NCBI GenBank assembly: GCA_038087875.1
Contig: CM075981.1
Coordinates: 2,542,001 to 2,606,000 of the forward strand
DNA: 64,000 bases
Source of the DNA: Malacoraja senta
Lineage: Eukaryota
Reading direction: 5' to 3'
The translations under genes and the position numbers were made by a program. The notes beneath the pieces are model-generated. The model saw nothing but the letters and a program-made list of their open reading frames with translations. It ran no database searches and was not told where the DNA came from. Below, piece by piece: positions 1 to 64,000 of this stretch; positions within the stretch are counted from its first letter, which is position 1; each line of letters begins with the position of its first letter.

Positions 1-334
1 CCGGTGAGGTGAGTGTCGGCTCCGGCCCGTTGGTGGCTGCTGGCCGGTGGGGAGACGAGGCGAGGCGAGGCGAGGCGAGGCGAGGTCGCTGGCGGAGGCC
101 CGTAGATAGAGATACGCGTCGACGGCAGCAGCATGGATGGCCGGGGAGGCGGTGAGTGAGGGTCGACGACAGCGACTCTGTCCCGCCCCGCCCCGCCCCG
201 CCCGGGGAGAGTCGGCAGCCGCGGGCGGCGGTTTCGGTGTCAGAGTCGGACTCTGGGCCTGGGTTTGGCCGGGGAGGCGGTGGGTGTTGTTGCTGCTCCT
301 GGTGGTGGCCATCTCGGCCTCGTGGTGGGTGGGT
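1..334. repeat. GC/CpG-rich segment, near-identical to 38087-38430 (marker of the tandem duplication unit)
   Basis: Direct alignment; differences are mainly in (CGAGG)n and (CCCCG)n copy number. Confidence 0.9.
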
Positions 335-804
335 NNNNNNNNNNNNNNNNNNNNNNNNNNNNNNNNNNNNNNNNNNNNNNNNNNNNNNNNNNNNNNNNNN
401 NNNNNNNNNNNNNNNNNNNNNNNNNNNNNNNNNNNNNNNNNNNNNNNNNNNNNNNNNNNNNNNNNNNNNNNNNNNNNNNNNNNNNNNNNNNNNNNNNNNN
501 NNNNNNNNNNNNNNNNNNNNNNNNNNNNNNNNNNNNNNNNNNNNNNNNNNNNNNNNNNNNNNNNNNNNNNNNNNNNNNNNNNNNNNNNNNNNNNNNNNNN
601 NNNNNNNNNNNNNNNNNNNNNNNNNNNNNNNNNNNNNNNNNNNNNNNNNNNNNNNNNNNNNNNNNNNNNNNNNNNNNNNNNNNNNNNNNNNNNNNNNNNN
701 NNNNNNNNNNNNNNNNNNNNNNNNNNNNNNNNNNNNNNNNNNNNNNNNNNNNNNNNNNNNNNNNNNNNNNNNNNNNNNNNNNNNNNNNNNNNNNNNNNNN
801 NNNN
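335..804. other. Assembly gap (470 N)
   Basis: Run of N. Confidence 1.
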
Positions 805-1335
805 ATGAGGGTGTGGGTGTGAGGGGGGTGTGTGTGAGGGTGTGTGTGTATGAGGGTGTGGGTGTGGGTGAGGGGGCGTGTGTGTGAGAGGGGGCGTGTG
901 TGTGAGAGGGGGCGTGTGTGTGAGAGGGGGCGTGTGTGTGAGAGGGGGCGTGTGTGTGAGAGGGGGCTGTGTGTGTGAGAGGGGGCTGTGTGTGTGAGAG
1001 GGGGCTGTGTGTGTGAGAGGGGGCTGTGTGTGAGAGGGGGCTGTGTGTGTGAGAGGGGGCTGTGTGTGTGAGAGGGGGCTGTGTGTGTGAGAGGGGGCTG
1101 TGTGTGTGAGAGGGGGCTGTGTGTGTGAGAGGGGGCTGTGTGTGTGAGAGGTGGCGCGTGTGTGTGAGGGGGCGCGTGTGTGTGAGGGGGCGCGTGTGTG
1201 TGAGGGGGCGTGTGTGTGAGGGGGCGTGTGTGTGAGGGTATGAGTGCGTGTGTGTGTGTGTGAGGGGGTGAGTGTGTGAGGGTGTGTGTGTGTGTGTGTG
1301 TGTGAGGGGGTGTGTGAGTGTGTGTCTGGGTGAGC
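805..1335. repeat. GT-rich minisatellite (about 18-nt GAGAGGGGGCTGTGTGTGT units)
   Basis: Visible tandem array; a related GT-rich array lies at 38540-38975. Confidence 0.95.
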
Positions 1336-1573
1336 GTCAGTATGTGTCAGTGGGTGAGCCGAATAGCCTACTCCCGCACCTATTTTTTTCTATCTCCACA
1401 CTCAGACAGCTCCAGTAGTCAGGATTGAACCCGTGTCTCTGGAGCTGTGAGGCAGCGGCTCTACCCGCTGCACGGCTACTTTCTCTGGAGCATTTTCTGG
1501 AATGTTCGCCTGTTTCTGGCCTGTTGGTTCCCTTGCCCACCCCCACCACCATACTCTTCACTCAAAGAGGAGG

Positions 1574-1880
1574 TGGCACGGTGGCGCAGCGGTAGACATT
1601 CCACTTGCATGTCTTACAGCGCCATAGACCCGGGTTCCATCCTGACCTCGGGTGCTGTCTGTACAGAGTTTGCACGTTCTCGCTTTGACTGCATGGGTTT
1701 TCTCCGGGTGCTCCGGTTTCCTCCCACGTTCCAAAAACTTACAGGTTTGTCGGTAAATTGGCTTCTGTAAATTGTAAACTGTCCCTAGTGTGTAGGATAG
1801 TGCTAGTGTACGGGGTGATCGCTAGTCGGCTTGGACTCGATGGGCCGAAGGGCCTGTTATCGCGCTGTATCTCTAAAGAC
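1574..1880 (+). mobile_element. tRNA-derived SINE (HE1/V-SINE-like), representative copy
   Basis: GGTGGCGCAGCGG A-box, GGTTCCATCC B-box-like, GGGCCGAAGGGCCTG...CTCTAAA tail; many other copies, e.g. 11205-11600, 16508-16828, 23783-24050, 39362-39662, 53220-53610. Confidence 0.8.
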
Positions 1881-2084
1881 TAGAGGTGACTCTGCTGGGT
1901 GAAAATACTATGACCAATGAATGTTTAGGGTGGCCAGTCACCTGCTATTGTGTTTCTTACCCCACGAGCATTAGGGTCAAGTAGGGTCAGTATGGACTTG
2001 TTGGGCTGAAAGGCTGGTTCGGAGATGTATGACTCGATGCCCAGTATAGAGTGTGAGGTCGGCAAGCAGTCTCACCTTCTGCCT

Positions 2085-2332
2085 TTAAGGCCAGTTGCAA
2101 CATTTACAGGATGAATCGAAGACTAATCCAGTGGCACAGCTCTTCAGGTAGGTCCGACCATTGGCGCACTGGTAGAACTTGTTCTTGTCCTTGGGATCGG
2201 GGAAGGTACCGTTCGCTTTGCCATTACAGAAGCCACTGCCTCCACCACTGCTGCCTCCACCGCCTCCACCACCACTAGGAGCATCAGTAGGTGGGACAGC
2301 CGGCTTCAATGTTGTCTTGGATGGGACGCAAG
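2085..2332 (-). CDS. Chitinase A exon 11 (hinge + CBM14, stop)
   Basis: ACVPSKTTLKPAVPPTDAPSGGGG...FCNGKANGTFPDPKDKNKFYQCANGRTYLKSCATGLVFDSSCKCCNWP*. Confidence 0.95.
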
Positions 2333-5300
2333 CTGCAAAGAAACACAGTTCGTTATAAGTTCTCCTAAAGTCATAGGAGAATTAGGTGATTTGGCCCATT
2401 GAATTACTCCACCATTCAATCATGGTTGATCTATCCCTCCCTCTCAACGCCATTCTCCTCCCTTCTCCCCATAAACCCAGACACCCGAACTAATCACAAA
2501 TCTGTCGATCTCCGCCTTAGAAATACCTGTTGACGGCCTCCATATCCGTCTTAGTTCATGTAGAAACAAGGAACCGTGGATGCAGGTCTACAAAGTGTGA
2601 ATATCCCAGTCAATGGGATTATCCCACTGAACCCCCCTCTCACTAACTCCAGAGGGGTCCTGACCTCCCACCCCAGATGCTGGTCTATAAAAAGAGACAC
2701 AATGTGCTGTAGTAACTCAGTTGTTTGTTCCCTATACCCACCACGCTCTGTGTGGAAAACGTTGCTATCATACCTAGTCCTACCACTATCTGCCTCCACC
2801 ACCACCCCCGGTAGCGTGTTCCTGGCACCCACCACCCTCTGTGTGAAAGACTTGTCCTGCACAACTCCATTACCTCCAGAGATGCCAAGGCCAGAGTGCA
2901 GAGTGTTGATGAGGGGGTAGGGTCCCTGGTGACAGAAGGCACCAGAGAAGTCATCCAAAGCCAGATCCCAGACCATAGCTCCTCCAAAGTTGTTCTTCTT
3001 CAGCCACTCAACCTGGAAGACACAGTTCACATTTTTACACCAGCACCCTTCAGTCAATAATGGCTTCTACGATGCGCTGTAGAAAGCGTTTTATCGGGAT
3101 TCAATATAGCACGGTTTGGGAATGGCTCCATCCAAAACCCGCAAGAAATTGCAGCAAGTTGCTGACGCAGCTCAGACCATCACGTAAACCAACCTCCCTT
3201 CCATTGACTCCATCTACACCTCATGCTGCCTCAGCAAGGCCACCAGCATAATCGAGGACCAGTTTCACCCCAGCACCAGAGAAATAAAAACAGAAATTCC
3301 ACGTTTCATCGATGTAAATCCTAACCCCTTCTCCCCATTACCCCTGACACCCGAACACCATGAATTTATGGTGAGCTGGAAATTTTATGCAGAATGTAAC
3401 GACAAAAGATTCTGAAGATTTTGAAGCATAATTCTGGAGCTCGCTGTTGGAAACTCTGCAACAGATATTGAGATAAAAGAGACCACGATGGTTCACGTGG
3501 AAAGGGTGGAACTTCTATGGTCAGATGTACCTTGTCTCCAAAGCTCTTGATGTTGTCATAGCCGATCCATATTCCATTCTTGAAGGCGTACGGGGTGTCC
3601 TGTGGGGCGTTCCATTCGCTGGTGGCACCGTTCAGGAACCCGCAGATCTGTCCAGAGACGGAGATGTTAGGGACCAATCTTGTTGAGGTGGAAAAAAATC
3701 ATGAGAGGAACCGATCAGGTCAACGCAAAGTGTCTCTTGCCCAGAGTCGGGGAATCGAGAACCAGAAGACATAAGGTGAGGGAGAAAGATTTAATAGGAA
3801 CGGTACTGGTTCGAAGGGCCGAATGGCCTACTCCTGCACCTATTGTCTATTAAACCTGAGGGGTAACCATTTGACACCTCAACAAGATTGGTGGGTGGAG
3901 ATAGTGACAAAGGCTGGAGGGGAACAGGAGACAAATAGTGTCAGATACTGAGAGGAGCAGAAAGATGTAGAGAGATGTGCAAAGAGAGAAGGAAAGAGGA
4001 GAGAGACATGTGAAGAGAAGGGAGAAACATGAAAGAGAAAGATAGAAAGAGGAGAGAACGAGAACGGAGAATGTGGGTGGGTGATGTTTCGGGTGGAGAT
4101 CCTTCCTCAGGCTCCAGCACCTTGTGTCCATGTATGTTGTGTGTGGTTATTCAGTATTGGATTGGAAGATAACATTGAGTAAAGGGCCACGCGGTTGGAT
4201 TGGTCGGTAGGTACAGTACCTCATAGTAGGCCAGGAAGCCGGCTTGGCGGGTGTATTTGCCAGCTGGACCAGCGCCTCCTGCTGGTGCACCCACGGCCGT
4301 GCTGGACGAGGTCAGTCTGAATGTGTGTCCGTAGGTGGGGAAGCCCACATTCAACTTATCCACTGGAGCCCCCTTGCTCTTCCAGTAGTTCATGGCGTAT
4401 TCCTGCAGGGACACAGTTGGCATCAAAGGACATTAGGCTCATGTTTAACTTTAGGTTTATTATTGTCACGTGTAAGGAGACACAGTGAAAAGCTTCCAAA
4501 CAGATCAGATAATACCGTACATAAATACAATTAAATCAAACTCGGGTACAATAGGTGGAGCAAAGGGGAAGATACAGAGTACAGAATATAGTTCTCAGCA
4601 TCGTAGCGCATCAGTTCCAGAGACAAAGTCCAATGTCCGCAATGGGGTAGAGGTGCATCAGACAGTACCCAAGCTTATAGAAGGACCGTTCAGAAGCCTG
4701 ATAGCAGAGGGGAAGGAGCTGTTACTGAGTCTGGTGGTGCGCGCTTTCAAGCTTCTGTACCTTCTGCTAGACAGGACCAGGGAGAAGGAGGAATGACCGG
4801 GGTGGGACAAGTCTTTGATTCTGTTGGCTGCTTTTCTGAGGCAGCGTGAATTGTAGGTGGAGTCAATGGTGGGGAGTGCGGCCTGTGGGATGGACTGTGC
4901 TCCATCCACAACTCTCTGCAATTTCTTGTGGTCTTGGGCTCAGAGCTGTTCCCAAACCTAGTTGTGATGCAACCCCACAGTCTGCTCTCCATGGTGCATG
5001 GAACAGTTATATGGACTTGGCAAAAAGGGTTTATTAATTCGGAGAGAGGAATTGAAAAAGTTGAGCAGTATTTAGTTTTCTTGAGCACTTACCACATTGA
5101 AGTGGATGTTGGTGTAATCCTTGTTATTAGGCAGGGGATAGAGGGGGCTGTTCTCTCCAGTAACGTGGCTCCAGGGACCATAGAAATCGTAGGTCATCAC
5201 ATTGAAGAAGTCAACTATCCTGCAAGAGCGGAGACCGGGGTCACCCTGATACTCCATGCACCAAATTAACATCAGAATGCAGAACAGTACAACACAGGAA

Positions 5301-8300
5301 CAGGCCCTTCTGCCCACAATGTGCGTGCCAAACATGACGGCAAGATAAACTCATCTCCTCTGTCTACACGTGATCCATATCCCTCCAATCCTTGTATATC
5401 TACAAGCCTCTTAAACACCACTTTCGTATCTACCTCCACCACCATCCCTGGCAGCACGTTCCAGGCACCCACTACTATCTCTGTATAAAAAACCCTGCAT
5501 ATCTCCTTTAAACTTGAACATGATGCCAAGGCCATCACTTATCTACCTGCACATCACCAACATCCCTCCATGCCCGGCATGATCATGGGCCTATCTAAAG
5601 GTCTTTTAAATGCCATTAACGTATCTGTTTCAACCACCACCCCAGCAGGTTCTGACTGTCTACCCTATCTATGCCTCTAGTGATTTTATAAACTTTTATC
5701 AAGTCACTCCTCAACCTCTGACATTCCAGAGGAAACAATGCACGTTTGTCCAACCTCTCCCTGTAGCTAATCCCCTCTAATCCAGGCAGCGCTCTGGTAA
5801 ATCTCCTCTGCACCGTCTCCAAAGCCTCCACATGCTTTCTGTAATGGAGATGGCCAGACCTGCACGCAATGCTCTAAATGCCTCCTGGCCAAAGACCTAC
5901 AGAGCTGCAAGTTGGCTTCCTGACTCTCACACTCAATGCCCCGACCGATAATGGCATTGAATGCATTAGGGTTGTGGATGGATCTTAATCATCAGGCTGG
6001 AAGCTCCCACCAATGAAATTGTGGAGCGATGAAAAACGAGTTCAAATACGACATCAAATTCATTAAACTCCCAAGATGAAAGCCCACAGGAAAAGTTGGG
6101 TTTCTTTGCGTGTGGAAGGACACTCACTTGCCGAGCTGAGGAACCTCGTAGCCAGTATCGATGTTGCTCATCCCACCAGCAACGGCAGCCGAGAGCAGGA
6201 GTCGTGGCTTTCCTGTGCTTTTCCCCTCGGCCTCGAAGGCAGCCATCAGCTCCTGTGGGTCAGAGAGATCGAGGGCTCCTTTAGCAAGAGATCAAGTCTA
6301 GTCTTAGGAAGGGCCCCGACCCGAAACATCACCTATTCTTTTTCCCGAGAGATGCTGCTTGACCCGCTGAGTTACTCCAACACTTTGTGTCAATTTCAAG
6401 TTTAGGCTGTGGGGCAGCAACTTTACCGCTGCACCACCGTGTCGCCCAAGAATGGGGAAGAAGCCTATTAATCCCCACTCAAAATGGTGCTTGGTTCAAA
6501 TTTTATTAAATTCTTAATTTCTGAATTCTTAAATTCCTTCGTGTAATCTGTGAAAATCTGACCTTGGTGATCTTGACAATAAGGTTACATTTATTGGATA
6601 AATTTGCAAGTCATGCAGCGTGGAAACAGACCCTTTGGCCCAACCTGCCCACACCGACCAATATGTCCCATCTACACTAGTACCACAAAGTGCTGGAGTA
6701 ACTCAGCCAGTCAGGCAGCATCTCTGGAGAACGTGGATAGGTGACGTTTCACAGAGTACTGGAGTAACTCAGCGGGTCAGGCAGCATCTGTGGAGATAAG
6801 GGTGGGTTTGGCCTCCGTTTGGCCCATTTATTTTAACGAAACCCATAGTGAGATGTACTTGACCGCACCTGAGCCAGGACAGTGTAGAGATGCTTGTCAA
6901 CGGGAGGACTTCCTCGAGATCCAGGATATTCCCAGTCGATGTCCAGACCGTCAAAGCTGTACCCTCTCAGGAAGGCGATGACTGACTTGATGAAGATTTG
7001 CCGAGTTCCTGACGAGCCGACCATCGCGGTGAATCTGCAGGAGGGGTGAATGTGGGGAGTGGAGTTAGAAATGAAATGTGCCGGAGACACAAGGAACTGT
7101 AGTAACAGCCGCTGAACTCAGTGACCCAGTGATTGTGCTGTTATATCCTATCATGTACAGATTCACCCAAGCCTTCGCTAAATGCTCGTGGCTAAAATAT
7201 TACTCCTTTCTCCTGCTATCATCCGAAGTTTCATGTGAAATTATTCTTTCTGAAAATGACGTTTAGTTCAGAGATACGGTGCGAGAACAGGCCCTTCGGC
7301 CCACCCACTCTGCACCGACCAGCGATCCCCACACTCTGACAATATCCTACACACACAAGGGACAATTTACATTTATAACAAGCCAATTAACCTACAAATT
7401 TGTACGTTTTTGGAGTGTGGGAGCAAATTGAAGATCTCTGAAAAACCCAGGAGGTCACAGGGAGAACGTACAAACTCCGTACAGACAGTACCCGTAGTCA
7501 GAATGGAACCTGGGTCTCTGGTGCTGTAAGCGCTGTTAGGCAGCAACTGTACCACTGTGCCACACACTATTGAAAGGATTCTTTCTGAAAATTATGTTAT
7601 TTTACTTTTTGGCAAGCAATATCCTATATTGTTCAAATTACAATTTGCAAACTGCTCTGTTTAATAATACTCCTGAGACAGTTCACTGTAAAATTATCCC
7701 CTCGATATTTATCTCTGTGTATATCATTACTAGAGCCAGGATGTTTAGGCACAAAAAAACTCTGAAATAGGCAAAAAGGCATATTAAAATTACAAAGAAG
7801 GCACGAAAAAGGCATTTATTGACAAAGGCATAAAAAGGCATGTATTTCCACCACCAAAATATGGTTACAAATGATAATATAATGTTATAGTAGATTAGAT
7901 GACCAAAGTTGCCTGGTTGCACATAATTACCGGCATTTTTTCAAATTATCTGGTGTTAAACTATGCCGTCTGTCAGACAGAATATGCTTCAGTTCTTTCT
8001 ACCTCAGCTGAGGTCACTGGTGCATACCAGAAACAAGCTACGGACTCTATATTCATGTTGATATCTTGTGCATTATACAATTACCTTTGAGAACTTTAGC
8101 TATGTTTTGTATTTCTTCAAGATCGTTGTTAGCTAAAATCACTTGCTCACATTTTCCTTGTATGTCTTTACCTACATCGCCAGGAACTTTACGAATATCG
8201 TCAGTTACTTTGTGGAAAACCTGCAAGTTATTCACTAATGTTTCGCCACCTTTCTCAAGGGAAGTGATAGCTTGTGGGAAGTTTGCAAAATTGGAAGCAA

Positions 8301-11300
8301 TAAATAGATGTTGGAGAAGACTGAACCAGTGGGCAGCAGCACGAATGAATGAACGACCGACGGTGGTGCCCCCGGTTTTGCCCCGGTGGTGGAAATGTTA
8401 TTGTCATTTATACTGTTAACACTTTAATAATAACATTAATATTAACGTGTTAATATAGAAAACGACATTGTAATCATGGTACAACTAGAGAAAATAGCAC
8501 GACCTTTTAGCATAACGGCAAAAAAAGGCTGATTTAGGCACTCGATCGTGAAAAAGGCATCTTGGTAAAATCATCAAAAAAGGCATGAAACGGCACTTGG
8601 CATTTATGGCAAAATTACCAAATACACCCACTGTTTACGTCAGGCACATGGAACTGCAGGTGCTGGTTTACAAAAAGAAAAGACACAAAGTGCTGGAGTA
8701 GCTCAGCAGGTCAGGCAGCATCTCTGAGGAACATGGATAGGTGACGACTCGGGTCGAGACCCTTCTTCAGGCTGAGTTACTGAGGAGTTACTCCAGCACT
8801 TTGTGTCTTTCAATATTCATTCCATATCACAGTCAATTGGAAAATAACTTTTTTTTAATCTAATGCTAACGTAAAAAGTTTCCATCTTACTTCTGGGTGC
8901 CAAAGTTCCAGCCTCCAATGGACAGCAGAGTCTTGAGGTTTGAATTCCTTAAAAAATGGACAAGATTTGGCTTTAGAATTATGTTTAGAACAACAGAACA
9001 TTTTTCAGAACTTCTCAGGAACTTCTGGATCTTCTGAGGTTTTTTGCCCCTTTGGTGTTACGTTTAGTTGAGGGGATTTGCCTCAGTCTGGATCTCAAGG
9101 GGGTCACAGAAAATGAGGTGAAAGTTCATGCAACAAGGCTTCATAAGCAATGGGCCAGTCTCACTATGTGGGCTGAAGGGCATATTTCCTCAATCTATGA
9201 CTCAATGATTCTGTTGGCCTGTCCAATAGCTTTCTCCTGAATATCCCCCTGGACCAAGTCACCTTTCAGACAGGGGAGGTGGATGAGATGAGAAAACCTT
9301 CAACAAATGGATGTGTAACAGGGTCATGTCAAAGACCCCGCTGACCATCGATCACCCATTCACACCAGTTCTACATTATCCCACTTTCTCATCCACTCCC
9401 TATGCACTTGGGGCAATTTGTAGAGGCCAATTAACCTACAAACCCTTTGTAATGTGGGTGAAAACCGGTAATCCAGAGAAAACGTACACCGTCACAGGGA
9501 GAACGTGCAAACTCCACACAAACAGTGCCCGAGGTAAGGATCGAACCCAGGTCTCTGGCGCGGCGAGGCAGTGGGTCTACCCGCTGCGTCACTGCGCCGC
9601 TCGGTACGTACAACAGATGGTATCTTGCCACATACTCTTCCAAACGACTTGTTCACTTAGATCGACCATTTCGAAGAGTTTGAAATGGAATGTTCATTAA
9701 ACACTGGATGTCTCTTTGCTTACAGCAAGCACCGGGGAATTAATGGTTAAATTTAACCCAATCAGACCCAAATCAGCAGGGTTCCACTCCACCCATTTGT
9801 CTCCACCAAGCTGTCTCTGAGAAGTTAGGCATCACCTTGGTACTTAAAGTCTAAATAACCCATACAGTGGGCTTATCCCACTGAACCGTCCTCTCACCAA
9901 CTAGAGAGAAGTCCTGACCTCCCATCTACCTCATTGGAGACCCTCGGACTATATTTAATCAGACTTCACTGGACTTTATCTTGCACTAAACATTATACCC
10001 TTTATCCTGTGTCTGTACACTGTGGACGGCCTGATTGTAATCATGTACAGTCTTTCTGCCGACTAGTTAGCACGCAACAAAAAGCTTTTTGTGGTACCAT
10101 GGTACACGTGACAATAATACACTAAATTAACTCTGGAATATGGGTTATGGAATATGGATTTGGGGAATATCCAATACAGTAACTGGTTAGCACACAACAA
10201 AAACTTTTCACTGTACCTCAGTACAGGTGACAATGAACTAAACTGCACAATGTAAATATCACAACAATGCCCGGCATTTGAGAAACAAGGTTAAGCCCCT
10301 GTCCCACTTTCCCGAGTTACTCACGAATTCTCCCGAGTTTTCCCCTTGATTCAAACTCGGAGATGCCAGCCGTAGGTACTCGGGGCTATTTTTTTTACTC
10401 GTGGACATTTTTTAACATGCTGAAAAAACGTCCCGACTTACCTGATGCCCCTAGTACCTACGGCTGGCATTACGAGCCGCGACAACATATCTACGGACTC
10501 GCTACGGATATTCTCCGAGTTTGAATCAAGGGGAAAACTCGGGAGAATTTGTGTGTAACTCGGGAAAGTGGGACAGAGACTTTAGTATTTATTCAGCGAC
10601 TGTACTTGTTCTTCAGGCTGTTGATCTCCTGGTAGAGTTTTGGGTCGTTCCATTCGTAGATGGCGATCTCATTGCTCTTCATTCCAGCGAAGGCGTAGAT
10701 GATGTGCGTGCAGAGACAAGGGTCCACGCTCTGGGGCATGTATTTACCCTCTCCTGGTCTGTACTGCGCCCAGTTGGTGAAGTAACACACCAGCCTGTAG
10801 GCAGAGCCTGGGCAAGGGAGAGACAGGGCGGTCAGGACAATGCCTCTGTGGCACTCACACAAAGCAAAGCAAAGCAAGGCTGCAAATGCACAAAGACTCA
10901 CCCAGTTGCAGGCAGGCCAGTAAGACCACCGCTGGAACAGAAAACACAGAGCAGAGTGTTAGGATTACGACATACCGTAATAAGTCAGGGATTGCGGGGG
11001 GAAGACAGGAGAATGGGGTTGAGAGGGAAAGATAGATCAGCCATGATTGAGTGGCTAGAGTGCACTAGATGGGCCGAATGGCCTAATTCTGCTCCCATCA
11101 CTTATGAAATTATGAAACCTTGGCTGTATTACGGCCTAGACACAATGAAAATGTTATATAAGTGGTTGGGAAGCTATGAAGAACTATCTTGTGGGCGGCA
11201 CAGTGGAGCAGCGGTAGAGTTGCTGCCTCACAGCGCCAGAGACCCAGGTTCGATCTTGACTATGGGTGTTGAACGTGTGTGGAATTTGTACATCAACTCT

Positions 11301-12319
11301 GCTATGCTTACTATTCTAGTATAAATTTGATTGTTCTGTTTCTGGTACATATGACAATAACACACCCTTAACTCCCTCTCCCTGTGACCAAGTGGGTTTT
11401 CTCCAGGAGCTCTGGTTTCCTCCCAAATCCCAAAGATGTGAGGGATTGAAGGTTAATTATCCCTCTGTAAAATTGCCCCTAGTGTGCAGGGAGTGGATGC
11501 ATACGTGGGATAACATTGAACTAGTCTGAAAGGCTGAACAAAGGTCAGCGTGGACTCCGTGGGCCGAAGGGCCTTGTTTCCATACTGTATCTCTAAACTA
11601 AACCTTTCCTATCCATGTACCCGTCCAAATGTATTTTAAATGTTGTTATTATACTTGCCTCATCTACCTCCTCTGGCAGATCGTAGCATATACTCACCAC
11701 CCTCTGGGCAACAGGTTAGTCATAGAGTCACACAGTGCAGAAACAGGCCATTTGGCCCAATTTGTCCATGCTGACCAAGATGCCCCACCTAAGCTTGTCC
11801 CAGTTGCCCCTGGATTCACCTTTAAATGTTTCCCTCTCACCTTAAGTCAATGCCCTGTAGTTTTAGACTCCCCTTCCCTGGAGAAAGGCAGAGACCATCC
11901 TTCATATCTCTGCCCCTCGTGATTTTCTAAATGTCTCTGAAGATTTTCATAGACTGCTGGAGTAATTCAGCGGGTCGGGCAACTTCTCCAGAGAGAAGGA
12001 ATGGGTGGTGTTTCGGGGAAGGGGGTCCGTTGGAAAATACAAAATATTAAGAAACTACGAACTGCAGAAGTTGATTTACACCAAAGATAGACACAAAGTG
12101 CTGGAGTATCGCAGCGGGTCAGGCAGCATCTCCGGAGATAAAGGTCAGGTAGAATTGAGACCTTTCTTCAGACACCTTTATAATAAAACTTGAGAAACAA
12201 TCTAAGCTGTTCTCATCCTCATGTAATGTCTAAACTTGATTCTTTCAAAAAGTATTCCAATATCAAAAGGAATTAAACAGCAAAAGGCTCTTACCTGTTC
12301 CAAGAAGTAGCTTTGCCAT
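2085..12319 (-). CDS. chia: Acidic mammalian chitinase-like GH18 chitinase with CBM14, copy A; 11 coding exons, 1419 nt, 472 aa
   Basis: All introns GT-AG. Exon sizes 25/30/202/57/166/125/127/183/117/139/248 follow the vertebrate CHIA layout. Signal peptide MAKLLLGTAVVLLACLQLGSA, FDGLDIDWEYP, MTYD, VWDLALDD, Gly-rich hinge, 6-Cys CBM14. CHIA versus CHIT1 orthology not formally tested. Confidence 0.93.
2874..3012 (-). CDS. Chitinase A exon 10
   Basis: VEWLKKNNFGGAMVWDLALDDFSGAFCHQGPYPLINTLHSGLGISG; AG/GT. Confidence 0.95.
3531..3647 (-). CDS. Chitinase A exon 9
   Basis: ICGFLNGATSEWNAPQDTPYAFKNGIWIGYDNIKSFGDK; AG/GT. Confidence 0.95.
4220..4402 (-). CDS. Chitinase A exon 8
   Basis: EYAMNYWKSKGAPVDKLNVGFPTYGHTF...GFLAYYE; AG/GT. 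Confidence 0.95.
4435..5005 (-). mobile_element. Rex1/Babar-like LINE 3' fragment (paralogous copy at 44445-44955)
   Basis: ORF 4658-4921 ...[39 protein letters not shown] resembles the DUF1891-type C-terminus. Confidence 0.7.
5093..5219 (-). CDS. Chitinase A exon 7
   Basis: IVDFFNVMTYDFYGPWSHVTGENSPLY...HFNV; AG/GT. Confidence 0.95.
6128..6252 (-). CDS. Chitinase A exon 6
   Basis: ELMAAFEAEGKSTGKPRLLLSAAVAGGMSNIDTGYEVPQLG (translated by hand); AG/GT. Confidence 0.95.
6869..7034 (-). CDS. Chitinase A exon 5 (catalytic DxxDxDxE intact, 6929-6952)
   Basis: FTAMVGSSGTRQIFIKSVIAFLRGYSFDGLDIDWEYPGSRGSPPVDKHLYTVLAQ. Confidence 0.97.
7731..8613 (-). mobile_element. Degenerate hAT-like DNA transposon remnant, present in copy A only
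   Basis: Absent at the homologous site in B (51660); flanked by a duplicated ATTAC; frameshifted FWYAPVTSAEVER/LKHILSDRRHSLTPDNL resembles the hAT dimerisation region. Confidence 0.6.
8891..8947 (-). CDS. Chitinase A exon 4
   Basis: NSNLKTLLSIGGWNFGTQ, 57 nt; AG/GT. Confidence 0.95.
10294..10581. mobile_element. PIF/Harbinger-type MITE (288 bp)
   Basis: TIRs AGCCCCTGTCCCACTTTCCCGAG / CTCGGGAAAGTGGGACAGAGACT, TTA target duplication; empty site in copy B near 52663. Confidence 0.85.
10606..10807 (-). CDS. Chitinase A exon 3
   Basis: SAYRLVCYFTNWAQYRPGEGKYMPQSVDPCLCTHIIYAFAGMKSNE..., 202 nt. Confidence 0.96.
10902..10931 (-). CDS. Chitinase A exon 2 (signal peptide)
   Basis: ttccag|CGGTGGTCTTACTGGCCTGCCTGCAACTGG|gtgagt, 30 nt, AVVLLACLQLG. 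Confidence 0.9.
12295..12319 (-). CDS. Chitinase A exon 1 coding part
   Basis: ATGGCAAAGCTACTTCTTGGAACAG|gtaaga, MAKLLLGT. Confidence 0.9.
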
Positions 12320-12354
12320 CTTGTTACTGTTGCTGACTGGACCTGAGCTGCCTC

Positions 12355-12480
12355 TTTTATACAATGAGCTTATCACGAACAATAATCCAATCTGTTTGTC
12401 GTTCCCTTTATCGGTAAGAAAGGGCAGTCACGATGATCCTCCTGCTATTTACAAAGGGAAAATAATAGTTGTTATCTTGA
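12355..12480 (-). promoter_or_regulatory. Chitinase A proximal promoter
   Basis: TATAAAA 12355-12361; GATA cores at 12369, 12407, 12472; forkhead-like TATTTAC 12446; conserved in copy B. Confidence 0.7.
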
Positions 12481-12589
12481 CTTCAATATTTTCTCTTCAA
12501 TAATACCTCGTCCCCTGTTCAATGTCATTCAGATTGTTCGCCTTCATTTTCACCGCAAGACTGTTTCTGAGCCTGATTGGAAATGACTT

Positions 12590-13320
12590 AGAAACATGGA
12601 AAGTAGGTCATTTAGCCAGCACCGCCATTCAATTATGTTCATAGCTATTCGTCCACAATTAGTACCCTTTTCCTGCTTTCTCCCCATATCCCTTGATTCC
12701 ATTAGCCCTATGAGCTAACTCTCTTGAAAACATCCAGTGAATTGGCCTCCACTGCCTTCTGAGGCACAGAATTCCATAGATTCATAACTCTCTGGGTGAA
12801 AAAGTTTTTCCTCATCTCAGTCCTAAATGACCTACCCCTTATTCTTAAACTGTGACCTGTGGTTCTGGACTCCCCCAACATCGGGGACATTTTTCCTGCA
12901 TCTTGCCTGTCCAATCCCTTAAGAATTTTGTATTTCTGTAAGATCCCCTCTCATTCTTCTAAATTCCAGTGAATATCAGCCCAGTCGACCCATTCTTTCA
13001 TCATAAGACAGTCCCGCCATCCCAGGAATTAACCTGGTGAACCTACGCTGCACTCCCTCAATACCAAGAATGCCCTTCCTCAAATTACGAGAGCAAAACT
13101 GCACACAATACTCCAGGTGTGGTCTTACCATGACCCTATACAACTGCAGGAGGACCTCCTTGCTCAGCTTCACAAACCCTTTCGCTATGTAGGCCAACAT
13201 GCCATTTGCTTTCTTCACTGCCTGCTGTACCTGCATGTTTACTTTTATTGGCTGGTGTACAAGCACACCCAGATCTCATTGCACCTCCCCTTTTCCTAAT
13301 CTGACAACATTCAGATAATA
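12590..13320 (-). mobile_element. CR1 LINE 3' fragment
   Basis: RPHLEYCVQF/EGVQRRFTRLIPG peptides in ORFs 12708-12914 and 12976-13266. Confidence 0.85.
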
Positions 13321-13784
13321 ATCTACATTCTCCCCATAACTCCTGACACCTGTACAAATCAACAATCTATCCATCTCTGCATTAAAAATATCCATCGACT
13401 TGGCCTCCACAGACAGCCTTCCATGGGAATGAATTCCACAGATTCACCACCCTCTTACTAAAGAAATTCCTCATCATCGCCTTCTTAAAAGAACGGCCTT
13501 TAATTCTGAGGCTGTGACCTCTTGTCTGAGACTTCCCCCACTAGTGGATTACGTGCAGGCTGAAGAGATTAGTTTAACTTCTCGGCATCATGATCAACAT
13601 CATGTTCAGCACGGACATTGTAGGCCGAAGGGCCTTTACCTGTGCTGCGCTGTTCCATGTTCTGTGTTCCATCGTCTTCTCAATCACAGTGGAGTGGGTG
13701 GGTGGCCAGAGCGAGACGTGGTGGAGACACAAGCAGGAAGTGTGGGGCGGCTGGTTGGCCGCTGGCAGCTGGGATGACGTTGTT

Positions 13785-14005
13785 GTTAAACGTTAACGGC
13801 TGATGCAAGGACACGTTTGGCAGAGGGTGGAGAGGTCGCGGCTGACTCCGGCCAATGCTCCGTGGGAGCCAGTGATTGGTTGAAAGTACGTGAGCGCAGG
13901 CAATGAGGGTCAGGAGAAGCCGGGAGTAAGTATAAACGGAGCGAGCGATGGCAGGAGATGTGAACAAGACCGGCCCCGTCACCCTGTGTGGAGACTCCGG
14001 AGCTG
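13785..14005 (+). promoter_or_regulatory. V-domain gene copy 1 promoter and non-coding exon 1
   Basis: HNF1-like GTTAAACGTTAAC 13785-13797, ERSE 13861-13879, TATAAA 13931, donor CTG|GTAACC at 14006. Confidence 0.65.
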
Positions 14006-14582
14006 GTAACCACCCCTGTGGATCCTTCGTGTCTGTGAGTGATGGGGGTGGGATTGTCTCTGTTCACTGTTCCCGCAGTTCAGAAGCCTGATAGCAGAGG
14101 GGAAGAAGCTGTTCCTGAGTCTGGTGGTGTGAGCTTTCAAGCTTCTGTACTTTCTGCTAGACAGGACCAGGGAGAAGGAGGAATGACCGGGGTGGGACAA
14201 GTGATGGAGTCATAGAGTCATACAGCGAGACCTTTGGCCCAACTTGCCCTCGCCCACCAACTTGTCCCATCAAAACTAGTTCCACCTGCCTGCTTTTGGC
14301 TCTTACCCCACTAATCTTGTCCTATCAATGTACCTGTCTAAATGTTTCTTAATCAATGTGATAGTACCTGCCTCAACTAACTCTCCCGGCAGCTCGTTCC
14401 AAAGAACCTCCACCCTTTGTGTAAAAAAGTCACCCCTCAGTTTCCCATTAAATCTTTCCCCCCCTCACCTTAAACCGATGTCCTCTGGTTCTCGATTCCC
14501 CAACTCTGGGCGGGTTCAGGGAATGTCATCATGAATCCTACTGAGTTGCAATAAGGTGACCCATTGTTTCACCCACAGGAAC

Positions 14583-15116
14583 ATGGGACTGCAGAGATGG
14601 ATAGGATTCATGGTCCTTGTGGAGATGGTGTGGCAGGTCTCCGGAACTGGAACAGGTCCGATCTCCAGAGAATGGGGAGAGGAAGCAAACTTGGCCAAGT
14701 GGAACGCACGGGCACCTCGGCAAGTCAACGATAAACAGCTTCCAAGATGCACGATCGAGACAGATTCTGATACATACAGACATCACCTATCATCGATTGA
14801 CATGAAGGTGCTCGTTGCATCTCTGGGTGGTTCTATTACGCTGCCCTGTAAAGCATCCACATCTGACGAATATCCCCTTTCTGTTAAATGGAGAAAAGAT
14901 GGTGTTGAAATTGCCATATTTAATACTAGAATTGCTGACGAATATCAGGGACTTGATGTCCGCTGACAGTTCGTGCATCGAGATCCCTTTAGTGAATGGG
15001 ACGGCTCATTGCTCCTGACAAGCATAAAAGAGAAAGATGAGGGGACATATTCCTGTGTCTGGTCCACTTTTAGTCGTAAGGAATGTGAAGAATTGGCCCG
15101 GCTGACAATCCAGTGA
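14583..15116 (+). pseudogene. Secreted single V-set Ig-domain gene, copy 1 (in-frame TGA at 14964-14966)
   Basis: Colinear with intact copy 2; TGG>TGA in R-W-Q; the downstream frame continues ...DGSLLLTSIKEKDEGTYSCVWSTFSRKECEELARLTIQ*. Confidence 0.85.
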
Positions 15117-15690
15117 AACCTCCCACTGATTCAGCAGGGCCCGTCCCAGGGTCAGTAGCAAAGTCTAGTTTAGTTTAGTTTAGTTCAGAGGTACAGCAGG
15201 GAAACAAGCCCTTCGGCCCACAGAGCCAAAGGGGACCAGTGATCACCCATACACTAGTTCTATCCCACACACTGGGTACAATTTACACAGACCAATTAAC
15301 CAACAAACATGCACGTCACAGGGATGTGGGAGGAAACCGGAGCACTCGGCGGAAACCCACATGATCTCAGTGCGAACGTGCAAACTCCGTACAAACAGCA
15401 CTCGGGAAATAGAGAGGGTGAATACACAGAGTATTTTGCCCAGAGTGCGGGAATCAAGAACCAGGGGACATAAGTTTAATATGAGGGGCAAATTTTGAAA
15501 GGAACCTGAGGGGCAACTTTTTCACTCAGAGGGGGGGGGTGTATGGAACGAGCTGCCAGAGGAGGTAGTTGAGGCAGGTACTACAACGACATTTAATGGA
15601 CACTTGGATAGGAATGGTTTTATGGGGATATGGGCCAAATGTAACGAAATAGGACTACCTTAGATGGGGTATATGGGTCTTCATGGGCAA

Positions 15691-15895
15691 TGTAGATTGG
15701 CTATTTCCTACTAGCCAATTATAGTGGTTGATAGTAGTGACTCCGCCTAATATGCGGTTTATATTATCAAGAGCTTGCCTACGCTAGTTAGTACGAGTAG
15801 CTGCTAGGAACTGTAATGTCCTGCAGATTTATGCTGCGAGTAGATTTAATAAACATGTGTTGTATCTTGATATGTGTTCGACTCAGCTCATTACA
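15691..15895 (+). mobile_element. Solo LTR (205 bp), identical copy at 21566-21770
   Basis: TG...CA ends, AATAAA, GGCAA/GGCGA target-site-like flanks; empty site in cassette 3 near 31795. Confidence 0.75.
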
Positions 15896-18800
15896 GGCGA
15901 GTTGGGCTGAAGGGCCTGTTTCCGTGCTGTATGACTCTATGACACTAAGTAGGGAATAGTAAAGGTATAAAGATGTGAGCGTGGATCGCATGCAGTGAGG
16001 AGAACTGATCCTGCTTGCACCGGCAAATTGACAATTAATGGAAATAAACTCTCTTCTGCCTGCCCTGAAGACAGCCGGTGTGAGTGATTCTTTGTACGCC
16101 AGCTTTGAGTTGGGTGTGAACTTTGTGCAACTGTTGCTCACTACGGGCAACATCGCCGGGTTCTATGAGCTGTGTCCATTATTGGTCATGACCCCATGGT
16201 GACGGAACAACTTGTGGAAAATCAGGAGTCTGCATATGTTGAGAACAGTAACAAAAATAAAAGGGAATGTGGGTCAGGCAGCATCTGTGGGGGAGCAACA
16301 GAGGCAACGTCTCAGAATGAAGATCCTTCAACAGGACCGGGCAAGAGAGGATGTTTGTCGGTGAAGTTGGGTGAATCACATGGTCTCAGGTGTCAAGAGT
16401 CTTGGGGCAAGAGTGTTGTATGTACCGACAATGGAACGATGAACTTGTTACCTGCAGCAGCAGAACAGGCTTGGAAACACCATACTCATTGATAACATTT
16501 AATAAACAGGTGGTCAAGGTGGCGCAGCGGTAGAGTTGCTGCCTTACAGCGCCGGAGACCTGAGTTCGATCCCCACTACGGGTCCTGTCTGTATGGAGTT
16601 TGTACGTTCTCCCAGTGACCTGCGTGGGTTTTCTACGAGATCTTCTGTTTCCTCCCACACTCCAAAGACGCAGAGGTTTGTAGGTTAATTGGCTTGGTAA
16701 ATGCTTTAAAAAAAATTGTCCCTAGTGGGTGTAGGATAGTGTTCATGTGTGGGGATCGCTGGTCGACGCGGACCCGGTGGGCCGAAGGGCCTGTTTCCGC
16801 GCTGTATCTCTAAAACTAAAACTAAAAGAAACTAAACAGAAAATGCAATTAATTTATAACCCCAATACTAGTGCAAAAAAGCCCAAAGTCCTTAGTGCAT
16901 CCAAAGACAGTCCATGGTTCATAGTTTAGTTACTGTTGTAGAACATAGAACAGTACAGCACAGGAACAGGCCCTTCGGCCCACAACGTGTGCTGAACATG
17001 ATGCCAAGACCAACTCTTATCTGCCTGCACATATCTACATCCCTCCATTCCCTGACATCCATGTGCCTATCCAAATGTCTCTTAAATGCCACTATAGTAT
17101 CTGACACCACTGGCAGCACGTTCCATACACCCACCACCCTACCTGTGAAAAAGTTACCCATCAGATTCCTATTGAATCCGATTGGAAAGACTGGGCATGT
17201 ATTAAACTGGAATTTAGGATGAGAGGGAATCTTATAGAAAGATATCAAATTATAAAAGGACTGGACAAGCTAGATGCAGGAAAAATATTCCCAATGTGGA
17301 AAATTGGGGGAGTCCAGAACAAGGGGGCCACAGTCTAAGAGTTAAGGAAAGGCCATTTAAAACTGAGATTTTTTCTGAGATGAAAACTGAGGGGTTTTTC
17401 ATCTCAGTCCTAAATGGCCGACCCCTTATTCTTAAACTGTGACCCTTGGTTCTGGACTCCACCAACATCGGGAACATTTTTCCTGCATCTATCTAGTCTG
17501 TCCAATCCCTTAAGAATTATATATGTTTTTATAAGTTCCAGTCGCATCCTAAATTCCAGTGAATACAAGCACAGTCGATCCATTCTTTCATCATATGTCA
17601 GGGGTGGAAGATTGCAACCTTCACCTGGTCCGCCCTGTTTTGACTAATGCAATCAACTCGACGCGCACAAACAGAAGATCAAATAGAACAAGTTGTCCTA
17701 CAATTTTAGGCTGTGCACGCCACACGAAAGAAGAAGAAGATCATATGTCAGTCCCGCCATCCCGGGAATTAACCTGGTGAACCTACGTTGCACTCCCTCA
17801 ATAGCAAGAATGCCCTTCCGCAAAATGACAGCGGAGGGCCGCCACTACAGAGACATCCAATAGACCTGATAGAATGATATAAAATTATGAGAGGCGTAGA
17901 TAGCGGAAACAACCAGAAGCAATTTCCCAAAAGCTTTGGAGAGGGTGCAGAAGAAGTTTCCCAGAATGATGCCTGGATTGGAGGTTGTTAGTGATAAAGA
18001 CTGGTTGGATAGTTAGATTAGATTAGATTCCTTTATTTGTCATTCAGACCTTTCGGTCTGAACGAAATTTCGTTGCCTGCAGTCATACATATAATAATAA
18101 ATAACAAAACATACAATAAACCCAAATTAACATCCACCACAGTGGGTTCACCAGGCACCTCCTCACTTTGAGGCAAAAGTCTTAAAGTCTCTGTCTCTTC
18201 CCTCTTTGTTCATCCTCTGCGCTAGGGCGATCCAAGCTTCTGATGTTGTGACCCCGTCGGGTGATGGTAAGTCAGTCCCGCGGCTGAACCCGTGCTCCGC
18301 GACGGGCCGGTTCAAACTCCGCGGCCTGGGGTGGCCGAAGCTGCCGAAGCTGCCGCCCTCCGGTCCAGCGGACGCAGCTGTCAGTTGCGGGAGCTCCAGA
18401 AAAACAGGTCACCCACCTGTGACCTGCGAGCTCCCGATGATGTCGTCCACTGGGCCCGCGGCCGAGCCCTGGATTCAGGTCGCCACCAGTGTCTTTGGTC
18501 GCCACCGCAGCCCCAAAGTCGGCCAGCCTCGCGTTGGTAAGTCCTGGCTCTGCCTCCGGAGCCTCGAGGTCGGTCGGTCGCAGTTGGAGGCCGTCAGCTC
18601 CGCCATTAGGCCTCAGCGCAGACGGAGGCAGAGAAGGGGGATACGACAAGAAAAAGTCGCATTCCCCGAAGGAAGAGACAAAAATCATGTTTCACCCCCC
18701 ACCCCCCCACCCCACACATACACAACCCAATAAACTAAAATGTAACTAAAACAGGACAAAAGAAAACAACAACAAAAGTAAAAACAGACGGACTGCAGGC

Positions 18801-19849
18801 GAGCCGCAGCTGTTCAACAGCGCTGCCACTTCCGGAGTCTTGGATTGTTTTCTCTAGAACTTCAGATGTTGAGGGGAGACCTGACAGAAGGTTATAAAAT
18901 TATGAGAGCCAGATAGGGGAGACAGAACCAATTTCGCAGGTTGGAAATGCCAAAGACTAGAGGGCATCGCTTTAGGGTAGGAGGCTTTCAAGAGAGAGTT
19001 AGATAGAGCTCTTAAAGATAGCGGAGTCAAGGGATATGGGGAGTAGGCAGGAATGGAGTACCGATTGTGGATGATCAGCTATGATCACAGTGAATGGGGG
19101 TGCTGGCTCGAAGGGCCGAATGGAAAACTCCTACACCTATTGTCTATTGTCTATTGAGATAGGACAAATTTGAAGATGTGCAGGGCACAGAGGGTGGTGG
19201 GTGCCTGGAACCCGCTGCTGTGGGTGGTGGAAGCAGACACAATAGTTAACAGTCTTTATCAAAAAAATCTCTTGCATATGTAGGGAATAGAGATGGATCA
19301 TGCGCAGGCGGAGATTAGCTTAACTTGGCATCATGTTCAGCACGGACCTTGTGGGCCAAAGGGCCTGTTCCTGTGCTGTACTGTTCCATGTTCTATGTTA
19401 CATAGTCTTCTCAATCACATCTTGAGAAGAACATTTTCCAGAGGTGCCCTGGTACCACCAGTGTGACATTCATTGTACCTGCTGCAGCCAATGAGTGTGT
19501 TGTGTATACAGCCAGAGGAGAAGATGAGATTTATGTGGAGTTTCATTTTGTAATCATTATTTATTTAATGTCATAGTGTAATAGAGTCATAGAGTGATAC
19601 AGCGTGGAAACAGGCCCTTCGACACAACTTGCCCACACTGGCCAACATGTCCCAGTTACACTAGTCCCACCGGTTGGTCCATATCCCTCCAAATCTGACC
19701 TATACCTGTTCCTGTCTAACTGTTTCTTAAACGTTGGGATAGTTTCTGCCTCAACTGCGATGGTTGACCAGAGCCAGACGTGGTGGAGACACAAGCAGGA
19801 TGTGTGGGGCGGCTGGTTGGCCGCTGGCAGCTGGGATGGCGTTGTTCTT

Positions 19850-20070
19850 GTTAAACGTTAACGGCTGATGCAAGGACACGTTTGACAGAGGGTGGAGAGG
19901 TCGCGGCTGACTCCGGCCAATGCTCCGTGGGAGGCAGTGATTGGTTGAAAGTACGTGAGCGCAGGCAATGAGGGTCAGGAGAAGCCGGGAGTAGGTATAA
20001 AAGGAGCGAGCGATGGCAGGAGATGTGAACTATACCGGCCCCATCACCCTGTGTGGAGACTCCGGAGCTG
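19850..20070 (+). promoter_or_regulatory. V-domain gene copy 2 promoter and non-coding exon 1
   Basis: HNF1-like 19850-19862, ERSE 19926-19944, TATAAAA 19996-20002, donor at 20071, acceptor CACAG| at 20427. Confidence 0.7.
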
Positions 20071-20431
20071 GTAACCACTCCTGTGGATCCTTCAAGTGTC
20101 TGTGAGTGATGGGGTGGGATTGTCTCTGTTCACTGTTCCCCCAGTTCAGAAGCCTGATAGCAGAAGGGAAGAAGCTGTTCCTGAGTCTGGTGGTGTGAGC
20201 TTTCAAGCTTCTGTACCTTCTGCTAGACAGGACCAGGGAGAAGGAGGAATGACCGGGGTGGGACAAGTGATGGAGTCATAGAGTCATACAGCGAGACCTT
20301 CGGCCCAACTTGCCCACGCCCACCAAATGTCCTCTGGTTCTCGATTCCCCAACTCTGGGCGAGTTCAGGGAATGTCATCATGAATCCTACTGAGTTGCAA
20401 TAAGGTGACCCATTGTTTCACCCACAGGAAC

Positions 20432-20965
20432 ATGGGACTGCAGAGATGGATAGGATTCATGCTCCTTGTGGAGATGGTGTGGCAAGTCTCCGGAACTGGA
20501 ACAGGTCCGATCTCCAGAGAATGGGGAGAGGAAGCAAACTTGCCCGGGTGGAACGCACGGGCGTCTCGGCAAGTCAACGATAAACAGCTTCCAAGATGCA
20601 CGAACGAATCAGATTCTGATACATACAGACATCACCTATCATCGATTAACATGAAGGTGCTCGTTGCATCTCTGGGTGGTTCTATTACGCTGCCCTGTAA
20701 AGTATCCAAAGCTTACAATTATCCCCGGTTTGTTAAATGGAGTAAAGATGGTGTTGAAATTGCCTGGTTTCATGTTAGAATGCATGCCCAATATGAGGGA
20801 CCTGATGTCCGCTGGCAGTTCGTGCATGAAGAACCCTCTTATAAACGGGACGGCTCATTGCTCCTGACAAGCATAAAAGAGAAAGATGAGGGGACATATT
20901 CCTGTGTCTGGTCCACTGCTTGTCGTAGGGATTGTGAAGAATTGGCCCGGCTGACAATCCAGTGA
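20432..20965 (+). CDS. Secreted single V-set Ig-domain protein (177 aa, single coding exon), copy 2, intact
   Basis: Predicted signal peptide MGLQRWIGFMLLVEMVWQVSG, about 50-aa linker, V domain with SITLPC (B), VKW (C), DGSLLL (E), DEGTYSC (F); no TM segment. Confidence 0.85.
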   Translation: MGLQRWIGFMLLVEMVWQVSGTGTGPISREWGEEANLPGWNARASRQVNDKQLPRCTNESDSDTYRHHLSSINMKVLVASLGGSITLPCKVSKAYNYPRFVKWSKDGVEIAWFHVRMHAQYEGPDVRWQFVHEEPSYKRDGSLLLTSIKEKDEGTYSCVWSTACRRDCEELARLTIQ

Positions 20966-22131
20966 AACCTCCCACTGATTCAGCAGGGCCCGTCCCAGGG
21001 TCAGTAGCAAAGTCTAGTTTAGTTTAGTTCAGTTCAGAGGTACAGCAGGGAAACAAGCCCTTCGGCCCACAGAGCCAAAGGGGACCAGTGATCACCCCAT
21101 ACACTAGTTCCATCCCACGCACAGGGTACAATTTACACAGACCAATTAACCTACAAACATGCGCGTCTCTGGGATGTGGAAGGAAACCGGAGCACCCGGC
21201 GGAAACCCACACGATCACAGTGAGAACGTGCAAACTCCGTACAGACAGCACCCGGGAAATAGAGAGGGTGAATACACAGAGTATTTTGCCCAGAGTGCGG
21301 GAATCAAGAACCAGGGGACATAAGTTTAATGTGAGAGGGGCAAATTTTGAAAGGAACCTGAGGGGCAACTTTTTCACTCAGAGGGGGGGGGGGGGGGGTG
21401 GGTGTATGGAACAAGCTGCCAGAGGAGGTAGTTGAGGCAGGTACTACAACGACATTTAATGGACACTTGGATAGGTCGATGGATAGGAATGGTTTTATGG
21501 GGATATGGGCCAAATGTAACGAAATAGGACTACCTTAGATGGGGTATATGGGTCTGCATGGGCAATGTAGATTGGCTATTTCCTACTAGCCAATTATAGT
21601 GGTTGATAGTAGTGACTCCGCCTAATATGCGGTTTATATTATCAAGAGCTTGCCTACGCTAGTTAGTACGAGTAGCTGCTAGGAACTGTAATGTCCTGCA
21701 GATTTATGCTGCGAGTAGATTTAATAAACATGTGTTGTATCTTGATATGTGTTCGACTCAGCTCATTACAGGCGAGTTGGGCTGAAGGGCCTGTTTCCGT
21801 GCTGTATGACTCTATGACACTAAGTAGGGAATAGTAAAGGTATAAAGATGAGCAGCGTGGAAGGTGTGAGCGTGGATCGCATGCAGTAAGGAGAACTGAC
21901 CCTGCTTGCACCGGCAAATGTACGATTAATGGAAATAAACTCTTCTGCCTGCCCTGAAGACAGCCGGTGTGAGTGATTCTTTGTACGCCAGCTTTGAGTT
22001 GGGTGTGAACTTTGTGCAACTCTTGCTCACTACGGGCAACATCGCCGGGTTCTATGAGCTGTGTCCATTATTGGTCATGACCCCATGGTGACGGAACAAC
22101 ATGTGGAAAATCAGGAGTCTGCAGATGTTGA

Positions 22132-23498
22132 TACATAGATACATAGATACATAGAAATTAGGTGCAGGAGTAGGCCATTCAGCCCTTCGAGCCTGCACCG
22201 CCATTCAATACGATCATGGCTGATCATCCAACTCAGTATCCCGTACCTGCCTTCTCTCCATACCCCCTGATCCCTTTAGCCACAAGGGCCACATCTAATT
22301 CCCTCTTAAATATAGCCAATGAACTGGCCTCAACTACCCTCTGTGGCAGAGAGTTCCAGAGATTCACCACTCTCTGTGTGAAAAAGTTTTTCCTCATCTC
22401 GGTCTTAAAGGATTTTCCCCTTATCCTTAAGCTGTGACCCCTTGTCCTGGACTTCCCCAACATCGGGAACAATCTTCCTGCATCTAGCCTGTCCAACCCC
22501 ATAAGAATCTTGTACGTTTCTATAAGATCCCCTCTCAATCTCCTAAATTCTAGCGAGTATAAGCCAAGTCTATCCAGTCTTTCTTCATATGAAAGTCCTG
22601 ACATCCCAGGAATCAGTCTGGTGAACCTTCTCTGCACTCCCTCTATGGCTATAATGTCCTTCCTCAGATTTGGAGACCAAAACTGTACGCAATACTCCAG
22701 GTGTGGTCTCACCAAGACCCTGTACAACTGCAGTAGAACCTCACTGCTCCTATACTCAAATCCTCTTGCTATGAAGGCCAACATACCATTCGCTTTCTTC
22801 ACTGCCTGCTGCACCTGCATGCCTACTTTCAATGACTGGTGTACCATGACACCCAGGTCTCGCTGCATCTCCCCATTTCCTAATCGGCCACCATTTAGAT
22901 AATAGTCTGCCTTCCCGTTTTTGCTACCAAAGTGGATAACCTCACATTTATCCACATAATACTGCATCTGCCAAACATTTGCCCACTCACCCAGCCTATC
23001 CAAGTCACCTTGCAGTCTCCTAGCATCCTCCTCACAGCTAACACTGCCCCCCAGCTTAGTGTCATCCGCAAACTTGGAGATGTTGCTTTCAATTCCCTCG
23101 TCCAGATCATTAATATAAATTGTAAATAGCTGGGGTCCCAGCACTGAGCCTTGTGGTACCCCACTAGTCACTGCCTGCCATTGTGAAAAGGACCCGTTTA
23201 CTCCTACTCTTTGCTTCCTGTTTGCCAGCCAGTTCTCTATCCACATCAATACTGAACCCCCAATACCGTGTGATTTAAGTTTGTATCCTAATCTCTTATG
23301 TGGTACCTTGTCGAAAGCCTTCTGAAAGTCCAGATACAACACATCCACTGGTTCTCCCCTATCCACTCTACTAGTTACATCCTCGAAAAATTCTATAAGA
23401 TTCGTCAGACACGATTTACCTTTCGTAAATCCATGCTGACTTTGTCCAATGATTTCACCACTTTCCAAATGTGCTGCTATCCCATCTTTAATAACTGA
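22132..23498 (-). mobile_element. 5'-truncated CR1 LINE with an open RT C-terminal frame
   Basis: ORF 22233-23558 ([27 protein letters not shown]); (CTATGTAT)n tail; TTGA duplication; empty site in cassette 1. Confidence 0.93.
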
Positions 23499-25521
23499 TT
23501 GAGAACAGGAACAAAAGTAAAGGGGAATGTGGGAGACACACAGTGGGTCAGGCAGCATCTGTGGGGGAGCAACAGAGGCAACGTCTCAGAATGAAGATCC
23601 TTCAAGAGAACCGGGCAAGAGAGGATGTTTGTCGGTGAAGTTAGGTGAATCACATGGTCTCAGGTGTCAAGAGTCCAGAGTCAAGAGTGTTTAATTGTTG
23701 TATGTACCGACAATGGAACGATGAACTCGTTACCTGCAGCAGCAGAACAGGCTTGGAAACACCATACTCATTGATAACATTTAGTAAACGGGTGGTCACG
23801 GTGGCGCAGCGGTAGAGTTGCTGCCTTACAGTGCCGGAGACCTGAGTTCGATCCCCACTACGGGTCCTGTCTGTATGGAGTTTGTACGTTCTCCCAGTGA
23901 CCTGCGTGGGTTTTCTCCATGATCTTCTGTTTACTCCCCCACTCCAAAGACGCAGAGGTTTGTAGGTTAATTGGCTTGGTAAATGCTTTAATTGTTGAAG
24001 TACCTGCCTTAAATTGTCCCTAGTGGGTGTAGGATAGTGTTCATGTGTTGGGGATCTTATAGAAACATATCAAGTTATAAAAAGACTGGACAAGCTAGAT
24101 GCAGGAAAAATATTCCCAATGTGGAAAATTGGGGGAGTCCAGAGCAAGGGGCCACAGTCCAAGAAGAAAGGAAAGGCCATTTAAAACTGAGATGAGAAAA
24201 AAGGTTTTCATCCAGAGAGTTGTGAATTTGTGGAATTCTCTGCCACTGAAGACAGTAGAGGTCAATTTACTGGATGAATGTTAAAATTCTAGAGTTAGAT
24301 AGAGCTCTAGGGGGGAGCGGAATCAAGGGATAGGGGGAGAAGGCAGGCACAGGTTACTGATAGTGGATGAACAGCCATGATCACAATGAATGGCGATGCA
24401 GGTTTGAAGGGCCAAATGGCCTCCTCCTGCACCTATTCATTGGCTCCATGAAGCGCTGACTGCCCCCCCCCCACCACGTGGGAACGATTGATTGCGTTGG
24501 GGTAACGGGTTGCATTGGGGAAATGGGTGAGTGGTGGAATATTGCGTTGGGGAAACGAGGCCCAATGAGTCAGGAGGGTAGGGAGGGGAGAGGGGTTATG
24601 GAGGGTGGGAGGGACTGACTGAGGGTGGGGAGTGGCTGAGGGTAATGGAAAGGAGAGGGAGGGAGCAGTGAAGGAGGAGTGGAGGAGGGGAGGAGGTGAG
24701 GGGAGAGAAGAGGGATGGTGAGAGGAGGGGGAGGAAGTGTTGGGAATGAAGGGCAATGAGCCGCGTCTGCGCAGTTGGGGCTATGGGTGAGTGGTGGAAT
24801 ATTGCGTTGTTCGAATGGGCTACGTTTGGGGAATGGGTGATGGGAATGATTGGCTCCGCAGGGCGCCTATCTCTGGGGTGAACGCTGATGCTGCATTCTG
24901 GAACCAGCCACGACCCCCCCCCCCCCCCGTGTTGGGGGACGGGGCCCAACGGGTCCCTCGTGGTCTTGTATACTTATAAAAGTCTCGTCTTTGTTCTATG
25001 TGTGTATGTGTGATTGTATTTTCACCAAAACGGTACACAGTAGCACACAAATGTTTGCAGAACGCTACTCAGCTTTTTCCCGTCGTCAATGTAATGTTGC
25101 CATATTTCACAAGTTATTGATATTTAAAGTTTAAAAAAAGCTAACTTTGAGAATAATAACTGCCTTTGAGAGGGAGACTCTTCCAGCGATGTCACAATGG
25201 CATCCCACAGTTGTCCAATCACAATGGGATCTCAATTAAATAAGCTGCAGTGAACATTCCAAAAACTGAAAATGACTTAACAATGTGATCTCTGCTGTCA
25301 ATACACAAGATATGAGAGTGTTTTTACATTGTTGTAAGGAGAGGGACGCAGTGTGGGATATTTAAAAGTTTTAAAGTTACATTTAAAAGTTGGATTTCTT
25401 CAAATCTACACTGGCAGTTAGGCAATTATTACATCACAATGCCCTACCGGCTACAATGTTTCTATCCCAGAACACTGAGTCCTTCACAGCAAATGTCCTT
25501 CAGGGAATGTCGAGCTTCTGC

Positions 25522-28500
25522 TGTTGGAATAACTTAGATCCCATACAGTAATTAAGATCCAAAGACTTTATTAGCATTACAGCATAGGTAACTTCATCTT
25601 AATACATAACTCAAGACTGAGGGAGAAAAGGGCTGAGAAGCTTTATGTTAAACTAGTGGGCGTAGCTACAAAGTATGACTCATAACACGAGTGACACTGA
25701 TCTACATCCTCCCTCTTAAAAAAATTAAATGTCAGTACAAAACCATTGACTAAATAAGGCATGCATAGCAATTGATAATAAGCTGGAGGAAAGTCAAACA
25801 TAGCCCGGGTACTTCACGGTGTGCTTGCAAACACGACCAGCATGTGTGCGATTAAAACCTTCTCCAATTTCCCAACCGCGGACAGAGCCGGTGGCTGCAC
25901 GGGTGACGGAGATTGTAGCAGCATTCCCGGTGATGAAACAGGGGACTTCAGCACAGGCGGAGGGAGGGTCGTCGGCATTGGCAAAGCAGCCGCTCCAGAA
26001 GTGTGTTGTTGTGCTGGTGTAGGCGGATCGATGCCGCTGGACACAGATGGCAGTACACTTGTACGGTCTGGATAATACGGTGGCGGATTCGGCTCATTCA
26101 CAGGCAGGATATGTTGTCTGTTACGCCTGTAGGAGCCGCCATCGTCACTGACCAGATATGTGCGTGGCTCAGAAGCAGTTCCAGAAATTACACCGATACG
26201 GCCTTTGTCAGTTTGCAAAAGGACCACCTGCTCCTTGGTTAATGGTGGCAGTGGCCTACTTGTCTTGTCATACCACTGTTTTTGAATGTCACGCTTTTGT
26301 TGTAACCTGGACTGGACTTCCAATGGTGGTACCACTTGTGGGATCAATGCCTGATCCACCACTGGCACCGTGGCTCGGGTCAAATGTTGTGCGGGTGAAC
26401 CCAAAATGGGGCCGTGGGAGATGTTATGTTGGTTGAGCAGATCCAGGTTAACGTCGGAATTAGCTCTGTACGATCGTTCCATGAGCTGTTTGGCACTCTT
26501 GACAGCCCGCTCAGCCAGTCCATTCGACTGTGGATATTCAGGGCTGCTGGTGATGTGGCAAAAACCCCAGCGTGCAGCAAACTCCTTGAAGTGTTGGCTG
26601 GTAAATTGACTGCCGTTATCAGATAACAGTATGCACAGAGCTCCGTGGTCTGCATAATGGCGAGCAAGCTTCGAAACTACCCCGCGAGAAGTGGGGCTCC
26701 TAAGAAAATCAATGTCAAACCATCCAGAATACGAATCGACGAGTACCAGGTACTGCTTGCCATACCATTCAAATATGTCAGTTGCCACGGTAGACCACAG
26801 GAGGGCAGGAGCTGGATGTGAAAGAAGTGGTTGCTTTTGTTGATGAGGTGCCAAGCTGTTACACACTGCACAGGACGCCACATTCTCGGTGATGTATTCG
26901 GCCATGCCAGGCCAGTAAAACATGTTTCTTGCCCGTAGGACGGTGGCTACAGTCCCTGGGTGTCCTGCATGTACAGCGTCGAAATACTTGCTGTGTAGCG
27001 AGGCATTGACCACAGCCTTGTGTCCTTTTCCAATAATGTCATCCTGCAGTACTAGCTCATCGCGCACGGCAAAGAAAGGCCGAACTGACAGCAGAACGTT
27101 GTAGTGTTTGTCTGGCCAGCCGCGCTTAATGACGGAGGCGAGCGACCATAAGGTACTGTCAGCAGCAGTGTGGGCAACCAAATCCTCCATACAGGACGAG
27201 GGAATAAAAGACACAGTCATTACGATAAAGTCATCATCTGGCGAGGGCAGACCCTCACAGATCTTCCGGGGTGCACGCGAGAGAGTGTCAGCCAGGTGCA
27301 TATCCTTACCACGTTTGTAGGAGAGGCTTGAATCGGTTTGTTAAAGATGCTGATCAGAGGTTGGTGGTCGGTTTCAATCGTGACCGTATGTCCAAAGATA
27401 AAGTCGTTAAATTTCTTGCAGGCGAAAACAGCCGCCAGTAGCTCTTTCTCAATTTGGACATATCGTTGTTCTGTGTCAGTCAGTGCGCGAGGCATTGGCA
27501 ACAGGCTTATTGCCGCTACCGTCATTTTGAAGACATGCTGCGCCCAGTCCGTGTTGTGAAGAGTCACGTCAATGTGACCCGGTTGTTTAGGATCAAAGTA
27601 AGCGAGAGTAGGAGCACAAGACATCTGCTGCTTAAGAGTGTTGAACGCTCTCTGCTCTTGCTCGTGCCAGGTCCAAGCAGTGTCTTTGTGTGTAAGCTGT
27701 TGCAATGGGGCTGATATTTCACTGAAGTCTGGAATAAATTTGCTCAAGTAGTTCACCATGCCAAGGAATCTTTGTAGACTGAGCACGTGTGTGGGTGCTG
27801 GGAGCTCGTTGATGGCACTGGTTTTTGCCGGATCAGTTTTTAGGCCGTCCTTAGTGAACATATGCCTTTCACCTCACTTACCCTGAATTTGCATTTTTTA
27901 GGGTTTTGCTTGAGGTTGATGGCCTTGGCGCGATCCAGGACCTTTGTCAGATTAGCATCGTGTTCTTCGACAGTTCGTCCCGCAATGAGGATGTCATCCA
28001 CTACAATGGAGCATGGGTAACCCGCAAACAACTGCTCCATAGCTTGTTGAAATACTTCACTGGCAGAGCTTATGCCAAAAGGCATGCGAAGAAATCTGTA
28101 TTGCCTGAACGGTATGCTGAAGGTGGTTAACTTGGAGGAGTTGTTTTCCAGCGAAATGCCAGAATGAACTCTTGGCATCTAGTACAGTGAATACAGTTGC
28201 TTCAGCCATCTGCGCTGCAATCTTGTCCACAATGCGCATGGGATAGTGAGGTCAATTAATGGCTGTGTTTTCAAGTCCTTAGGTTTGATACAAATCCATA
28301 TTTCGTCTTTATTCTTCTTCGTTGCCATAACCATGGTGGAGACCCAATCCGAGGGGTCAGCGACGGGAGCAATCACACCTAGAGACACCATTCTGTTGAG
28401 TTCACTTTGAACATGGTCCGGCATAGCATGGGGAATCTTGTGTGCTGTACGGACAACTGGGATTATCTCAGCGTCAATGGTAATTGTGTACTTAACAGGC

Positions 28501-30140
28501 AACCAGCCCAGCTTGTCGTCAAAAAACGTTTTGTATTGTGTCAGGATTTATTGGCTAAAGTCACAGGTTGTAGTCAGATGACAAACAGAAGGGCTGAAAG
28601 AGACAAGTCCCAGGTGGTGACAAGCGTTGGCACCCAGCAGACACGGCACATCCTCACGAACAACATAGAAACTCAGGTTGTGGGCACGTGAGTTAAGACA
28701 GCAGCGTAACTCGACTTCACCGATTGCGTGCACTGGACCTCCTGCAAATGGGAGGAGGGAGGCAGCCGTAGGAGTGACAGTCTCTGTTTTTCGTAACTTT
28801 TTCAACACAGCTAGACAGATCACGTTACAACTGGCCCCTGTGTCAACTTTCAGATAAAAGTTCTTGCCATTAATGAGCAAAGCGACCTTGGGGTCTAGTT
28901 GTTTGTGTATTGAGTCAGACGGGAATGCACATCCAAGTCAAAACCTTCACTAGCAGCCTGAAAATCCGTGGGAGTTGGTTAAGAGCATTCCGAGAGCAAG
29001 TTCTCATGACCAAGTGAATCAACAGATTGCCTTGTTTGAACTCTGTTGCTACGCGAGCGGCAGCATTTGAAGAAATTATTCCTTTTGTTACAGAATCGAC
29101 ATAATTTTCCATACGCAGGGCAACGGTCACGAGCAGCAGCATGCAAACCCCCACAGTTAAAACAATTGTCTATTAGTCTCACGATAGTGTTGTCGGGCAC
29201 TTGAGGAGAACGGCGAGAGATTTGTTTAGACAAGCCGGCAACATTAATTTCACGACCAGCAAAGTGCCGTAAAACTTTTGTATGAGCGTCACCCATTTCA
29301 GCAAAGCCACAGCAGTTGTCAGCAGTCTCTAGAGTAAGCTCAGCATCCGGCAGTAACTCATGGCATAATTTATCATTGTGGACACCATAGACCAAACGGT
29401 CACGAACTAGGCTATCACATATATCCCAGAAATTGCATCGAATGGCAATGTGCTTCAAGGCACTGACATACATCTCCACAGGTTCACCCGTGGTCTGGGC
29501 CTCCGGAGCCCTCCGCAATTGCCGCTACGGGCAGCCCACTGCTCAGGCCCGCTCACCGGGATGTTGGAACTCCGACGTCAGAACGGGAGGCCAACCTCAG
29601 CGGCTTGGACCTCCAAATCGGCCGCTTCCCACCACATCCATAGGCCGCGCCTGGCGGAGATTCACGCTGGTGGCCCTCGGCAAAGGGCCCCAGGACGCCG
29701 CAATGTCGGTCAGCGCCGCCCACGCTGGGAGCTCCGCGTACCACAGCCCCGCGATGTTGGAGCAGCGGGCCCAACTCTCCGGAGCATCAAACGGCGATCC
29801 AGGTTGGCATCGCCCGCTCCGCGGTGAATCCAGCTCCGCGCCGCCGCGGACGAAGCTCTGGTCCGGCCCCTGGTCTCCGGTAGGAAAGGCCGCTCCGATC
29901 CAGTGGTAGGCCGCGAGGAGGGGGGGGCGAGGACGTGACACGGAGAAATAATCGCATCCTCGCCAGGAAGCGACTGGGAAATGATTCCCCCCTTGCCCTA
30001 CACCCCTCCTCCACAACTAAAGAATCCCCAAAACAAAACTGTTTAGACAAACTAAAATTAAAAAAGATGGTAAAAAACGGACAGACTTTAGGCAGAGGCG
30101 CCTTCAATGGCTTCAGAGGCCCCTAGTGCAGCCATGAACC
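25522..30140 (-). mobile_element. Degenerate Gypsy (Mag-like) LTR retrotransposon; 3' LTR 25522-25706, PPT 25707-25717; 5' LTR not seen
   Basis: gag Cys knuckles (28979-29518), protease LKVDTGAS, RT IVVDDILI, RNase H ETDHQPL, integrase DSYSG/SDNGSQF/NGLAER, with frameshifts; gag interrupted by a GC-rich repeat at about 29520-30070. Confidence 0.9.
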
Positions 30141-32281
30141 CCTGATCAGCCATGATCATATTGAACGGCGGTGCTAACTCGAAGAGTCGAATGGCCTACT
30201 CCTGCACCTATTTTCTATGTTTCTATCTCCCTTTGGATCCCCATGTGATCTAACTTTCCAGAGCAGCCTACCATGCGGTACCTTGTCTAATCCCTTGCTG
30301 AAATTCACATATATATCATGTGCCTTCATCAACCTTTTTGGTTACACCTTTAAAAAACTCATTCATATTGGTGAGACAGAACCTCCTGCATACAAAACCA
30401 TGTTGACTATCTCTAATCAGCCCTCGTCCATCTAAATACATGTATATCTTATCCCTCAGAATACTCTCTAGTAGCTTTCTGACCACAGATGTTCTGCTCA
30501 TGGGGTCTACATTTGTCATCTTACACCACGCTCACTGGCCCAAGTGCTGAGGTGCAGGTGCAGGCCTGTGGTGACACCTGTGTGTGACATGAGGACTAGG
30601 ACTTAGATCTGACCAGATGCCCTGGAGCTTGCTTCATCATTGGCTGAGATCACACCAGTCACAGCAACTCACTTCTATTCAGCATCTAAACATTGCCCGG
30701 TGTGGGCAAGTGGGGCCGAAGGGCCTGTTTTCCACACTGTATCACTCTATGACTCTAAAAATATCAACGATTAGAGAGCACAGTTTTAAGGTGAAAGGGC
30801 AAAGCTTAAAGCAGATGAGCCTGGCAATTATTTTACACAGAGGGTGATGGGTGCCTGGAACACGTTGCCAGGGGGTGGTGGTGTGACAGATACAATAGGG
30901 GCATTTAAGAGACATTTGGATAGGCACATGGATATGCAGGGAATGGAGGGATGTAGATATGTGCAGGAAGATTAGAGTTGGTCTTGGCATCATGTTCAGC
31001 ACACACGTTGTGGGCCGAAGGGCCTGTTCCTGTGCTGAACTGTTCTATGTTCTACAACAGTAACTAAACTATGAACTATGTCTTTGGACACACTAAGGAC
31101 TTTGGGCTTTTTGCACTAGTATTTGGGTTATTCATTAATTGATTTTTTGTTTATTAAATGTTATCAATGAGTATGGTGTTTCCAAGCCTATTCTGCTGCT
31201 GCAGGTAACGAGTTCATCGTTCCATTGTCGGTACATACAACAATTAAACACTCTTGACTCTGACTCTTGACACCTGAGACCATGTGATTCACCTAACTTC
31301 ACCAACAAACATCCCTCTCTTGCTCGGTCCTGTTGAAGGATCTTCATTCTGAAACGTTGCCTCTGTTGCTCTCCCACAGATGCTGCCTGACCCACTGTGT
31401 GTCTCCACATTCCCCTTTACTTTTGTTCCTGTTCTCAACATCTGCAGACTCCTGATTTCCACATGTTGTTCCGTCACCACGTGGTCATGACCAATAATGG
31501 ACACAGCTCATAGAACCCGGCGATGTTGCCCGTGTGAGCAAGAGTTGCACAAAGTTCACACCCAACTCAAAGCTGGCGTACAAAGAATCACTCACACCGG
31601 CTGTCTTCAGGGCAGGCAGAAGAGAGTTTATTTCCATTAATCTTACATTTACCGGTGCAAGCAGGGTCAGTTCCCCTCACTGCATGCGATCCACGCCCAC
31701 ACCTTCCACGCTGCTCATCTTTATACCTTTACTATTCCCTACATAGTGTCATAGAGTCATACAGCACAGAAACAGGCCCTTCAGCCCAACTCGCCCATGA
31801 AGACCCATATACCCCATCTAAGCCAGTCCTATTTCACTACATTTGGCCCATATCCCCATAAAAACCATTCCTATCCATGGATCCATCCAAGTGTCTATTA
31901 AATCTTGTTGTAGTGCCTGCCTCAACTACCTCCTCTGGCAGCTCGTTCAATACACCCACCACCCTCTGAGAGTAAATGTTGCCCCTATCTGTATGGAGTT
32001 GTCTGTGTGGAGTTTGCACATTCTCACTGTGGACCGAGTGGGTTTCCTCCGGGTGCTCCAGTTTCCTCCCACATCCCAGACACGTGTATGTTTGCAGGTT
32101 AATTGGTCTGTGTAAATTGTCTGTAGTGTGTGGGACAGAACTCATGTATGGGGTGATCACTGGTCCCCAATGACTCTGTGGGTCAAAGGGTCTGTTTCCC
32201 TGCTGTTCCTCTGAACTAAACTACATTAAACTAGACTTTGCTACTGACCCTGGATGGGCCCTGCTGAATCAGTGGAAGCAT

Positions 32282-32801
32282 TCACTCCATTAACAGCCAG
32301 GTCTCTACTTCACAATTCCCTCTTTTCTCAGAGGTCCAAACGCAGGAATATATCGCTTCATCGTCCTCTTGTGTCCGTGTCAGGAGCAACGAGGCGTCCC
32401 GATGCCAGTGGACGTTTTGATGCACGAACTTCCAATGGACATCAAACCCTTGATAATGTGCAAAGGTACGATATCTGGCAATGGAAACACCATCTTTAAT
32501 CCACGAAACAGAGCTCACTTCACCGTATCTGCGGATACTTTACAGTACAGCGTTACAGAACCACCCGGAGATGCAATGATCACATTATATCTAATAATGC
32601 CAGGCTGATCGCTGTCAGAACCTGGCTTGTCAATGCATTCTGGAAGCCGATCTTCATTGACTGGCCGAGGCTCCCGTGCGTTCCACCGGGGCAAGTTGCT
32701 TCCTCTCCCCATTCCCTGGAGATCAGACCTGTTCCAGTTCCGGAGACCTTGCCACACCATCTCCACAAGACCATGAATCCTGTCCATCTCTGCAGTCCCA
32801 T
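32282..32801 (-). pseudogene. Secreted single V-set Ig-domain gene, copy 3 (inverted, four 1-nt indels)
   Basis: Pieces in ORFs 32580-32828, 32515-32820 and 32282-32518; SVTLYC, VSW, DASLLL, DEAIYSC. Confidence 0.8.
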
Positions 32802-33278
32802 GTTCCTGTGGGTGAAACAATGGGTCACCTTATTGCAACTCAGTAGGATTCATGATGACATTCTCTGAAGCTGCTGCCACCACACTGGCAATGTCGCTGT
32901 GCAGCTTCTTCAGTTCCCGCCTGGTTTATTTTAAGTTGCTTTGACCTGTCATGGACCAATAACATTAAAGTGGCAGCCAAGGTGGCACACCAATGCATCT
33001 ACTTCCCCGGAGATCGAGGAAATATTGCAAGTCTCCAATGTCTCTTAGAATCTTCTACAGATGCACCATGGAGAGCAGACTGTGGGGTTGCATCACAACT
33101 AGGTTTGGGAACAGCTCTGAGCCCAAGACCACAAGAAATTGCAGAGAGTTGTGGATGGAGCCCAGTCCATCACACAGAACACACTCCCCACCAGTGACTC
33201 CATCTACAACCTAAAAAATCAAAGACTTGTCCCACCCCGGTCATTCCTCCTTCTCCCTGGTCCTGTCTAGCAGAAGGT

Positions 33279-34358
33279 GGCAGGCAGAAGGTGGCGGGCA
33301 GTGACTAGTGGGGTACCACAAGGCTCAGTGCTGGGACCCCAGCTATTTACAATATATATTAATGATTTGGACGAGGGAATTGAATGCAACATCTCCAAGT
33401 TTGCGGATGACACGAAGCTGGGGGGCAGTGTTAGCTGTGAGGAGGATGCTAGGAGGCTGCAAGGTGACGGATAGGCTGGGTGAGTGGGCAAAAGCATGGC
33501 AGATGCAGTATAATGTGGATAAATGTGAGGTTATCCACTTTGGTGGCAAAAACAGGAAAGTAGACTATTATCTAAATGGTGGCCGATTAGGAAAAGGGGA
33601 GATGCAACGAGACCTGGGTATCATGGTACACCAGTCATTGAAAGTAGGCATGCAGGTGCAGCAGGCAGTGAAGAAAGTAGGCATGCAGGTGCAGCAGGCA
33701 GTGAAGAAGTATGTTAGCATTCATAGCAAAAGGATTTGAGTATAGGAGCAGGGAGGTTCTACTGCAGTTGTACATGGTCTTGGTGAGACCACACCTGGAG
33801 TATTGCGTACAGTTTTGGTCTCCAAATCTGAGGAAAGACATTCTTGCCATAGAGGGAGCACAGAGAAGGTTCATCAGACTGATTCCTGGGATGTCAGGAC
33901 TTTCATATGAAGAAAGACTGGATAGACTCGGCTTGTACTCGCTAGAATTTAGAAGATTGAGGGGGGATCTTATAGAAACTTACAAAATTCTTAAGGGGTT
34001 GGACAGGCTAGATACAGGGAGATTGTTCCCGATGTTGGGGAAGTCCAGGACAAGGGGTCACAGTTTAAGGATAAAGGGGAAATCCTTTAGGACCGAGATG
34101 AAAAAAACATTTTTCACACAGAGAGTGGTGAATCTCTGGAACTCTCTGCCACAGAAGGTAGTTGAGGCCAGTTCATTGGCTATATTTAAGAGGGAGTTAG
34201 ATGTGGCCCTTGTGGCTAAAGGGATCAGGGGGTATGGAGAGAAGGCAGGTACAGGATACTGAGTTGGATGATCAGCCATGATCATATTGAATGGCGGTAC
34301 AGTCTCGAAGGGCCGAATGGCCTACTCCTGCACATATTTTCTATGTTTCTATGTTTCT
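33279..34358 (+). mobile_element. 5'-truncated CR1 LINE inside intron 1 of V-gene copy 3
   Basis: RT peptides, (CTATGTTT)n tail, AAGGT duplication at 33274-33278 / 34359-34363. Confidence 0.9.
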
Positions 34359-34509
34359 AAGGTACAGAAGCTTGAAAGCGCGCACCACCAGACTCAGGAA
34401 CAGCTTCTTCCCCTCATGCTATCAGGCTTCTGAACTGGGGGAACAGTGAACAGAGACAATCCCACCCCCATCACTCACAGACACTTGAAGGATCCACAGG
34501 GGTGGTTAC

Positions 34510-34729
34510 CAGCTCCAGAGTCTCCACACAGGGTGTCGGGGCCGGTCTTGTTCATATCTCCTGCCATCGCTCGCTCCTTTTATACCTACTCCCGGCTTCT
34601 CCTGACCCTCATTTCCTGCGTCACGTACTTTCAACCAATCATTGCCTCCCACGGAGCATTGGCCGGAGTCAGCCGCGACCTCTCCACCCTCTGCCAAACG
34701 TGTCCTTGCATCAGCCGTTAACGTTTAAC
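34510..34729 (-). promoter_or_regulatory. V-domain gene copy 3 promoter and non-coding exon 1
   Basis: TATAAAA 34578-34584, CCAAT-N9-CCACG 34635-34653, HNF1-like 34717-34729, donor at 34509. Confidence 0.65.
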
Positions 34730-36609
34730 AAGAGCAACGTCATCCCAGCTGCCGGCGGACAACCAGGCGCTCCATGATGCAATGACACGTTTAGCAGAGG
34801 GTGGAGAGGTCGCGGCTGACTCCAGCCAATATGTGGGGCACGTTGTCAACTGTTGGGACATCTTTGATGACCACAATCTCGTTAGTAATTAACGGCAGCT
34901 GACTAGCAACCACACAGAGACAAGTCTGGGCACCACTCTGTGAACGACAATGTTTGCTTGACACCAGTTTGTATTGGGGTGGCACAGTGGTAGCATAGCG
35001 GTAGAGTTACTTCCTCACAGTGCCAGAGACCCGGGTTCGATCCTGACTACGGGTGCTGACTACCCGTGACAATGGCCAGACAACGGCCAGACAACGGTCA
35101 TTCTTCACCTGATTAAATTGTAATGTTTCATTCTTAATTGTTAACTGTATATCGTGTTGTAACTTGGGAGCAAAGCACCGAGGGACTTCTTGTATGTATA
35201 CATACTTGGCTAATAACATTTATTCAAATCATTTCATAGCAACTGAAATTGCTGACTTTAATTGATAAACTGTTTATCAGGATGAGAGGAATTTTGAAGG
35301 AAGAGAGGAGGACCCCATTGAAACACCGAATAGTGAAAGGCCTGGATAGAGTGGATGTGGACAGGATGTTTCCATTATTTAAGGAGTCTAGGACCAGAGG
35401 GCACAGCCACAGAATAAAAGGAAGTACCTTTAGGAAAATAGATGGAGGAATTTGCTTAGTCAGACGGTGGTGAATCTTTGGAATTCATTCCCACAGACGG
35501 CCGTGGAGGCCAAGTCATTGGGTATTTTTAAGTGGAGATTGACAGATTCTTGATTAGTACGGGTGTCAGAGGTTATGGGGAGAAGGCAGGAGAATGGGGT
35601 TGAGAGGGAGAGATAGATCAGCCATGATTGAATGGCAGAGTAGACTTGATGGCGCAAATGGCCTAATTCTGCTCCTGGAACTGTTGCACATGAACAGACA
35701 CAAAGTACGCTGTTATATGCTTGAAATTATGACTTTATTTTATTGTTTTAACAGCAACAATTATCTTTGTGATGGACAATCGGTGGTGGAAGTTCCGAGT
35801 TGTTTGTCGAGCGCAGTCTGCAACAGAAAGATCATCTTAGATTTCTCACAACCAGGAAGGATGTCTACACATCAGATCAAAAACAATATCTAAAGTACGT
35901 CTTTATTTTAAAGTTTCTAGTTTAGTTTGGTTTATTATTGTCACGTGTACCGACGTGCAATGAAAAGTTTTTTTGTTTGCGTGCTATCCTGTCAGCGGAA
36001 AGACTACACATGATTACAATTGAGCCGCCCACAGTGTACAGATACAGGATGAAAGGGTTAACGTTCTGTGCGAGGTGAAGTCCGATCAGAGATAGTCCAA
36101 AGAGTGATGGGGCTACACAGCAGGGAGACAGGCTGTTCAGTGCATACCTGACCCTCACTCATTTCCCCAACATTCCCATCAGTTCTCCCCAGATTTCAAC
36201 CCTCACCTACACAATTTACAGCGGGCCTGTCAACCTACAAACCTGCACGACTTTGGGATGTGGGAGGAAACCGGAGCTCGTGGAGAAAAACCCACGCGGT
36301 CATGGGGAGAACGTGCAAACTCCGTCACCCAGAGAGTTGTGAATCTGTGGAATTCTCTGCCACAGAAGGCAGTGGAGGCCAATTCACTGGATGCTTTCAA
36401 GAGAGAGTTGGATATAGCTCTTAGGGCCAGGGGTGCAGTGCTGCCGGAGGGCACCCCGTAAAAAAAACACCAAAATAATGCGGAATTTTAATGAGCAGGT
36501 GTGTGGTCTGATTAAAAGAGGGGGAAGGGGAAGACCCTTCACTACTGATGGGTCTTCCCTATAGAAGGGAGGGGGGGGGGGCACTAGGACCCAGCAGTCA
36601 TCACTGCAA

Positions 36610-36846
36610 TGTAAATGCCAGCGCCCCCTTGAGGCCAGGAGTAGAAGCTGGCCAATGTGCCTCGTGACTGAGGTCAAGTGACCTTCTAGAAGTTTCTGTT
36701 GGTTGTTGGAAATAAACTCTTCTCACAAGATGTCGGACGTATATTCATTGTGATATTCACAACAGGATTATACGCAGACATTACATGGGGTCAGAAGTGA
36801 GGATGGAAGGACTCAAGCCACCGGGACCACTCTCCACGCAGGGAGA
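36610..36846 (+). mobile_element. 5' end of a second Gypsy element: LTR (36610-36785), PBS and gag stub
   Basis: TG...CA, AATAAA, PBS-like TGGGGTCAGAAGTG, then ATG MEGLKPPGPLS. Confidence 0.65.
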
Positions 36847-37980
36847 AGAAGAAGGAGCGACTGCGGGCCGAAAAAGAAGAAGAAAGCTCGGAGCGGCCCG
36901 AGGGACGGTCAACCAGTCCCAATGCTCGGTCAAAGGAAAGAGAGAGAAAAAAAGTTCAAAATTAAAAAAAAGCCGATCACAGTTCAAGTCAAAGAGCAAG
37001 AAGAAAGAAGCAAGAAACGCAGGTGTGGCAGCCCGAAGAGTAAGCGCGCGGCCGCGCCTCGCCTCAAACAGCGGAGGGCCCAGAGCCTCCAGCACGTCCC
37101 ACAGCTCCCCACACTCACCCAGCAGGTCCAAATGCCCACATGACAGACACTACTGATGGGTCTTCCCTATAGAAAGCAAAGATCATAGAGCGGATCATAA
37201 AATTCTAATAACTTACGAATGTACCGACAAACCTAGTTTCCCAATGACCGTTGATGGGAGAACAGAAAGTAACACTTTCAGGACGGAATAATATCGACAG
37301 AAAATAATAATATTTCCTCACCTTTCTTTGTTATTGGGGGAACCTGAAGAATGACAGGTTGGGTCGTCTACATTGACGATTAGAGCAGTTTATCGCAGAA
37401 CAGTGAGCTGAAGATTTAGATGTGGACGCCATGACAGTAGTCGAAGGCAGCACATTAAAAGTCTGAGGTGAGTGAAGAAGGGTTTCGGCCCGAAACGTTG
37501 CCTATTTCCTGCACTCCATAGATGCTGCCCCACCCGCTGAGTTTCTCCAGCATTTTTGTCTACCTATGACGGTAGTCGAGGCAGCCCATTAAAATGGCGC
37601 AATCACCCATGACGTACTACGCTTTTTTCGCCGAGTGGCGTATCTTGCTCCGCCCTATGATCTTTGATAGAAGGAAGTCCAGAACCAGGGGCCACAGTTT
37701 AAGAATAAGGAGTAAGCCATTTAGAACGGAGACGAGGAAACACTTTTTCTCACAGAGAGTGGTGAGTCTGTGGAATTCTCTGCCTCAGAGGGCGGTGGAG
37801 GCGGGTTCTCTGGATACTTTCAAGAGAGAGCTAGATAGGGCTCTTAAAGATAGCGGAGTCAGGGGATATGGGGAGAAGGCAGGAACGTGGTACTGATTGG
37901 GGATGGTCAGCCACGATCACATTGAATGGCGGCGCTGGCTCGAAGGGCCGAATGGCCTACTCCTGCACCTATTGTCTATT

Positions 37981-38560
37981 GAAGTGAGTGAGGAAGGGCG
38001 GGGCACTAGGACCCAGCAGGGACAGACCACGTGCTGCTGTCCGCCTGGTGGCGGTTGGTTGTGGGCCTCGTGCTGCGCCTGGAGCTCCGGTGAGGTGAGT
38101 GTCGGCTCCGGCCCGTTGGTGGCTGCTGGCCGGTGGGGAGACGAGGCGAGGCGAGGCGAGGCGAGGCGAGGCGAGGTCGCTGGCGGAGGCCCGTAGATAG
38201 AGATACGCGTCGACGGCAGCAGCATGGATGGCCGGGGAGGCGGTGAGTGAGGGTCGACGACAGCGACTCTGTCCCGCCCCGCCCCGCCCCGCCCCGCCCC
38301 GCCCCGCCCGGGGAGAGTCGGCAGCCGCGGGCGGCGGTTTCGGTGTCAGAGTCGGACTCTGGGCCTGGGTTTGGCCGGGGAGGCGGTGGGTGTTGTTGCT
38401 GCTCCTGGTGGTGGCCATCTCGGCCTCGTGATGGTCGGGCGGGCGGGCGGGCGGCGCCGCGGTCCGGCGGTGGAGATCCGGGCCTGCGGGCGGGCGGGCG
38501 GGCGGGCGGTCATGGAGTGTCGGTGGAGGGACCGGTCTGGAGTGGGTGGTTGAGTGTGTG
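37981..38560. repeat. CpG-island-like segment duplicated at the window start
   Basis: Position 1 equals 38087; GC box GGGCGGGG, CACGTG, donor-like GAG|GTGAGT at about 38095. Confidence 0.75.
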
Positions 38561-39855
38561 TGTGTGTGTGTGTGGGTGAGTGAGTGAGTGAGTGTGTGTG
38601 AGTGGTTGTGGGTGACCGTGAGTGGGAGAGTGTGTCAGTGGGGGGGTGAGTGTGTGGGTGGGTGAGGATGTCAGTGGGTGGTTGAGTGTAAGTGGGTGTG
38701 TGTGGATGAGTGTGTGTGTGTGTGTGGGTGAGTGAGTGAGTGAGTGTGTGTGAGTGGTTGTGGGTGACCGTGAGTGGGAGAGTGTGTCAGTGGGTGAGTG
38801 AGTGGGGGGGTGAGTGTGTGGGTGGGTGAGGATGAGTCAGTGGGTGGTTGAGTGTAAGTGGGTGTGTGTGGATGAGTGGGTGGGCGAGCGAGTGAGTGTG
38901 TGAGTGGTTGTGGATGACCATGAGTGGGTGAGTGTGTGGGTGGGTGAGTGAGTGTGTGTGAGAATGAGTGAGTGTGAAGGCCCAGAGCTGCAGGAGAGTC
39001 AGGGCAATGTTTTGTCATATTATTAAATTAAGTATTATATTTTTTATTGTACTAGCTATACACTGGGATGTAGTGATAGGCTATAATCTTGTTTGACCTT
39101 GGGAGACGAGCTTGCCCCCCCCCCCCCCCCCCCAAAGCAAAACCTGAAATGGCGCCCCTTTTTGACAGCTCTGGCACCTGCTTGGGGCTAACTGAATCAA
39201 GGGATATGGGGAGAAAGCAGGAACGCGGCACTGATTTTAGATGATCAGGCTCTACCCACTGCACGGCTACTTTCTCTGGAGCATTTTCTGGAATGGTCAC
39301 CTGTTTCTAGCCTGTTGGTTCCCTTGCCCACCCCCACCACCATACTCTTCACCCAAAGAGGAGGTGGCACGGTGGCGCAGCGGTTGACATTCCACTTACA
39401 TGTCTTACAGCGCCATAGACCCGGGTTCCATCCTGACCTCGGGTGCTGTCTGTACAGAGTTTGCACGTTCTCCGTGTGGATTTTCTCAGGTGCTCCGGTT
39501 TCCTCCCACGTTCCAAAAATGTACAGGTTTGTCAGTTAATTGGCTTCTGTAAATTGTAAATTGTCCCTAGTGTTTAAGATAGTGCTTGTGTACGGGGTGA
39601 ATGCTGGTCGGCACAGTCTCGGTGGGCCGAAGTGCCTCTTTTCGTGCTGTTTCTCTAAAGACTAGAGGTGACTCTGCTGGGTGAAAATACTATGACCAAT
39701 GAATGTTTAGGGCGACCAGTCACATACTACTCTTGTGATTTTTACCCCACGAGTATTCCAGTGTGGAAGGGCAAGTAGGGTCAGTATGGACTTGTCGGGC
39801 TGAAGGGCTGGTTCTGAACTGTATGACCCGATGCCCAGTATAGAGTGTATAGAGT

Positions 39856-40094
39856 CTAAGACCAGCTGCAACATTTACAGGATGAATCAAAGACTAATCC
39901 TGTGGCACAGTCCTTCAGGAAGGCCTGTCCACCAGCACACACGTAGAGCTTGCTCTTGTCCTTTGGATCGGGGTAGTTACCATCCGCTTTGCCCTTACAG
40001 AAATCACTGTCTCCACCGCCACTGTCTCCACCACCACTAGGAGCATCAGTAGGTGGGACCGTCGGCTTCAATGTTGTCTTGGATGGGACGCAAG
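39856..40094 (-). pseudogene. Chitinase B exon 11 (CBM14 intact)
   Basis: FCKGKADGNYPDPKDKSKLYVCAGGQAFLKDCATGLVFDSSCKCCSWS*. Confidence 0.9.
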
Positions 40095-40649
40095 CTGCAA
40101 AGAAACACAGTTCGTTATAAGTTCATCAGTTCTCCTCAATTCATAGGAGAATTAGGCGATTTGGCCAATTGACTTTTCCACTATTCAATCATGGTTGGTC
40201 TATCACTCCCTCTCAACCCCATTCTCCTGCCTTCTCCCCATACACTCTGACACCCGAACTAATCTTGAATCTGTCAATCTCTGGCTTAGAAATACCCATT
40301 GACTTGGCCTCCACATCCGTCTTAGTTCATGTAGAAACAAGGAACCGCAGATGCAGGTCTACAAAGTGTGAATATCCCAGTCAATGGGATTATCCCACTG
40401 AACTCCCCCTCTCACCAACTCCAGAGAGGTCCTGACCTCCCATCTACCCCAGATGCTGGTCTATAAAAAGAGACACAATGTGCTGGAGTAACTCAGTTGC
40501 TTGTTCCCTATGCCCACCACGCTCTGTGTGGAAAACGTTGCTATCATACCTAGTCCTACCACTATCTGCCTCCACCACCACCCCCGGTAACGTGTTCCAG
40601 GCACCCACCACCCTCTGTGTGAAAGACTTGTCCCGCACATCTCCATTAC

Positions 40650-40788
40650 CTCCAGAGATGCCAAGGCCAGAGTGCAGAGTCTTGATGAGAGGGTAGGGTC
40701 CCTGGTGACAGAAGGCACCAGAGAAGTCATCCAGAGCCAGATCCCAGACCATAGCTCCTCCAAAGTTGTTGTTCTTCAGCCACTCAAC
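40650..40788 (-). pseudogene. Chitinase B exon 10
   Basis: VEWLKNNNFGGAMVWDLALDD...; AG/GT. Confidence 0.9.
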
Positions 40789-41049
40789 CTGGAAGACACA
40801 GTTCACATCTTTACACCAGCATCCCTCAGTCGATAATGGCTTCTACGATGCGCCGTAGAAAGCTTTTTATCGGGATTCATCACAGCACAGCATAAAGAAC
40901 TTGTTTGAGCTGCATAACGAAGCATGATCATCCCTTAAACATCCAAGCGAAGGCACAGATCTAAGGCAAACGTAACTTTATTATTTTACAAAATTGGAAT
41001 ATTAATATATGTTCATGAGTGATAGCATTAGGCCATTCTGCCCATTGAA

Positions 41050-43290
41050 ACATAGAAAATAGGTGCAGGAGGAGGCCATTCAGCCCTTCGAGCCAGCACC
41101 GCTATTCATTGTGATCATGGCTGATCGTCCCCAATCAATAACCCGTGCCTGCCTTCTCCCCATATCCCTTGATTCCACTAGCCCCTAGAGCTCTATCTAA
41201 CTCTCTCTTAAATCCATCCAATGACTTAGCCTCCACTGCCCTCTGTGGCAGGGAATGCCACAAATTCACAACTTTCTGGGTGAAAACGTTTTTTCTCACC
41301 TCAGTCTTTAATGGCTTCCCCTTTATTCTAAGACTGTGTCCCCTGGTTCTGGACTCGCCCAATATTGGGAACATTTTTCCTGCATCTAGCTTGTCCAGTC
41401 CTTTTATAATTTTATATGTTTCTATAAGATTCCCCCTCATCCTTCTAAACTCTAGTGAATACAAGCCTAGTCTTTTCAATCTTTCCTCATATGACAGTCC
41501 CGCCATCCCAGGGATCAATCTCGTGAACCTACGCTACACTGCCTCAATCACAAGGATGTCCTTCCTCAAATTAGGAGACCAAAACTGTACACAATATTCC
41601 AGATGTGGTCTTACCAGAGCAATATACAACTGCAGAAGAACCTCTTTACTCCTATACTGAAATCCTCTTGTTATGAAGGCCAACATTCCATTAGCTTTCT
41701 TTACTGCCTGCTGTACCTGTAAGCCAACTTTCAGTGACCGGTGTACAAGGACGCCCAGGTCTCGCTGCACCCCCCCCTTACCTAACCTAACCCCATTGAG
41801 ATAATAATCTGCCCCCTTGTTTTTGTCGCCAAAGTGAATAACCTCACATTTATCTATATTATACTGCATCTGCCACTGTGGAATTCTCTCCCTCAGAGGG
41901 CAGTGGAGGCAGGTTCACTGGATGCTTTCAAGAGAGAGCTAGATAAGGCTCTTAAAAATAGCGGAGTCAGGGGATATGGGGAGAAGGCAGGGACAGGGTA
42001 CTGATTGGGGATGATCAGCCATGATCACATTGAATGGCGGTGCTGGCTCGAAGGGCCAAATGGCCTACTCCTGCACCTATTGTCTATTGTCTATTGCATC
42101 TGCCCACTCACTCAACCTGTCCAGGTCACCCTGCAACCTCCTAACATCCTCTTCACAGTTCACACTGCCACCCAGCTTTGTGTCATCCGCAAACTTGCTA
42201 GTGTTGCTCCTAATTCCCTCTTCCAAATCATTGATATATATGGTAAACAGTTGCGGCCCCAACACCGAGCCTTGCGGCACTCCACTCGCCACTGCCTGCC
42301 ATTCTGAAAAGGACCCGTTCACTCCTACTCTTTGCTTCCTGTCTGCCAACCAATTTTCTATCCATGTCAACACCCTACCCCCTAGACCATGTGCTCTAAT
42401 TTTAGTCACCAGTCTCCCGTGCGGGACCTTATCAAAGGCTTTCTGAAAGTCTAGATGCACTACATCCACTGGTACCCCTTCATCCATTTTACTTGGTACA
42501 TCCTCAAAAAATTCCAATGATTAGTCAAGCATGATTTCCCTTTCATAAATCCATCATAAATCTTGGACTAATCCTTTTACTGCTATCCAAATGCCCCATT
42601 ATTACCTCTTTAATAATTGACTCCAGCATCTTTCCCACCACCGGTCAGGCAAACTGGTCTGTAATTCCCTGTTTTCTCTCTCGCCCCTTTCTTGAAAAGT
42701 GGGATAACATTAGCTATCCTCCAATTCACAGGAACTGATCCTGAATCTATTGAACATTGCAAAATGATCACCAATGCGTCCACTATTTCTAGAGCCACCT
42801 CCCTGAGGACCCTGGGATGCAGACCATCAAGCCCAGGGGATTTATCATCCTTCAGTCCCATTAGCCTACCCAATACTATTTCTTGCCTAATGAAAATTTA
42901 TTTCAGTTCCTCTACCCCCTTAGATCCTCTGTCCTCCAGTACATCTGGGACATTGTTTGTGTCTTCCTGAGTGATGACAGATCCGAAGTACCTGTTCAAC
43001 TCTTCTGCCATTTCCTTGTTACCCATAATAATTTCATCCATGTCTGCCTTCAAGGGACCCACATTTGACTTTTTTACTCTTTTTCCCTTAACATATCTAA
43101 AGAAGCTTTTACTGTCCTTCTTTATATTCCTGGCCAGCGTACTTCATATTTTCAGCCCGTATTGCCCGTTTTGTTTCCTTCTGTTGTCCTATGAAAGTTT
43201 CCCAATCCTCTGGCTTCCGGCTACTCTTTGCTGTGTTATACATCTTTAAAAAAAGTTTTATTCTATCCCTAACTTCAAGTCTACTCCGCC
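41050..43290 (-). mobile_element. CR1 LINE fragment with a nested opposite-strand CR1 3' end (41875-42095)
   Basis: RT peptides in ORFs 41135-41518, 41534-41869, 42077-42517; GCATCTGCC duplicated at 41866 and 42096; absent from copy A intron 9. Confidence 0.88.
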
Positions 43291-43533
43291 ATTCACTAAT
43301 GGCTGATCTATCTCTACCTCCTAACCCCATTCTGCTACCTTCTCCCCTGACACCCGAACACCATGAATTTATGGTGAGCTGGAAATATTTTGCAGAATGT
43401 AACGACAAAAGATTCTAAAGATTTTGAAGCATGATTCTGGAGCTCACTGTTGGAAACTCTGCAGTAGATATTGAGATAAACGAGACCACGATGGTTCACG
43501 TGGAAAGGGTAGAACTTCTATGGTCAGATGTAC

Positions 43534-43650
43534 CTTGCCTCCAAAGCTCTTGACGTTGTCATAGCCGACCCATATTTTGTCCTTGAAGGCGTACGGGGTA
43601 TCTTGTGGGGCGTTCTATTTCTGTGTGGTACCTTTCAGGAACCCGCAGAT
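43534..43650 (-). pseudogene. Chitinase B exon 9 with premature stop
   Basis: ICGFLKGTTQK*NAPQDTPYAFKDKIWVGYDNVKSFGGK. Confidence 0.9.
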
Positions 43651-44218
43651 CTGTCCAGAGACGGAGATCTTAAGGACCAATCTTGTCGAGGTGGAAACAA
43701 ATCATGAGAGGAACCGATCAGGTAGATGCAATGTGTCTCTTGCCCAGGGTCGGGGAATCGAGAACCAGAGGACATAAGGTGAGGGAGAAAGATTTAATAG
43801 GAATGGTGCTGGCTTGAAGGGCCGAATGGTCTACTCCTTCACCTATAGTCTATTGAACCTGTGGGGAAACCATTTGACGAGGGTGGTGGGTGGAGATAGT
43901 GACAAAGGCTGGAGAGGAACAGGAGACAAAATAGTGTCAGATGCTGAGAGGAGAGGAGCAGAGAGATGTAGAGAGATGTGCAAAGAGAGGAGGAAAGAGG
44001 AGAGAGACGTGAAAAGGGAGAAACATGAAAGAGGAGAGGAGAGAACGATATATAAAGAGAGAACGGAGAATGTGGGTGGGTGATGTTTCGGGTGGAGATC
44101 CTTCCTCAGGCTCCAGCACCTTGTGTCCATGTATGTTGTGTGTGGTTATTCAGTATTGGATTGGAAGATAGCATTGAGTAAAGGGCCACGCGGTTGGATT
44201 GGTCGGTAGGTACAGTAC

Positions 44219-44401
44219 CTCATAGTAGGCCAGGAAGCTGGCTTGGCGGGTGTATTTGCCGGCTGGTCCGCCGCCTCCTGCTGGGGCACCCACGGCCGTG
44301 CTGGGCGATGTCAGTCTGAAGGTACGTCCGTAGGTGGGGAAGCCCACATTCAACTTCTCCACTGGAGCCCCCTTGCTCTTCCAGTAGTTCATGGCGTATT
44401 C
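44219..44401 (-). pseudogene. Chitinase B exon 8
   Basis: EYAMNYWKSKGAPVEKLNVGFPTYGRTF...SFLAYYE. Confidence 0.9.
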
Positions 44402-45051
44402 CTGCAGGGAGACAGTTGGCATCAAAGGACTTTCGGCTCATTTTTAACTTTAGGTTTATTATTGTCACGTGTACCGAGGCACAGTGAAAAGCTTCCAAAC
44501 AGATCAGATAATACCGTACGTAAATACAATCAAATCAAACTCAGGTACAATAGGTGGAGCAAAGGGGAAGATACAGAGTACAGAATATAGTTCTCAGCAT
44601 CGTAGCGCATCAGTTCCAGAGACAAAGTCCAACGTCCGCAATGGGGTAGAGGTAAATCAGACAGTACCCTAGCTTATAGAACAACTGTTCAGAAGCCTGA
44701 TAGCAAAGGGGAAGGAGCTGTTCCTGAGTCTGGTGGTGCGTGCTTTCAAGCTTCTGTACCTGCTGCTAGACAGGACCAGGGAGAACGAGAAATGACCGGG
44801 GTGGGACAAGCTTTGATTCTGTTGGCTGCTTTTCTGCATGAAGTCTAGATGAAGTGTAGATGGAGTCAATGGTGGGGAGTGCGGTCTGTGTGATGTCTTG
44901 GGCTCAGAGCTGGTCCCAAACCTAGTTGCAACCCCACAGTCTGCTCTCCGTGGCGTATGGAACAGTTATATGGACTTGGCGAAATGGGTTTATTAATTCG
45001 GAGAGAGGAAATGAAAAAGTTGAGCAGGATTTAGTTTTCTTGAGCACTTAC

Positions 45052-45178
45052 CACATTGAAGTAGATGTTGGCATAAACCTTGTCATTAGGCAGGGGATAG
45101 AGGGGGCTGTTCTCTCCAGTAACGTGGCTCCAGGGACCATAGAAATTGTAGGACATCACGTTGAAGAAGTCAATTACC
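45052..45178 (-). pseudogene. Chitinase B exon 7 (D213N)
   Basis: VIDFFNVMSYNFYGPWSHVTGENSPLY. Confidence 0.9.
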
Positions 45179-46534
45179 CTGCAAGAGAGGAGACCGGGGT
45201 CACCCTGATACTCCACGCACCAAATTAACATCAGAACGCAGAACAGTACAACACGTGAACAGGCCCTTCTGCCCACAATGTCCGTGCAAAACATGACGGC
45301 AAGATAAACTCATCTCCTCTGTCTGCACGTGATCCATATCCCTCCATTCCCTGCATATCCACGCGCCTATCCACAAGCCTCTTAAACACCACTATCGTAT
45401 CTGCCTCCACCACCACCCCTAGTAGCTAGTAGCTTGTTCCAGGCATCCACCACCCTCTCTGTAAAAAAAACCCATGCACATCTCCTTTAAACTTGAACAT
45501 GATGCCAAATCCATCACTTATCTACCTGCACATCACCAACATCCCTCCATGCCCGGCATGATCATGGGCCTATCTAAAGGTCTTTGAAATGCCATTTACG
45601 AATCTGTAGGAGCCATTCATGCTTAGGCTAGTTACTGTTAGCATATTTCATTATATTGTCTAGATATTTCTTGCAGAATTATGTTGTACACTAGGGGGTC
45701 GGCTTTTGATACGTAGATGGGCGAGACATACATCGGATTAGGCAAGCGAAACCACAGGGAGTGGCCAGATCGACAGGAGCGGGCAGAAGTAATATTGTTT
45801 TTTACCACTTCTGATAGTAAGAACAGAAAGCTAAAATTTGTATTAGAATAAAGTGGATCTGGTATGTTCACTTCGTTGTTATTACAACAACTTCAATAAC
45901 AAATTAATTAAACTGGAAATAACGACTGGAAGATTCGTTTTTGTTATCGACTGCGTAAAGTCGGTCACTCCTCCCTGCCTGTGCAGTAATGACAATGGAA
46001 AGGGTTGAAATTGCTATTACAGTATCTGCTTCAACCACCACCCCAACCCCAGCAGGGTCTGACTGTCTACCCTATCTATGCCTCTAGTGATTTTATAAAC
46101 TTCTTTCAAGTCTCTCCTCAACCTCTGATGTTCCAGAGGAAACAATGCAAGTTTGTCCAACCTCTCCCTGTAGCTAATCCCCTCTAATCCAGGCAGCGCT
46201 CTGGTAAATCACCTCTGCACCGTCTCCAAAGACTCCACATGCTTCCTGTAATGGAGACGACCAGACCTGCATGCAATGCTCTAAATGCCTCCTGGCTAAA
46301 GACCTACAGAGCTGCAAGTTGGCTTCCTGACTCTCACACTCAATGCCCCGACCAATGAAGGCATTGAATGCATTAGGGTTGTGGATGGATCTCAATCATC
46401 GTGCTGGAAGCTCCCACCAATGAAATTGTGGAGCCATGAAAAACTAGTTCAAATACGACGTCAAACTCGCTAAACTCCCGAGATGAAAGCCCACAGGAAA
46501 AGTTGGGTTTTTTTGCGTGTGGAAGGACACTCAC

Positions 46535-46659
46535 TTGCCGAGCTGAGGAATCTCGTAGCCAGCATCGATGTAATTCTTCCCACCAGCAACGGCAGCAGAC
46601 AGTAGCAGTCGTGGCTTTCCTGCGCTTTTCCCTTCGGCCTCGAAGGCAGCCATCAGCTC
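46535..46659 (-). pseudogene. Chitinase B exon 6
   Basis: ELMAAFEAEGKSAGKPRLLLSAAVAGGKNYIDAGYEIPQLG. Confidence 0.9.
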
Positions 46660-47310
46660 CTGTGGGTCAGAGAGATCGAGGGCTCCTTTAGCAAGAGGTC
46701 AAGTCTAGTCTTAGAAGGGCTTTTTCCCCAGAGATGCTGCCTGACCCGCTGAGTTACTCCGACACTTTGTGTCAATTTCAAGTTTAGTTTAGTTTAGTCT
46801 GGTTTGGACATGCAGCGTGGAAACAGGCCCTTCGGCCCATAGAGTCCACGCTGACCAGCGATCACCCATTCATACTAGTTCTGTCCTACAGACTAGGGAC
46901 AATTTACTGAAGCCAATTAACCTACAAACCCGCACGTCTTTAGAGTGTGTGAGGAAACCAGAGCACCCAAAGTCACGGTGTGTATGTACAAACTCCGTAC
47001 AGACAGCATCCGTGGTCAGGATCGAACCCGCGTCTCTGGCGCTGTGGGGCAGCAACTCTACTGCTGTGCCACCGTGTCAACCAAGAGCGGGGAAGAAACC
47101 TTTTAATCCCCACTCAAAATGGTGCTTGGTTCAAATTTTATTAAATTCTTAAATTCCTTTGTGTAATCTGAAAATCTGTCCTTGGTGATCTTGACAATAA
47201 GGTTACATTTATTGGATAAATTTGCAAGTCATAGAGCTATGCAGCGTGGAAACAGCCACTTTGGCCCAATCTGCCCACACCGACCAATATGTCCCATCTA
47301 CACTAGTCCC

Positions 47311-47620
47311 ACAAAGTGCTGGAGTAACTCAGCCGGTCAGGCAGCATCTCTGGAGACCATGGAAAGGTGACTTTTCAGAGTGCTGGAGTAACTCAGCGGG
47401 TCAGGCAGCATCTGTGGAGATCATGGATAGTTGACGTTTCACAGAGTGCTGGAGTAACTCAGCGGGTCAGGCAGCATCTGTGGAGAACATGGATAGGTGA
47501 TGTTTCAAAGAGTGCTGGAGTAACTCAGCGGGTCAGGCAGCATCTCTGGAGAACATGGATAGGTGATGTTTCAAAGAGTGCTGGAGTAACTCAGCGGGTC
47601 AGGCAGCATCTCTGGAGATA
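47311..47620. repeat. Five tandem units of about 65 nt from a Penelope-like tail (two units at the homologous site in A, 6685-6795)
   Basis: AGTGCTGGAGTAACTCAGCGGGTCAGGCAGCATCT repeats; similar array at 56490-56730. Confidence 0.8.
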
Positions 47621-47680
47621 AAGGATAGGTTTGGCCCATTTATTTTAACGAAACCTATAGTTAGATGTACTTGACCGCAC

Positions 47681-47846
47681 CTGAGCCAGGACAGTGTAGA
47701 GATGCTTGTCAATGTGAGGACTTCCTCGTGATCCAGGATATTGCCAGTTGATGTCCAGACCATGAAAGCCGTACTTTCTCAGGAAGGGAATAACTGACTT
47801 GATAAAGATTTTCCGAGTTCCTGATGAGGCGACCATTGCGATGAGT
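47681..47846 (-). pseudogene. Chitinase B exon 5 (HxxDxNxQ, 47741-47764)
   Basis: LIAMVASSGTRKIFIKSVIPFLRKYGFHGLDINWQYPGSRGSPHIDKHLYTVLAQ. Confidence 0.92.
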
Positions 47847-48347
47847 CTGCAGGAGGGATGAATGTGGGGAGAGGAGTTAGAAATGAAATGTGCCGGAGAC
47901 ACAAGGAACTGTAGTAACGGCCGCTGTACTCAGTGACACAGTGACTCTGCTGTTGTATCCTATCATGTACAGATCACCCAAGCCTTCGTTAAACACTCGT
48001 GGTTAAAAGTTACTCCTTTTTCCTGCTATCATCCGAAGTTTCATGTGAAATTATTCTTTCTGAAAGTTATGTTTAGTTTAGTTTAGAGATACAGCGCAGA
48101 AACGGGCCCTTCAGCCCACCCAGTATGCACCGACTAGCGATCCCCACACTCTAACACTATCCTACACACAAGGGACAATTTACATTTACATTTACAATTA
48201 ACCTACAAATTTGTACGTCTTTGGAGTGTGGGAGGAAACCGAAGATCTCTGAGAAAACCCAGGTCACGGGGAGAACGTACAAACTCCGTACAGACAGCAC
48301 CCGTAGTCAGGATCAAACCTGGGTATCTGGTGCTGTGAGCGCTGTTA

Positions 48348-51300
48348 AACCCCTGTCTCACTGTGCGAGCTGACCCATGAGGTACCCCGAGTTTAAAACA
48401 AATTTAACTCGTGGTAATCACGTACATTTAACGTAGCGGGAACGTCGGTACTCGTGGACGCAACTTAGCGAATCTTGGCGCTAACGGCAGGTGCCCGTGA
48501 AACTTGTTAACTCTTGAAAAAGTTCAAACATGTTTAAACTTTTCCACGAGTAAAATGTACTCTTGTGGTTAAAAATGGAAACATTTAAACTCGTTGTAAG
48601 AACGTAGTGGCCCGTGCGTTTACCTTAGTGACTCATGAGACTACCGTGGGAACTCTTTAACTCAGCGGGCAGGCAGCATCTCTGGAGATAAGGAATGGGT
48701 GATGGGATGACATTTCCATATTGAGGGGGAGTGTGGGGTTGGAGCAGGGAGGGAGGGGGTGGGGGTGGAGGAGAGGGTGGAGAGTGGAGGGAGAGACAGA
48801 TGGGGGTGTCTTCATTCACTAGCGGCGGGTGCCGGTCACTGAAACAGGCAGGTGAGATTTAACATCCACCTTGTGTGTGTGTCTCTCTCTCTCCCTCCCT
48901 TCCTCTCACACAGGCTGAGAGACTCTGCCTCTGTGAGTGTACGTCTCTTTCTCCCCCTCTCCCACACAGTAAGACCGAGGTAAGTCCATCTGTGTAAGTC
49001 CATCTGTGTCTCCCACATACACAGTAAAACTCCGCTTTGTGTGTATATACGTCTCCCCCCATTTCTCTCTTCCCCCCCCACCTCTCTCTTCCACCCCCAC
49101 CTCTCTCTTTCTCCCCCACACACAATAAGACCGATGTATTCTGCTTTAGTCTCTCTTCCCTCCCACACACACAGATAGACCGAGGTCCTGTGCGCTCTTT
49201 CTCTCTCCCCCACAGTCAGGCCGAAGTACACCACACTGCCTCTATCTCTCTCTCTCTGTCTCTCTCCCCCTCCTTCATACACCGTCAGGGGTCCACACTG
49301 TCTCTGTCTCTCTCTCTCCCCCCCTACACACACACAGAGACTGAGTTACACACTGCCCGTTGTGTGTGTGTGTCTGCCTCTGTCTGTCTCTCCCACACAC
49401 ACAGTTAAAGGTACTCTACGCTGCCTGTGTGTGTGTGTCTCTCTCTCTCTCTCTCTCTGTCCCACCCCCCACACCCACACACACAACCCCCACACCCACT
49501 CAGTCAGAGGAACTCCACACTGTGTGTGTGTGTGTGTGCGCCTCTGTCTCGCCCTATCACAGTCAGTGAGGTACTCCCCCCCCCCCCCCCCCCCCGCAGT
49601 CTCTCCGCGGCCTCTCCCTGGGCAGGGTGCATCTGCCTCCCTCAGCTCTGATATGGTACATAATGATAAGATTACCGCTGAAATGTTGTTAAAGGCAGCA
49701 AGTTTCACTGCACAAGTAAAGGGCCAGCTGTCCTCGCCAGAACTAATAAACAGTTATTTTGCAAGTTTAAGGGATTTAATAGTTAGTATCAGAACACAGT
49801 ATTTTACTATATGTCTCAAAATGAGAAAAAAAATCTTATAGGATATATTATTTTACAAAGACCAGGTCTCCCACCATTGACTCCATTTACACTCCACGCT
49901 GCCTCAAAACCTATATAATCAAAGACTTGTCCCATCCCGGTCATTTCTTCTTCTCCTTGCTCCCGTCCGGCGGGCAGTACAGAAGTTTGAAAGCGCCAGC
50001 CTCGGGAACAGCTTCTTCCCCTCTATTATCAGGTTTCTTTAAGGTCTTTCTATAACCGAAGGTAATGTCCGATTCACCTCTGCCTCATTACGGACATTTG
50101 GACTCTCTGTGCAACTGGTGCGGTGCAATGCTGAGAACTGTATTCTGCACTCTGTATACTGCACTTCGATTCGTACTTGAGTTTGACCATTATAATTAAG
50201 TATAATATTATTTGATCTCATAGTCATACAACACGGAAACAGCTTATTTGGTCCAATTTCTCCATGCCGAACATGGCGCCCCACATTCCAGCGTATGACC
50301 CATATCCTTCCAAACAGATTTAAAAACACAACAGTGCCTTCAATGGATTTATTTCTAAATTTAAAAAAAAAATATTCATAAAAAGATGTACAGGATATGC
50401 AATACACCAATGCCATGTGTAATTTCAAAAATAATCTTTCTCCTGAATAACATATGTATAAAACAAAAACCGTGTGAAATCTTTTCATAGATTCTCAGTG
50501 GTTAATGCCTTCGGTATTTTTCTAAAATAAACTTTACTCAGAATAAGAAATGTGCACAAATCAAAAACAGTGCAATGCATTATCAGTGTCTATACATTCA
50601 ATAGTGTCAGGACTGTTTCCATCTATATTTAAACTAAACTCTCTTGTTGCTATGTGCCCCTTGGGGTGATATCCCTACCCTTGTCTGACGGGTGTCCCCA
50701 TTTCAATATCCTGCAGCGGAAGGGCCATAGACTGTGGTCCAAATGAACTGCACGTAAATGCAATGCAGATACAAATATTCTGTGTCTGTGTCTGCCATTT
50801 CCGTCTTTATGGCTTTCATGTCACGATTGCCAGTTCAATGAGTAATTCGGCTTAATTCAGATTTTATATGCGGATGCGAATAATTTAATTATAAAGTGTA
50901 AATTCTATTAAATATGTTACAGGGAAAAACGTCCAGCAATGAAAAGACATCCCTGTATTTAAATAGCGCCCATCACAAACTCAGGAGGTTCCAACGTCTA
51001 TTACAGTAAAGGAAGTACAGTGAACGTACTTGGATAAACATAATGTTGAGCATGAATATTGTTTTGTTTAAAAACGGTGGTAACAAGGCTTGTAATTATG
51101 CAAAGGCAGACAAAAAATGCTGGAGAAACTCAGCGGGTGAGGCAGCACCTACGGAGAGAAGAGATATGCGACGTTTCGGGTCGAAACCCTTCTTCAGTCA
51201 CTGTTGCTTATTAAAACAGACCTTCATTCACGTTTGGCTCAAGAGTACCTCGGGAGAGGAACTTGATAACTCGGGAGACGAACTCGGAACATCGCAGAAA

Positions 51301-51439
51301 TGACAGTTAACGGCAAACTTGAGTCATACCCGTGGGAACTCGGTTAAACTCTTGATCATACACTTGGAATCTCGTGCACAACCACGAGTCTTTCGCTCGG
51401 GGTACCTCGTGGGTCAGCTCGCACAGTGTGACAGGGCTT
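48348..51439. mobile_element. 3.1-kb PIF/Harbinger-type non-autonomous element with internal cargo
   Basis: About 45-bp TIRs (AACCCCTGTCTCACTGTGCGAGCTGACCC / GGGTCAGCTCGCACAGTGTGACAGGGCTT), TTA/TAA flanks, splits a SINE that is intact in copy A near 7540. Confidence 0.85.
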
Positions 51440-51931
51440 TAAGGCAGCAACTTTACTGCTGTGCCACCGACTATTTCCTCCTATCAGCCGAAGTTTCATG
51501 TGAAAGGATTATTTCTGAAAACTATGTTCTTTTATTGTTTGGCAAGCAATATCCAACATTGTTCAAATTACACTTTGCAAACTGCTCTGTTTAATAATCC
51601 TCCTGAAACAGTTCACTGTAAAATAATCCCCTCAATATTTATCTCTGTGTATATCATTACCAAACACACCCACTGTTCACATCAGACACATGAAACTGCA
51701 GGTGCCGGTTTACAAAAAGAAAAGACACAAAGCGCTGGAGTAAATCAGCGAGTCAGGCAGCAGCTCTGGAGAACATGGATAGGTGACGATTCGGGTCAAG
51801 ATCCTTCTTCAGGCTGAGTTACTGAGGAGTTACTCCAGCACTTTGTGTCTTTCAATATTCATTCCATATCACAGTCAATTGGAAAATAACTTTTTAAAAT
51901 CTAATGCTAACGTAAAAAGTTTCCATCTTAC

Positions 51932-51988
51932 TTCTGTTTGCTAAAGTTCCAGCCTCCAATGGACAGCAGAGTCTTGAGGTTTGAATTC
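51932..51988 (-). pseudogene. Chitinase B exon 4
   Basis: NSNLKTLLSIGGWNFSKQ. Confidence 0.9.
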
Positions 51989-52687
51989 CTTAAAGAAATG
52001 GCCAAAATATGGCTTTAGAATGATGTTTAGAACAACAGAACATTTTTCAGAACTTCTGGATCTTCTGGGGGGTTTTCGCCCCTTTGGTACTACGTTTAGT
52101 TGAGGGGATTTGCCTCAGTCTGGATCTCAAGGGGGTCACAGAAAATGAGGTGCAAGTTCATGCAACAAGGCTTCATAAGCAATGGGCCAGTCTCACTGGG
52201 CTGAAGGGCCTATTTCCTCAATCTGTGACTGAATGATTCTGTTGGCCTGTCCAATAGCTTTCTCCTGCATATCCCCCTGGACCAAGTCACCTTTCAGACA
52301 GGGGAGGTGGATGAGATGAGAAAACCTTCAACAAATGGATGTGTAACAGGGTCATGTCAAAAACCCCGCTGACCATCGATCACCCATTCACACCAGCTCT
52401 ACTGTAATCATTTATAGTCTTTTTGCTGACTAGTTGGCACGCAACAAAAAGCTTTTTGTTGTACCATGGTACGCGTGACAATAATAAACTAAACTAAATT
52501 AACTGTGGAATATTGGTTATGGAATATGGGTTTGGGGAATATCCAATACAATAACTGGTTAGCACACAACAAAAACTTTTCACTCTACCTCAGTACAGGT
52601 GACAATGAACTAAACTGGACAATGTAAACATCACATACAATGCCCGGCATTTGAGAAACAAGGTTAGTATTTATTCAGCAACTGTAC

Positions 52688-52889
52688 TTGTTCTTCATGC
52701 TGTTGATCTCCTGGTAGAGTTTTGTGTCGTTCCATTTGACGGTGGTGATCTCATTGCTCTTCAGTCCAGCGAAGGTGTAGATGATGTGTGTGCAGAGGCA
52801 AGGGTCCACATTCTCAGGCATGTATTTACCCTCTCCTGATCTGTTCTGCGCCCAGTTGGTGAAGTAACACACCAGCCTGTAGGCAGAGC
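52688..52889 (-). pseudogene. Chitinase B exon 3
   Basis: SAYRLVCYFTNWAQNRSGEGKYMPENVDPCLCTHIIYTFAGLKSNE... Confidence 0.9.
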
Positions 52890-52926
52890 CTGGGCAAGGG
52901 AGAGACAATGCCTCTGTGGCACTCAC

Positions 52927-52962
52927 ACAAAGCAAAGCAAAGCAAGGCCAGTAAGACCACCG
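52927..52962 (-). pseudogene. Chitinase B exon 2 (original donor deleted; cryptic donor at 52926)
   Basis: Acceptor retained; 37-nt and 14-nt deletions relative to A. Confidence 0.7.
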
Positions 52963-55900
52963 CTGGAACAGAAAATAGAGCAGCGTGTTAGGATTACGAC
53001 AAACCGTAATAAATCAGGGATTACGGGAAGAAGACAGAAGAATCGGGTTGAGAGGGAAAGATAGATCAGCCATGATTGAGTGGCTAGAGTGCACTTGATG
53101 GGCCGAATGGCCTAATTCTGCTCCCATCAATTATGAATTTATGAAACCTTGGCTGTATTACGGCCTCCACACAATGACACAATATAAGTGGTTGGGAAAC
53201 TATGAAGATCTATCTTGTGGGCGGCACGGTGGAGCAGTGGTAGAGTTGCTGCCTCACAGCGCCAGAGACCCAGGTTCGATCTTGACTATGGGTGTTCAAC
53301 GTGTGTGGAATTTGTACATCAACCCTGTTATGCTTACTATTCTAGTAAGAATTTGATTGTTCTGTTTCTGGTACATATGACAATAACACACCCTTAACTC
53401 CCTCTCCCTGTGACCAAGTGGGTTTTCTCCGGGAGCTCTGGTTTCCTCCCAAATCCCAAAGATGTGAGGGATTGAAGGTTAGTTGTCCCTCTGTAAAATT
53501 GCTCCTAGTGTGTAGGGAGTGGATGCATAAGTGGGATAACATAGAACTAGTGTGAAAGGCTGAACAAAGGTCAGCGTGGACTCCGTGGGCCGAAGGGCCT
53601 TGTTTCCATACTGTATCTCTAAACTAAACCTTTCCTATCCATGTACCTGTCCAAAATTTATTTTAAATGTTATTATACTTGCCTCATCTACCTCCTCTGG
53701 CAGATCGTTCCATATAATCACCACCCTTAGGGCAACAGGTTAGAGTCATAGAGTCACACATTGCAAAAACAGGCCCTTTGGCCCAATTTGCCCATGCTGA
53801 CCAAGATGCCCCATTTAAGCTTTGTCCTCTCACCCTAAGTAACGTCTGGAGAATTCATTTTTGCTATCATAAGGGTTCGGTGAGTGCGTAAACTATAGCT
53901 CCATCACATTCCCGAGAAGTAATGGCTATCGAAGTTGGACATTGATAAGGTTCATGTTCCAGCACTCCATGAAACGTCACCCATTGCTCACCACAGATGT
54001 TGCCTGACCTACTGCGTTACTCCAGCATTTTGTGTCTATCTTCAGTTGAAGGTTGCTGGAACTCTGTCGAGATTACGTTCCTATCCATGTTCTTCAGGGA
54101 TGCTGTCCGGGATCTCAAAGGATTGCCGACGTGTCAGCTGCCTAGGAGCTGAGATATCTTGGATCGTGGGAGGAGAAATAGGCGCCCCAGTGTGAGTAGT
54201 TTTAACTGCATCGGTTTTTCCCGCTCCGCTAATCCGACGACGAATCACTCATTCGCTGACTTTGCCTGGTGTCCTGACGAGATCAATAATGTTAGTAGTC
54301 TGGAGAACAGTGGATTGGATTGGGTACGGGTGTGGGGTTTGAGTCCCTGTAGGGTTAAAGTCCCTTCCCCGTAGGGATTAGAGTCCCCGCTCGGTATTGG
54401 GGTACATTCCTACATTCCTTCCTCTGGCTTCACAATTCGCAACTCTTCAGTCCTTTTGTCTCACACCTTCTGTCTTTTCATCTCTGGGCTTTATCCAACT
54501 ATCTGCCTATCAAACACCCTCCGTAGCCTGTGTTCACCTATCACTTCCCAGCTTTGTCCCCCCCCCCACCTCTTCAAGCTTTCTGTCCCCTCCCCCTCAA
54601 CAATCAGTCTGTAGACCTGAAATTACACCTATCCATGTTCTCCAGGGATGCTGTCTGACCTGCTGTGTTACTCCAGCACATTTTAGTCTTTTTATTGTAA
54701 GCCAGAATTTGCAGGTCCTTGCTTCTATACCCAGTCTAACCAATCTCTCCTTGTAATTCAATCCTGGCAACGACCTTGTGAATCTTTCCCGCACCCTCTC
54801 TAGTTTAGTAACGCTCTTACCATAGTGCAGTGGGTACATACCCGGTGGAGATCAGTCGACATGGACTGTGAGTACAGTGACTGATCTGTGACCGATGCTA
54901 TGCTTTTCTTCGCTATATTAATCATTTTGTATTAGCCCTGCTATAGTTACAACTTTCTACAGGTCAGTCTTCAACATTGCGGAGACCTGGGGCCATTTGC
55001 CGAGGGCCGCCAGCGTTGAATCTCCGCCCGGCGCGGCCTGTGGACTTCGGGAGCCGCGGACTCTGGTAGGAGGTGGCCGCGGAGGATGTCCTCCAGTCCC
55101 GACGTTGGACTTTCATCACCCTGGCGAGCGGGCTTGAACATCGGGCCGCCCCTAGTGGCGACAGCAGGGGCTCGGGAGCCCCCCGACCACGGGAGGACAA
55201 CAGAGGAGGATGACTGAATTTTGGAGCCTTCCCTCACAGTGGGAAACTTTGATCCCGCTGTGTGGGGATGTCTGTGTTAAAAACTATCGTGTTCTGTGCT
55301 CTTTATTATTCGTATGGCTGTATGGCGACCACACATTTCACTCTACCAATTGGTACATGTGACAAATAAATGTATCTTGTATCTTATATGTTACTGGACC
55401 AAGTGCAGACCCATTGGGTCTGCTCCCCCAACGCACCCGTTCCCTACCCGTAGCCCCCACGGGAGGCATGGTCCTCCAAACCGTTCCCGAACGTAAGATT
55501 CCAGCACTCCCCTTGCCTTCCTCAGCGGTGATCTTTAAAAAAAAATCCAATTGCACTTGCCCTGCGTGTTGCAGTAGCAATTTGCCCTCCCCCTGTTAGT
55601 CTGTTCATTGTGACGTCATCAGTTGAAGATGGTCGATTAGAAATTAAAGGTATTTTGATTATTTTCAACTTTAATCAGTAATGTCGAGAAATAAAGCATA
55701 AAATGTTCAGTGAAAGTGATCTCTGCCTTGAGGGGAAAAATGTGAATCAGAATATGTAAAAATCTTGTGAAAGTTGGCATTTTTAAAGATTTAATTGCGA
55801 ATAACGTGTCAAATATAGGACGACATCCTCACTGCTGGTGGTTTTAACTTCAAAGTCTTTTGACTTTTTAAGACTTTTAATCAGAAATGTCGAGAAATAA

Positions 55901-56878
55901 AGCATGAATTGTTCAGATAATGTGATCCCCGGCCTCGACGGGAAAAATGTCAATCGGAATATGTAAAAATGTAATCCTTAGTGTGTAATCCTAGTGTGTA
56001 ATCCTAGTGTGTTTGCGTAGATGTAAAGACAACCACATATACACACACACGTACAAGATCAGAGTTTTAATAAGTACATGATTTTGTTTTTATATGGAGC
56101 ATGAGCTAAGGAAAGGGGATGTAGATCAGTCACTGCATTCATAGTCCATGTCGGGTGATTGTGGAGACCGTTCCTGGAGGAAGTTATCTGGAGCATGCGT
56201 GTAACCCGGGGCAGGCGCTCGCAGACATCTTGTTGTGTATGTATTGGAGGCTTTGTCTGTAGCGATGCATCCTCGTGGTCATTAAACTGGATTTAAAGTT
56301 AAATAACATCATTATTCTCGCAACTTCATACACCCGGTAACCCTGGGGAGGCCTCACCAACACCCTACAATTCATTGATAGTGTTGGGACTGAGGACCTG
56401 GAAAACCAGCGCACATTGGGAGCAGAAGGCGAGGACACAAGAAAGTAGGAACGTAATCTCGACAGAGTTCCAGCATCCTTCAATTGAAGATAGACACTTA
56501 ATGCTGGAGTAACGCAGTGGGTCAGGCAACATCTGTGGAGAGCAATGGGTGACGTTTCACGGAGTGCTGGAGTTACTCAACGGGTCGGGCAGCATCTGTG
56601 GAGAGAAGGAATGGACGACGTTTCACAGAGTGCTGGAGCAACTCAGCGGGTGAGGCAGTATCTGTGGAGAGAAGGAATGGACGACATTTCACAGAGTGCT
56701 GGAGTAACTCAGCGGGTCAGGCAGCATCTCCGGAGAAAAAGGTTGAGACCCTTCTTCAGACACCTTTTAAATAAAACTTGAGAAACCTGTACTCGTCATC
56801 CTTCAATTTCTAAACCCGATTCTTTCAAAAAAAAGTATTCCAATATCAAAAGGAATTAAAACAACAAAAGGCTCTTAC

Positions 56879-56903
56879 CTGTTCCAAGAAGTAGCTTTGC
56901 CAT
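56879..56903 (-). pseudogene. Chitinase B exon 1 coding part
   Basis: Identical to A exon 1, MAKLLLGT. Confidence 0.88.
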
Positions 56904-56938
56904 CTTGTTACTGTTGCTGACTTGACCTGAGCTGCCTC

Positions 56939-57065
56939 TTTTATACAATGAGCTTATCACGAACAATAATCCAATCTGTTTGTCGTCCCCTTTATCGGTA
57001 AGAAAGGGCAGTCACGATGATCCTCCTGCTATTTACAAAGGGAAAATAATAGTTCTTATCTTGAC
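56939..57065 (-). promoter_or_regulatory. Chitinase B proximal promoter
   Basis: TATAAAA 56939-56945; GATA and forkhead-like sites as in A. Confidence 0.7.
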
Positions 57066-57158
57066 TTCAATATTTTCTCTTCAATAATATCTCGTCCCCT
57101 GTTCAATGTCACCTTTATTTTCACAAGACTGTTTCTGAGCCTGATTGGAAATGACTTG

Positions 57159-57443
57159 AGGGCCTGTCCCACGATGCGAGTTCACCCAAGAGCTCTCCCG
57201 AGTAAAAAAAATAAATCAAACTCGTGGTATGTACTAGGCGGGTACGTAGGACCTTGTGGATCTCCCTTAGCGGCTCGTAATGCTAACGGCAGGTACTCGG
57301 GTAACATGGTAACTCGTGAAGTTATTTCAACACTGAAAAATGTCCAAGAGTTTCCCGAGAGTTACCACATTTCCCGAGTACCTGCCGTTCGCATTATGAG
57401 CCGCTACGGGACATCCACGAACTCGCATCGTGGGACAGGCCCT
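57159..57443. mobile_element. PIF/Harbinger-type MITE upstream of chitinase B
   Basis: Perfect 22-bp TIR AGGGCCTGTCCCACGATGCGAG; TTG/TTA flanks; empty site in A near 12588. Confidence 0.85.
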
Positions 57444-59255
57444 TTAGAAACAGACAATTGTTACAGGAGTAGGCCATTTAGCCCTTCGAGCCAGCACCAC
57501 CATTCAATACGATCATGGCTATTCATCCACAATCAGTACCCGTTCCTGCTATTTCCCTCTATTCCTTAAATCCATTAGCCCTAAGAGCTAAATCTAACTC
57601 TCTTGAAAACATTCAGTGAATTGGCACACAATACTCCAGGTGTGGTCTCACCAGGGCCCAGTACAACTGCAGTTGGATCTCCTTGCTCCTATAATCAAAT
57701 CCTCTCACAATGAAGGCCAACATCCCATTAGCTTTCTTCACTGCCTGCTGTACCTGCTTGTTTACTTTCCGTGAATGATGCACAAGCACACCCAGGTCTC
57801 GTTGCACCTCCCCTTTTCCTAATCTGACAACATTCAGATAATAATCTACATTATCCCTGACACCTGTAGTAATTAACAATGTATCTCTGCCTTAAAAATA
57901 TCCACTGACGGTCTCCACAGCTTTCTGTGGCAATGAATTCCACAGGTTCACCACCCTCTGACTAAAGAAATTCCTCTTCATCTCCTTCCCAAAAGAACGC
58001 CCTTTAATTCTGAGGATGTGACCTCTTGTTCGAGATTCCCTCACTAGTTCCCATCAGAATTGCCCCCTCCATCGACTCTTTTAAGTCAAGACTAAAGACT
58101 TATCTATACTCCCAAGCCTTTCCTGACGTCCTCTGAGTGAGGGCTACATGTATATATGTATGTAGTTTGTTTTGTTGTGCTATTCTTATAACAAATGTAA
58201 AGCACTTTGGCCAACGAGAGTTTTTTAAATGTGCTATATAAATAAATGTGACTTGACTTGACTAGTACAGACGGAAGAGATTAGGTTAACTTCTCAGCAT
58301 CATGATCAACATGGGGCGCCGAACGATTGGCAGTCCCGCCAACAGTCTGTCTGATTTTTCGTATTTTTTAAATTTTTAGTGTGTGTTTAAAGTTTGTGTA
58401 AATGTTCTCTGGTTTGTTTTATGAAGGGGAGGGGGTCGGAGGAAACTTTTTATCAGTTTCTTACCTTGCCGATTAGTTTCCGGATCGCATCTCAGGTCTA
58501 CCATCGATGGAGCTGGAGGCCTCCTCGGACTGACCTTGAGCCCCACCGCAGGGCATGGACTTAACATCGGAGCTGATCCCTTGCCTGGGATCGTTCCAAC
58601 CGCGGCCTGCGGACTTTACATCGGGAGCTCGCAGTCTCGGGAGAGGCCGAGTCGGGAAGCTCCAACGTCGCGGAAGATTCGACCAGCCCTGACGCAGGGT
58701 CCGATCGCCAGCGAGGGGGAGCTGACTTCCTCCCGATGCAGAAGCTGATCGCTGGCTACGGGAGTCAAGATCGTCCAGTCAACGAAGGGCTCGAGGCCCC
58801 CGACCACGGGAGAGCAAAGAAGGGAGGAGATTTGAAAAAAAAAATTGCCTTCCATCACAGAGAGGAATGTGGAGGAGTCACTGTGGTGGATGTTTATGTT
58901 AAAATGTGTTTTGTGTGTTCCGTTGCTTTTTATTGTATGACTGACTTGGCAAATGAAATTCCTCGTATGTTGCAAAACATACTTGGCTAATAAAGTATTA
59001 TTGTGATTGTGATTATGACATCATGTTCAGCACGGACATTGTGGGCCGAAGGGCACGGACATTGTGCTGTACTGTTCCATGTTCTATGTTACATCGTCTT
59101 CTCAATCACAGTGGAGTGGGTGGGGGCAGTGTTGGAAATGGGTTTTAGGAACTAGGGGTACTCTAAGGTCCGTGAGGCTGAGGTTGGGAAGGAAGGGGGG
59201 GGGGGTTTATGTGCGGTCATACCTATGTAAGAGTACAATAATGCATAACTTGTTT

Positions 59256-62200
59256 AATAGAGAGATTAAATGAGAACTTACCAGTTTGAAGTTTGATCTT
59301 TATTTTATGAGAAGTTGCGATGAGGGATTACGTGAAGAAGCCCGCCAGACCGCATGCGCGTCAATCTTCAAAGTAACTGTATGAACCCACAGAATAGTTG
59401 CTGACCTAAGCTATAGAGAGATAGAAAGATAGAACTACCGAATGATCTTTATGAGAATAGGGTTGGGAGTGGAGGGCACGTAATCCCTCATCGCAACTTC
59501 TCATAAAATAAAGATCAAACTTCAAACTGGTAAGTTCTCGTTTAATCTCTCTATTTTATGTTGAAGTCACGTGAGTGACTACGTGAAGATTTCAAAACTC
59601 GGTGGTTTCATACTGTGACATAATCTGTGTGTGCAAACACTAAAACAGATTAACCATTAATGGCAGGAAACACATGAGGTATTAACATCACGATGCTAAC
59701 TTGCATACATGGCCATTGCTCTAAACTGGCCTGTAGTCCCAATAGACTGTTGAGTTAGACAATAACGTATGCAAGAAAGTGCATAATTCTATCTGCAAAC
59801 ATCCAGACATATTCCACCAAATTTATAATTTGTTAAGCTGCATTATGTAAACCTCATGCTGCATGTTGAAAGTGAAACCCATTGTATTGACTGCTAGTGA
59901 GCCATCAGCAATATCTTGAGAATATTGAAAGAAAAGGATTATGTTCCATATCATAGGCACTAGCAACTGAGTGCACTTGTATGCCTAATGACATCCCTGA
60001 TCTCTGCCGTGGTGGGTAGCTGTCAACCTCAAACGCACACAATTCTGCTCATTTGCTTATGAGATAATTTCTATAACAAGCTACCCTAATGTCAGTATGA
60101 CATAGAGACTAGGCCAGAGATTGAGCAAGGATGTGTTCTTAATGCTGAGATCAGCTGCTGAAAGCATAATCATTTTAAGATACTGGCCCATTAGCGAAAT
60201 GTTGATGAATATTTGCACAACAAATACTGATATATATCGCACACTACAATGAGTGTAGGCTATTAGGGTGGTGAAATAAAGGACACCCTGCATAACGTTA
60301 GAGAATAGTGGGTGAAGAACTAATCATGTACGTCCCACTTGGTATAGCAGACATGATAAAGCAGCACAGGAAACTCAATTGTGCTGTCCCATAAAGTTTC
60401 CAGAGGCTCAAACTGGAAGCCACACAACCTTGTTATTCCGTATAGAATTGACACACATGTTGTTCACAAGCTTCTCATACAATCGTGCAGAGCTAGCTGG
60501 CCGAGAAGACAGGCTGTCCCAGCCGTCACATGTGAAAGAGTAAATAAGAGTAGCTCCAGCCGTCTACCATGGCGTGATTGAATAGACAAACTGGTACTGT
60601 TAAATTCCGTAAGTGCCGTAAATGTAATATTGCCAAAATATCTACCGACAATGCATAAGATTTATCATTTGCAATTTTGCATAATACCCACAACTCGGTG
60701 ACATAATGCCCTTAATCTGAGAAGGGCAGCATAGGCTTTCACCACTAGCTTTGTTATAAACAGCAGAAACTGTGCCTATGCGTATAGATATGACAGAGTA
60801 TACAACTACAAGATCGATTCTCTGAGTTAGTTAAATTGCAGATACCCAATCACCCATCTTAAACTGGGTAAGTGAACCCACAATTTGATTAGCCTAATTT
60901 TATCCTGATTCGGCCTGCACCATATTTCTGTAATCTTGAGAAAAATACCTCTCTAGTCCTTGGTCAGACCATACATCCTCGGATGAGTTGTCACTGAATG
61001 TACTTGGAATCGCTGTTCCTCCGTAGATCCTACGGACGGAATTTTTGTGGGGCTTCGCTACCCGTGGAAAATGCATATCTAACTATTCATACATATCGCT
61101 GATAATATAATCAGCAGCTAATGACTAGAGCTGAACCACAGTTTCCCTTAATTGTGAGAAAACTAGTTCCCAGTCAACTCTTGACTATTAGAGCCACGAT
61201 GGATACGTAGTGTTTCCCTTCAGTGGAGATTAGTATAATGCAAAGCTGAATCAAGAATTACCTCGCAGACCTTTGACTGAGACTACATGTCTAAACCTCC
61301 AAGGTGCATAACACAATTTGTTGGACGCACCACTCAATCAGGAATAGTGGTATTGAGAACCTATGGATTATTATAAAACATTGTTGATTGACAACATAAC
61401 CTGCAGGTCAGAAAAGTTATAATATATTGCAGACGAGCTTTCTGCAAATGACAATGAAGATTCCAATGAACCAGTGACTCAGGTAAATGAGGAGAATAAA
61501 CCATATGTTGAGAAAAACTTCAACTACTTATTTCGATTGCCCAGTCTGATACCTCTCATAGATGATGAAGCAGTGCTTCTCTGGTCACTATGACTCATAT
61601 AGTCAGCCAGATTCATGATGGTCTACCCTGATCCAGGGTAACCAAACTGTTCCTACTTGGAATTTACAGAGGTTACTGTGTAAGTCACCATGCCAATGTC
61701 TCTACATCAACCTGATGTTATCCCAGAGACAGTGAAAAACCAACTAGACAGCCCATGCTGCTAGTATACCTTAAGCTGGGCCGACAGACTTCCATTTCGG
61801 AGTTTACGGAGGTTAATGATGAGACCTACTTACCAGCGTCTCTAATCCTAGGTCGCTTACCTTTGTTGGAGCTTCAGCGAAGTTCCATTTGCAGACTCTG
61901 TCCATCATGTTTGTCATTTTCTGTCGGATAGCTGATGCTGCTGGCCAACTTCTCTTGTAGTGGAGGAAAAAGTGGGTGGAAAAATGCGAACCTTGAAACC
62001 AAGGCAGCTGCAGGCATATGACTTGAACTGCCTGTGTATGCTTCCGTAATACGGGGCATAATATATATGGCTCCATCTTCATACTTCATACATTCGAATG
62101 GGAGGACTTATGCAAACCTGAACCAGGAGCTGCCTCAGGCATGTGTGCATATACTTTTAGCACCATCTCCATCACTACGTTCAACCGAGTGGGAGGAAAT

Positions 62201-63659
62201 TGCAAACCTGAACCAGGCGTTGCTTCAGGCATATGTGCATATATGTTAGCACCATCATCACCACTCCGTTCATTTGAGTGGGAAGAAATTTGCAACCCTG
62301 AACTAGGAGCTGCTGCCTGACATGCCTTAAGACGGAGCATTCCTTGTGTTATAATTTGATTCATCAGATGTTCGTGATTGAGACAAACCCCAATCTTGTC
62401 TGACAGAGATGTCCCAAGACTTGGCACTACGCCCCCGACTTGGAGTTGTCAGGTTGCTCCCTTCAGCAGCCGCCAGGACTAGCTGTGCAGATCAATGCTC
62501 TGATGGTATCCTCATTTACCAAACAGGCTGCACGAGCTAGTGACTCCGAGTCCTGCTCCCTTCCGGTGCCAACGCAGTATTCAGGGAAGGACTGGAGCAC
62601 CTCTGGCCCCCACACGCCAGACAGAGTGGGAGAAATGCTGGAAACCTGCCAGGTGTTTGTCATAGGCAATGACGTTTACATGACTGAAAACCCTATCCCA
62701 ATTAAATCAGAGATTTGATCACTTTATTGATATGCATAAAGTTGCCGTCTAAATTGGCATGATAATACATATTTATGATATTGCCAAGAATAAAATCTGA
62801 ACTGATATTATAAATCAGAGAATACCAGCACAATGGTGCAGCTGGTAGAGCTGATGCCAGAGACCTGGGCTTACAGCACCAGATCAGGCTTCGCTCCTGA
62901 CCACAGATATATCTGTGTGGAGTTTGCAGCTTGTAGGATGTATTGGCTATGATAGTCACAAACGTGACCCTGTGGCAACTATTATAAATGCCAAAAGTAC
63001 ACAAAAATGCTGGAGAAACTCAGTGGGTGCAGCAGCATCTATGGAGCGAAGGAAATAGGCAACGTTTCGGGCCGAAACCCTTCTTCAGACTGCCAACTTT
63101 ATTATAGCCATACATTAAAAGAATATACCATATGTGCTATAACATAGCTGTAGCAGCAACTCAGCTACAGCAGGCTGAACTTACCCAAGCGGTGTTTAAA
63201 AAACTTACCTGTAGTAACACCCGCAATTTATGAATGTAAGTTTGCTGAATTTGTAACTCTGGCTGCCTGCTCCCGAGTGGGGCTGTGATATCGGCAGCCT
63301 CTATAATTAGGGCCGTCTGCTGAAGACTGTAACGGCTACAACTATAAACCCAATTTTAAACGAGCCTGTCGGCTCTGAACTGGGTCGTCCCCTGCGTGCA
63401 GACTAATGGCAAACAGCCGCATGAAACCCTCTAACTTGAGCCGCTTGCTCCCGTTGGGGACTGCGGCAAAATATACACTATGCTAGCTCCAGTGGAGCGG
63501 CTACTTTTTTGGGGCCCGCGATAGAACGGCCCGAAGAAAACTGACTTACCTTGCAGAGCAGCGCGGGAACTGCTCTGACTAGCGCCATGCGCTAGACGTA
63601 ATGACGTAATGCGGTCTGGCGGGCTTCACGTAGTCACTCACGTGACTTCGAAATAAAAT
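59256..63659 (-). mobile_element. Degenerate DIRS1-like (tyrosine-recombinase class) retrotransposon
   Basis: Inverted termini (59329-59363 vs 63602-63632) plus an internal complementary region (59477-59588) matching both ends; I could not confidently read RT or YR motifs. Confidence 0.7.
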
Positions 63660-64000
63660 GTGTATTATATGTCATAGCTACTTTCTTGCATCTCTCTCTC
63701 TCCCTCTGTGTTGGCTGCAGCCATCGTCTGCTTCAGTGAGGGAAGCAGGTCGGTGATTGATCACAAGGCCCCTTGGAGACTGTGTCTGATTGGCCACCGA
63801 GTGACCAGTGCCATATGTGATTGGACACTATGCCCTTGGAGACAGCGGCTGATTGGACAGGAGGAGACCGATTTGTTGATTGGACGGGAATTTTAAGGGA
63901 AGCTGGTCGGTGATTGGACGCAACCCCCTTAGAGACAGCGGTTGACTGGCCACCAAATAATCGGGCACAAACAATTGACAAATAGGAAAACAATAAAATC

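What the first reader, a model, noticed from the sequence alone, without database searches (positions are those of the whole stretch)
14802..20965. Extreme diversifying signature: 28 of 104 V-domain codons differ between copies 1 and 2, none synonymously
Hand codon alignment of 14802-15116 with 20651-20965 gives 27 amino-acid replacements, 1 nonsense change and 0 purely synonymous differences. Changes cluster in the BC loop (ASTSDEYPLS vs VSKAYNYPRF), C'/C'' region (IFNTRIADEYQGL vs WFHVRMHAQYEGP), D-E region (RDPFSEW vs EEPSYKR) and FG loop (FSRKE vs ACRRD). Framework codons are nucleotide-identical. The leader/linker shows about 7 replacements and 3 silent changes, and the shared 205-bp solo LTR is identical. 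This is the pattern expected of ligand-binding loops under positive selection, CDR-like but germline.
Basis: partly seen in the sequence, partly recalled or inferred. Interest (0 to 1): 0.9.

Follow-up and report, generated by a model that had tools for sequence, protein, structure and literature searches.

The report
Hypervariable secreted V-domain genes in skate
Two neighbouring skate genes for a small secreted antibody-like (V-domain) protein are almost identical except in the four loops at the domain's binding end, where every difference changes an amino acid. This is a clear mark of selection for diversity, in a gene family that seems never to have been studied.

Summary
Between 14802-15116 and 20651-20965 there are 37 base differences in 28 codons: 27 replacements, 1 nonsense (TGA in copy 1) and 0 silent.

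- **Selection:** the 3' flanks differ by only about 2.6%. Pairwise dN/dS is 7-13 (p = 6e-4 against neutrality).
- **Location:** 33.5 of 34.5 replacement changes fall in 35 codons that an AlphaFold model places in the BC, C'-C'', D-E and F-G loops and adjoining strand ends.
- **Not an artefact:** both V cores, copy 1's stop codon included, recur without a single difference in two further public runs.
- **Gene:** each has a non-coding exon 1. Exon 2 encodes a signal peptide, an RxxR propeptide and one nectin/PVR-like V domain. There is no membrane anchor and no recombination signal.
- **Family:** relatives occur only in skates (expanded, interleaved with chitinase genes) and an electric ray. A site model supports positive selection family-wide (LRT 61), even without the window's copies.

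Qualifications: copy 1 is a pseudogene and carries most of the changes. Short-tract gene conversion also operates, shown by a mosaic Leucoraja paralogue and by loop-sized patches that differ between individuals. First readers of this scan noted similar signatures in other copies in this genome.

Verdict: real diversifying selection plus patch exchange, in an unstudied family.

The parts
13699..14267 (+). Copy 1 (W1) 5' cassette. It holds the promoter (HNF1-like palindrome, reverse ERSE and TATA box by homology with W2) and non-coding exon 1 (about 13960-14037).
   Evidence: It is 95.5% identical to 19761-20332 and 94-95% identical to the same cassette of every Leucoraja V gene. The exon 1 position is inferred from the Leucoraja gene models and the W2 sequence.
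14583..15116 (+). W1 ORF in exon 2 (exon starts at 14579). It encodes a signal peptide, an RxxR propeptide, a linker and a V domain, and is interrupted by TGA at 14964-14966, so it is a pseudogene.
   Evidence: Translation is. The acceptor cacccacag|G is seen. The stop codon is present in contigs of runs X1 and X2 with 0 differences over 14824-15027.
14802..15116 (+). W1 V-domain segment as given in the finding.
14853..14882 (+). W1 BC-loop patch (V codons 18-27), with 7 codons differing from W2.
   Evidence: The loop assignment comes from the AF2 strands: B 85-87, C 98-105.
14916..14954 (+). W1 C'-C'' patch (V codons 39-51), with 9 codons differing.
14979..14999 (+). W1 D-E patch (V codons 60-66), with 6 codons differing.
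15069..15083 (+). W1 F-G loop patch (V codons 90-94, FSRKE), with 4 codons differing.
   Evidence: In runs X1 and X2 this form follows both V cores.
15689..15895 (+). A 205-bp insertion shared only by W1 and W2. It has TG...CA ends and contains AATAAA, so it may be a solo LTR.
   Evidence: it is absent from copy 3 and from all Leucoraja and Rhinoraja loci. It lies inside the block of 300 identical bases 15605-15904 = 21480-21779.
19761..20332 (+). Copy 2 (W2) 5' cassette. It holds GTTAAACGTTAAC at 19850-19862, CGTGG-N9-ATTGG at about 19927-19945, TATAAAA at about 19996-20003, and non-coding exon 1 ending at the donor at 20103.
   Evidence: Sequence. The upstream ORF of the Leucoraja models is frame-broken in Rhinoraja.
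20432..20965 (+). W2 intact ORF of 177 codons: signal peptide, propeptide ending R-A-S-R, linker with Cys56, and a V domain with Cys89-Cys158, Trp103 and Cys168.
20651..20965 (+). W2 V-domain segment as given in the finding. Its hypervariable patches lie at 20702-20731, 20765-20803, 20828-20848 and 20918-20932.
   Evidence: The core 20673-20876 is matched exactly by a contig of run X1.
21564..21770 (+). W2 copy of the 205-bp insertion.
32309..32801 (-). Copy 3 (W3), a frameshifted pseudogene of the same family. It is the positional counterpart of Leucoraja LOC129708946 (P0004).
   Evidence: tblastn hits fall in three frames. Sequence, synteny.

Best explanation
W1 (14583-15116) and W2 (20432-20965) are tandem members of a gene family found only in rays and skates.

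**What the genes encode.** Each gene has a non-coding first exon. A second exon encodes a signal peptide, a short propeptide ending in R-x-x-R, a linker, and one nectin/PVR-like immunoglobulin V domain, followed directly by a stop codon. The product is therefore a small secreted V domain that needs no rearrangement.

**What happened to this pair.** After the split from Leucoraja, the coding part and 3' flank of W1 were replaced by, or duplicated from, W2-like sequence. Since then the two copies have diverged almost only by amino-acid replacements in the BC, C'-C'', D-E and F-G segments. That is the end of a V domain where antibodies and T-cell receptors bind ligand. Most of the change is on the W1 lineage.

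**Why.** The best-supported cause is diversifying selection for different binding specificities. It acts on variants made both by point substitution and by exchange of short, loop-sized patches between paralogues (gene conversion). The same recombination keeps the framework, the 3' flank and above all the promoter-to-propeptide cassette uniform. W1 has since picked up a nonsense codon and is now a pseudogene, which may still serve as a conversion partner.

**Shown versus inferred.** Shown: the sequence pattern, its statistics, the fold, the family-wide signal, the mosaic sequences, and the reality of both copies in other samples. Inferred: secretion, propeptide cleavage, ligand binding, and a role in humoral or mucosal defence.
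For: **Differences and rates.** The counts are. NG86 for the V domain gives sd 1.5 and nd 34.5, so dS 0.022 and dN 0.160. ML omega is 13 with p = 6e-4, while prepro plus linker has omega of about 1. Replacement divergence against the flanks gives Fisher p = 1e-12, and P(no silent codon) = 3.5e-4. The loops (35 codons) carry nd 33.5. The framework (69 codons) carries nd 1 and sd 0.

**Structure.** The AF2 V domain has pLDDT of about 90, with strands as in a V-set domain including C' and C''. The best fold matches are nectin-1, -2 and -4 and CD155 D1, with TM about 0.8 by target. The nearest by sequence are JAML, CD226 and PVR. Pfam V-set scores 34.1 bits against a cut-off of 26.

**Agreement with the rest of the family.** The differing sites are the hypervariable sites of nine other paralogues (p = 1.3e-5). 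They overlap the sites that differ in the Leucoraja pair Le_a/Le_P1 (odds ratio 4.8, p = 0.003). M2a against M1a gives LRT 61.4, with 34% of sites at omega 3.4 and selected sites in BC, C', C'', DE and FG. The LRT stays at 47.8 and 31.8 without W1 or without both window copies. The signal-plus-propeptide tree length is ten times shorter and shows no signal.

**Recent common origin.** A 205-bp insertion is shared only by W1 and W2. The 3' flank divergence is about 2.6%, against 7-9% between the window and Leucoraja. W1's upstream flank is orthologous to that of Le_P3, yet W1's V domain is W2-like.

**Reads.** Both cores are exact in runs X1 and X2, each at about half the depth of the shared linker and FG contigs.

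**Patch exchange.** Leucoraja LOC129708938 is a mosaic of its two neighbours. Three patches of the assembly are absent from X1 and X2: 14694-14698, 20604-20648 and 20918-20932.
Against: - One partner (W1) is a pseudogene, so the comparison is not between two working genes.
- The W1 branch is 0.325 substitutions per codon against 0.09 for W2. The signal is therefore largely one lineage's burst.
- Recombination is demonstrably present. It is known to inflate site-model LRTs, and my ML implementation is home-made (M1a/M2a only, NEB posteriors).
- Pooled over all family pairs, the loops have pN/pS of about 1, and their synonymous divergence is higher than the framework's (0.51 against 0.33).
- In the Leucoraja pair, V-domain dS (0.069) exceeds flank divergence (about 1%). 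That fits imported or older loop sequence better than fresh point mutation.
- There is no expression, protein or ligand data. The runs found appear to be genomic DNA.
- I could not read the other copies of this genome that lie outside the window, so donors for W1's loops cannot be excluded.
Confidence: 0.7

Rival explanations
1. Passive mosaic. The loop differences were not built by selected point substitutions. They were imported as short gene-conversion tracts from more distant paralogues, some outside this window. Other conversions meanwhile erased all neutral differences in the framework and flanks. Selection would then only be needed to stop the loops being homogenised, or not needed at all.
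For: - A mosaic paralogue exists in Leucoraja. Its informative sites run a,a, then nine of P1 type with one three-way site among them, then a,a within 100 nt, inside flanks that are 98-99.7% identical.
- Five linked changes within 15 nt of W2's FG loop, four changes in its linker, and three in W1's propeptide are present in the assembly but absent from two other samples.
- The two propeptide forms LAGR and LPGW are shared among paralogues and species.
- The 5' cassette is homogenised among all paralogues: dS is at most 0.1 where V-domain dS is 0.6.
- Synonymous divergence is raised in the loops family-wide and in the V domain of the Leucoraja pair relative to its flanks.
Against: - Imported tracts from paralogues with dS of 0.3-0.6 should bring silent differences. 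The 35 loop codons of W1/W2 have none as silent-only codons, where about 7 are expected under neutrality.
- W1's loop states are not found in copy 3, in ten Leucoraja and Rhinoraja paralogues, or in its positional orthologue Le_P3.
- Conversion alone does not explain why the variable sites are the loop sites in every lineage.
Confidence: 0.2
2. Relaxed constraint. W1 is a dead gene and its differences are simply neutral decay after the nonsense mutation.
For: W1 carries TGA at 14964-14966, and the stop recurs in two other samples. Most changes lie on the W1 branch.
Against: - Neutral decay gives omega of about 1, differences spread evenly, and a rate equal to the flanks.
- Observed omega is 7-13.
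- There is 1 difference in 69 framework codons against 35 in 35 loop codons.
- Replacement divergence is 6 times the flank divergence.
Confidence: 0.03
3. Assembly artefact. The two 'copies' are two haplotypes of one locus wrongly placed in tandem, or the variable patches are consensus errors.
For: In run X2 each core has about half the depth of the shared contigs: 29.1 and 36.5 against 66.2 and 55. Two alleles of one locus would give the same pattern. Three small patches of the assembly are not seen in X1 or X2.
Against: - Both cores are exact in two samples that differ from each other at 20604.
- The two copies have different unique flanks: 12092-13700 against 18902-19760, and 16250 onward against 22140 onward.
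- Leucoraja has the same order: chitinase gene, V, V, then an inverted V.
- No assembly gap lies between the copies. The only N run is at 335-804.
Confidence: 0.03
4. Targeted mutation. A local mutational process raises the mutation rate in the loop-coding segments. Candidates are AID/APOBEC-like deamination or the error-prone repair that causes tandem substitutions in shark antibody genes.
For: Differences are extremely clustered, at 33% of bases in the loop codons. Synonymous divergence is also higher in loops than in framework across the family.
Against: - Silent changes are still strongly deficient within the loops.
- There is no excess of adjacent substitutions: 9 observed against 13.4 expected.
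- The transition-to-transversion count in the V domain (15:22) is close to that of the flanks (25:24).
Confidence: 0.03

Closest known systems
Nectin / poliovirus-receptor (PVR, CD155) family first (V) domains, with TIGIT, CD226 and JAML
   Same: This is the best structural match (Foldseek TM about 0.8 by target, about 24% identity) and the best sequence-profile match among solved structures. NCBI names the Narcine relative 'nectin-1-like'. That relative keeps a T-Y-P in its F-G loop, a motif I recall as typical of the PVR family.
   Different: Nectins are membrane proteins with V-C-C ectodomains, a transmembrane helix and a cytoplasmic tail, and they are conserved single-copy genes. Here there is one V domain, a stop codon directly after strand G, and no transmembrane stretch within 2.5 kb downstream. 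There is also a propeptide, an extra Cys56/Cys168 pair, tandem expansion and hypervariable loops.
VCBPs (V-region-containing chitin-binding proteins) of amphioxus and Ciona
   Same: Both are secreted, germline-encoded, non-rearranging V-domain proteins with very high diversity in the V region, made by multigene families. Here the V genes are interleaved with chitinase genes that carry a CBM14 chitin-binding module.
   Different: VCBPs have two V domains fused to a chitin-binding domain in one polypeptide. Here there is a single V domain, and the chitin-binding module sits in separate neighbouring genes. No sequence relationship beyond the V-set fold was shown.
Diversified innate IgSF receptor families: teleost NITRs and the soluble SITR (PMC3031540), mammalian KIR, LILR, SIRP and CEACAM
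   Same: All are tandem multigene families of germline V-type or Ig domains. They show birth-and-death evolution, gene conversion, and positive selection focused on ligand-contact loops.
   Different: Most of those are membrane receptors with signalling tails. This family is a bare secreted V domain with a conserved prepro cassette, and it is restricted to batoids in the data searched.
[quoted passage not shown]
   Same: The evolutionary layout is the same. The signal and propeptide are almost invariant, even at silent sites, among paralogues whose mature domains are highly divergent and positively selected. Here the tree length is 0.70 against 6-6.8 substitutions per codon.
   Different: Those mature parts are short cysteine-rich peptides. 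Here the mature part is a 100-residue Ig V domain whose variation is confined to CDR-like loops.
Rearranging antigen-receptor V genes, and the non-rearranging UrIg/UrIg2 of elasmobranchs (PMC12227049)
   Same: All share a V-set fold with C' and C'' strands. Variability is concentrated in the BC (CDR1), C'-C'' (CDR2), D-E (HV4) and F-G (CDR3) segments.
   Different: There is no recombination signal heptamer next to the V exon, and strand G is encoded in the germline. There are no constant domains, whereas UrIg2 is V-C1-C2-C3. There is no J-like FGxG motif.

Membership tests
Immunoglobulin V-set domain | Profile match above the curated threshold | tested here: met
   Pfam V-set PF07686 scores 34.1 bits against a cut-off of 26. 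Ig_3 and ig also pass.
Immunoglobulin V-set domain | Canonical B-F disulfide, the strand-C tryptophan, and the D-x-G-x-Y-x-C motif of strand F | tested here: met
   Cys89, Trp103, Cys158 and D152-E-G-T-Y-S-C158 are invariant or conserved in all ten aligned paralogues.
Immunoglobulin V-set domain | Nine-strand sandwich with C' and C'' strands | tested here: met
   AF2 predicts strands at 75-79, 85-87, 98-105, 108-114, 118-121, 128-130, 143-145, 154-162 and 168-176, with pLDDT of about 90.
Nectin / PVR family | V-C-C ectodomain, transmembrane helix and cytoplasmic tail | tested here: not met
   The ORF stops directly after strand G. The NCBI models in Leucoraja and Rhinoraja end at the same place. 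No hydrophobic stretch of 17 or more residues lies in any frame within 2.5 kb downstream.
Nectin / PVR family | First-domain fold closest to nectin or PVR D1 | tested here: met
   The Foldseek top 20 in PDB and the top hits in Swiss-Prot models are nectins and CD155. The hmmsearch against PDB gives JAML, CD226 and PVR.
Nectin / PVR family | Conserved interface motifs, recalled from the literature: (V/I)(S/T)Q in strand C, A-x6-G in C'-C'', T(F/Y)P in F-G | tested here: inconclusive
   By eye on alignment A1 and on P0084, the skate genes lack all three motifs. The Narcine relative has T-Y-P before its F-G cysteine. The motif definitions come from memory and were not checked in a paper.
VCBP | Two tandem V domains plus a C-terminal chitin-binding domain in one protein | tested here: not met
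   There is a single V domain and no further domain. CBM14 occurs only in the neighbouring GH18 genes of Leucoraja.
Rearranging antigen-receptor V gene | Recombination signal sequence (heptamer CACAGTG, spacer, nonamer) at the 3' end of the V exon, with strand G supplied by a J segment | tested here: not met
   No heptamer lies within 14400-15500. The only one near W2 is 250 bp past the stop codon, at 21216. Strand G is encoded in line.
Gene family under diversifying (positive) selection | dN/dS significantly above 1, concentrated at a structurally coherent set of sites and reproducible across paralogues | tested here: met
   Pairwise omega is 13 with p = 6e-4. M2a against M1a gives LRT 61.4, 47.8 and 31.8. 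The selected sites lie in the BC, C'C'', DE and FG segments. Caveat: recombination is present, and no recombination-aware test was run.
Proprotein-convertase-processed secreted protein | N-terminal signal peptide followed by a propeptide ending in R-x-x-R | tested here: inconclusive
   A hydrophobic N-terminus and R-A-P-R, R-A-S-R, R-E-P-R or R-V-P-R are seen in 11 of 12 paralogues, and also in Narcine as R-Q-V-R. No signal-peptide or cleavage predictor was available, and cleavage is untested.

The most novel reading that the evidence does not exclude
Skates and rays may possess a germline-encoded repertoire of secreted, antibody-like single V domains, a soluble recognition system outside the rearranging receptors.

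In this reading its binding loops are diversified by selection and by shuffling of loop-sized patches among tandem genes and pseudogenes such as W1. That would be a germline analogue of the pseudogene-templated conversion that chickens use somatically.

Its genes sit among chitinase genes and carry HNF1-like and ER-stress promoter elements. This suggests they work with chitinases at the gut or another mucosal surface, as VCBPs do in protochordates.
Probability: 0.15. Interest if true: 0.85.

Novelty: new variant of a known kind. Interest (0 to 1): 0.62.

Why it matters
Cartilaginous fish are the oldest living lineage with antibodies and T-cell receptors. Non-rearranging V-domain families in them therefore bear on how variable-domain recognition evolved and what complements it.

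This family joins two designs that are usually separate. One is the V domain with CDR-like hypervariable loops. The other is the 'conserved prepro, hypervariable mature part' layout of toxins and antimicrobial peptides. The product is secreted with no constant region or membrane anchor.

The databases searched annotate it only as 'uncharacterized' or 'nectin-1-like', and four full-text searches found no paper describing it.

If the proteins bind microbial or dietary ligands, they would be a new class of humoral or mucosal recognition molecule in vertebrates, and a natural library of small, stable single-domain binders. The locus is also a compact natural example of gene conversion and diversifying selection acting together. 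It has a built-in control: the 5' cassette is homogenised while the loops are diversified.

Tried and rejected
- **RNA evidence.** Both run searches returned the same runs. Their depth pattern looks like genomic DNA: promoter, intron and SINEs are covered, and the V cores sit at about half the depth of shared flanks. I could say nothing on expression or tissue.
- **Donors for W1's loops.** I searched copy 3, eleven Leucoraja and Rhinoraja paralogues and the positional orthologue Le_P3 and found none. Other copies of this genome lie outside the window and could not be read. The search of earlier findings by sequence was blank.
- **Old paralogy with retained loops.** I tested whether W1 matches Le_P3, or one member of the Leucoraja pair. 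No loop similarity was found.
- **Tandem-substitution or hypermutation signature.** Adjacent mismatches are not in excess (9 against 13.4 expected), and the ts:tv counts are close to those of the flanks.
- **N-terminal extension.** The 31-residue extension in the Leucoraja models (MAGDEN...) is probably not translated. In W2 its ATG lies about 10 nt after the TATA box, and its frame is broken in Rhinoraja.
- **Wider relatives.** The exhaustive profile search gave mostly generic multi-Ig proteins and one full-length relative, from Narcine. Searching with that protein found nothing more. The ESM Atlas gave only generic V-set clusters.
- **Literature.** UrIg/UrIg2 (PMC12227049) was checked and is a different, V-C1-C2-C3 family.
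- **Spatial clustering.** Clustering of the variable residues on the 3D model could not be computed because model coordinates are not exposed. Only the strand and loop assignment was used.

Full report
**1. Observation**

I translated and compared 14802-15116 and 20651-20965 codon by codon.
- There are 37 base differences in 28 codons: 27 amino-acid replacements, one nonsense difference (codon 55, TGA at 14964-14966 in copy 1 against TGG in copy 2) and no codon that differs only silently.
- All other codons are identical in their bases.

Both segments belong to longer open frames, 14583-15116 (W1) and 20432-20965 (W2, intact, 177 codons). A third, frameshifted copy (W3) lies on the minus strand at 32801-32309.

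**2. Is it more than chance, and is it real?**

The two copies sit in a duplicated unit: 13699-14267 matches 19761-20332, and 14478-16242 matches 20327-22131. Outside the ORF, 100-base windows of this unit carry 0-9 mismatches, about 2.7% overall. The V domain carries 10, 21 and 7 mismatches in its three windows.

| Test | Result |
|---|---|
| V domain (37/315) against flanks (49/1783), Fisher | p = 1e-10 |
| Replacement sites alone against flanks | p = 1e-12 |
| 37 random mutations (kappa 2) leaving no silent-only codon | 0.035% of 20,000 trials |
| Nei-Gojobori, V domain | sd 1.5, nd 34.5, dS 0.022, dN 0.160, ratio 7.4 |
| Nei-Gojobori, signal + propeptide and linker | ratios 0.75-0.80 |
| Pairwise ML (GY94, F3x4, own code), V domain | omega 13, LRT against omega = 1 of 11.7, p = 6e-4 |
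| Pairwise ML, prepro part | omega 0.98 |

Public reads exclude an artefact. In two runs of the best-matching organism (X1, X2), one contig matches W1 14824-15027, stop codon included, with 0 differences in both runs. A contig of X1 matches W2 20673-20876 with 0 differences, and one of X2 matches 20735-20876 likewise. In X2 the two cores have depths 29.1 and 36.5. The contigs that abut them by k-1 overlap have depths 66.2 and 55, so the two cores share their flanks.

The runs' kind is not on record. Promoter, intron and SINEs are all covered, so I take them to be genomic DNA. I therefore have no expression evidence.

**3. What the genes are**

- **Gene structure.** The Leucoraja erinacea gene models have a short first exon spliced to the acceptor just before the ATG. 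In the window this acceptor is cacccacag|G at 14578/14579 and at 20427/20428.
- **Exon 1 is non-coding.** The 31 extra N-terminal residues in those models are probably not translated. In W2 their ATG (20013) lies about 10 nt after TATAAAA (about 19996), and the frame is broken in Rhinoraja.
- **Exon 2 encodes the whole protein.** It starts with a hydrophobic N-terminus (MGLQRWIGFMVLVEMVWQVSG). A segment ending R-A-P-R or R-A-S-R follows, conserved as RxxR in 11 of 12 paralogues. Then come a linker with an invariant Cys56 and one Ig domain, followed at once by a stop codon.
- **Domain identity.** Pfam scores it as V-set, at 34.1 bits against a cut-off of 26.
- **Predicted structure.** An AlphaFold model built on ten paralogues gives pLDDT of about 90 for residues 74-177. 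It shows a full V-type strand set including C' and C''. Residues 1-73 are disordered.
- **Nearest folds.** The nearest solved folds are the first domains of nectin-1, -2 and -4 and CD155 (TM about 0.8 by target, 24% identity). The nearest by sequence profile are JAML, CD226 and PVR.
- **Not membrane-bound, not rearranging.** There is no recombination signal next to the exon, and no hydrophobic stretch within 2.5 kb downstream. The product is a small secreted, non-rearranging V domain.

**4. Where the differences lie**

In full-protein numbering (V codon + 73) the 28 sites fall as follows:

| Positions | Segment |
|---|---|
| 91-100 | BC loop and the start of strand C |
| 104 | Strand C |
| 112-124 | C', C'' and the loop after C'' |
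| 128 | The stop codon (strand D) |
| 133-139 | D-E segment |
| 163-167 | F-G loop |

These assignments use the model's strands. In 35 codons covering these four segments there are 33.5 replacement and 1.5 path-averaged silent changes. The other 69 codons have one replacement and no silent change. In V domains the BC, C'-C'', D-E and F-G loops lie at the same end of the sandwich: CDR1, CDR2, HV4 and CDR3 of antigen receptors. I could not compute distances because model coordinates are not exposed.

**5. The family**

Word-based and exhaustive searches found full-length relatives only in three species:
- Leucoraja erinacea (LOC129708937-46)
- Rhinoraja longicauda
- the electric ray Narcine bancroftii, a more distant relative that NCBI names 'nectin-1-like'

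In Leucoraja at least nine copies lie within about 112 kb of chromosome CM054030.1, interleaved with GH18 chitinase genes, some of which carry CBM14. The window has the same layout. A GH18 catalytic motif lies at about 6952 on the minus strand, and synteny with the Leucoraja loci is clear. The order chitinase, W1, W2, inverted W3 corresponds to the Leucoraja order chitinase, LOC129708937 (P0003), LOC129708938 (P0157), inverted LOC129708946 (P0004).

Among paralogues, residues 1-46 are almost invariant while the V domain is 40-68% identical. Signal-plus-propeptide dS stays at or below 0.1 even where V-domain dS is 0.6. The tree lengths are 0.70 against 6.0-6.8 substitutions per codon. The cassette from about 880 bp upstream of the ATG to the propeptide is 94-97% identical among all paralogues of both species. 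Syntenic non-coding DNA of the two species is 91-93% identical.

**6. Family-wide selection**

I ran my own ML implementation of the GY94 site models on 11 sequences and 104 codons.
- M0 gives omega 1.26.
- M1a has lnL -2612.0 and M2a has lnL -2581.3, so the LRT is 61.4 (p = 5e-14). In M2a, 34% of sites have omega 3.4.
- Sites with posterior above 0.9 lie mainly in BC, C', C'', D-E and F-G.
- Without W1 the LRT is 47.8. Without both window copies it is 31.8. The signal-plus-propeptide region gives 3.6, which is not significant.

Two further comparisons agree.
- The W1/W2 differing sites have higher entropy among the nine other paralogues: 1.95 against 1.17 bits, p = 1.3e-5.
- They overlap the sites that differ between the Leucoraja tandem pair Le_a/Le_P1: odds ratio 4.8, p = 0.003. 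That pair's V domain has omega 1.7-2.9.

**7. History of the pair**

W1's upstream flank (12092-13700) is orthologous to the flank of Leucoraja P0003, but W1's V domain is W2-like and unlike P0003. W1 and W2 alone share a 205-bp insertion at 15689-15895 and 21564-21770, lying in a block of 300 identical bases. It is absent from W3, Leucoraja and Rhinoraja.

So W1's coding part and 3' flank were duplicated or converted from W2-like sequence after the species split. The flank divergence between the copies is 2.6%, against 7-9% between the species.

On the tree, W1's branch is 0.325 substitutions per codon and W2's is 0.09. Where the Leucoraja sister genes allow polarisation, W2 keeps the outgroup state at about 9-10 sites and W1 at about 2. 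W1 is therefore the fast-changing copy, and it now carries a stop codon that is also present in two other samples.

**8. Gene conversion is part of the mechanism**

- **A mosaic paralogue in Leucoraja.** In the trio Le_a, Le_P1 and LOC129708938, the flanks are 98-99.7% identical in all pairs. In V-core positions 220-440, P1 and 938 are 100% identical while Le_a differs by 8.6%. In positions 440-540, LOC129708938 switches from Le_a type (2 sites) to P1 type (8 sites, with one three-way site among them) and back to Le_a type (2 sites).
- **Patches that differ between individuals.** In runs X1 and X2, both V cores are flanked by W1-type linker and W1-type F-G loop. Three patches of the assembly are absent from both runs: W2's F-G patch (five changes at 20918-20932, ACRRD), W2's linker patch (20604-20648) and W1's 'LAKW' patch (14694-14698). 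Loop-sized blocks therefore differ between individuals.
- **Raised synonymous divergence.** Pooled over the family, synonymous divergence is higher in the loops than in the framework: 0.51 against 0.33. In the Leucoraja pair, V-domain dS (0.069) exceeds the flank divergence of about 1%.

These facts fit homogenisation of framework and flanks together with movement of loop patches. They also mean that site-model LRTs may be inflated.

Conversion alone does not explain W1/W2, however. Imported tracts should bring silent differences, and there are none as silent-only codons where about 7 would be expected in the loop codons. No donor was found in the sequences I could read.

**9. Other rivals**

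- **Neutral decay of the pseudogene** is excluded by omega well above 1 and by the clustering (section 2).
- **A false tandem duplication of two haplotypes** is unlikely. The copies have different unique flanks, Leucoraja has the same gene order, and there is no gap between them.
- **A mutational hotspot** is not supported. Adjacent substitutions are not in excess (9 against 13.4 expected), and the ts:tv count of 15:22 is close to the flanks' 25:24. Silent changes are still deficient within the loops.

**10. Comparison and novelty**

The domain is nectin/PVR-like in fold but fails the family's architecture. It resembles the following:
- VCBPs, in being a secreted, diversified, non-rearranging V protein near chitin-related genes. 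It lacks their two-V-plus-chitin-binding-domain build.
- NITR, KIR and CEACAM-type families, in evolutionary mode. It is not a receptor.
- Conotoxins, defensins and mussel MgCRP-I (PMC3862624, PMC4018336, PMC4558851), in its conserved prepro and hypervariable mature layout.
- It is not UrIg (PMC12227049).

Four full-text searches found no description of the family. I class it as a new variant of a known kind: a germline IgSF family under diversifying selection.

First readers of this scan noted the family, its cassette, and similar selection signatures in copies just upstream of this window and on another piece of the genome. Those are unchecked notes, not independent evidence.

**11. Verdict**

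- Function as a secreted recognition molecule, perhaps mucosal, is inferred only.

Noticed in passing
window 13699-14600 and 19761-20450; L001-L008, about 900 bp upstream of each V gene: The promoter-to-propeptide cassette is 94-97% identical among all paralogues and between species, more than syntenic non-coding DNA (91-93%). W2's promoter holds GTTAAACGTTAAC (HNF1-like palindrome) at 19850-19862, CGTGG-N9-ATTGG (reverse ERSE) at about 19927-19945 and TATAAAA at about 19996.
   Followed up: partly
window 14267-14478: A 211-bp stretch in W1's intron is absent from W2, and the alignment shows a gap there. Very high read depth at its 3' edge suggests a SINE-like repeat insertion.
   Followed up: no
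window about 2600-11300 (minus strand) and about 40400-53800: Two chitinase-like (GH18) gene copies flank the V genes. Only the first shows an intact catalytic motif, DGLDIDWEYPG, at about 6952. Leucoraja has the same interleaving of GH18(+CBM14) and V genes.
   Followed up: partly
window 25814-27301 (minus strand): A long ORF of 495 codons lies between W2 and W3. It may be a transposable-element gene and was not examined.
   Followed up: no
L008:10640-11179 (Leucoraja LOC129708938), ORF nucleotides 132-139: Seven clustered unique base changes turn the conserved propeptide end A-P-R-Q into A-Y-F-K, so the RxxR site is lost in this copy. LOC129708937 (P0003) has also lost it (S-Y-W-H).
   Followed up: no
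window 14694-14698, 20604-20648, 20918-20932: Three small multi-base patches of the assembly are absent from the contigs of two other samples of the same organism. There the other copy's version is found instead, so individuals differ by blocks.
   Followed up: partly
L009:10001-11935 (Narcine bancroftii, 'nectin-1-like'): This is a single, more distant relative with the same two-exon layout, a longer propeptide and a T-Y-P motif in the F-G loop. No second copy and no chitinase gene lies within 10 kb.
   Followed up: partly

What the first reader, a model, noticed from the sequence alone, without database searches (positions are those of the whole stretch)
20432..20965. Unplaced family of secreted, TM-less single V-domain proteins (three copies)
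Seen: TATA, a non-coding exon, a 357-nt intron and one coding exon giving signal peptide + about 50-aa linker + one complete V-set domain (B-Cys, C-Trp, DxGxYxC, its own G strand) ending in a stop. There is no TM, constant domain or RSS. Paralogues lie at 14583-15116 and 32282-32801. Known V-domain innate families (CD300/pIgR-like, skate MDIR, teleost NITR/DICP) usually split leader and V into separate exons and are mostly membrane-bound. An intronless leader-linker-V is not a layout I recognise. Inference: a soluble germline-encoded recognition protein.
Basis: partly seen in the sequence, partly recalled or inferred. Interest (0 to 1): 0.88.

Follow-up and report, generated by a model that had tools for sequence, protein, structure and literature searches.

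The report
Secreted nectin-type single-V gene family
This skate gene encodes a small, probably secreted protein made of one nectin/poliovirus-receptor-type immunoglobulin V domain; it belongs to an unstudied, fast-diversifying family found so far only in skates and an electric ray, and two of the three copies in this window are broken.

Summary
The ORF at 20432-20965 is real and intact. It encodes 177 aa: a leader, a roughly 50-aa linker and one complete V-set domain with its own G strand. It has no TM segment, no RSS and no further exon.

Four details of the observation need correcting.
- Copy A carries an in-frame TGA, and copy C has many frameshifts.
- A spliced cDNA contig from a Leucoraja-like paralogue places the intron at 20102-20427. 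That is 326 nt, not 357.
- The same cDNA starts upstream of the 'TATA', which therefore lies inside the 5' leader.
- Exon 1 carries an AUG that is in frame in this copy, so 'non-coding exon' is likely but not shown.

The family can be placed. Its profile and its electric-ray member match poliovirus-receptor/nectin D1 best. The ray member keeps the AX6G 'lock' and T(Y/F)P 'key' motifs, and copy B has lost both. Only automatic models exist, in Leucoraja, Rhinoraja and Narcine, and no paper was found.

Non-synonymous change exceeds synonymous change in the CDR-like loops: 22:0 for A versus B, and a count ratio of 2.2 over 12 genes.

My best reading is a soluble binding or decoy protein that diversifies on the nectin-type binding face. 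The function is untested.

The scan had already reported this family from an overlapping window (s1-140068), with the same conclusion.

The parts
19926..19944 (-). CCAAT-N9-CCACG (ER-stress-element consensus) just upstream of the mapped 5' end of copy B
   Evidence: exactly 3 matches in the window, one before each copy, against 0.08 expected by chance. The three belong to one duplicated unit, so they are not independent.
19963..20101 (+). Exon 1 (5' leader) of copy B. It contains a short uORF (ATG 19968), the TATAAAA at 19997 and an in-frame AUG at 20013.
   Evidence: cDNA L004 positions 23-162 align to window 19963-20102 at 93%. L004 begins with a template-switch oligo. The sequence itself was read.
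20102..20427 (+). Intron, GTGAGT...CACAG, 326 nt
   Evidence: L004 joins 20101/20102 to 20428. The Leucoraja models read ...KCLN|MGLQ across the same joint. The acceptor plus ATG context is conserved in Narcine.
20432..20494 (+). Predicted signal peptide, aa 1-21, with cleavage inferred after V-S-G
   Evidence: The best 11-residue hydropathy, 2.03, falls at residues 6-16. The cleavage site is my inference from the -3/-1 rule; no predictor was run.
20495..20647 (+). Linker or possible propeptide, aa 22-72. It contains R43-x-x-R46, P-R-Q-V, C56 and one N-x-S site.
   Evidence: AlphaFold pLDDT is below 50 throughout, except at C56. P-R-Q-V followed by Cys at +10 is conserved in Narcine, but the R-x-x-R is not.
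20648..20965 (+). V-set domain, aa 73-177, plus the stop codon
13898..15116 (+). Copy A: exon 1 with a 2-nt deletion, an intron, and a coding exon at 14583-15116 with TGA at 14964-14966. A pseudogene or a null allele.
   Evidence: A 204-nt contig in runs X1 and X2 holds the TGA stretch without any difference.
32282..34613 (-). Copy C: exon 1 at 34613-34478, an enlarged intron, and a coding exon at 32805-32282 with multiple frameshifts and a stop. A pseudogene.
39857..48170 (-). Neighbouring chitinase (GH18 + CBM14 type) gene. A second one lies at 2085-7361.
   Evidence: Both stretches are collinear at 82-96% identity with the Leucoraja gene whose product hits PF00704 and PF01607. A GH18 C-terminal fragment scores weakly in Pfam.

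Best explanation
Copy B (19963-20965) is the one intact member in this window of a batoid gene family. Each gene has a 5' leader exon and a single coding exon. The product is a leader, a roughly 50-residue flexible N-terminal segment tied to the domain by an extra disulfide (C56-C168, inferred), and one poliovirus-receptor/nectin-type V domain. After signal-peptide cleavage the protein is most likely released as a soluble molecule of about 15-17 kDa. It may be trimmed further after the conserved P-R.

The family grows and decays by tandem duplication between chitinase genes. The 5' cassette, from promoter to pro-region, is kept nearly uniform across copies. The V domain changes fast, mostly at the BC, C'C'', DE and FG loops. 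Those loops include the positions of the nectin-family AX6G lock and T(Y/F)P key.

I infer that it works as a soluble binding protein whose nectin-type binding face is under diversifying selection. The likeliest role is a humoral or mucosal recognition or decoy factor against fast-changing partners such as microbes or viral attachment proteins.

Shown: the gene structure, the domain type, transcription of a paralogue, and the pattern of substitutions. Inferred: secretion, processing, the disulfide, the ligand class and the tissue.
For: - The ORF is intact and the V domain is confident.
- There is no TM segment and no RSS.
- Homologues were found only in Leucoraja, Rhinoraja and Narcine. All have the same architecture and the same four conserved Cys.
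- The best structural matches are nectin-1/-4 and PVR D1.
- The family profile against PDB sequences has PVR D1 on top, E 3e-13.
- For the Narcine member alone, the top 21 PDB hits are all PVR or nectins. Its A-x6-G and T-Y-P align to PVR's A-x6-G and T-F-P. The lock-and-key role of those motifs is described in PMC10486284.
- cDNA L004 is spliced, has a stop codon and at least 219 nt of 3'UTR.
- A versus B over the V domain gives 35.5 non-synonymous to 1.5 synonymous changes, dN/dS 7.6, Fisher p 0.003.
- In the top loops A versus B gives 22:0.
- A count on a tree of 12 genes gives 2.16 for top loops, 0.83 for strands and 0.82 for bottom loops.
- The interleaving with chitinase genes is conserved in Leucoraja.
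Against: - There is no expression evidence for this copy or this species. No RNA run was listed, and the runs that hold the sequence look like genomic DNA.
- Only one RNA contig of the whole family was found in the protein collection.
- Half or more of the copies are pseudogenes, and dN/dS over strands is about 0.8, so constraint is weak overall.
- No single codon reaches significance.
- Patchy gene conversion between paralogues could mimic part of the A/B signal.
- Copy B alone matches PVR only weakly, E about 1e-3, and it lacks both the lock and the key.
- An in-frame upstream AUG could add 31 residues ahead of the leader.
- No ligand, tissue or secretion data exist.
Confidence: 0.55

Rival explanations
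1. It is a soluble ligand or antagonist of the animal's own nectin/PVR-family receptors, acting in cell adhesion, immune-checkpoint-like signalling or reproduction. Fast change would then come from sexual or intragenomic conflict rather than from pathogens.
For: The domain is PVR/nectin-type. The Narcine member and the 171-aa skate subgroup keep the AX6G lock, and Narcine also keeps the TYP key that mediates binding within that family.
Against: Copy B and its subgroup have lost both lock and key. The number of paralogues and pseudogenes and the excess of loop changes fit an external arms race better than a fixed self-ligand. No tissue data exist.
Confidence: 0.2
2. It is a decaying lineage-specific duplicate array with little or no function. 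The intact ORF of copy B has survived by chance, and the high dN/dS reflects relaxed constraint plus gene conversion.
For: Two of three copies here are broken. Whole-domain dN/dS is about 1, and strands give about 0.8. Only one RNA contig was found for the whole family.
Against: The architecture, four Cys, core Trp/Tyr/Asp/Leu and the P-R-Q-V-x7-C segment are kept between skates and an electric ray. Intact copies exist in every species seen. Top loops exceed neutrality at 2.16 (about 21 synonymous changes against about 41 expected, by my estimate). A versus B gives 22:0 in top loops. Relaxation alone does not produce either result.
Confidence: 0.12
3. Translation starts at the upstream in-frame AUG (20013). 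The product would be 208 aa, with the hydrophobic stretch lying internally and acting as an uncleaved anchor or not at all, so the protein would not be a free secreted V domain.
For: The cDNA contains that AUG in a good context. NCBI models in Leucoraja use it. It is in frame in copies B and C.
Against: - The extension is out of frame in copy A and in all Rhinoraja copies seen, where it ends as a 20-codon uORF.
- It is replaced by unrelated sequence in Narcine.
- All 6 codon differences between window B and Leucoraja are non-synonymous (read).
- The hydrophobic core is only about 12-14 residues and contains a Glu, which is too short for a membrane span.
- A short uORF precedes the AUG.
Confidence: 0.1
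4. The ORF is one exon of a larger gene and is spliced on to constant-domain or TM exons elsewhere.
For: None was found. The idea is considered only because V exons usually belong to multi-exon genes.
Against: The in-frame stop follows the G strand directly in all copies and species. There is no GT donor at the domain's end. cDNA L004 runs from the stop into 3'UTR. The gene models in three species end there.
Confidence: 0.03

Closest known systems
Poliovirus receptor / nectin family first (V) domains: CD155, nectin-1 to -4, TIGIT, CD226, CD96
   Same: It has the V-set fold. These are the best structural matches and the best sequence-profile matches. The Narcine member keeps the AX6G lock and the T(Y/F)P key at the aligned positions.
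   Different: - It is a single domain with no C2 domains, TM segment or tail.
- Leader and V domain sit in one exon.
- It has an extra Cys pair (C56-C168) and a roughly 50-aa N-terminal segment.
- Lock and key are lost in the window's subgroup.
- It forms a tandem multigene array with many pseudogenes.
- It has been seen only in batoids.
VCBPs of amphioxus and Ciona (secreted V-region chitin-binding proteins)
   Same: Both are secreted, germline-encoded, highly diversified V-domain proteins. Here the V genes lie among genes that carry chitin-binding modules.
   Different: VCBPs have two V domains fused to a chitin-binding domain in one chain. Here the V protein has no such domain. No specific sequence or fold match to VCBP appeared among the top hits. 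The comparison rests on my own knowledge, and homology was not tested.
Fish innate V-type multigene families: teleost NITR, DICP and SITR, and skate MDIR
   Same: They are non-rearranging V domains in clustered families that duplicate fast. Carp SITR is likewise soluble (PMC3031540, seen; abstract only).
   Different: Those families are mostly membrane receptors with separate leader exons, and often have two Ig domains and signalling tails. None came up as a relative in any search here.
Gene families with a conserved prepro region and a hypervariable mature part (conotoxins, frog skin peptides); an analogy in evolutionary mode only
   Same: The cassette from promoter to pro-region is nearly uniform, with about 6 times fewer changes per codon than the mature domain. 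The mature part diversifies.
   Different: The mature part here is a folded Ig domain, not a short peptide. Propeptide cleavage has not been shown.

Membership tests
Immunoglobulin superfamily, V-set domain | Canonical B-strand and F-strand Cys, C-strand Trp, and the D-x-G-x-Y-x-C motif | tested here: met
   C89, W103 and D152...C158 are present. Of these landmarks C89, W103, D152, Y156 and C158 are invariant across the 9 aligned members; the Gly of the motif (G154) is not invariant. Pfam V-set scores 34.1 bits against a cut-off of 26.
Immunoglobulin superfamily, V-set domain | Nine-strand sandwich with C' and C'' strands | tested here: met
   AlphaFold models strands at 74-77, 85-87, 98-105, 108-114, 118-121, 128-130, 143-145, 154-164 and 166-176, with pLDDT about 80-91. 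The top Foldseek hits are V domains, with TM up to 0.77 by target.
PVR/nectin-like family | Closest relatives by sequence and by fold are PVR/nectin D1 | tested here: met
   The family profile puts PVR D1 first, E 3e-13. Narcine alone gives PVR or nectins for its top 21 hits. Foldseek ranks nectin-1/-4 and PVR first. Copy B alone is weak, E about 1e-3, behind JAML and a nanobody.
PVR/nectin-like family | AX6G 'lock' motif in C'-C'' | tested here: not met
   Copy B has A111-x6-H118 and copy A has A-x6-A. The motif is met in Narcine and in three of the four aligned proteins of the 171-aa skate subgroup; P0006 lacks the Ala. The motif's role is taken from PMC10486284.
PVR/nectin-like family | T(Y/F)P 'key' motif in the FG loop | tested here: not met
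   Copy B has T-A-C and copy A has T-F-S. Narcine has T-Y-P, aligned to PVR's T-F-P.
PVR/nectin-like family | V-C2-C2 ectodomain (or V alone) with a TM segment and a cytoplasmic tail | tested here: not met
   The stop codon comes right after the G strand and there is no hydrophobic span. The cDNA ends in 3'UTR.
Rearranging antigen-receptor V genes | RSS heptamer/nonamer at the 3' end, with the G strand supplied by a J segment | tested here: not met
   No CACAGTG or CACTGTG lies within 20861-21100. The G strand is encoded in line with the rest of the domain.
VCBP | Two V domains plus a C-terminal chitin-binding domain in one polypeptide | tested here: not met
   The protein is one V domain with no other Pfam domain. 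The CBM14 belongs to the separate neighbouring chitinase gene.
Secreted preproprotein | Cleavable signal peptide and a conserved convertase site | tested here: inconclusive
   A leader-like hydrophobic core and a V-S-G site are present. R-x-x-R is present in copy B and most skate members but absent in P0003 and Narcine, whereas P-R-Q-V is kept. No predictor or experiment was available.

The most novel reading that the evidence does not exclude
Batoids may have evolved a humoral, germline-diversified recognition or decoy system from the nectin/poliovirus-receptor V domain. In this reading the soluble single-V proteins are made next to, and perhaps together with, chitinases in gut or barrier tissue. 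Their former lock-and-key face is reshaped by an arms race, for example as decoys for viral proteins that use nectin-type receptors or as opsonins. That would be a vertebrate counterpart, in function, of the VCBPs of invertebrate chordates.
Probability: 0.22. Interest if true: 0.75.

Novelty: new variant of a known kind. Interest (0 to 1): 0.55.

Why it matters
Cartilaginous fishes are the oldest lineage with antibody-based immunity, and their non-rearranging V-domain families bear on how V domains were put to use for recognition. This family would be a soluble, tandemly expanding offshoot of the nectin/PVR branch, with excess amino-acid change at the classical binding loops. That would be a new example of germline-encoded humoral diversity. 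It would also offer a compact natural scaffold: about 105 residues, one domain and an extra disulfide. The family is annotated only as 'uncharacterized' or 'nectin-1-like', and no paper on it was found. Tissue expression, secretion and binding partners can all be tested directly in the little skate, which is a laboratory species.

Tried and rejected
- RNA evidence for this copy. The first run search gave six runs of unknown kind. Their contigs cover promoter, intron and exons evenly and show no splice joint, so I treat them as genomic DNA. A second search restricted to RNA-Seq libraries listed none.
- Exact look-up of the 177-aa protein. It is not in the collection.
- Tissue of SRR13269314. 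The accession is not in any searchable paper. A Leucoraja Smart-seq2 study of embryonic pharyngeal arches (PMC8476176, PRJNA686126) has a matching library type, but its supplements do not list the run. The link is unverified.
- Wider relatives. The profile search of 1.8 billion representatives mostly returned multi-Ig proteins that score by summing domains, such as lungfish 15-V proteins. Only P0001 and the Narcine protein matched full length. A length-restricted search with the alignment added nothing beyond skates and Narcine. Sharks and chimaeras were not found, but divergent single-domain hits could fall below the listed range.
- The ESM Atlas gave only generic V-set clusters.
- The TATA box as core promoter is rejected for the observed transcript.
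- Furin-type R-x-x-R as a family feature is rejected, because it is not conserved in Narcine or P0003.
- Per-site tests of selection had too few sequences. No site was significant.

Full report
**What is in the sequence.** The window holds an uninterrupted ORF at 20432-20965 on the + strand, encoding 177 aa.
- Pfam finds only generic Ig models over residues 74-163: Ig_3 at 7.7e-9, V-set at 3.4e-8 and ig at 6e-8.
- An AlphaFold model built on the family alignment gives a confident nine-strand domain at 73-177, with block pLDDT about 80-91. It has C' and C'' strands and its own G strand at 166-176. Residues 1-71 are unstructured except around C56.
- The best 19-residue hydropathy is 1.27, so no TM span is likely.
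- No RSS heptamer lies near the 3' end.
- The stop codon follows the G strand with no GT donor.
- The leader-like N-terminus has a basic n-region, a hydrophobic core of about 12 residues and V-S-G. Cleavage after G21 is my inference, because no signal-peptide predictor was available.

**The other two copies are broken.**
- Copy A (coding exon 14583-15116) has TGA at 14964-14966 where copy B has Trp128. A 204-nt contig in each of two DNA runs holds that stretch with no difference, so this is not an assembly slip. Those runs may, however, come from the assembled animal. Copy A also lacks 2 nt in exon 1.
- Copy C (minus strand, 32805-32282, with its exon 1 at 34613-34478 behind an enlarged intron) has several frameshifts and a stop.
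- The window therefore holds one gene and two pseudogenes.

**Gene structure, corrected.** The protein collection holds a 202-aa family member, P0160, on a 900-nt Logan contig of run SRR13269314.
- That contig, L004, starts with the tail of a Smart-seq-type template-switch oligo. It then runs collinear with the genome through exon 1 and jumps straight to the coding exon. It continues through the stop into at least 219 nt of 3'UTR.
- Against the window, L004 23-162 aligns to 19963-20102 and 162-311 aligns to 20428-20577.
- The intron is therefore 20102-20427, with a GTGAGT donor and a CACAG acceptor, 326 nt. The Leucoraja gene models read ...KCLN|MGLQ across the same joint.
- The cDNA's 5' end lies about 34 nt upstream of the TATAAAA. 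For this transcript the 'TATA' is part of the leader. The genome just upstream of that end is not G-rich, so a strand-invasion artefact is unlikely. That last point is my reasoning.
- L004 comes from a paralogue of the other subgroup in a Leucoraja-like skate. It is 86% identical to P0005. It shows that the family is transcribed and spliced this way, not that copy B is.

**Is exon 1 non-coding?** It carries a short uORF and then an AUG at 20013. In copy B, copy C and Leucoraja this AUG is in frame with the main ORF and would add 31 residues.
- Against its use: it is out of frame in copy A.
- It is also out of frame in every Rhinoraja copy seen, where a 1-nt insertion turns it into a 20-codon uORF.
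- Narcine's modelled exon 1 is unrelated in sequence.
- All six codon differences between window B and Leucoraja are non-synonymous.
- What is conserved from skates to the electric ray is the acceptor followed at once by ATG and a leader.
- I therefore take 20432 as the start. This is likely but not shown.

**Relatives.**
- A search of 5.8 billion proteins found seven relatives, all automatic models: six Leucoraja erinacea 'uncharacterized' proteins and one from Rhinoraja longicauda, at 48-66% identity.
- A profile search of 1.8 billion representatives added one full-length match, 'nectin-1-like' XP_069798310 of the electric ray Narcine bancroftii. The other high scorers were multi-Ig proteins that score by summing domains.
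- A length-restricted profile search found nothing more.
- All members share four Cys (56, 89, 158, 168), W103, W160 and a P-R-Q-V segment with Cys ten residues after the Arg.
- The R-x-x-R noted elsewhere in the scan is absent from Narcine and P0003. It is not a family feature.

**Placing the domain.**
- Foldseek ranks nectin-1, nectin-4, PVR, nectin-2 and TIGIT-complex V domains first, at E about 1e-8 and target TM about 0.7.
- The family profile against all PDB sequences puts PVR D1 first at 3e-13. JAML, CD226 and nectin-2 follow.
- For the Narcine protein alone, the top 21 PDB hits are all PVR or nectins. The alignment sets its A-T-S-A-P-H-R-G on PVR's A-V-F-H-Q-T-Q-G, and its T-Y-P on PVR's T-F-P.
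- These are the AX6G lock and T(Y/F)P key through which this family's V domains bind one another (PMC10486284).
- Three of the four aligned proteins of the 171-aa skate subgroup keep the lock; P0006 lacks the Ala.
- Copy B has lost both motifs, and copy A keeps T-F-S.
- Copy B alone matches PVR only at about 1e-3. The placement therefore rests on the family, not on this copy.

**Evolutionary pattern.**
- Copies A and B are 93-96% identical in the flanks.
- In the V domain they differ by 35.5 non-synonymous and 1.5 synonymous changes, giving dN/dS 7.6 and Fisher p 0.003. The prepro region gives 0.75.
- Using loop and strand boundaries taken from the model, the top loops (BC, C'C'', DE, FG) hold 22 non-synonymous and 0 synonymous changes.
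- Across 15 pairs of six genes, top loops exceed 1 in 14 pairs. For the 13 between-lineage (divergent) pairs, strands give 0.4-1.0.
- A parsimony count on a tree of 12 coding sequences gives 2.16 for top loops (185:21), 0.83 for strands, 0.82 for bottom loops and 0.79 for the prepro region. The prepro region has about six times fewer changes per codon.
- No single site is significant.
- Five of the eight lock positions and four FG-loop positions differ between A and B.
- Gene conversion from other paralogues could contribute. Conversion tracts should, however, carry about 20% synonymous differences, and that is not seen.

**Context.**
- Window 2085-7361 and 39857-48170 are collinear with a Leucoraja gene whose product carries GH18 and CBM14.
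- In Leucoraja the V genes are likewise interleaved with chitinase genes over about 90 kb.
- Retroelement ORFs lie between copies B and C.

**Interpretation.** The evidence supports a real, lineage-restricted family of small, probably secreted nectin/PVR-type V-domain proteins that diversify on the classical binding face.
- The most likely role is soluble recognition or decoy.
- Binding to the animal's own nectin-type receptors is the main rival.
- Neutral decay is less likely, given conservation of the core from skates to an electric ray and the loop-specific excess.
- No expression, secretion or ligand data exist for this copy.

**Earlier work in this scan.** The scan reported this family before, from an overlapping window (s1-140068). 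My independent tests reach the same placement. They add the cDNA-based corrections to the gene structure, the lock/key comparison and the partitioned selection tests.

Noticed in passing
window 13861-13879, 19926-19944, 34635-34653: The ER-stress-element consensus CCAAT-N9-CCACG occurs exactly three times in 64 kb, against 0.08 expected. Each match is antisense and about 20-37 nt upstream of the mapped 5' end of a V-gene copy. All three belong to one duplicated unit, so they are not independent.
   Followed up: partly
window 19968-20015; L004 28-75: A short uORF of 8-10 codons ends in or just before the 'TATAA', a few nucleotides ahead of the in-frame AUG at 20013. This layout could favour bypass of that AUG and initiation at 20432.
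   Followed up: no
L003 235-375 and 8919-9059 (minus) against exon 2 at 1308 and 9997 (plus): In Rhinoraja, two copies have the promoter/exon-1 cassette inverted about 940 nt upstream of their coding exon. Two other copies in the same locus have it in the normal orientation.
   Followed up: no
window 2085-7361 and 39857-48170 (minus); further pieces at 6124-12319 and 46531-53820: Chitinase (GH18 + CBM14 type) genes and fragments flank and interleave the V genes, as they do in Leucoraja. The microsynteny is conserved.
   Followed up: partly
window 22233-23558 (-) and 25814-27861 (-): A LINE-type reverse-transcriptase ORF and LTR-retroelement RNase H/integrase ORFs lie between copies B and C.
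   Followed up: partly
window 20921-20923 (Cys164 of copy B): Copy B has a fifth, unpaired Cys in the FG loop, at the position of the former 'key' motif. Copy A has Ser there. This could allow covalent dimers.
   Followed up: no
window 20049-20069 (exon 1): The in-frame exon-1 peptide contains C-G-D-S-G-A-G, which resembles the serine-protease active-site motif G-D-S-G-G. This was seen by eye only and may be chance.
   Followed up: no
window 21254-21359, 15404-15507; L004 795-900: A repeat-derived segment lies at a similar distance downstream of the stop in the window copies and inside the 3'UTR of the cDNA. The first AATAAA is 650-760 nt after the stop in the window copies.
   Followed up: no
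window 335-804: A run of N (assembly gap or masked stretch). It was left untouched.
   Followed up: no

What the first reader, a model, noticed from the sequence alone, without database searches (positions are those of the whole stretch)
45052..47846. Copy B lost four active-site acids: an independent chi-lectin origin in a cartilaginous fish?
Seen: FDGLDIDWE became FHGLDINWQ (D133H, D138N, E140Q) and MTYD became MSYN (D213N). Cleft tryptophans W31, W71, W99, W218 and W359, all exon frames and the 6-Cys CBM14 are kept. Established: E140 is the GH18 catalytic acid, D138 and D213 assist, and mammalian chi-lectins (Ym1, YKL-40, oviductin) arose by such changes. Inference: four acid-to-neutral hits in the active site are more than random decay would give, so B probably functioned as a chitin-binding lectin before it was disabled.
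Basis: partly seen in the sequence, partly recalled or inferred. Interest (0 to 1): 0.75.

Follow-up and report, generated by a model that had tools for sequence, protein, structure and literature searches.

The report
Dead-enzyme chitinase copy in a skate
A skate carries, beside a working stomach-type chitinase gene, an old sister copy that lost its catalytic residues but otherwise evolved like a working protein, as mammalian "chi-lectins" did; one stop codon now breaks it in this assembly.

Summary
Copy B (window 39856-56903, minus strand) is an 11-exon duplicate of the intact AMCase-like chitinase A (2085-12319). It reads FHGLDINWQ and MSYN where every other batoid copy fetched reads FDGLDIDWE and M[TS]YD.

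B keeps all splice sites, the reading frame, the cleft tryptophans and the six CBM14 cysteines. Its only break is one TAG at 43615-43617.

Plain decay does not fit. Compared with simulations that scatter B's own 106 nucleotide changes at random:
- B has too few stops (1 vs 4.4 expected).
- It avoids conserved sites (P 0.002).
- It prefers conservative and family-tolerated residues (P 0.002 and 0.0003).
- It hits 4 of 5 catalytic acids (P 0.006).

B's exons belong to an old lineage. They lie outside A + Amblyraja + Leucoraja and are as far from A as from Rhinoraja. B's introns are sister to A's. This points to concerted evolution that spared the exons.

Contigs from another organism share some B-derived letters in exons 5 and 6.

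Best reading (0.6): an independent skate chitinase-like protein, recently disabled. Chitin binding, expression and fixation of the stop are untested.

The parts
39856..56903 (-). Copy B, complete 11-exon GH18 + CBM14 gene. Exons: 56903-56879, 52962-52927, 52889-52688, 51988-51932, 47846-47681, 46659-46535, 45178-45052, 44401-44219, 43650-43534, 40788-40650, 40094-39856.
   Evidence: Exons mapped from copy A; all GT-AG; 1416 nt in frame with one internal stop. Exon pieces pass Pfam GH18 and CBM_14 cut-offs.
47681..47846 (-). B exon 5 with the catalytic motif. H133 codon 47764-47762, D136 kept 47755-47753, N138 47749-47747, Q140 47743-47741.
   Evidence: In the five-way alignment, 17-18 B-specific bases lie inside the exon, none in the 40 aligned intron bases just upstream and a few downstream. 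Contigs of X1 and X2 are identical.
45052..45178 (-). B exon 7 with MSYN. S211 codon 45153-45151, N213 codon 45147-45145.
   Evidence: At 45147 and 45153 X1 shows only the B letter at depth 4.8, while A-type contigs in X2 and X3 show C and T.
43534..43650 (-). B exon 9 with the only stop, TAG at 43617-43615, replacing W317 of EWNAPQ. It sits in a cluster reading NGATSEW -> KGTTQK*.
   Evidence: W317 is invariant in 146 vertebrate chitinases.
52927..52962 (-). B exon 2 (signal peptide), 36 nt instead of 30. A 36-nt deletion removed the old donor, and a cryptic GTGAGT donor restores the frame.
39856..40094 (-). B exon 11: Gly-rich linker with a 9-nt in-frame deletion, CBM14 with six Cys, TAG terminator.
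2085..12319 (-). Copy A, intact 472-aa AMCase-like chitinase with a canonical active site, used as reference. Exons: 12319-12295, 10931-10902, 10807-10606, 8947-8891, 7034-6869, 6252-6128, 5219-5093, 4402-4220, 3647-3531, 3012-2874, 2332-2085.
   Evidence: 95% identical to Leucoraja erinacea XP_055510981 and 92-94% to Amblyraja and Rhinoraja copies.

Best explanation
Copy B is an unprocessed tandem paralogue of the skate stomach-type (AMCase-like) chitinase. It belongs to an old, catalytically dead chitinase-like lineage of the chi-lectin type. Shown: it is GH18 + CBM14; it lacks the proton donor E140 and the assisting D138 and D213, and also D133. Its other substitutions carry marks of selection on a folded, secreted protein. 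Its exons diverged from the A-type before the window species split from Amblyraja and Leucoraja, while its introns are sister to the neighbouring copy A. Inferred: the array undergoes concerted evolution. Conversions that would have overwritten B's coding differences were removed by selection, so exons stayed apart while introns were homogenised. The protein kept the sugar-binding cleft and the CBM14, so it could bind chitin without cutting it. A recent complex mutation in exon 9 turned W317 into TAG and truncates the protein in this assembly.
For: (1) All annotated batoid copies fetched have FDGLDIDWE (FDGLDLDWE in one Hemitrygon protein) and M[TS]YD; only B differs. (2) Neutral simulation: stops 4.4 expected vs 1 (P 0.054); at least 4 of 5 acids hit, P 0.0056; hits at sites conserved at 90% or more, 31 expected vs 19, or 15 without the acids (P 0.002); mean BLOSUM62 +0.16 vs -0.34 (P 0.002); derived residue seen elsewhere in the family 49% vs 27% (P 0.0003). 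(3) No net frameshift in B's exons, although A-specific small intron indels run at about 25 per 5.4 kb, which would give roughly 6 in 1.4 kb of neutral exon. All 20 splice sites are kept. (4) With Rhinoraja as outgroup, exons give AX|BR 15, AB|XR 2, BX|AR 3 (third positions 10/1/2). Introns give 7, 15, 4 for the same patterns. B's exon distance is 9.4-9.5% to A, Amblyraja, Leucoraja and Rhinoraja alike; intron A-B is 4.9%. (5) B's exon branch has 103 changes against 38 expected from its own intron rates, silent 4-fold sites included (14/165 vs 3/165 in A), with no rise in adjacent intron. An older exon lineage explains this. (6) Contigs of organism C carry 5 of 8 B-derived letters in exon 6. 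In exon 5 they show 8 differences where A-types show 12-15. (7) B exon 5 scores next to Ym1/Chil3/Chil4, just after mouse AMCase, among solved structures.
Against: No open-frame B-type orthologue was recovered. None is annotated in Amblyraja, Leucoraja or Rhinoraja and none lies in the 30-45 kb loci read there. No RNA evidence for B: RNA runs hold only 5-7% of the sampled words, probably A-type or repeats. B's overall ratio of replacement to silent changes is about 0.9 of the neutral expectation. About a quarter of its replacements still hit conserved sites, against 10% in A-type lineages, so constraint was weak or a sizeable neutral phase followed. Y34, invariant in the family, is lost. Two of three new N-glycosylation sequons sit at conserved N-terminal positions and might obstruct the cleft. 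Intron support for A+B as sisters is modest (15:7:4). The order of the acid losses relative to the stop is unknown.
Confidence: 0.6

Rival explanations
1. Plain young pseudogene. B was duplicated from A around the time of the split from Amblyraja and Leucoraja, was never useful, and everything seen is neutral decay.
For: One premature stop. Codon positions 1/2/3 are hit 43/26/34 times, and replacement to silent is near the neutral ratio. Intron branch lengths of A and B are equal. No annotated B-type protein exists anywhere.
Against: Exon changes run at 2.7 times the intron-derived neutral expectation (P 5e-18). Conserved sites are avoided, replacements are conservative and family-tolerated, stops are few and there are no frameshifts. 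The exon genealogy places B outside A + Amblyraja + Leucoraja. B-derived letters occur in another organism.
Confidence: 0.1
2. B is still a working gene in the species. The TAG is an allele private to the sequenced individual, or an assembly error, or is tolerated.
For: It is the only lesion in 1.4 kb that otherwise looks selected. It lies in a compact multi-base cluster that looks like one recent event. The reads laid did not resolve position 43615-43617.
Against: W317 is invariant in the family, and the flanking cluster also changes neighbouring residues. Other B pieces are letter-identical in two samples, which speaks for an accurate assembly. Skipping exon 9 (117 nt, in frame) would remove a cysteine and a core strand.
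Confidence: 0.15
3. Mosaic by exon-only gene conversion. B is a recent duplicate of A whose exons were overwritten piecemeal from an unsampled, much older chitinase-like paralogue elsewhere in the genome. The copy in this window need never have worked.
For: The exon/intron boundaries of divergence are sharp. Changes are clustered: 22 adjacent pairs vs 8.9 expected. Other chitinase paralogues lie about 155-163 kb beyond the window, according to unchecked scan notes.
Against: No family member among 146 matches more than 11 of 63 B-derived residues. Eleven separate exons would all need converting without touching the introns. Clustered substitutions also occur in the introns. It still requires an old catalytically dead lineage, so the main conclusion survives.
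Confidence: 0.15

Closest known systems
Mouse Ym1/Ym2 (Chil3/Chil4), rodent chitinase-like lectins derived from AMCase
   Same: They arose by tandem duplication of an AMCase-type chitinase. The proton donor is replaced by Gln (E140Q) and one motif Asp by Asn. The cleft aromatics are kept. B exon 5 ranks them right after mouse AMCase among solved structures.
   Different: Ym1 has N136 and keeps D138 (FDGLNLDWQ); B keeps D136 and has N138, plus H133 and N213. From memory: Ym1 lacks the CBM14, which B keeps. B has a separate origin inside the skate clade. B carries a stop.
YKL-40/CHI3L1, YKL-39/CHI3L2 and oviductin (mammalian chi-lectins)
   Same: GH18 fold with the catalytic Glu and Asp replaced; products of birth-and-death evolution of the chitinase cluster (PMC1945033).
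   Different: They have other replacements (for example DGLDLAWL in CHI3L1, seen in P0282). They are old and conserved across mammals with known expression. From memory: they have no CBM14.
Skate A-type AMCase-like chitinases (window copy A; Amblyraja radiata XP_032898831/834/835; Leucoraja erinacea XP_055510981; Rhinoraja longicauda XP_078276627)
   Same: Same 11-exon structure, signal peptide, linker and CBM14. 81-83% protein identity with B. Same tandem unit of chitinase plus V-set gene.
   Different: All have the canonical active site and terminal branches about ten times shorter. Copies cluster by species, which indicates concerted evolution; B's exons do not join this.
Duplicated genes whose introns are homogenised by gene conversion while selection keeps exons apart (for example primate red/green opsins; recalled from memory, not checked here)
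   Same: Exons more diverged than introns, silent sites included, with different genealogies for the two.
   Different: Here one partner is catalytically dead and now interrupted. Conversion tracts were not mapped.

Membership tests
Glycoside hydrolase family 18 (Pfam PF00704) | Sequence match to the GH18 profile above the curated cut-off | tested here: met
   B exons 3, 5, 7 and 8 score 41.6, 43.6, 35.3 and 36.4 bits, each above the 29.6-bit cut-off.
Active GH18 chitinase | DxxDxDxE motif with the proton donor Glu (E140) and D138, plus D213 after MxY | tested here: not met
   B reads H..D.N.Q and MSYN. Loss of activity follows from the established GH18 substrate-assisted mechanism. It was not assayed.
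CBM14 / peritrophin-A chitin-binding domain (PF01607) | Six-cysteine domain matching the profile | tested here: met
   39.6 bits against a cut-off of 22.1; six Cys kept.
Chi-lectin / chitinase-like protein | GH18 protein with catalytic residues replaced but fold and cleft under selection | tested here: met
   Acids replaced; conserved sites avoided, replacements conservative and family-tolerated, cleft Trp kept.
Chi-lectin / chitinase-like protein | Made as a full-length protein (open frame, transcript) | tested here: not met
   TAG at codon 317 in this assembly. No B-specific RNA found. Fixation of the stop is not known.
Chi-lectin / chitinase-like protein | Binds chitin or chito-oligosaccharide without hydrolysis | not testable with these tools
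   Needs recombinant protein.
Unprocessed pseudogene evolving neutrally | Disabling lesion present | tested here: met
   One nonsense codon.
Unprocessed pseudogene evolving neutrally | Substitutions and indels distributed as in neutral sequence | tested here: not met

The most novel reading that the evidence does not exclude
Skates have an old family of secreted, catalytically dead chitinase-like lectins, possibly present across the group. Selection keeps them distinct from the neighbouring digestive chitinases despite concerted evolution of the array. They sit beside fast-diversifying secreted V-domain genes as a chitin and microbe recognition locus. Intact, expressed orthologues exist in other skates, and the copy in this window is a recent loss.
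Probability: 0.25. Interest if true: 0.7.

Novelty: new member of a known kind. Interest (0 to 1): 0.5.

Why it matters
Chitinase-like lectins are treated mainly as a mammalian innovation, with separate cases in insects, molluscs and plants. They are studied as immune mediators, yet their ligands remain unclear. An independent origin in a cartilaginous fish would be a natural replicate of the step from enzyme to lectin. It would come from the same AMCase-type parent and share E140Q with Ym1. It would show which changes recur and which parts of the cleft stay under selection. The disagreement between exon and intron genealogies is also a useful caution: dating such duplicates from introns or flanks alone can be badly wrong in tandem arrays.

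Tried and rejected
(1) A profile made by aligning single-exon translations to a full-length chitinase: MAFFT scattered the fragments, so it was not used. (2) Exon-level protein search with B exon 5: only 7 candidates, best 74% identity, all canonical. (4) Unfiltered five-way MAFFT intron alignment inflated B's divergence to 13% through misaligned insertions. It was replaced by BLAST-based and locally filtered columns. (5) CpG or base composition as the cause of the exon excess: rejected, since all site classes are 2.3-3 times higher. (6) Hitch-hiking of flanking intron with diverged exons: rejected, since the 0-30 nt flanks are at 1.7%. (7) A hypermutation signature: the spectrum is broadly raised, not a single class. 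(8) A donor paralogue among 146 family members: none found. (9) Gain of three N-glycosylation sequons as a signal: not significant, P 0.11. (10) Placing B by amino-acid synapomorphies: too few informative sites. (11) Looking for a B-type copy next to the Amblyraja, Leucoraja and Rhinoraja genes: none within reach of the 10-kb flanks. (12) Reads at the stop codon: not resolved, because repeats swamp that bin and the list of differences was cut.

Full report
**What is there.** The window holds two tandem copies of an 11-exon gene on the minus strand. No third copy is present.
- Copy A (2085-12319) is an intact 472-codon AMCase-like chitinase with canonical splice sites.
- Copy B (39856-56903) has the same structure. 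All acceptors and donors are kept and the frame is open except for one TAG.
- The finding's coordinates run exactly from B exon 5 to B exon 7.
- B reads FHGLDINWQ (47767-47741) and MSYNF (45156-45142). A reads FDGLDIDWE and MTYDF.
- In A's numbering the changes are D133H, D138N, E140Q and D213N. D136 is kept, as are W31, W71, W99, W218 and W359.
- The stop replaces W317 (43617-43615) inside a compact cluster of changed bases.
- A 36-nt deletion removed the donor of exon 2, and a cryptic GTGAGT donor keeps the frame.
- The linker lost 9 nt in frame, and the CBM14 keeps its six cysteines.
- Exon pieces pass the Pfam cut-offs for GH18 and CBM_14.

**Independent support for the letters.** Logan contigs of two samples of 'organism A' are letter-identical to B exon 5. 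One sample also covers exon 6 exactly and shows no other letter at the exon 7 sites listed. A-type contigs with exactly A's letters were laid as well. The position of the stop was not resolved.

**Relatives.** The window's species is not one of the annotated skates.
- A is 95% identical to Leucoraja erinacea XP_055510981. It is 91-94% identical to Amblyraja radiata and Rhinoraja longicauda copies.
- Every batoid protein fetched has the canonical motif (FDGLDLDWE in one Hemitrygon protein) and M[TS]YD. So does every copy in the loci read.
- B is 80-82% identical to all of them.
- In a protein tree B lies inside the skate clade (support 100/99). Its terminal branch is 0.19, against about 0.02 for the others.
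- Amblyraja and Rhinoraja copies cluster by species, which is the mark of concerted evolution or recent duplication.
- No B-type protein is annotated anywhere.

**Is it neutral decay?** I polarised changes with Amblyraja, Leucoraja and a Logan mRNA.
- B has 103 private changes in 1407 exon bases: 31 silent and 72 replacement, at codon positions 1/2/3 in counts of 43/26/34. A has 18.
- I scattered B's own 106 changes at random over the ancestral coding sequence, matched for type and CpG context. The results:

| Measure | Neutral expectation | Observed | P |
|---|---|---|---|
| Stop codons | 4.4 | 1 | 0.054 |
| Hits at sites conserved at 90% or more in 146 vertebrate chitinases | 31 | 19 (15 without the acids) | 0.002 |
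| Mean BLOSUM62 of replacements | -0.34 | +0.16 | 0.002 |
| Derived residue seen elsewhere in the family | 27% | 49% | 0.0003 |
| At least 4 of the 5 catalytic acids hit | - | 4 of 5 | 0.0056 |

- A-specific small intron indels occur at about 25 per 5.4 kb. Roughly six would therefore be expected in 1.4 kb of neutral exon, mostly frame-breaking. B has no net frameshift. This is a rough rate, not a formal test.
- So B's changes were filtered for a folded protein, while catalysis was given up.
- The filter was weaker than in A-type lineages. 25-30% of B's replacements fall at conserved sites, against 10% in A-type lineages and 44% under neutrality.
- This fits either weak constraint throughout or a later neutral phase.

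**An anomaly and its resolution.** B's exons carry 2.7 times the changes predicted from its own introns: 103 against 38, composition-corrected, P 5e-18.
- The excess includes clean 4-fold sites: 14/165 in B against 3/165 in A.
- Intron sequence right next to the exons is not raised, at 1.7%.
- CpG content, mutation spectrum and a donor paralogue do not explain it.
- Rooting with Rhinoraja does explain it. Here X stands for Amblyraja = Leucoraja:

| Pattern | Exons 3-11 | Exon third positions | Introns 3-10 |
|---|---|---|---|
| A=X, B=Rhinoraja (AX\|BR) | 15 | 10 | 7 |
| A=B (AB\|XR) | 2 | 1 | 15 |
| B=X (BX\|AR) | 3 | 2 | 4 |

- By hand, a chi-square on the 2x3 table of exons against introns gives about 12, P about 0.002.
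- B's exons are 9.4-9.5% from A, Amblyraja, Leucoraja and Rhinoraja alike, while A-Rhinoraja is 5.7%.
- B's introns are 4.9% from A, 5.6-6.1% from Amblyraja and Leucoraja, and 10.7% from Rhinoraja.
- Hence the exons are an old lineage, outside A + Amblyraja + Leucoraja, set in introns that are sister to A.
- The simplest cause is concerted evolution of the array with selection against conversions that overwrite B's coding differences. The alternative is exon-only conversion from an unsampled old B-type gene.
- Either way, a catalytically dead lineage has persisted for long.
- Caveat: the last exon of the Rhinoraja model was mapped 5 nt too long, which affects a handful of columns at most.

**Another organism.** Contigs of 'organism C' laid on B carry B's letter at five of eight B-derived exon 6 positions. 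These are 46551, 46563, 46572, 46574 and 46603, where all A-types differ.
- In exon 5 (47683-47803) they differ from B at 8 positions, where A-types differ at 12-15.
- In exon 8 they are mostly A-type-like.
- This points to a B-lineage orthologue with part of the derived changes.
- Its motif letters and its frame were not shown in the truncated output.

**Comparison with known systems.** Among solved structures, B exon 5 scores best to mouse AMCase and then to Ym1/Chil3 and Chil4.
- The alignment shows Ym1 as FDGLNLDWQ. E140Q is therefore shared, but the Asp to Asn change is at 136 in Ym1 and at 138 in B.
- GH18 evolution by birth and death, with chitolectins arising from chitinases, is established (PMC1945033).
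- My two literature searches found no described chondrichthyan chitinase-like lectin.

**Verdict.** The reading of a former chi-lectin, now disabled, is the best supported at about 0.6. Plain decay is disfavoured.
- Still open: chitin binding, expression, the timing of the acid losses, and whether the stop is fixed.
- I file B as a new member of a known kind. Interest is moderate, and higher if intact orthologues are found.

Noticed in passing
L004:10001-35254 (Amblyraja radiata CM021389.1): The 25-kb gene model for XP_032898831 (472 aa) spans one complete chitinase copy (exons at 10001-20147) and a second partial copy (exons 4-11 at 28241-35254). It looks like a chimeric annotation across two tandem units.
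   Followed up: partly
L001, L004, L005 (Amblyraja); L003 (Leucoraja); L006 (Rhinoraja): The chitinase genes lie in repeated units of chitinase plus V-set gene, about 18.7 kb per unit in Amblyraja. A further Amblyraja copy lies about 100 kb away in the opposite orientation. Rhinoraja has a second canonical copy 5 kb downstream.
   Followed up: partly
window 52688-52889 and 51932-51988: B gained three N-glycosylation sequons: NRS from Y34N + P36S, NDT from P->T, and NFS from G->S. Two are at positions at least 95% conserved in the family. The count is not significant against simulation (3 vs 1.2, P 0.11).
   Followed up: yes
window 47310-47630: A tandem array of about 66-bp units sits in B intron 4, with related units at 56500-56750 and in copy A (6684-6800). 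Read depth in B's introns rises to the 10^5-10^7 range, so these are high-copy repeats.
   Followed up: no
window 44059-46714 (read laying, run X2): In sample S2 the A-type contigs have about four times the depth of the B-identical contigs. They also carry a few letters that are neither A's nor B's (for example 44315, 45189, 46468, 46597). This suggests further A-type copies outside the window.
   Followed up: no
window 1-1389: A 470-N gap lies at 335-804, flanked by a long stop-free His/Thr/Pro-coding low-complexity repeat on the minus strand.
   Followed up: no
window exons and introns of A and B: Adjacent double substitutions are over-represented in B's exons (22 pairs vs 8.9 expected). They are also over-represented in the introns of both copies (11 vs 2.8 in B, 6 vs 2.6 in A). 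This hints at multi-nucleotide mutation events or small alignment slips.
   Followed up: partly
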